Origin: Oligoflexus sp.
Lineage (GTDB): Bacteria; Bdellovibrionota_B; Oligoflexia; Oligoflexales; Oligoflexaceae
DNA length: 15,858 nucleotides
Assembly: GCA_041736305.1 (NCBI GenBank)
Contig: JBGSTX010000209.1
Span: 1-15,858 of the forward strand
Direction of reading: 5' to 3'
Shown here: positions 1 through 15,858 of the stretch, in pieces
Numbering within the stretch: the first letter of the stretch is position 1
Layout: each line of letters starts with the position of its first letter
Translations under genes and position numbers: made by a program
Notes under the pieces: generated by a model
Told to the model about the DNA's origin: nothing
Database searches by the model: none
What the model saw: the letters and a program-made list of their open reading frames with translations, nothing else

Positions 1-53
1 CTTTTAAGAACTGCAATATCATTCAAGCATTTGATGGGTATATGTATGCTTAA
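1..53 (+). CDS. iscB: 3' end (partial) of a probable RNA-guided endonuclease IscB (RRXRR/HNH family)
   Basis: Frame starting at base 3 reads FKNCNIIQAFDGYMYA-stop (TAA 51-53). This matches my recollection of the IscB C-terminal pattern (S/H)xxC(xx)IQxxDGYxY and is followed by an IS200/IS605-type terminal hairpin. Only 16 codons are visible. Confidence 0.6.
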   Translation, partial: FKNCNIIQAFDGYMYA

Positions 54-68
54 GATTATCTCCGATCT

Positions 69-130
69 GGGAGCAAGATGGCTCCCTATTCCTCCACGCC
101 CTAAAGGACGTGGTTTCCAAGGGAGCAAGA
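69..130. repeat. Direct repeat GGGAGCAAGA (69-78, 121-130) with complementary GCTCCC (81-86), allowing alternative hairpins
   Basis: Read directly from the sequence. GGGAGC-AAGATG-GCTCCC forms a 6-bp stem, and GCTCCC can alternatively pair with GGGAGC 121-126, enclosing the 94-113 hairpin. Confidence 0.7.
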
Positions 131-165
131 ACTGATGAAAATGAGACGGACTAGGCGCTAATAGA

Positions 166-567
166 TTATTGGGGACGCCGCTGTTCAGCGGTCTCTACGC
201 ACTTGGCGTAACCGCGTGCCTCATTGATGAAATTCGCTCTCAGAGGCGCAGAATAGGTCTCGTTAAAGAGGTTCATGCTGCGAGGATGTTTGTAGATGAA
301 CTGCATCCAGCGGATATGCGCCTTGGAGCGAACGAAAGCTTTGAGGCTTTCCTCCGAATCCCAATAGCTGATTAGCAAGACCTCGAAGGGGCCAGCGATA
401 CCCGGCAAAGCTTGGCTGCATCCAGGGGCTCGCTTGGTCTTCCAGATAAAAAAGAAAATATGAGTCCAGAGAAAGATGAAACCGAAGAGATTGCGGCTCG
501 AAAGACCTATAATGAGGGTCAAGTCTCGAGCACCTTCTAGCCGGACTTCCGTGTGCAGCTTAGCCAT
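166..567 (-). CDS. DUF4188-like dimeric alpha/beta-barrel (ABM-like) putative monooxygenase
   Basis: Motifs LIIGL near the N-terminus, ISYWDSEESLKAFVRSKAHIRW and FNETY resemble DUF4188/antibiotic-biosynthesis-monooxygenase folds. ATG at 567 is better spaced from AAGGA than the track start at 576. Last gene of the PKS operon. Confidence 0.6.
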   Translation of the reverse strand: MAKLHTEVRLEGARDLTLIIGLSSRNLFGFIFLWTHIFFFIWKTKRAPGCSQALPGIAGPFEVLLISYWDSEESLKAFVRSKAHIRWMQFIYKHPRSMNLFNETYSAPLRANFINEARGYAKCVETAEQRRPQ

Positions 568-588
568 GCTTTGCATCCTTTTTCAGTC

Positions 589-1866
589 TTACCAGGAATA
601 AGTTACGCGGGCCGACAGAATCTCCCGCTCATCGAGCAGTAGCTTTGGGCTACTGGTCTCGGCATAGGTCCTCTGAAATTCGCCCGTTACCGTGATATTC
701 TCTGCAGCGTTCCAGAGCAGGATGGCTCTGATCATCTCATCTTCGCTATTGATACCACGCAGGTAGAATAGCTGCGGTTCGATGAGATAATTGAAGTAGT
801 TGAGATTGGCGGTGGCACCAACCCAGTTGAAGTGCTTCTGATCTTTTGACTCTTTCACGAAGGCGCCATCGGTAAATGCTTCGGGACCTTTCTCCCAAAG
901 ATCGAAATGAAACTCAGCTCCGAAGCTCTGTTGGCCATCTGTCGTCCAGTTTGCTCCGAAGATGCCCTGCGTGAGTCCGCTCCTTTCAACCTTAGCCGAG
1001 ACGCTGGTCGCGGGATAGTTGTTATGATGGACGAGGTCAGCGCGAGCGAGCCAATTAAATCCTGCGTAGGACATAGTCATAGCCGTAGATTCAACCTGAC
1101 GCTCGTCGATAATCACATCCTTGTCATCCGCAAAGGCATTGAAGCGATAGCTTGGAACCCGAGGCCAGTGCTTCCAGTAGTAGAGCTTGGTATCGATACC
1201 GGCTAAAATCAGTCCGACCCGTCCACCCTGCTCTGAATCCTGGCCCATCTTGTAGTCTCGCTTATCGGATATTCCAAAATCTCCGACTTCGTCAGGCTGT
1301 TTGTTGGCCAGCGGTAGGGGAACATAGATGAGCTGATAGTTGAATTCACTACTTTGCCACTCGAGATTGATCATCGGCGAGGGGTTCTTAGCGGCGGGAT
1401 CGTAGTACCCACGAGAATGGGTCAGATCGCGAGGGTTGACCAGATCGAGAATCGGCATTAAGAGATTTTCACCCCAGGTGACTTCCTGCATCCCTAGCCC
1501 GAGTTTATAAGATCCCCATGATTTAGCAGCATAGGCAAGAAGCTTGTCGACGTTATCCGAATCGACATCTTCATAGTTCTTATTATCGACGAAGTCGACA
1601 ATCAGGCGGTATTGTAGGTTGAAGCGCCAAGCTTCTGCTTCGTCCTGAAAGGACCACTGATGCTGCTGACTGAGGAAAAGCACGGCATGACTGGTTTCAC
1701 CGACATCCAAGGCCTGCGTATGTTCATAGCCCGCTTCGCTAGAAAGCCGCCCGAACAGGCCAATGTCTGGCTTTTTTGCCGACACGGAGCCCTCTCCATC
1801 CGCGGCGCAGAGGCTGGAGGGAGTGTTTAAGAAGACTATAATGAGACTGGTGCGGAACTTTTTCAC
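589..1866 (-). CDS. Predicted outer-membrane beta-barrel protein (DUF1302/porin-like)
   Basis: GTG start, signal-peptide-like N-terminus, motif GMQEVTWGE...DLVNPRD typical of barrels found beside lipoprotein-sorting proteins, alternating amphipathic strands, and a C-terminal aromatic residue (ARVTYSW). Lies 20 bp downstream of the preceding gene. Confidence 0.7.
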   Translation of the reverse strand: MKKFRTSLIIVFLNTPSSLCAADGEGSVSAKKPDIGLFGRLSSEAGYEHTQALDVGETSHAVLFLSQQHQWSFQDEAEAWRFNLQYRLIVDFVDNKNYEDVDSDNVDKLLAYAAKSWGSYKLGLGMQEVTWGENLLMPILDLVNPRDLTHSRGYYDPAAKNPSPMINLEWQSSEFNYQLIYVPLPLANKQPDEVGDFGISDKRDYKMGQDSEQGGRVGLILAGIDTKLYYWKHWPRVPSYRFNAFADDKDVIIDERQVESTAMTMSYAGFNWLARADLVHHNNYPATSVSAKVERSGLTQGIFGANWTTDGQQSFGAEFHFDLWEKGPEAFTDGAFVKESKDQKHFNWVGATANLNYFNYLIEPQLFYLRGINSEDEMIRAILLWNAAENITVTGEFQRTYAETSSPKLLLDEREILSARVTYSW

Positions 1867-1886
1867 AGGCTATCCAATGGCTGCGC

Positions 1887-2582
1887 TCAGTTCAGACTAT
1901 TCTGACTGAAAAAGCTTTCAGGAAACTTCTTTTCTTCCATGAGCTGAATCTGCAGGGTGGATTTCTCACCTTTTTTCGCAGCATTTTCGATCACAATCCG
2001 CGTCGGTCGGAGGGCACCTGCCATCGGCTTGTACTCGGTAAAGGTGACAAACTTGAGCACCTTCTCCTGCTGGGTGAGATACTCGCCACGGACCGGCGCA
2101 TAAGTCTTCTTACTGATCCAGACTCGAATTTTGTCGTAAGTCAGGCCCCGACGCTTCGCCGACAAAAACAACACAAATTCCTCGGGTGTTTCACTTTCGA
2201 GCTTCGCATCGTAATCGCCGAACCAGCGCATCCGACTGATATCGCCGTTAGCCGCCTGACCCGTGAGCTTCTGGTTGAGAGTCACGCGAACCGAGCGCTT
2301 GATATTGGGTATGAAAGCCCACATATCTTCATTGAGCATGAGGTAATTCTTGCCATTCTCGCGCTTAGGCTCGAGAGTCCTAATAATAGACGCGTCCTTG
2401 CCGCCGATGGAGATCTCGAAGCGAAAGTGGCTATCGTCGGTCGAGTCTACCGTGACTTCCATGCGATAAGAGTTGGAAGGGCTCCTGATTTCATCAGCCT
2501 TTTTCAAGATTTCGGCGGCATTCTCGGCGGCGACTCCCGTCGTAGATGAGAGAAGACCGATGAACAAAATCCAGGTTTTCAT
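1887..2582 (-). CDS. Outer-membrane lipoprotein-sorting protein (LolA-like periplasmic carrier)
   Basis: Signal peptide MKTWILFIGLLSSTTGVAA. Family motifs ILKKADEIR, EPKRENGKNYLM, MWAFIPNIKRSVRV, QKLTGQAANGDI, TYDKIRVWI and PESFFSQNSL. RBS AAGGGG; 12 bp after the PKS stop. Confidence 0.85.
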   Translation of the reverse strand: MKTWILFIGLLSSTTGVAAENAAEILKKADEIRSPSNSYRMEVTVDSTDDSHFRFEISIGGKDASIIRTLEPKRENGKNYLMLNEDMWAFIPNIKRSVRVTLNQKLTGQAANGDISRMRWFGDYDAKLESETPEEFVLFLSAKRRGLTYDKIRVWISKKTYAPVRGEYLTQQEKVLKFVTFTEYKPMAGALRPTRIVIENAAKKGEKSTLQIQLMEEKKFPESFFSQNSLN

Positions 2583-2594
2583 TTTGTCGTCCCC

Positions 2595-5500
2595 TTATTT
2601 AGCTGCTTTGTCCGGCTTCTGAGCCATCTTTTCCGTCAGGTGAATTTCGACCGTTTTAACTACAACTTCTAGTATTTTGGCTGGAAGATCAGCCGATATC
2701 TTGTTGCCTTCTTCGTTGTTCTTCGCCCAGATTACGCTGTGTTCACCGATCGCAAGTTTTTCTGGTGCGCCGCCATGCTCGCTGTCTTTGAAAAACTCAA
2801 AGTAGAGGTCGAGTCCTTGGCTATGGATGGCCTTGACAGCCATGGAAACTCGGATCTTGTCAAAGGGCATAGCTTCCCTCAGATGCTGTATCCTAGCTTT
2901 CACACAAGTGAGTTCGCCATCTTCTCCGATACCCCGGTATAACTGCGGAACTATGTTCTGAAAGAATTCATCCCTCAGCTTGCCCATCCAAATCGAATAA
3001 TTGCCGAAGTAAAGGTTACCGACCAAATTCGCATCGAAGAGACCCGTCTCATAGACCTTCTCAGCGAGTGGCACCGAGCTGCTCGGTCCTTGCGGAGCTG
3101 TGAATAGAGTCTCGCCCTTCGAGAGCGTACGATAAGGTTCTGGTGCCGGGACGTAGGTGTCCTTATTGTCGTTTTTAGCCACCATACTTGCGATGAAATC
3201 TTTGTAATAGTCGGGGAACTCAGCCGGGCGTACGATCCCATGATCCAGAATCTCGACCCAGGTAAATCCCATCTGACCCGTAGCGATGCGCTCCTCGATC
3301 TGGTCCGGTCCACGGGAGACCCAGTCGAAGTTAAGGGTAGCTGAAGAGTTCTTCGATCCAGTGATCTTACCGCACCACATGCGCGCTTCAACGATACGTT
3401 CACGGTTGCGGCATTCTCCGAGCACTTCTATGCTCGACCAGTTGGTTACTAGACCCCAGCGACCGGTCTCGGTCAGCTCTCTGATTCCGTCTAGCACCGG
3501 AATCGAGGACATTTCGCGTGAAAGTCCCATCCAGTTGAAGAAGTGCGAGAAATAGATCGAACGGTTGAGGTTCGCGAAGGTCTTAAAATCCGGAATGAAG
3601 CGATGGACGAAGACCGACTGCCCTTGTGGTCCATTAGGCTCAGCGTCGATGCGCAGAAGACTGGCTGTTGCCCGGTAGGGATTCAGCAATGGATTGTGGG
3701 CATCTGTCGGAACCACCGCCGCAGCTGGCAGCGCTGCCGATTGGCCGATCTGGATGAGATCCATGGCCTTAGGCAGCTGCAGACGTTTTTCGAGGAACTG
3801 AAGACGATAGTTTTCCATTCGTTCAAGCAGCTGGCCAGACTTATCGAAGACGTCAACCGTCGCGAGATAGGTCTTAGCATCGGCTTTGTGCACGTCGGTG
3901 AAGCTGATGCGATCAAGGACGTCGCGATGCCCACGGAAGAGCGTGATGCGTTCTATCTCGATAGGCAGACACTGATTCTGCGGGATGATGATTTGCGCCG
4001 ATTGGAGCAGAGAATCCCTGAAAAATGGATCACCGAGAAGGTGTCCTTTCAGATGCTGAGGTTCGGCCCGCGAACGGAAAACCGTGCAGCCTTCCGTCTC
4101 ATTATCAGACTCGAGGTGATAGATGTCCTCAATCCTTTGGAACATCGGCCCCTGGAAGAGAATGCTCCCATAGAGCTGCTTCATAGGTTCAATCGCTAGG
4201 CGAGAACTGAAAGTAGGAACTCCTACAACAGCTCTTCTATCGCTAGCCCTCATGATAAAATCAGCTGCGAAGTGATCGTACTTGAATCCTGTCAGAGCCG
4301 TACGGATACCTGTTTTAACGCGGATGCTGCCGTCGCTTTCGGGACGTTCACAGGCTTCAGCATAGATCTCAATGTCGACCCCTTGTGCACCGACCGTAAT
4401 CGGACGGGAGAGCTGAATATTCTCGAGGATACAGCTATCTTGGCCGCTGAGATCGAAGAGGGTATTCACCACTTGCGCCATGGCCTCAAGACCATAGACG
4501 GTCGGCATGAGGAAAGCGCCTTTGTAGTTGTGGTCTTTGAGGTAACTATGACTATCCAAGGTCAGCTTTGTTCTCGCGATCGCTTCGACGTCGCGCTGGT
4601 AGTGCAAGAGCTGCTCAATGAAGGACACGGTAAAATTCTGCGGTGGCAGGATAGCGACTTTGTCGCCGATATCGCCAAGCCTTGAGCTGATAACCGACTG
4701 CTGATCCGGAGCCTTGGCATCGGCTAAGTCCATAAACCTTTGCACGCCTTGCTCAGGAGCGATCGAACCGATACCCTTGCTCTCGAGATTTTTGTCGCTT
4801 CCCATGCGAGCGCCCATGCCGACCTCTGCCCATACACTATAGGCCAGAGTCTGGGTCTGAGCCTTTGGATGGGCTTTGCCGTAGCGACGAATCATGAGGT
4901 CGAGGGTCTCATTGGCGAAACCGTACCAAGCATTGCCCGGCATACCGGTCACACCGATGACGGACGTAAGGCCGATGACGAGTTTAATGGAGTCCTTGGT
5001 CGTCGCCTGAAAGAGGTTCCACATCCCCTTTACTTTAGGGGTCATTTCACTGAGCGCACTCGCGGCGTCGACAGTCGAAGCCGGACGCGGCTTATTTATG
5101 CCTGCCCCATGTACGATCCCGCTGATCGGACCTAGCTCGGCACGAATGCGGTCCACCATCTGCCCGACATCATGGGCATTGCCGATATCGCAGCTATAAT
5201 AGCGGGCTTCGAGTTTGAGCGCGCGGTATTGTTCGAGAGTTGCGGTGATCGGATGCTCTTTGTTGCTTTCGTCTTCCTTCGAAAGCGGTGACGAACCTAT
5301 CAAGGCCATCTTCACCTTGTGCTTTTGCGCGAAGGCCAGAGCGCAGGCGGCTGTAATTCCTTTTGCACCCCCAGTAACAAGTATCACATCCTTTTTGTTC
5401 CAGGAGATATTGCGAGCTTCATAGCTCTGCGGCTGTTCAGCCAGCAGCTCAGGTACATATCGAACCCCCTTCTTATCGAAGCCACTGACCCGGATGGTGG

Positions 5501-8500
5501 CTGGCTCTTTCCAGCTATCAAGGAGCTGACTGAGGCAGAGGGAGAGATCGCTCACTTGGCTGAAAGACAGCGCTCTGATCTTGAGATCGCTGCGTTCATG
5601 AGCGAGGCTTTGAGCAAAAGCTTTGGCGCTGCTAATCGGTGCGGCTTCCGAACTATGGCCGAAGCGGCCGTCATCGATCTGGACAAAACTAATCGTTTGA
5701 CCCTTCTTCCAGCGTCCTTGGGCGATGGCGCTCAAGATTCTGACCCGCTCGTTGAGAGCGTCGTTGAAGTCTTCAGCTTTCGGGATAGGTAGAAGGACGA
5801 TGACTAGATCGGCGTCCAGAGCCTGCACCTGAAAGCTGCTCTCCGGCGCTGAACAGAAAGAGCTGCGGGCCACTGCGCCCTGAGATTCGAGAGAACTTTG
5901 GACCTGCTCGACCCAAGCTTGGTCGCGACTAGAGGCCACAATTTGTACGACAGCCTGATTCCAGGACTCAGAGGTCTTGGGCAGCTTTGTCTCGGTAAAT
6001 ACTTCTGTGAAGTTTCTGACCCATGGGGCCCTATTTTTACTCTTCGAAACTTCGGCTACCATAGGTGCGGCGGGCGCCACCGCTTTGGCTTTAGGAGCTG
6101 CCTCGGGAAGGACCTGCAAACTAGCTGAAGAGCTCACAAGTGGCTCTTTTTGTACCGACGAAGCTGGTGCCTGAGGACTATCCGCAGACAGGCCTTTCTC
6201 AGCTAGCTTGTCGCGAATCGCTTGGGCGATTTCTCCGATCGAAGCGTTGGCGAAAGCAGCGAGCTCGAGCTCCCCAGCGATTCCATAGTGCATGCTAGCG
6301 TTGGCGACCAGTTCACTGGCTTTAATTGAATCGAGGTTCAGGTCATCGAGAACGCGCATCTCGGGTTTGAGGGTCGCGGCTTCGAAGCCGGTGAGACTTT
6401 CTATCACACCGAAAAGGACTTGCTCTACCGAACTAGCCGGCGCCACAGCTGCTGGTGCTGGTGACGTCGAAGTCACTTCAGCGGCACGTTCAGCTACAAT
6501 CGGAAGCGAAGCAGCAATGGGTAAAGTCTGAACTACTGGAGCGGTGAATCCTAGGGAAGCTCCCGGAACCTGCGCTACTGTAAGAGGTCGTTCCGTAGGG
6601 CTCTCGATAAATTTTTTCTCATCAGGCCGCACGAAGGGACGCACGAAGCGGTGGCGATAGAGCTCTTCCCAACGTACCTGTGAGCCTTTAGTATAGCTGA
6701 TGGCGAGAATAGCTTTGTACTCAGCATCATAGCCGGGCCTACTTTCGCTCGGCCAGCACAGGGTCTGCGTGCTGCTGCTGTTGATGCGTTTGAATAAGCC
6801 GCTTAAGATTGCCGACGGACCGATCTCAAAGACCAGATCCGCTTCTTGCTGTACTGTCTTCGCCAGAGCCACAAAATCTACCGGCTCGATGATCTGCTGG
6901 GCCAGATAAGCGTTGAGATCCGAAGCAGCATCGAAGAGCTTACCGTCGGTTCCCCGGACAAATTTTAGTTCAGGACGAGCGAACTTAATGTCCTTCATAA
7001 ACGCAGCGAAAGCTGTCGCCGCTTCGTCCATGTAGGAGGAATGAAAAGCGTTGGACACCGGCAGAGGGCCGGCGCGTAGATTTTTAAGTTTAGCCAGTTC
7101 GAGAATCTTATCCAAAGCCTTCACGTCGCCCGAGAGGATAGTCTGATCCGGGGCGTTGATATTGGCAACGGTCACATAGCCGTCCACTTCTTTGATAAGG
7201 CTTTCGGCTGTCGCTTGATCGCAGGCAAGGTGAATCATACCGCCCGGACGATCGGCGCGGTTGGCCATCAGGGCTCCGCGTTTGCTGGCAAGTTTGATCA
7301 GAGTCGGAAAATCGATAGCTTTGGCGGCGAACAATGCGCTGAGTTCACCTAGACTATGCCCAGCGACGACGCTGGGATTGATGCCGAAGCGCTGCATGGC
7401 TTCTAGCCAGAGGACGTTGCTCAAAGTAATCGCGGGTTGTGCCATTTCAGTGAGCGATAGCTTTTTCAGCTGCTCTTCATCGTGCCGGTAGCTTTCCGTG
7501 AACAGACAATCGCTGAGAGGGGTCGCATTATACTCCCGCACGATGCTCTCTGCCCGCTCGAGCCTGTCTTTCGCCCAATCGAAGCGGCGAATAAGCTTTT
7601 TGCCCATATTCAGCTTTTGCGCACCCTGACCGGGGAACACAAAGGCTATACGGGGTGGCTTGTTGCTAAAGCCGAGACTGATAAGAGTGGATCCCTCGAG
7701 GCTTTCTCGGGTCTCATTGGCTTTTAAAGGTGTTTCGAGCCACTTAGCTAGCTTGCTGAGAGCCTGGAAGGCGTCTTCTGGCTTTTGAACAACCACAGCG
7801 GCGCGATAGTTCTCGTGCCCTTTCGCAAATCGCGAAAGATCGGCGGCAAGGTCGAGCAGCTCGGCCCGACTGATGCGGCGAACATAGGCAAGCGTTTGCT
7901 GAATCTTACGCTCAAGCGCCGTCTGTGATGGCGCCGAGAAAACCAGAACCTCACCACGATCGTGGGAGCTGAGTAGGACTTTCTCGTCTGCCGAAGGACG
8001 CAGGTTCTCTTGCACCTGACCATAGCTCTCCATGGTCACGTGGGAGTTGATACCGCCAAAGCCCATTGCGGAAAGACCGGCTCGCATAACTGCGTTTTCA
8101 GGGCGTTTGTACCCCTCGATCAGCGGCGTGAAGAAGCGGGCTTTCCCACTGAAGAGATCACTGAATTCTTCAACCCCAGCCATCGGCGGAGCGACCCGCT
8201 GATTGACGCCTATGACGGTTTTGATAAAAGCACCGATTCCGGCAGCAGCTTTGGTGTGCCCAACGATAGACTTGAGCGAGGTGATACCGATGTTTTGCGC
8301 CGGCACCCCATCTCCTAACGCTTCGACCATGGCCGAGACTTCGATCTTGTCCCCGACTGTCGTTCCCGTTCCATGACCTTCAATAAAATCGCAATCTTTG
8401 AGCTGATAGCCCGACATACTATAGGCTTTAGAAATGGCGCTCGCCTGACCAGCGACTGAAGGGGCCGTGAGTCCGCCTTTGCCGTCTGAAGATATGCCCC

Positions 8501-9422
8501 AGCCTTTGACGACGGCATAGATCTTGTCGTTGTCCCGGATCGCGTCTTCGAGTCGCTTCATGATAACGAATCCGCAGCCTTCGCCCGGAATAAATCCATT
8601 GGCGCGCTTGTCGTAGACCCGCATTTCATCGGGGGTGAGAGCCCCCGTCTTTGCGAAACCGATAAGCTCAAAGGTATCAAGACTGATGTCGATCCCGCCA
8701 GCGAAAGCGACATCGAGTTCGCCTTCGGCGAGATTGCGTGCCGCTGTAATAACAGCGATGAGCGACGATGCACAAGCTCCGTCGACCGTATACCCTCCGC
8801 CGTGGAGATCAAGAAAATTACAAACGCGGCCGGCGATAGTGTTCGATAGTGCGCCGGCGAGGGTATCTTCGGTCACGGGAGGAAAAACGGATTTAAAGGT
8901 TGGTTCGACAGCCTGTATGTAGGCTTCAAGGGCCGGTCCACTCATGCCCTGAGCTTTGCCGGTCTCGCGCAGGACTTTAGCGAAATAAGGCCAGCGCATG
9001 CGCATGGCGTTGGTACGGGTCCATTCACCAGTCAGAGTATTGCCAAGTATAACGCCGGTATTGATTTTTTGTAGTTTTTCAAGGGAAAGTCCTGAATCTT
9101 CGAGGGCTTTCAACGCTACGTCGAGAGCCATCCACTGCACGATATCGGTACCGTCGACAGTCTTCTTGGGTATGCGCTTCTCTTTCCAATCGAAGTCGTA
9201 ACCGTCGATAACACCAGCTTCAGTTCCGTAAGTCTTATCGGGAACTGACTTATCAGGTGAATAGTATTCCGCGTGAGGTAGGCGCTCGTCGGGCATCCTG
9301 CGGAACTGCTGGCGCTTAGCTAGGATATTCTCCCAAAACTCAATCAATGATTGCGCCCCGGGGTACCAGCAAGACATTCCAACTACAGCAATTCCAAGAT
9401 TTTCGCGCTTCTTACCCGTCAT
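2595..9422 (-). CDS. pksE: Iterative type I polyketide synthase, enediyne PksE-like: KS-AT-ACP-KR-DH plus two fused hot-dog thioesterases; no PPTase domain
   Basis: KS: DGACASS (Cys217), EGHGTGT, KSIVGHTK, plus the PksE-typical GNTLTGEWTRTNAMRMRWP. AT: FPGQG, GHSLG (Ser690), NAFHS (malonyl type). Single ACP: DDLNLDSIK (Ser1032). KR: TGGAKGITA, HGAGINKP, YGFAN. DH: LKDHNYKGAFLMP (His1631), DSLLQ. TE1: IYFSHFFNWMGLSRE. TE2: NLVGNLYFGNYSIWMGKLRD. RBS AAGGAG. The symbol refers to the enediyne-type pksE, not Bacillus pksE. Confidence 0.92.
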   Translation of the reverse strand: MTGKKRENLGIAVVGMSCWYPGAQSLIEFWENILAKRQQFRRMPDERLPHAEYYSPDKSVPDKTYGTEAGVIDGYDFDWKEKRIPKKTVDGTDIVQWMALDVALKALEDSGLSLEKLQKINTGVILGNTLTGEWTRTNAMRMRWPYFAKVLRETGKAQGMSGPALEAYIQAVEPTFKSVFPPVTEDTLAGALSNTIAGRVCNFLDLHGGGYTVDGACASSLIAVITAARNLAEGELDVAFAGGIDISLDTFELIGFAKTGALTPDEMRVYDKRANGFIPGEGCGFVIMKRLEDAIRDNDKIYAVVKGWGISSDGKGGLTAPSVAGQASAISKAYSMSGYQLKDCDFIEGHGTGTTVGDKIEVSAMVEALGDGVPAQNIGITSLKSIVGHTKAAAGIGAFIKTVIGVNQRVAPPMAGVEEFSDLFSGKARFFTPLIEGYKRPENAVMRAGLSAMGFGGINSHVTMESYGQVQENLRPSADEKVLLSSHDRGEVLVFSAPSQTALERKIQQTLAYVRRISRAELLDLAADLSRFAKGHENYRAAVVVQKPEDAFQALSKLAKWLETPLKANETRESLEGSTLISLGFSNKPPRIAFVFPGQGAQKLNMGKKLIRRFDWAKDRLERAESIVREYNATPLSDCLFTESYRHDEEQLKKLSLTEMAQPAITLSNVLWLEAMQRFGINPSVVAGHSLGELSALFAAKAIDFPTLIKLASKRGALMANRADRPGGMIHLACDQATAESLIKEVDGYVTVANINAPDQTILSGDVKALDKILELAKLKNLRAGPLPVSNAFHSSYMDEAATAFAAFMKDIKFARPELKFVRGTDGKLFDAASDLNAYLAQQIIEPVDFVALAKTVQQEADLVFEIGPSAILSGLFKRINSSSTQTLCWPSESRPGYDAEYKAILAISYTKGSQVRWEELYRHRFVRPFVRPDEKKFIESPTERPLTVAQVPGASLGFTAPVVQTLPIAASLPIVAERAAEVTSTSPAPAAVAPASSVEQVLFGVIESLTGFEAATLKPEMRVLDDLNLDSIKASELVANASMHYGIAGELELAAFANASIGEIAQAIRDKLAEKGLSADSPQAPASSVQKEPLVSSSASLQVLPEAAPKAKAVAPAAPMVAEVSKSKNRAPWVRNFTEVFTETKLPKTSESWNQAVVQIVASSRDQAWVEQVQSSLESQGAVARSSFCSAPESSFQVQALDADLVIVLLPIPKAEDFNDALNERVRILSAIAQGRWKKGQTISFVQIDDGRFGHSSEAAPISSAKAFAQSLAHERSDLKIRALSFSQVSDLSLCLSQLLDSWKEPATIRVSGFDKKGVRYVPELLAEQPQSYEARNISWNKKDVILVTGGAKGITAACALAFAQKHKVKMALIGSSPLSKEDESNKEHPITATLEQYRALKLEARYYSCDIGNAHDVGQMVDRIRAELGPISGIVHGAGINKPRPASTVDAASALSEMTPKVKGMWNLFQATTKDSIKLVIGLTSVIGVTGMPGNAWYGFANETLDLMIRRYGKAHPKAQTQTLAYSVWAEVGMGARMGSDKNLESKGIGSIAPEQGVQRFMDLADAKAPDQQSVISSRLGDIGDKVAILPPQNFTVSFIEQLLHYQRDVEAIARTKLTLDSHSYLKDHNYKGAFLMPTVYGLEAMAQVVNTLFDLSGQDSCILENIQLSRPITVGAQGVDIEIYAEACERPESDGSIRVKTGIRTALTGFKYDHFAADFIMRASDRRAVVGVPTFSSRLAIEPMKQLYGSILFQGPMFQRIEDIYHLESDNETEGCTVFRSRAEPQHLKGHLLGDPFFRDSLLQSAQIIIPQNQCLPIEIERITLFRGHRDVLDRISFTDVHKADAKTYLATVDVFDKSGQLLERMENYRLQFLEKRLQLPKAMDLIQIGQSAALPAAAVVPTDAHNPLLNPYRATASLLRIDAEPNGPQGQSVFVHRFIPDFKTFANLNRSIYFSHFFNWMGLSREMSSIPVLDGIRELTETGRWGLVTNWSSIEVLGECRNRERIVEARMWCGKITGSKNSSATLNFDWVSRGPDQIEERIATGQMGFTWVEILDHGIVRPAEFPDYYKDFIASMVAKNDNKDTYVPAPEPYRTLSKGETLFTAPQGPSSSVPLAEKVYETGLFDANLVGNLYFGNYSIWMGKLRDEFFQNIVPQLYRGIGEDGELTCVKARIQHLREAMPFDKIRVSMAVKAIHSQGLDLYFEFFKDSEHGGAPEKLAIGEHSVIWAKNNEEGNKISADLPAKILEVVVKTVEIHLTEKMAQKPDKAAK

Positions 9423-9460
9423 CTCTCTTGCTCCTTAACCTTCGTATGAGGCAGGTCTAT

Positions 9461-9494
9461 CCCTCAGCTGATCTGCAAGCAGCTCAGCTAAGAG
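9461..9494 (-). promoter_or_regulatory. Stem-loop in the putative 5' leader of the PKS operon
   Basis: AGCTGA(9466-71)/TCAGCT(9484-89) with inner CTG/CAG. Flanking C/A mismatches on + become G-U pairs on the minus-strand RNA. Confidence 0.45.
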
Positions 9495-9531
9495 GAACGA
9501 GGCCTTATTCGGATCGATTCAGTGGTCGACT

Positions 9532-9548
9532 ATGCAAACGCCAAGCCA
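9532..9548 (-). promoter_or_regulatory. Putative sigma54 (-24/-12) promoter for the PKS operon
   Basis: Minus strand reads TGGCTTGGCGTTTGCAT, i.e. GG-N10-GC with a TTGCA -12 box, about 110 bp upstream of the PKS ATG. Confidence 0.55.
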
Positions 9549-9906
9549 TATGTTTAAGCCCTTTCCAGGCACAGACTGCGCTCGAGCCGAAAAAAAATTC
9601 GAAAAGTATCAATGCCCTACTGGTGCCACAAATTTTTTACTTTTCTAGGCTCAGAAGTGCCCCCCCAGCTAAAACCCTGGAGGATCGCGGCACTAATTCA
9701 TTTTGTCCGATCGGCACTACTGAAATTTTTATGAGTAAAATGGGTGTCAGAGTTCTAGACCGTCAAAATTATTGCCGAATAAGTCGAAAGCTAGTTTATG
9801 CTGTCCAAGAATTGCTGAGTCTGGATTTGGGCAATTCGATGTTTTGAGGCCTGGGGCTTAGAAGGAGCTTAGGCGGCTAAAGCGGACGAGGTCACCTCTG
9901 TTAGTA

Positions 9907-9912
9907 TATAAT
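9907..9912 (+). promoter_or_regulatory. Possible sigma70 -10 box for the ABC operon
   Basis: Perfect TATAAT 37 bp upstream of ATG 9950, with RBS AGGAGG at 9940-9945. No convincing -35 box. Confidence 0.35.
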
Positions 9913-9949
9913 CGATCCATGCTGACTTTGAAGCGGCCTAGGAGGAACC

Positions 9950-10666
9950 ATGGGTGAGAGTCCAGGGACGGCAGTATTCCAGTGTTCTAAACTGATCTTT
10001 TCCTACAAAAGTCCGCAAGGTCCAACTCGAGTACTCGATGGGATAGACCTTACCGTTGAGAGCGGTGATTTTATATGCCTGACCGGTCCCTCGGGTTCTG
10101 GAAAATCGACCTTACTCAATCTCCTGGGCCTCATAGAAGCACCGCAGGAAGGCCAGTTTATGTTTCAGTCGAAAGCCGTAAACGGCCTAGCTGAAAAAGA
10201 TCTCAATTGGATTCGACGCTATAAAATAGGCTTCATTTTCCAAGATTTTCAACTGATAGAAGTCCTCACCGTAGAGGAAAATGTCGAGTACTTTCTCACG
10301 CGGCAAAAGGTTCCCCCCGTCGAACGCCAGCAGCTAGTTGAATTGGCCCTTCATGAAGTTGGACTGTGGACCCATCGAGAAAAACGCCCTTCTCAGCTCA
10401 GCGGCGGCCAAAAGCAGCGCGTGGCTATCGCGCGGGCCCTTGCCAAACGCCCCGCCGTGATTATAGCGGATGAACCCACGGCAAGTCTCGACCTCACGAC
10501 AGGCAGAACTGTTATGGACGTCCTGAAGAAGCTGAATGAGAAGTTAGGAGTAACCATCGTCCTAGCCTCTCACGACCCCATGGTGTTGGAATATGGGAAG
10601 ACCGAAATTAAATTAAGAGAAGGTCGGATATTGAGCCAGCAAGGAGCTAGACGCGATGTTAGCTAA
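9950..10666 (+). CDS. ABC transporter ATP-binding protein, LolD/MacB family
   Basis: Walker [16 protein letters not shown]-loop, signature LSGGQKQR, Walker B IIADEPT, H-loop ASHD. Strong RBS. Confidence 0.95.
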
Positions 10667-11861
10667 GTTCGCTGTTCGTAATGTAAAGAGAAACCGCCGT
10701 CGCTCGATAGTAGCTGTCGGTACCATCGCGGTCGGCGTATTCGGGCTGCTATTCCTCCAAGGCTTCTTCTCCGGCCTCATCTCGCTGCACACTGAAAACT
10801 CTATCCACTCGCGTTTCGGCCACGGTCAGGTCATGACGAAGAACTACTGGGGCCAGGCCTTTGAGAAGCCCTATGAGCACTGGATAGCCAACCCAGCTGA
10901 AGTGATGGCCGACCTGGAGAAAGACCCCGGCGTGTATGCTGTCTTTCCCAGAGTGCAATTCTTCTCCCTCCTGAGCAACGGCAGTATCAATGTCGCAGGC
11001 CGTGGTCAAGGGGTCGTCGGCGAGAAGGAAAAAGACTTTTTTGATAAAATGAACTTCGTCCAAGGCGAAGCGATCGGCTCCAAAAAAGACGGCATAGTCC
11101 TCGGAATAGGAGTTGCAAGGGCACTTGGAGTAAAACTAGGTGATTCGGTCACAGTCCTAGGGCAAACTGTCCACGGATCGATTAATGCTATCGATACAGT
11201 AGTAAGCGGAATCTTTCATGTCGGCATGAAAGAGGCCGATGACTCGCTTTTTCAGGTTCAGCTGAGCCAGGCCCATGTTCTTCTCGATACCAGCGCGGTC
11301 GAATCGATAACGATCGGCCTTTCGGACCCTAGCAGCTGGAGCCGCGTAGCCAGGAACATTGAAAAGGCCCACCAGGAACTCGAAGCTATACCCCTGCACA
11401 TACTGGATCAGGTCTGGGCTGAGAACGGCGAAAAGTTTCTTAAGGCCCTGCTCAATATATTTCGTCTGACCTTTTTAGGCATGATCATGCTCGCCATCTA
11501 TAACAGCGCTTCCAATACTGTCCTCGAGCGGAAGCGCGAACTAGGCATGCTTCGCGCCAACGGCGAGTCGGCTGGCGATCTCGTGCGACTGCTGCTTATC
11601 GAGGGGCTGGTCCTGGCCAGCTTAGGCGCTCTGATCGGAGCAGGACTGACTCTCTTAGCGGATCAGCTCGCAGGATCTGGACTGCCTATGCCTCCCACTC
11701 CAGGGACTAATCGTGAGCTTCCTGTAAAACTGGACCTGCGCTTATCCTATTTCGCTGTTGCCATCGCATTAGGCGTTGCCACCTCTCTGATTGCAACTCT
11801 GCTTTCGACTTTACAAGTACTTAAGCTCTCGATAGTGCAAGCTATCCGAGCCCCTCAATAA
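10656..11861 (+). CDS. ABC transporter permease, FtsX/MacB/LolCE family
   Basis: AVRNVKRNRRRS N-terminus, one TM helix, large periplasmic domain, ERKRELGMLRANG motif and three C-terminal TM helices. Overlaps the ATPase gene by 11 nt (translational coupling). Confidence 0.93.
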   Translation: MLAKFAVRNVKRNRRRSIVAVGTIAVGVFGLLFLQGFFSGLISLHTENSIHSRFGHGQVMTKNYWGQAFEKPYEHWIANPAEVMADLEKDPGVYAVFPRVQFFSLLSNGSINVAGRGQGVVGEKEKDFFDKMNFVQGEAIGSKKDGIVLGIGVARALGVKLGDSVTVLGQTVHGSINAIDTVVSGIFHVGMKEADDSLFQVQLSQAHVLLDTSAVESITIGLSDPSSWSRVARNIEKAHQELEAIPLHILDQVWAENGEKFLKALLNIFRLTFLGMIMLAIYNSASNTVLERKRELGMLRANGESAGDLVRLLLIEGLVLASLGALIGAGLTLLADQLAGSGLPMPPTPGTNRELPVKLDLRLSYFAVAIALGVATSLIATLLSTLQVLKLSIVQAIRAPQ

Positions 11862-11867
11862 TTCTTG

Positions 11868-11895
11868 AGAAAGGTAGCCAGAGCTGCCTTTCTTC
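11868..11895 (+). terminator. Probable intrinsic terminator of the ABC operon
   Basis: AGAAAGGTAGC-CAGA-GCTGCCTTTCT hairpin (one U-G pair) starting 6 bp after the permease stop, with a T-rich 3' side. Confidence 0.65.
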
Positions 11896-12083
11896 CTGAC
11901 ACTTCTTCGAATTTTTGAATAGAAATTGGATTGGCTGCACTCGCGTCTGAAAACTTCGGATAAGATCAATACTTTCATATTTTTATGATTGAAGTACTTC
12001 AAGTGAGCTGCAAAGAGACTTTCCTGGCGCAAGGATGCCAACTGTAATTTTTGCCGTTCTATAAATCACTATTTTTACAGCTG

Positions 12084-12113
12084 TTGTCTAAGTTCATACT
12101 CGCTTGTCTAAGT
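12084..12113. repeat. Direct repeat TTGTCTAAGT x2 (20-bp period), possible activator-binding site
   Basis: Exact 10-mers at 12084-12093 and 12104-12113 in the AT-rich intergenic region, about 170-200 bp upstream of a sigma54-like motif. Confidence 0.5.
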
Positions 12114-12282
12114 GTGTGCACAAGTTTGAAATCTGCTGTCACTTTTAAAAAAAGTGTAGAAATTTAGTTTTTCTTATTTAATTCAGAGATTTAACTCGAA
12201 AATGGCTTTGGTGTGTAGAGGAATCCGACAGATGGCGTCTGTGACGTCAGCGGCAATCATTGGGTTTTCGGGCACCGCCCTT

Positions 12283-12298
12283 TGGAACGGCATTTGCT
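12283..12298 (+). promoter_or_regulatory. Putative sigma54 (-24/-12) promoter for the lipoprotein array
   Basis: TGGAACGGCATTTGCT, i.e. GG-N10-GC close to consensus TGGCAC-N5-TTGCW, 36 bp upstream of ATG 12335. RBS AGGGGA at 12321. Confidence 0.65.
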
Positions 12299-12334
12299 TA
12301 TACTATGCAACAACTCCAACAGGGGACTTTATAA

Positions 12335-13237
12335 ATGAGAAGTAAAATTTTAGTGGCTACTGCTGTGCTTTCCGCACAGTTTGCATGCAAAAAGAACAAT
12401 GATCTCCCTTACAGCACGTCCCAAGTCTCGGCTATGTCGATGGAAGCTAAAGGCTTCTCTTCTCATGAAAGTAGCCAAGTAAATGAAGTCGCCGCACCGA
12501 GCGTAGGTGCGAATCTCGCTTTACCAGCGCGCAATACTTTGCCTATTTCGCCCGCTACTTGGTGTGAAGGCAGTCTAAATGCACTTAAAATCAGCAAACA
12601 GGCGATTACCGCAGAGCTGGCAGCGCTCTGTACCGGAGCCACTCCAACAGCGCGCTTTGCGACTCTCATTAACTCAGCCTATACCGGGACCGGTGAAGCG
12701 GTTATTACTCCTATCAGCGTCGGTATGGTAGGAAGCGATGTTCAACTCTTCGTTGCCTATGCGATGAAGCTGAATAAGCCAGCGGTTCAGACTCTCTTGG
12801 GTGAAGAAAAACACGTTCCATCAGGCTACGACGTTGGTGACCTGAAGATCGTTCCAAAATTCGTTAACCCGCCCCCTCTTAATACAGGTGACTGCGATAC
12901 GGCCTTCTACGTCGACCAGTACACTGAAGTAAACGATGTCATCGACTTTAAAGAGACTTCCAAGAATGAACTGAAGATGTATCGCCTTCACCCGAACAAC
13001 TTCGATTTCTTCATGGCCGCTCGTACCCTGGTTGCACCGACTGAACAATTCCGTAAGGCAGTGGTTATGCGGGCGATCATGGCTGATCCGGCAGACCCTA
13101 AGAAATCGATAGCTATCTCCGTACTCAACTTTGTTATGAACGATAGAAACGGCAACGGCGACAATGTTCGAGCGACTTTCGAAAGATTTATCGAGGCAGA
13201 TTTCCTGGCTCTTTACAAAAGTCAAACCACTAACTAA
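12335..13237 (+). CDS. Putative lipoprotein of unknown function (paralog 1)
   Basis: Signal MRSKILVATAVLSAQFA-C, low-complexity tether, Cys pair WCE...ALC, and SAYTGTGE motif shared with the next gene. Confidence 0.8.
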   Translation: MRSKILVATAVLSAQFACKKNNDLPYSTSQVSAMSMEAKGFSSHESSQVNEVAAPSVGANLALPARNTLPISPATWCEGSLNALKISKQAITAELAALCTGATPTARFATLINSAYTGTGEAVITPISVGMVGSDVQLFVAYAMKLNKPAVQTLLGEEKHVPSGYDVGDLKIVPKFVNPPPLNTGDCDTAFYVDQYTEVNDVIDFKETSKNELKMYRLHPNNFDFFMAARTLVAPTEQFRKAVVMRAIMADPADPKKSIAISVLNFVMNDRNGNGDNVRATFERFIEADFLALYKSQTTN

Positions 13238-13274
13238 GTAATCCGGCGTGAGTTCGCCGCTTTGGAGAATTACA

Positions 13275-14195
13275 ATGTTGAAATCTAATAGTACTAAGTT
13301 TATTTGCACTTTTCTTGGCAGCCTGTGCTTAGTGATCATCGCAGCTTGTGGTGAAGGTTCTAAAAAGAGTTTCGACGCTAACTCAGGTACATCAACTCTT
13401 AGCGGCGATAGCACAAAGGGTCAGGCCGCCACGCCCGACACGTCTGGTACAGAGGGTATCCTAGGTGACACGCTCATCGACAATCGCACCATCACGCAAG
13501 TCCTTTGCGAAGAAGGCCCAAAAGTGGTTGGCAAGAACAGCAAAGGTAACTTCGATAAGGAATTTGCACTGGTCTGTGCCAATGGCACTACCAACGAAAC
13601 CTTTAAGAAATTGCTGCTGAGTGCCTTCAGTGGTACAGGCGAACCGGCTATCACGACGGTAGCGAATACCAGCGATGACAATTACGTGACCAATTTGGTC
13701 CTCGCCTATTCAGTGAAGATGCCCATAGCAGACCCCTCACTCTTCGCTGACTACAAGGCTCACGACATCTTCGCCCCAGGTGTCAAAGCTGGTAACTCGG
13801 AGCTTAAAATCGCTGTAGAATCTCGTCAGTCTTTCCCAGGCAAAGCCAGCGTAGAACAGGTAATCCTGAACTACAACCTACTCAACGCAGAAGGCGCAGG
13901 CATCTTGGATAAACGTCGGACCGAATTCAATACCTATCTCCTGTTAGAGAATACCCGCGATGTAGTTGTATCAACCGAAGTACTTTTGGATGAAGCTACG
14001 AACGAGCAGTATCATCAAGCTAACGGTATGAACATCGGCATCAAAGACAACTCAGGCCAGACCTATATGATCTTTATCATCAACCTTGTCATCAAGAACC
14101 GCATCGATCCAGCACGCATGCAGAAGACGATGCTGACTCTCAATGGTCAGGTAGCAAAAATGATCCAAGCTCACGTCGTAGCTGGCAATAAGTAA
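13275..14195 (+). CDS. Putative lipoprotein of unknown function (paralog 2)
   Basis: ATG 13275 preceded by GGAGA is preferred to the track GTG at 13248. Lipobox IIAA-C, Ser/Thr/Gly tether, LCE...NFDKEFALVC, SAFSGTGE, RRTEFNTY. Confidence 0.8.
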   Translation: MLKSNSTKFICTFLGSLCLVIIAACGEGSKKSFDANSGTSTLSGDSTKGQAATPDTSGTEGILGDTLIDNRTITQVLCEEGPKVVGKNSKGNFDKEFALVCANGTTNETFKKLLLSAFSGTGEPAITTVANTSDDNYVTNLVLAYSVKMPIADPSLFADYKAHDIFAPGVKAGNSELKIAVESRQSFPGKASVEQVILNYNLLNAEGAGILDKRRTEFNTYLLLENTRDVVVSTEVLLDEATNEQYHQANGMNIGIKDNSGQTYMIFIINLVIKNRIDPARMQKTMLTLNGQVAKMIQAHVVAGNK

Positions 14196-14236
14196 TCAAC
14201 TAGAAAATTTTAAATAGTTCAAAGGGGTACGCCATC

Positions 14237-15133
14237 ATGAAAAATATTAAGATTATAGTTCACGCATTCGCCGTTCCTATACTGCTCTTGTCTATGACCC
14301 AGTGCAACAAGACAGTTCCTCAGGACGATGAAGAAAGCCCGAAGCCGGCTAAAGCCGACAACCTTGCCTCTGAAGCGACTCCTAAGCCTGATGAAACCAG
14401 TCTTAAACTGGACTATCCGAAGCAGTACTGCGAAAACGTGCGTAGGATTTCGATTCGGACCAATATCGACTCCATGATCGAATACATCTGCGCTGGCAAG
14501 TCGCCGTCGAAAGAATTTCTGGAACTCCGGACTAAGGCTATGAATGCAAAGCCGGGCGATATCCAGCTGTCGACTATAAAAATCAATCACAACGAAGAGA
14601 CTCAGAAGTCGGAATTCGTTATCGTCTGGGCATTCCACGTCCCTCTCCGCCCGTTCGAAGTCAAAGGCCGTCCTATTTATCAGTATGTAGCCCAGGGCTA
14701 TACCTCAGAGACGATAACTCTCGCGAGTAAGTTCGAACTTCAGCCGGATACCACCCTTGATCCAGGCGGTCTTCACCTCTGGAGCGTGAAGCTCAATCAT
14801 GATCTCGTTATCAAGGGTAGTTCCAACCTAAACCTCGCGAGCGCTCGTAATACCGAGTACAACCTTTATCAGGTTCTCTCCGGTAACGAAGAGATGGGAC
14901 TCGGCATCGAGCACATGACCGATACCGGCAATCCAAGCTACGATGCCTCGACGATGGCGAACTTCTCCTTCAACGACGGCGGCGGCTTCAACGATGGCAA
15001 AGGTGGAACGGTAGTTGTGACCATGCTACACTTTATTATCGGTAATTCGGGCTTTCCAAAGACCGCGACCGACTCGATTGCAGAAATTGCAAAGAACATT
15101 GCCGATGGCATGTACAACGGTCTGAAACAATAA
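14237..15133 (+). CDS. Putative lipoprotein of unknown function (paralog 3)
   Basis: Signal ending LLLSMTQ-C (atypical lipobox), Pro/Glu/Lys tether, YCE...YIC, RNTEYNLYQVLSGNEEMGLGIEH. RBS AAGGGG. Confidence 0.8.
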   Translation: MKNIKIIVHAFAVPILLLSMTQCNKTVPQDDEESPKPAKADNLASEATPKPDETSLKLDYPKQYCENVRRISIRTNIDSMIEYICAGKSPSKEFLELRTKAMNAKPGDIQLSTIKINHNEETQKSEFVIVWAFHVPLRPFEVKGRPIYQYVAQGYTSETITLASKFELQPDTTLDPGGLHLWSVKLNHDLVIKGSSNLNLASARNTEYNLYQVLSGNEEMGLGIEHMTDTGNPSYDASTMANFSFNDGGGFNDGKGGTVVVTMLHFIIGNSGFPKTATDSIAEIAKNIADGMYNGLKQ

Positions 15134-15160
15134 GCTTTAACGGCGCGAGAGGCTTGTACA

Positions 15161-15858
15161 ATGTTTGAGAACTTCGGAAAAAAAGGTTCTATAGTAGCAG
15201 GGGCCATGGCTTTAGGTCTCATCAGCTGCAAAAGCAAGAATGAAGATGGTTCGGAAAAGACCGGTACGAAGCAATTTGCCACACAGGATGTCCTGAAATT
15301 CAGTGATATGCCTGAGCTGAGCGCCCAGACTTCGACGATCAAAAAGGACCTTCAGGACCTCTTCTGCATCCACGTTTATAAATTGCCTTTGAAGGCTAAT
15401 TTTGACAACGAGTTCGGCTACCTCTGCCAGAACAATAAGCCGACTGCTCTTTTCGATACGATCGGCCAGCACGCCCAGATAGTGGGCGCGCAGCCCCGTT
15501 CCGTCGAACTGAACCTTCAGCATCGCGCAGACGGTGTCACCGAAGGGACTTATGTGACAGTCTATCGCCTGCCCAACGAACCTAAGTGGGTGAAGACTTC
15601 GCAGATCCAGAACTACATGACCCAAGACAGCGCTTACAGCTATGTGAAGATGGATGCCGATGTGTCGGCTGACCTCAACGAACAGGTAGGCGGTGACTTG
15701 CAGTTCAGCAAGTACAATCTACACTACGTGACGGAAGTTACGACTCCTGACAACACCACCTTCTCTAACGAGCGCACTACCGAACTCAACAGCTACCAGG
15801 TTTTCGGTGGTAACTCGGACATGGGCCTCGGCGCTGAGCACCTCGTGAGTAGCCCTGA
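15161..15858 (+). CDS. Putative lipoprotein of unknown function (paralog 4), truncated by the window end
   Basis: Hand translation: MFENFGKKGSIVAGAMALGLIS-CKSKNEDG...LFC...NFDNEFGYLCQNNKPT...RTTELNSYQVFGGNSDMGLGAEHLVSSP, open to the end. RBS GAGAGG. Absent from the ORF track because no stop lies in the window. Confidence 0.85.
   Translation, partial: MFENFGKKGSIVAGAMALGLISCKSKNEDGSEKTGTKQFATQDVLKFSDMPELSAQTSTIKKDLQDLFCIHVYKLPLKANFDNEFGYLCQNNKPTALFDTIGQHAQIVGAQPRSVELNLQHRADGVTEGTYVTVYRLPNEPKWVKTSQIQNYMTQDSAYSYVKMDADVSADLNEQVGGDLQFSKYNLHYVTEVTTPDNTTFSNERTTELNSYQVFGGNSDMGLGAEHLVSSP

Follow-up and report, generated by a model that had tools for sequence, protein, structure and literature searches.

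A PKS of the enediyne type with a fused thioesterase and linked envelope genes in Oligoflexus sp., a candidate polyene synthesis and delivery system

The question raised by this locus is whether a synthase of the enediyne-PKS (PKSE) superfamily, encoded beside Gram-negative envelope genes, belongs to an enediyne pathway or makes a polyene that is moved across the envelope. The window, which is the whole stretch of DNA analysed, is one complete contig of 15,858 bp from an Oligoflexus sp. assembly of 392 contigs (genome 92.7% complete). A preliminary description had listed a PksE-like synthase with LolA-like, barrel, ABC transporter and small oxygenase-fold neighbours. All six genes are confirmed, coordinates included, within positions 166-11861. 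The features of the window are:

166..576, minus strand: af470-like/ABM-fold (DUF4188-type) protein, 136 aa; PF13826 Monooxy_af470-like E 4.9e-07, ABM E 6.7e-4
589..1866, minus strand: outer-membrane beta-barrel related to DUF1302, 425 aa; signal peptide, C-terminal W
1887..2582, minus strand: periplasmic LolA_like carrier, 231 aa; signal peptide, PF17131 E 8.3e-38
2595..9422, minus strand: iterative type I PKS of the PKSE superfamily, 2275 aa; KS-AT-ACP-KR-DH-hotdog1-hotdog2(TE)
9423..9949, no strand: divergent intergenic region between the PKS and ABC operons, 527 bp
9950..10666, plus strand: ABC ATPase of the LolD/DevA/MacB type, 238 aa; PF00005 E 3.6e-33
10656..11861, plus strand: Type VII ABC permease with MacB_PCD and FtsX domains, 401 aa; PF12704 and PF02687
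12335-13237, 13248-14195, 14237-15133 and 15161-15856, plus strand: four paralogous predicted lipoproteins, the last cut by the contig end

The af470-like, barrel, LolA_like and PKS genes lie on the minus strand, and the ATPase and permease genes diverge from them on the plus strand. Four same-genus genomes have an identical gene order and orientation, with protein identities of 46-71%. The order is also found in other genera, except for the small oxygenase-fold gene. Because the same genes, order and orientation recur within and beyond the genus, the arrangement exceeds chance. The neighbourhoods of PKS homologues were surveyed at 11 loci in as many other genomes of the phylum. One or more export genes adjoin the PKS at nine of these loci, which bears out the earlier expectation of conserved synteny, and six loci contain the barrel, LolA_like, ATPase and permease genes with their order kept. 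Counted singly, the LolA_like and ATPase genes each adjoin the PKS in 8/11 loci and the barrel gene in 7/11. No export genes are found near the PKS at loci L009 and L015, so the synthase can exist without the export module. Occurrence is patchy, with the system in 14 of 131 phylum genomes and in 7 of 13 within the genus. No published description of this gene combination was found in the literature searched.

In the divergent intergenic region a single promoter-like match lies on the minus strand (9932-9903), but the frequency of promoter-like sites in 9423-9949 is not above that in shuffles. An ORF at 9347-9847 (plus strand) overlaps the PKS start, has no family match and is probably not a gene. 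A protein of ~500 aa is conserved adjoining the cluster in three relatives and has no orthologue in the window's assembly, so the cluster may continue past base 1.

The domains of the PKS are:

8022..9392, minus strand: KS, residues 11-467; PF00109/PF02801
6774..7643, minus strand: AT, residues 594-883; PF00698 E 7.4e-33, FabD model E 1.9e-58
6216..6416, minus strand: single ACP, residues 1003-1069; PF00550 E 0.0021, below cut-off
4875..5387, minus strand: KR, residues 1346-1516; PF08659 E 5.4e-28
3783..4592, minus strand: DH, residues 1611-1880; PF21089 and PF14765
3213..3620, minus strand: first hotdog unit, about residues 1935-2070; SgcE10 BLASTP over 1951-2050, E 0.007
2688..3074, minus strand: second hotdog, a thioesterase of the SgcE10/CalE7/DynE7 type, about residues 2117-2245; PF13279

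The KS residues Cys217, His350 and His389 and the motifs DGACASS, HGTGT and GHTK were located. The AT contains GHSLGE with Ser690 and AFHS at residues 792-795, which we take to indicate a malonyl-type domain. Ser1032 of the ACP lies within NLDSI, and the domain falls at the position of the SgcE ACP in the collinear alignment. The DH motif HxxxGxxxxP is at residues 1631-1640. No ER domain was found in the PKS by Pfam domain search, so a polyene is the expected product. This agrees with characterised PKSE/TE pairs, in which KR and DH without ER, plus an E10-type thioesterase, are the linear-polyene set and are reported to give the C15 heptaene 1,3,5,7,9,11,13-pentadecaheptaene (PMC9992847). The PKS has no PPTase domain by Pfam search or SgcE alignment, and two stand-alone PF01648 (PPTase) matches occur elsewhere in the genome. 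The preliminary description had overlooked the loss of this domain.

Sequence comparison supports the proposed placement of the PKS among enediyne PKSs, apart from PfaA-like and modular KSs. A single collinear BLASTP segment (residues 11-1879, 33% identity) aligns it with SgcE over KS-AT-ACP-KR-DH. The KS is 49.9, 49.5, 49.2 and 46.9% identical to those of four reference PKSEs, each located in an E3-E4-E5-E(-E10) cassette. The two PfaA-like genes of this genome give 35.8 and 34.2%, and three of its other KSs give 28.8-30.2%. In the KS tree (61 rows), a 55-row clade with SH-aLRT 100 holds the window KS and the four cassette PKSEs; rows for PfaA-like, other PKS and FabF sequences are not part of it. 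Within this clade, the cassette-linked PKSEs form their own long-branched sub-clade (SH-aLRT 100), which excludes the window KS and is surrounded by many thioesterase-fused forms. Neither form can therefore be called ancestral, and the idea that an enediyne PKS was repurposed here, which implies a direction, is not supported.

The expected absence of E3, E4 and E5 held in the window and beyond it. DUF1702 (E3), SgcE4 and SgcE5 have no matches in the window's own genome, and E3 and E5 have none in four relatives, one of which is a single-contig genome. E4 gives two weak matches in these relatives (E 0.0024 and 0.0068). As a positive control, the C-1027 plasmid matched all three. No cassette genes occur in the full flanks of loci L005 and L010.

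The preliminary description had not noticed that an E10-type thioesterase is fused to the PKS C-terminus. The best PDB matches of the second hotdog are SgcE10 (4I4J, E 4.7e-11), CalE7 (1.9e-10) and DynE7 (1.9e-08), and its BLASTP identity to SgcE10 is 28.6%. All 12 sequences compared share N2132, Y2142 and R2150, which align with CalE7 N19, Y29 and R37, residues that we take to be catalytic. The first hotdog unit occupies the position of the PPTase domain in PKSEs; across 12 sequences its R1969 does not vary and its N1951 hardly does. The AF2 model of the C-terminus (pLDDT 79.3) has two hotdog units, the first a unit of helix plus sheet. Foldseek matches it best to double-hotdog acyl-ACP thioesterases (TM 0.66-0.74, target-normalised).

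The synthase thus resembles SgcE/SgcE10, CalE8/CalE7 and DynE8/DynE7 in its KS-AT-ACP-KR-DH order, KS clade, hotdog thioesterase type and lack of an ER. It differs in that its thioesterase is in cis, forming the second of two tandem hotdogs, there is no PPTase domain, no E3/E4/E5 partners were found, the host is Gram-negative with linked envelope export genes, and the KS is outside the cassette-linked sub-clade. The tandem hotdog C-terminus is shared with uncharacterised thioesterase-fused PKSE-like synthases (KS-AT-ACP-KR-DH-PPTase-hotdog-hotdog) of cyanobacteria, Methylobacter and others. Both hotdog units occur in 107 of 120 family proteins compared, whereas the PPTase domain is retained in 60/120 and lost in the window's sub-group (47/120). 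The one annotated example encountered, on a plasmid of Gloeothece PCC 7822, has its synthase split over two genes; its neighbours are three genes for halogenases and one for a carotenoid oxygenase, and not export genes.

The LolA_like carrier matches PDB 3BUU (NE2245; E 1.8e-41) and reaches none of the NCBIfam LolA-type cut-offs. The ATPase scores with the DevA (E 2.5e-57), LolD (2.5e-53) and FtsE models and the permease with the lolCE model (E 3.9e-24), in no case reaching the cut-off. The best PDB matches of the permease are LolE (5.9e-12) and LolF. Modelling of the LolA_like carrier with the periplasmic domain of the permease supports docking at a permease hairpin around residues 166-180; the runs share at least 96% of contacts, with a partner pLDDT of at least 91. 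The model scored 0.61, a mark attained by 58/80 solved complexes and 2/110 mismatched pairs, and the best of three controls scored 0.01. A solved LolA-LolC complex exists, and the score may stem from the predictor's memory of it, in which case it would indicate likeness and not binding. Relatives of the carrier have an ABC ATPase and/or FtsX-type permease adjoining in all six plasmid contexts examined, and FAS/PKS-type genes lie within 9 kb in five; related modules flank such clusters on plasmids of Proteobacteria. LolA_like/ABC modules also occur without a synthase, on the genome's own contig C57 beside an AcrB-type gene and on a Bdellovibrio plasmid, so the module is generic.

The window's own barrel protein has no Pfam match. 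Its relation to DUF1302 comes from homologues, 9/25 of which match PF06980 DUF1302 and two of which are named DUF1302. The AF2 model (pLDDT 86.2, pTM 0.81) has about 18 long strands, and Foldseek places it closest to AlgE, OmpF and Occ porins (E 5.6e-10 or weaker, TM about 0.5). The af470-like protein has an N-terminal hydrophobic stretch and no sequence relatives in the PDB. Its nearest Atlas cluster (score 0.95) has PF13826 in 89% of members. The gene adjoins the PKS in 4/11 related loci, all of the same genus, and its product is possibly a tailoring oxygenase.

Each of the four lipoproteins has a lipobox-like Cys after a signal peptide, and none has a Pfam or NCBIfam match. The same four genes follow the permease at locus L010, and one follows the PKS at locus L009. 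A second set of three lipoprotein genes is found on contig C97, away from any PKS. The lipoprotein genes are possibly accessory, and their membership of the system is uncertain.

The envelope genes resemble several known systems. Like LolCDE-LolA, they encode an ATPase, a permease with a MacB-type periplasmic domain and a LolA-superfamily carrier with a modelled contact via the periplasmic hairpin. Unlike LolCDE-LolA, there is a single permease gene instead of two, equivalog models are all below cut-offs, the distribution is patchy, a barrel replaces LolB, and the cargo is likely a polyketide. The DUF1302/DUF1329 pairs, P. putida PP_0765/0766 and AmeA/AmeB of Castellaniella, are described as an outer-membrane DUF1302 barrel plus a LolA-superfamily periplasmic protein in hydrophobic traffic, with RND/BNR partners and a DUF1329-type carrier, whereas the carrier here is PF17131 and the motor an ABC transporter. 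The barrel is 425 aa compared with 605 aa for AmeA and is not itself matched by the Pfam model. The DevBCA exporter beside the HglE PKS of heterocystous cyanobacteria likewise joins a PKS-made lipid to a DevA-like ATPase and an FtsX-type permease. It differs in that the window has no gene for a membrane-fusion protein (DevB) and has a periplasmic carrier and barrel instead.

The PKS may make a polyene while the ABC transporter, LolA_like carrier and barrel serve other ends (lipoprotein surfacing, uptake of hydrophobic substrates or general solvent efflux), with adjacency reflecting shared regulation or chance. The lipoprotein genes after the permease, here and at locus L010, the LolE and LolF relatives of the permease and the modules known without a PKS are all consistent with this explanation. 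Pseudomonas DUF1302/DUF1329 genes have fitness phenotypes on fatty esters and were read as esterases or outer-membrane biogenesis factors (bioRxiv 10.1101/2020.07.04.188060). Barrels of this type may work in another direction or on another cargo, a point against the export reading. AmeA/AmeB are reported alongside an RND monoterpene efflux pump (PMC6394551). However, the lipoprotein genes, as a set or in part, are found at only two of the 11 loci (L010 and L009), compared with nine for at least one export gene, and the triplet on contig C97 has no adjoining transporter. The patchy distribution indicates that the system is not a housekeeping Lol pathway, every Lol NCBIfam model is below cut-off, and the carrier relatives lie near other lipid or polyketide synthases in 5/6 contexts. 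Separate functions are unlikely.

Instead of being a free heptaene-type hydrocarbon, the product may end up as the lipid moiety of a bigger envelope compound, such as a polyene acyl chain carried by a lipid or by the lipoproteins encoded nearby. The Lol-like route would then have that conjugate as its cargo. Aryl polyene (APE), xanthomonadin and flexirubin clusters also combine a polyene synthase with a LolA-like chaperone and a dedicated outer-membrane route; aryl polyenes are bound to a lipid of the outer membrane, their clusters include LolA-like, LolB-like and lipoprotein genes, and a polyene anchor for the lipoprotein ApeA was raised as an idea by the authors (PMC8253772). The lipoprotein genes adjoining the permease gene and the conserved N1951 and R1969 of the first hotdog, where a second activity is possible, are congruent with a conjugate. 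APE systems rely on a type II (discrete) FAS-like synthase, aryl starter, lipid-anchor acyltransferases, RND transporter and LolB-like protein, whereas the window has one iterative type I PKS with an ABC transporter and beta-barrel and without attachment enzymes. No acyltransferase, glycosyltransferase or ligase gene was found in the window or, by Pfam scan of unknown ORFs, in the 11 related loci, and this thioesterase type frees the polyene in enediyne pathways. A conjugate appears rather improbable on this evidence. A true enediyne or other cyclised-polyketide synthase, with tailoring genes elsewhere in the genome or past the contig ends, is very improbable given the lack of cassette genes in this genome and four relatives with positive controls, the cassette-free flanks of L005 and L010 and the KS placement, even though the window ends with its contig in an incomplete genome, several homologues are named 'enediyne polyketide synthase' by JGI, and the ~500-aa neighbour lacks an orthologue.

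The preferred reading, with a probability of about 0.55, is a self-contained route in which a conjugated polyene is made and then moved across the Gram-negative envelope. A polyene bound for the outer membrane, rather than an enediyne antibiotic, is the most likely product. The compact synthesis and delivery system first proposed stands in that the domain set fits a linear polyene and the export genes are conserved. It does not stand as a system special to the PKS, since the module flanks other FAS/PKS-type clusters and occurs without a synthase.

Domain content and homology suggest that one of the two stand-alone PPTases would prime the PKS in trans and that the PKS would condense malonyl units iteratively, with ketoreduction and dehydration but no enoyl reduction in each round, to give an ACP-bound polyene. 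The tandem hotdog would release the chain and may decarboxylate it as in PKSE/TE pairs, by homology to SgcE10/CalE7/DynE7; chain length and decarboxylative release are extrapolated from actinomycete enzymes, to which the thioesterase is about 29% identical. The hydrophobic product would partition into the inner membrane and be extracted by the LolCDE/MacB-type ABC transporter, then handed via the periplasmic hairpin to the LolA_like carrier, as suggested by family, gene linkage and the complex model. Linkage suggests that the DUF1302-type barrel would receive it from the carrier, and that the product would then be inserted into the outer membrane or cross it. The af470/ABM-fold protein, found only in this genus, may oxygenate the polyene. 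We infer the polyene product, the direction of transport and the biological role; by analogy with aryl polyenes, the most likely guess is that the product would serve as a surface pigment or antioxidant.

In the assembly, the window is the whole of contig C30 of a 5.0-Mb genome (392 contigs, 92.7% complete). Among homologues that carry a name, the nearest belong to Oligoflexus tunisiensis, Oligoflexus sp. MAGs and Pseudobacteriovorax. Four minus-strand genes with short spacers between them are parted by a 527-bp gap from a divergent plus-strand pair.

Genes predicted in the window (coordinates, strand, product)
9422-2595, minus strand: polyketide synthase (PKS), 2275 aa
2582-1887, minus strand: LolA_like protein, 231 aa (PF17131, E 8.3e-38)
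1866-589, minus strand: barrel protein, 425 aa, with a signal peptide
576-166, minus strand: af470/ABM-fold protein, 136 aa
9950-10666, plus strand: ABC ATPase, divergent from the PKS
10656-11861, plus strand: MacB_PCD/FtsX permease, its ORF sharing 11 bases with the ATPase ORF
12335-15856, plus strand: four paralogous predicted lipoproteins of 300, 315, 298 and >232 aa

The four proteins encoded at 12335-15856 are predicted to be lipoproteins because each signal peptide ends in Cys. Family searches (Pfam, NCBIfam) with them return no match, and an Atlas search with lipoprotein g298 returns unnamed clusters only (0.90, low recognition). The same four genes come after the permease in a locus from another genus (L010), and one relative comes after the PKS in locus L009. 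A second set (n=3; 37-48% identity) is found on contig C97 of the same genome, where it adjoins a 7TMR-DISM histidine kinase with no transporter alongside. A 166-aa ORF at 9347-9847 on the plus strand covers the PKS start-codon region and extends across the divergent gap; the family search gives no match for it, and it is probably not a gene. Sites found in a promoter and terminator scan of the window are no more numerous than in shuffles.

By Pfam, the PKS contains KS, AT, ACP (weak), KR and DH domains and a C-terminal 4HBT_2 hotdog domain; ER and PPTase domains are absent (no PF01648 match). The KS motif residues (Cys217, His350 and His389), the AT motifs (GHSLGE and AFHS), the ACP serine (Ser1032), the glycine-rich motif of the KR and the HxxxGxxxxP motif of the DH are all intact. 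The order KS-AT-ACP-KR-DH on a single polypeptide is that of the enediyne polyketide synthases (PKSEs), both by Pfam and by collinearity with SgcE, which aligns with residues 11-1879 as a single BLASTP segment at 33% identity. This SgcE was retrieved by a tblastn search of plasmids and is encoded on the plasmid of the C-1027 producer in the context DUF1702-DUF1702-CRTAC1/UnbV-RnfD-like/UnbU-PKS, with SgcE10 further along. On three further Streptomyces plasmids, E3-E4-E5-PKS is followed directly by a thioesterase gene.

The KS of the window is 46.9-49.9% identical to those of the four cassette-linked PKSs, compared with 35.8% and 34.2% for two PfaA-like genes of its own genome, 28.8-30.2% for three other PKS-type KSs of that genome and 24.2% for FabF. 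Against the PfaA model TIGR02813, the window PKS scores 509.8 bits (cut-off 1010.1) in the KS-AT region only, SgcE scores 456 bits and the PfaA-like genes of the own genome score 820-926 bits. Tandem ACPs and a score above that cut-off mark PfaA, and the window PKS has a single ACP. A PUFA synthase is rejected on the KS identities, the KS tree and the single ACP. The PfaA-like KS-AT genes are located on contigs C102 (about 17822-22243) and C184 (about 14900-17683), and further PKS-type KSs on C346, C244 and C102. The genome is rich in lipid and polyketide synthases.

The KS tree contains 61 rows picked from the 115 of 132 candidates with a KS match; two fragmentary KSs of the own genome were left out and family rows were thinned to limit size. 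It was made with a quick IQ-TREE run (LG+G4) with SH-aLRT support only. One clade with support of 100 holds 55 of the 61 rows, made up of the four cassette PKSs, 50 proteins of the family and the window. The rows for PfaA-like genes, other PKSs and FabF fall outside this clade, in a tree where PfaA is represented by two own-genome genes only, HglE has no row and the outgroups carry long-branch warnings. Within the clade, a separate group on long branches (support 100) comprises the four cassette PKSs, and the window falls in a 13-row group of PPTase-less, hotdog-bearing proteins.

The enediyne cassette of E3 (DUF1702), E4 (UnbV/CRTAC1-like) and E5 (UnbU) is not present beside the window PKS. 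PF08012 (DUF1702, E3) and SgcE5 have no match in the own genome or in four relatives, one of which is a genome in a single 7.6-Mb contig; the C-1027 plasmid used as a control has two matches and one match. SgcE4 has no match in the own genome and one in the control; in the four relatives it has two weak matches (E 0.0024 and 0.0068), each elsewhere in its genome. The full cluster flanks in L005 and L010 contain no cassette gene. The preliminary description had called the synthase PksE-like and had seen no E3/E4/E5 among the window ORFs. The first claim is borne out by the identities and by a clade with SH-aLRT 100, in a tree without HglE, and the second now extends to the own genome and four relatives, with positive controls.

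The C-terminus of the PKS has a tandem hotdog structure. Its last 392 residues match SgcE10 (PDB 4I4J, E 4.7e-11), CalE7 (E 1.9e-10) and DynE7 (E 1.9e-08), so that an E10/CalE7/DynE7-type thioesterase is present as a fused domain. The plasmid-encoded SgcE10 aligns with residues 2121-2218 (E 9e-15) and weakly with residues 1951-2050 (E 0.007). An AF2 model of the region (12 sequences from the window and related loci, taken as DNA references; pLDDT 79.3) has two helix-on-sheet hotdog units. In Foldseek it matches the double-hotdog acyl-ACP thioesterases 4GAK, 2OWN and 2ESS and plant FatA/FatB, with TM-scores on target length of 0.66-0.74. All 12 sequences share N2132, Y2142 and R2150 of the second unit, which align with N19, Y29 and R37 of CalE7, which are reportedly its catalytic residues (Kotaka et al. 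2009). In the first unit, N1951 is nearly invariant and R1969 is invariant across the 12 sequences; by our own reading, this unit appears to have Phe where the second has Tyr.

A C-terminal phosphopantetheinyl transferase domain is listed as a PKSE feature (PMC9992847). The PPTase region of SgcE aligns over about 228 residues with 2600-aa relatives of the window PKS. Against the close relatives of Oligoflexia type, only the first 76 residues of the SgcE C-terminus align, which are the end of the DH, and against the window PKS itself there is no match. When 120 family proteins are sorted by C-terminal make-up, 60 have the first hotdog unit, PPTase and thioesterase; 47, including the window PKS, have the first hotdog unit and thioesterase without PPTase; one has PPTase and thioesterase; six have PPTase alone and six have none of the three, in a sample skewed to thioesterase-bearing forms because the query was the DH-to-end region. 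The own genome has two stand-alone PF01648 PPTase genes (contigs C116 and C108), which could allow priming in trans.

Matches to the PKS with E of 1e-150 or lower are present in 14/131 genomes of the phylum (own genome included), in 11/21 of the family and in 7/13 of the genus, so the distribution is patchy. For 11 of these 13 other genomes, a 20-kb region containing the match was searched with the window proteins (tblastn at E 1e-5 or better and ORF-level BLASTP). The remaining two (G069 and G071) were left out because the PKS gene fills or overruns short contigs.

Window genes found around PKS homologues in other genomes of the phylum
L005-L008 (same genus): ABM-fold, barrel, LolA_like and PKS genes with divergent ATPase and permease genes, in the window's order
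L010 and L011 (other genera): as the window, without the ABM-fold gene
L012: PKS, ATPase, permease and a LolA_like gene truncated where the contig stops
L014: barrel, LolA_like and a PKS that runs off the contig
L013: ATPase, permease and a split PKS
L009 and L015: PKS with no export gene beside it

At least one export gene lies beside the PKS in 9/11 loci, LolA_like in 8/11, ATPase plus permease in 8/11 and all four export genes in 6/11; these counts are not independent because the genomes are kin. Export genes are kept beside homologous PKSs, the synteny for which the preliminary description had proposed a search (at least one in 9/11 related loci). The flanks of L009 contain housekeeping genes and a secretin. 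In L013, the carrier and barrel are absent from the remaining 2.9 kb, and a 2.5-kb insert (10086-12472, contig C65 of genome G038) splits the PKS into DH-upstream and DH-downstream parts. The insert has two opposite-strand ORFs with weak AAA-ATPase matches, so disruption by a mobile element is possible.

A protein of about 500 aa with a weak PSCyt3/DUF1588 match adjoins the cluster in L005 (787-2295), L010 (2391-3920) and L013 (12-1544), with 51-61% mutual identity. In the own genome, only paralogues of 25-29% identity are found (contigs C16 and C294). Since the contig stops at the left end of the window, the orthologue may lie past that point. The ABM-fold gene of O. tunisiensis is followed by one for a DUF2141 protein (L005 3884-4330, E 8.4e-33). 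The window shows no such gene, as only 165 bases of contig remain after its own ABM-fold gene.

The LolA_like protein matches the uncharacterised LolA-superfamily protein NE2245 (PDB 3BUU, E 1.8e-41). The best solved relatives of the permease are LolE and LolF, and the ATPase scores alike against DevA, LolD, FtsE and MacB models. All NCBIfam equivalogs are under their cut-offs: the permease has 85.3 bits against the lolCE model (cut-off 362.45), the ATPase has 180.8 bits against LolD (cut-off 307.75) and 194 bits against DevA (cut-off 295.8), and the LolA_like protein has 20.1 against the LolA3 family (cut-off 83). The housekeeping Lol pathway is rejected on these sub-threshold scores and on the patchy distribution. 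A DevBCA-type exporter is rejected for want of a membrane-fusion protein; no HlyD-type (DevB-like) protein occurs among the window ORFs.

The make-up is that of a type VII ABC transporter (MacB_PCD plus FtsX) with a LolA-superfamily carrier, whose docking on the permease is predicted by a complex model. This model pairs the periplasmic domain of the permease (residues 40-262) with LolA_like in its mature form (residues 20-231), and alignments served as input for both. Its median score is 0.61, whereas the highest of three controls scores 0.01; 58/80 solved complexes and 2/110 mismatched pairs reach the same mark. Agreement between runs is 96% of contacts or more, with a partner pLDDT of 91 or higher. 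The modelled interface comprises permease residues 107, 166, 168, 173-180 and 208-211 and carrier residues 51 and 74-107, and it resembles the LolC 'hook' inserted into LolA. A LolA-LolC complex of this kind has been solved; the score may therefore reflect that structure having been learned by the predictor, and it speaks for likeness and not binding. With this qualification, the model supports a predicted binding of the LolA_like protein to the periplasmic domain of the permease.

The barrel protein has no Pfam match at E 0.01 or better, PF06980 included. Its 25 homologues are apparently all of Oligoflexia type; nine of them carry PF06980 (DUF1302) and two are named DUF1302. A search of genomes with the barrel alignment finds five loci, all in Oligoflexia-type records, which has no bearing on other phyla. 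The AF2 model of the 425-aa protein (27 sequences) has about 18 long strands (pLDDT 86.2, pTM 0.81), and Foldseek matches it to AlgE, OmpF-type and Occ porins. DUF1302 barrels partner LolA-superfamily DUF1329 proteins in Pseudomonas and Castellaniella, in a role debated among export of envelope components, esterase and monoterpene efflux (bioRxiv 10.1101/2020.07.04.188060; PMC6394551).

Relatives of the window LolA_like protein are present on 32 plasmid records. In all six contexts examined, the gene adjoins an ABC ATPase and/or FtsX-type permease gene (in Haematospirillum, a permease fragment only). In 5/6, an unannotated protein of 388-480 aa comes after LolA_like; Pfam matches are found in 0/5 tested. 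Homology of these proteins with the window barrel is unsupported (hhalign probability at most 5.5% in the three tried; BLASTP E 0.046). FAS/PKS-type genes are found within 9 kb in 5/6 contexts; the Bdellovibrio context has none within that distance. The Rahnella and Enterobacter plasmids carry KSs, malonyltransferase, ACP, FabZ, SDR, aminomethyltransferase and holo-ACP synthase genes, a set that resembles the cyl (granadaene) operon and may be its Gram-negative counterpart. The E. coli G8 plasmid carries SDR, ACP, KS-like and crotonase genes, the Haematospirillum plasmid a crotonase gene and the Aliiroseovarius plasmid two KS genes 5 kb away. The type II FAS-like clusters of Rahnella sikkimica (NZ_CP019063.1, L031/L029) and Enterobacter bugandensis (NZ_CP110986.1, L032) are accompanied by ABC ATPase, permease and LolA_like genes and a protein of 453-462 aa.

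A second set in the own genome (L038, contig C57, 8121-13565) has ATPase, FtsX permease, LolA_like and second FtsX permease genes. It includes a 438-aa protein and adjoins an AcrB-type RND gene, with no synthase nearby. From the plasmid contexts and this synthase-free set, the module is therefore a reusable cassette that often, but not invariably, accompanies genes for making lipids or polyketides. Among plasmid relatives of the PKS, the best (41.9% identity) is in Gloeothece verrucosa PCC 7822 (NC_014533.1, 316173-342464). Two genes encode it, one for KS-AT and one for the part from SDR to thioesterase; after them come three genes of the tryptophan-7-halogenase type and one for a carotenoid oxygenase. 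These neighbours hint at a halogenated or cleaved polyene.

A PKSE and its thioesterase make 1,3,5,7,9,11,13-pentadecaheptaene from an ACP-bound 3-hydroxy-hexadecahexaenoyl chain (PMC9992847). Aryl polyenes are described as reaching the outer membrane via cluster-encoded Lol-like proteins (PMC8253772). In the proposed mechanism, the window PKS would make a polyene comparable to the PKSE/thioesterase product, the ABC transporter would pull it out of the inner membrane, the LolA_like carrier would ferry it across the periplasm and the barrel would receive it; the ABM-fold protein may modify it. We hold this whole chain of steps to be slightly favoured, at a probability of about 55%.

The closest known systems differ from this cluster. 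Enediyne cassettes combine a PPTase-bearing synthase with a separate thioesterase and E3-E5, and they lack an export module; the window differs on each point. Aryl polyene clusters rely on a type II synthase and also encode attachment enzymes, a LolB-like protein and an RND transporter; the LolA-like element alone is common to them and the window, in which discrete KS/CLF, ACPs, acyl-ACP synthetase, acyltransferases and RND transporter are all absent. DevBCA has a membrane-fusion protein, unlike the window, and DUF1302/DUF1329 sets have an RND partner. The parts are of known kinds, and their combination appears to be new. Searches of the literature, with subscription journals mostly outside their coverage, found no description of a PKSE-type synthase with LolA-like/ABC export genes or in Oligoflexia, and nothing joining 'enediyne polyketide synthase' with 'LolA' or 'enediyne' with 'Oligoflexus'.

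A broader reading is speculative and, taken jointly, rather unlikely. Under it, four genes (LolD-type ATPase, single LolE/MacB-type permease, PF17131 LolA_like protein and outer-membrane protein of about 400 aa) would be a general, undescribed route from inner to outer membrane for hydrophobic small molecules, not lipoproteins. Lineages would plug in different polyene or lipid synthases, such as the PPTase-less, self-releasing PKSE-thioesterase fusion here and a cyl/granadaene-like type II system in Enterobacterales plasmids. Outside actinomycetes, the large family of PKSE homologues with a fused thioesterase would be devoted to making free polyene hydrocarbons for the envelope.

To our knowledge, nearly all that is known of enediyne-type PKSs concerns their role in starting the synthesis of DNA-cleaving antitumour antibiotics in actinomycetes. 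The cluster suggests a second, simpler use of enediyne-PKS chemistry in Gram-negatives, in which a fused synthase-thioesterase is joined to a Lol-like route. The whole cluster is present in Oligoflexus tunisiensis Shr3 (L005/L024), a cultured species. If true, this second use would give a product class to more than 100 proteins whose current annotation is either 'enediyne polyketide synthase' or 'SDR family oxidoreductase', and it would caution genome miners that a PKSE match does not equal an enediyne. It would also provide a tractable case of a very hydrophobic small molecule handed across the periplasm.

Follow-up and report, generated by a model that had tools for sequence, protein, structure and literature searches.

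The window analyzed here, positions 1 to 15,858 of contig JBGSTX010000209.1 from an Oligoflexus sp. genome (GCA_041736305.1), raises the question of how an iterative type I polyketide synthase (PKS) releases its product when the gene ends in two domains that resemble the stand-alone thioesterases of enediyne biosynthesis. The explanation that we favor, with a probability of roughly 0.7, is that these domains represent a double hot-dog thioesterase derived by tandem duplication, which would form a covalent pseudo-heterodimer with one composite active site and release the chain in cis.

The PKS gene (P0001) is present as a single copy in its own genome, where the search returned an open frame of 2279 aa. 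The domain order is KS-AT-ACP-KR-DH followed by two homologous hot-dog domains, TE1 and TE2, which make up the C-terminal ~350 residues (Table 1). The first five domains follow the order of the enediyne synthases (PKSE) SgcE, CalE8, and DynE8, from which P0001 differs in having no phosphopantetheinyl transferase (PPTase) domain and in ending with a thioesterase di-domain. The NCBIfam matches of P0001 fall under the cut-off and do not show it to be a true enediyne synthase, and the profile of the PUFA synthase PfaA (TIGR02813) reached 509.8 bits, with its cut-off at 1010.1, in a match confined to the KS-AT part. Modular PKSs head the list of PDB matches to the KS. The AT best matched FabD-type malonyl transacylases (4e-36) and the DynE8 AT more weakly (5.7e-25), and the ACP matched AcpM (2.6e-5) and then the CalE8 ACP (4e-4); enediyne synthases are represented in the PDB by the AT of DynE8 and the ACP of CalE8, neither of which is the best match of its domain, and these comparisons are not diagnostic of the enediyne type.

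Table 1. Features of the window, with positions in nucleotides and residue numbers of P0001
Feature	Position	Strand	Evidence or remark
425-aa protein, probably DUF1302-type outer-membrane protein	589..1866	(-)	ESM Atlas feature matches, DUF1302 clusters, 0.98
LolA-like periplasmic carrier gene, directly downstream of PKS	1887..2582	(-)	Pfam LolA_like 8.3e-38
PKS gene P0001, iterative type I, 2275 aa	2595..9422	(-)	Frame intact, stop codon included
TE2, C-terminal hot-dog half, aa 2104-2268	2619..3113	(-)	SgcE10/CalE7/DynE7-like; Pfam 4HBT_2 1.7e-7, PDB, model
Arg2150, TE2	2973..2975	(-)	Counterpart of CalE7 Arg37; present here, not family-conserved
Asn2132 (3027-3029) to Tyr2142 (2997-2999), TE2	2997..3029	(-)	Counterparts of CalE7 Asn19 and Tyr29; alignment
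Inter-domain linker, aa 2081-2103	3114..3182	(-)	Largely coil in model (residues 161-186); gapped, variable in family alignment
TE1, N-terminal hot-dog half, aa 1923-2080	3183..3656	(-)	Diverged enediyne-type thioesterase copy; profile, hhalign, model
Arg1969-Glu1970, TE1 central helix	3513..3518	(-)	Proposed catalytic residues of composite site
Asn1951 (3570-3572), Phe1961 (3540-3542), TE1	3540..3572	(-)	Asn/Tyr positions of putative degenerate second site
DH, aa 1611-1880	3783..4592	(-)	Pfam PKS_DH_N 3e-7, PS-DH 1.8e-16
KR, aa 1347-1516	4875..5384	(-)	Pfam KR 5.4e-28
ACP, aa ~1003-1069	6216..6416	(-)	Pfam PP-binding 0.0021, under cut-off; PDB matches
AT, aa 594-873	6804..7643	(-)	Pfam Acyl_transf_1 7.4e-33
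KS, aa 11-417	8172..9392	(-)	Pfam ketoacyl-synt 2.1e-54, Ketoacyl-synt_C 5.7e-29
ABC ATPase, divergent from PKS	9950..10666	(+)	Pfam ABC_tran 3.6e-33
MacB/FtsX-type permease, divergent from PKS	10656..11861	(+)	Pfam FtsX 3.4e-12, MacB_PCD 1.1e-10

The initial annotation proposed that the PKS C terminus carries a tandem pair of SgcE10/CalE7-type hot-dog domains, and database comparisons bear this out for both halves. A phmmer search of the PDB matched TE2 to SgcE10 (4i4j; 4.4e-11), CalE7 (2w3x; 1.7e-10), and DynE7 (2xfl; 1.7e-8), and the SgcE10 motif given in the initial annotation was found in the alignment of TE2 to 4i4j. TE1 has no PDB match as a single sequence (phmmer with the whole C terminus) and alone returned only a chance-level Pfam match to DUF2854 (E 0.092), so that a family profile was needed. 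Its 25-sequence profile matched DynE7 across the whole domain (1.6e-12), followed by 5vpj (2e-8), SgcE10 (2.4e-8), 9ccr (9.6e-7), and CalE7 (1.8e-5); the significant PDB matches are enediyne-type thioesterases only, and the next match stands at E 0.97. TE1 and TE2 also match each other, both in BLASTP (1e-5 across 64 residues) and in an hhalign comparison of the TE1 profile (80 sequences) with the TE2 profile (probability 99.3%, E 8e-21, 148 columns, 20% identity). At the sequence level, the resemblance far exceeds chance, and homology connects the two halves with each other as well as with the enediyne thioesterases. The motifs first noted were located in the open reading frame at 2595-9422(-): NLNRSIYFSHFFNWMGLSRE spans aa 1951-1970 (window 3513-3572) and includes Arg1969, and NLVGNLYFGNYSIWMGKLRD spans aa 2132-2151 (window 2970-3029) and includes Arg2150. 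There are two domains as annotated, but their extents had been drawn slightly too narrow, as the model and alignments give ~3183-3656 for TE1 and ~2619-3113 for TE2.

The predicted structure points in the same direction. The AlphaFold model of the di-domain is confident (pLDDT, 87.2; pTM, 0.87), and each half consists of a long helix wrapped by a sheet of 5 to 6 strands (the TE1 helix is at model residues 40-54). TE1, for which failure to model as a hot dog had been named as the outcome that would count against the proposal, does model as a hot dog. Foldseek places the whole model closest to acyl-ACP and acyl-CoA thioesterases of the double hot-dog type (E 5.5e-14 to 1e-12), and VIA-align superposed both halves (model residues 7-315) on FatA (9grr) with a Z score of 22.6 and an rmsd of 3.2 Å over 249/258 residues. 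The model thus predicts with confidence a double hot dog, which would act as one release module, in agreement with the covalent pseudo-heterodimer suggested previously. The acyl-ACP thioesterases FatA/FatB and the acyl-CoA thioesterases ACOT7/ACOT12 share with the di-domain the two-domain architecture, the pseudo-dimer made by duplication, and the asymmetry of the halves; they differ in that identity is 9-13% with no significant sequence match and in that the known enzymes are free-standing and not synthase domains. Their catalytic residues differ from those of the di-domain as well. In hot-dog dimers, the central helices are antiparallel and the active sites draw residues from both subunits (PMC2698920).

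The arrangement is not confined to this genome. A total of 250 relatives of the di-domain were found in genome_contigs, and 259 representative clusters matched at E<=1e-30. Both halves are present in 80/80 long homologues, some of the family's members being labeled "enediyne polyketide synthase" in JGI. By sequence comparison, the two halves stay together as a conserved unit in hundreds of genomes, mostly fused to a synthase. The homologue in the cultured Oligoflexus tunisiensis Shr3 (P0008) has a C terminus 71% identical to that of P0001. Whether fused forms exist among non-actinobacterial homologues had been left as a question; they are the norm there, 50/80 retained loci having the di-domain and the KS in one open frame, and the window therefore holds one member of a large family and not a singular invention. 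Stand-alone di-domains of ~350 aa also occur, sometimes as a separate gene immediately downstream of the synthase. Candidates for single-domain TE2 relatives (94-300 aa) amounted to 9 proteins with no actinomycete E10-type enzyme among them, and 7 of the 9 came from contigs of <4 kb and are probably gene fragments. No description of the fused di-domain was found in open-access papers or bioRxiv, and this arrangement, common in related bacterial genes, is yet apparently unstudied.

The distribution of catalytic residues between the halves is uneven. In CalE7, an arginine of the helix is reportedly catalytic, with a tyrosine at the helix start and an asparagine replacing the acidic residue, and we take the roles of CalE7 Arg37 and Tyr29 to carry over to the aligned residues of the di-domain. 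The corresponding sets in P0001 are Asn2132/Tyr2142/Arg2150 in TE2 and Asn1951/Phe1961/Arg1969 in TE1, where Arg1969 aligns with the CalE7 arginine eight residues past the conserved tyrosine. Both motif arginines are kept in P0001, as annotated, but this does not extend to the family. Among 240 relatives, which are related sequences and not independent events, Arg1969 is invariant (240/240) and Glu1970 nearly so (235/240), while Asn1951 is kept in 113 and absent in 127, and position 1961 is Tyr in 148, Phe in 70, and another residue in 22. For TE2, the same alignment retains Asn2132 in 236/240 and Tyr2142 in 235/240, with Arg2150 kept in 174 and replaced by L, I, F, V, or K in the other 66. 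Arg2150 and Asn1951 tend to be kept or lost together (both kept, 106; only Arg2150, 68; only Asn1951, 7; neither, 59), with an odds ratio of 13 when kinship is ignored. The only set that is near-always complete mixes the halves (Arg1969, Asn2132, and Tyr2142; 231/240), and the Asn/Tyr/Arg triad within one half is incomplete in both halves in 65/240.

This asymmetric conservation suggests a single active site composed from both halves, with a second site in decay, and not two working sites. We propose that an enediyne-type (SgcE10/CalE7/DynE7) hot-dog thioesterase was duplicated in tandem long ago and that the packed halves would form a covalent pseudo-heterodimer, replacing the homodimer that builds the active sites of the stand-alone enzymes. 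In the composite site, the TE1 helix would bring Arg1969/Glu1970 up to Asn2132/Tyr2142, placed where the antiparallel TE2 helix begins, a geometry that we infer from the general hot-dog architecture and the conservation patterns. The putative mirror site, composed of Asn1951/Phe1961 of TE1 and Arg2150/Asp2151 of TE2, would be decaying across the family; P0001 retains its Asn and Arg and has Phe where Tyr is expected. The ACP-bound chain, probably a polyene, would be released in cis when its thioester is hydrolyzed, and decarboxylation may accompany this step as it does in CalE7.

The likeness to SgcE10 (4i4j), CalE7 (2w3x), and DynE7 (2xfl/2xem) includes the sequence family and hot-dog fold of both halves, the asparagine in place of the acidic catalytic residue (CalE7 Asn19 position), the tyrosine and helix Arg-Glu/Asp pair, here shared between two halves, and the KS-AT-ACP-KR-DH iterative synthase as partner. 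Such pairs yield a C15 polyene (SgcE with SgcE10) or a carbonyl-conjugated polyene (CalE8 with CalE7) (PMC8341276). Unlike the di-domain, the three known enzymes are independent proteins with one domain each (~140-160 aa), and their crystal entries contain several chains, whereas P0001 joins two diverged copies in one synthase-fused chain, splits the catalytic residues unevenly between them, and belongs to a host that is not an actinomycete.

The initial annotation had envisaged two non-equivalent sites. The conservation data uphold the non-equivalence of the halves, but two working sites, for example a Tyr site leading to decarboxylation and a Phe site limited to hydrolysis that together set the product type, now appear unlikely. 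Such a division of labor would agree with the presence of both arginines and both asparagines in P0001 and with its pattern, NFRE/NYRD, being the commonest in 80 close homologues (20/80). Tyr is reportedly the decarboxylation helper in CalE7, and a site working without this helper would be consistent with Phe in place of Tyr at position 1961. Only the cross-half set is near-complete, however, and the losses of Arg2150 and Asn1951 indicate that the second site is not essential to the family; one active site is also what double hot dogs generally retain (PMC2698920). In P0001 itself, the second site keeps Asn1951, Arg2150, and Asp2151, so activity may be possible there.

Since TE2 of P0001 retains every CalE7-type residue, it could instead be the sole enzyme, with Asn2132, Tyr2142, and Arg2150 in one site and TE1 as a purely structural partner shaping the acyl pocket, the part that the N-terminal half plays in plant FatA/FatB. 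FatA/FatB-type enzymes are the closest structural matches and have their catalytic residues in one half. We consider this quite improbable, because the TE2 arginine gives way to hydrophobic residues or Lys in more than a quarter of the relatives, 65 sequences have no complete triad in either half, and a TE1 with no more than a structural role would hardly account for the invariance of Arg1969 together with the retention of Glu1970. The hot-dog fold also hosts many other chemistries, and the model resembles the double hot-dog enzyme LnmK (Z 18.7) and MaoC-type dehydratases (Z of ~17), which would allow the di-domain to be an LnmK-like decarboxylase/acyltransferase, a dehydratase, or a cyclase, with release by another protein. 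This is the least plausible alternative and has a very low probability in our view: the significant PDB sequence matches of both halves are enediyne-type thioesterases only, the counterparts of CalE7 Asn19, Tyr29, and Arg37, which we take to be catalytic, are retained, and no other releasing enzyme was seen by Pfam on the 15.9-kb contig.

A PPTase domain after the DH is a feature of PKSE, and relatives of ~2600 aa retain it (P0029, ACPS at 2139-2199). P0001 has no ACPS match in Pfam, and its DH ends at ~aa 1880 with TE1 starting at ~1923; it presumably uses a separate genomic PPTase, one of the two stand-alone ACPS-family genes found elsewhere in the same 5.0-Mb genome. The surroundings also differ from those of PKSE, which clusters with other enediyne cassette genes (E3, E4, E5). 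The neighbors of the PKS on the contig are LolA-like, DUF1302-like, ABM-like, and ABC/FtsX genes, that is, export genes, and no other enediyne cassette genes were recognized among these annotated neighbors. NCBIfam returned nothing for the neighbors but a sub-threshold LolA3 match. The LolA-like gene occurs in 8/80 related loci, 7 from Oligoflexales or near relatives and one from a Methylococcales MAG. The 425-aa protein, encoded in 6/80 loci, has no Pfam or NCBIfam match, and its probable assignment as a DUF1302-type outer-membrane protein serves as a lead only. In Oligoflexales loci, the ABC ATPase and permease pair has a conserved position upstream of the PKS.

"Enediyne-like" ketosynthases have been surveyed in many phyla without known enediynes and read as possible new sources (mSystems 2023, PMC10308959); the word "thioesterase" is absent from that survey. 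Its matches should be reread, as a double hot-dog release module is built into these synthases, and in this lineage the PPTase domain has been lost and envelope-export genes lie alongside, not an enediyne cassette. Taken together, these three features point to a polyene or lipid pathway that is self-contained. The way in which the catalytic residues are divided between the halves also amounts to a natural experiment on the subunit origin of each residue in a CalE7-type site. A broader and more tentative reading, which we regard as possible but doubtful, is that Gram-negative and other non-actinomycete bacteria harbor a widespread, uncharacterized class of enediyne-type polyene synthases that release their own products. 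The ancestral homodimer would have become a covalent asymmetric pair with a single site, built from Arg of the first half and Asn/Tyr of the second, and the decaying mirror site may have been reused as a pocket that binds the polyene or gauges chain length. The product in Oligoflexales would be passed to the LolA-like carrier, the DUF1302-type outer-membrane protein, and the MacB-type ABC exporter. If true, the system would be the type I PKS equivalent of the aryl-polyene pigments of the outer membrane and not a cytotoxic enediyne pathway.

The window is one entire 15,858-base contig (C30) of a 5.0-Mb genome in 392 contigs (estimated completeness, 92.7%), and its longest open reading frame encodes the polyketide synthase (PKS) P0001 without interruption. 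Pfam located the ketosynthase-to-dehydratase domains and a single thioesterase-like match in the C-terminal region. NCBIfam returned only partial, sub-threshold matches, including PKS_plus_SDR (582.9 bits; cutoff, 1740) and PfaA (509.8 bits; cutoff, 1010.1). A 166-aa ORF (9347-9847, plus strand) overlaps the synthase start on the opposite strand and is probably not a gene, since it matches no family and, by tblastn, none of 80 related loci.

Features of the synthase P0001 (aa, residues of P0001) and of its neighborhood (nt, window positions)
Feature	Position	Strand	Evidence or remark
PKS P0001, 2275 residues	nt 2595-9422	minus	longest ORF
KS	aa 11-417	minus	Pfam
AT	aa 594-873	minus	Pfam
ACP, weak	aa 1003-1069	minus	Pfam
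KR	aa 1347-1516	minus	Pfam
DH	aa 1611-1880	minus	Pfam
4HBT_2 thioesterase-like, single match	aa 2131-2237	minus	Pfam
LolA-like carrier	directly downstream of PKS		Pfam, 8.3e-38
425-aa protein	nt 589-1866	minus	downstream of PKS; no Pfam or NCBIfam match
ABM-like protein, 136 aa	nt 166-576	minus	weak ABM/af470-like monooxygenase matches, 4.9e-7
ABC ATPase and MacB/FtsX permease	upstream of PKS		divergent
Four consecutive ORFs (300, 315, 298, and at least 232 aa)	nt 12335-15856	plus	no Pfam or NCBIfam match

The C-terminal region comprises two halves, TE1 (aa 1923-2080) and TE2 (aa 2104-2268), which the initial annotation had read as tandem thioesterases of the E10/CalE7 type. The motifs it cited lie at aa 1951-1970 (window 3513-3572) and aa 2132-2151 (window 2970-3029), its two arginines are residues 1969 and 2150, as claimed, and the SgcE10 motif it gave for comparison appears in the PDB alignments. 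When the C-terminal 375 residues were compared with every PDB chain by phmmer, TE2 matched SgcE10 (4i4j, 4.4e-11), CalE7 (2w3x, 1.7e-10), 5vpj (8.1e-9), DynE7 (2xfl, 1.7e-8), and 9ccr (7.7e-8), with all remaining matches at E values above 0.4; Asn19, Tyr29, and Arg37 of CalE7 align with Asn2132, Tyr2142, and Arg2150 of TE2. TE1 alone has no Pfam match and, as a single-sequence phmmer query, no PDB match. The two halves match each other by BLASTP (1e-5 across 64 residues), both are present in all 80 long homologues, many of which give cross-matches (a TE1 query to their TE2, or the reverse), and hhalign aligned the 80-sequence TE1 profile with the TE2 profile at 99.3% probability (E value, 8e-21; 148 columns; 20% identity). 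A TE1-only profile of 25 sequences from genomic loci matched DynE7 across the whole domain (1.6e-12), 5vpj (2e-8), SgcE10 (2.4e-8), 9ccr (9.6e-7), and CalE7 (1.8e-5), and its first match beyond this enediyne-type set had an E value of 0.97. TE1 is thus a true second copy, as proposed, and by these matches both halves belong to the sequence family of enediyne-type thioesterases. The stretch HLREAMPFD (aa 2180-2188; window 2859-2885), on the strand that follows the TE2 helix, is nearly invariant in a 14-sequence di-domain alignment; only its E and FD align with the solved enediyne thioesterases. HLREAMPF served as one search pattern for related loci.

AlphaFold2 modeling of aa 1919-2275 from the 14-sequence alignment (mean pLDDT, 87.2; pTM, 0.87) gave two helix-in-sheet units with coil between them, and TE1, in keeping with its initial assignment, does model as a hot dog. 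Arg1969 and Arg2150 (model residues 51 and 232) are each predicted on the central helix of the respective half, with Phe1961 and Tyr2142 near the helix starts. The best whole-model Foldseek matches are double hot-dog thioesterases, led by a Chlamydomonas acyl-ACP thioesterase (9mqf, 5.5e-14) and followed by ACOT7, FatA/FatB, and ACOT12; VIA-align gave Z scores of 22.6 for Arabidopsis FatA (9grr; rmsd 3.2 A, 249/258 residues, model residues 7-315) and 18.7 for LnmK.

Conservation differs between the halves. Across 80 homologues, Gly1966 and Arg1969 (80/80) and Glu1970 (79/80) of TE1 are kept and Asn1951 is found in only 38, while Asn2132, Gly2135, Asn2136, Tyr2138, and Tyr2142 of TE2 each occur in all 80 and Arg2150 in only 61; 18 of the 19 proteins without Arg2150 also lack Asn1951. 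A wider count covered 257 proteins, of which 17 were dropped for gaps and 240 had all eight positions aligned. Here Arg1969 is present in 240/240, Asn2132 in 236, Glu1970 and Tyr2142 in 235 each, Arg2150 in 174, and Asn1951 in 113. The cross-half set of Arg1969, Asn2132, and Tyr2142 is complete in 231/240 proteins, the TE2-only triad in 166, and the TE1-only triad in 61; in 65, neither same-half triad is complete. Arg2150 and Asn1951 co-occur (cells 106, 68, 7, and 59) with an odds ratio of 13 and a Fisher p of 5e-13, which overstates independence because the sequences are related.

In hot-dog dimers, as outlined in a review of hot-dog structures (PMC2698920), the two central helices are antiparallel and the active sites draw residues from both subunits, and double hot dogs generally retain one active site. 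Because the helices are antiparallel, the TE2 helix would begin (Tyr2142, with Asn2132 before it) opposite the later TE1 helix turns that bear Arg1969-Glu1970. The conservation counts fit one invariant composite site (Arg1969/Glu1970 with Asn2132/Tyr2142) and a mirror site (Asn1951/Phe1961 with Arg2150/Asp2151) whose residues, judging from the alignments, are disappearing together in many lineages. In the CalE7 paper, the arginine is reportedly needed for thioester hydrolysis, and the tyrosine is said to assist beta-keto acid decarboxylation. If these roles hold, the composite site would have both functions and the mirror site of P0001, with Phe for Tyr, at most one. P0001 itself may have a second, weaker active site, as its mirror residues would allow. 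We prefer a single working site, given the conservation asymmetry, the hot-dog architecture, and the reported CalE7 roles.

The C-terminal region, searched against proteins of 1251-3982 aa, gave 80 clusters, with named examples from Oligoflexus tunisiensis, Pseudobacteriovorax, Derxia lacustris, a Xenococcaceae cyanobacterium, and Margulisiibacteriota, several with the JGI label "enediyne polyketide synthase." A genome search with one genome per species found 288 stretches matching the patterns, of which 250 code for a relative; the 80 best loci, retained for analysis, include many Desulfosarcina and other Desulfobacterales, Competibacteraceae, Omnitrophota, and Planctomycetota. Among these best 80 of 250, KS and di-domain share one uninterrupted frame in 50, bearing out the annotation's surmise that fused forms may exist among non-actinobacterial homologues. 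Another 15 loci have an upstream KS whose frame or ORF differs from that of the di-domain; in five (L011-L014 and L023), the di-domain frames, 345-397 aa from stop to stop, look like separate genes. The other 15 show no KS, and in 10 of these the di-domain frame runs off the contig end. When 1.84 billion representatives were searched exhaustively, 545 proteins passed E ≤ 1e-3, 259 of them also E ≤ 1e-30; 50 of the best 150 of the 545 have at least 2000 aa and 28 have 325-429 aa, and many intermediate-length relatives may be fragments. Stand-alone di-domain proteins have ∼350 aa, and forms of ∼500-590 aa, one labeled thioesterase/PPTase, also occur. In relatives of ∼2600 aa, a PPTase domain separates DH from TE1 (P0029, ACPS aa 2139-2199), and some of ∼2800-3000 aa have a C-terminal flavin amine oxidase after TE2 (P0046, aa 2503-2978). 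Split relatives of ∼1650-1750 aa without KS-AT were also seen (P0027, P0031, and P0035). P0001 has neither the PPTase nor the amine oxidase domain. The window's genome has a single di-domain copy and two separate ACPS-family PPTase genes (C116:5041-5259 and C108:10239-10469), candidates for activating the ACP of P0001.

By tblastn (E ≤ 1e-5) in the best 80 of 250 loci, the LolA-like gene recurs in 8, FtsX in 7, the 425-aa gene in 6, and the ABM-like gene in 4, almost all in Oligoflexales or near relatives; Desulfobacterales and other loci have different neighbors. In the ESM Atlas, the language model places the 425-aa protein next to DUF1302 clusters (score, 0.98), a lead to its type, and the ABM-like protein could be a tailoring enzyme. 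Together, the LolA-like gene, the DUF1302-like protein, and the divergent MacB-type exporter suggest, as a lead, that a hydrophobic product is exported to the envelope in the Oligoflexales lineage. Each of the four plus-strand ORFs has a signal-like N-terminal segment that ends in Cys, as in lipoproteins, and their products resemble one another weakly (BLASTP, 5e-16 to 4e-6), a pattern that looks like a family of putative lipoproteins encoded in tandem. Three Oligoflexus loci (L003, L004, and L007) have two or three of these ORFs close to the PKS.

P0001 is not established as a member of the enediyne class: it lacks the PPTase domain of enediyne synthases, no enediyne cassette genes were recognized on the 15,858-base contig, and comparing its AT and ACP with PDB chains is not diagnostic. 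Neither the thioesterase family nor the double hot-dog principle is new. Full-text searches of open-access papers and preprints yielded no description of a fused enediyne-type di-domain, and the word "thioesterase" does not occur in a survey of widespread nonactinobacterial "enediyne" KS domains (PMC10308959). A duplicated, synthase-fused enediyne-type thioesterase with catalytic residues divided between its halves seems an undescribed combination; P0001 is one ordinary member of this large family. Passages on the stand-alone systems state that SgcE with SgcE10 makes a C15 polyene and CalE8 with CalE7 a carbonyl-conjugated polyene (PMC8341276), that the thioesterase is required for product (PMC9992847), and that CalE7 binds its own ACP weakly and seems to recognize the polyene (PMC3107222). 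By analogy, we infer that the di-domain would release the ACP-bound chain in cis; given the weak ACP binding of CalE7, tethering the thioesterase to the synthase would be an understandable solution.
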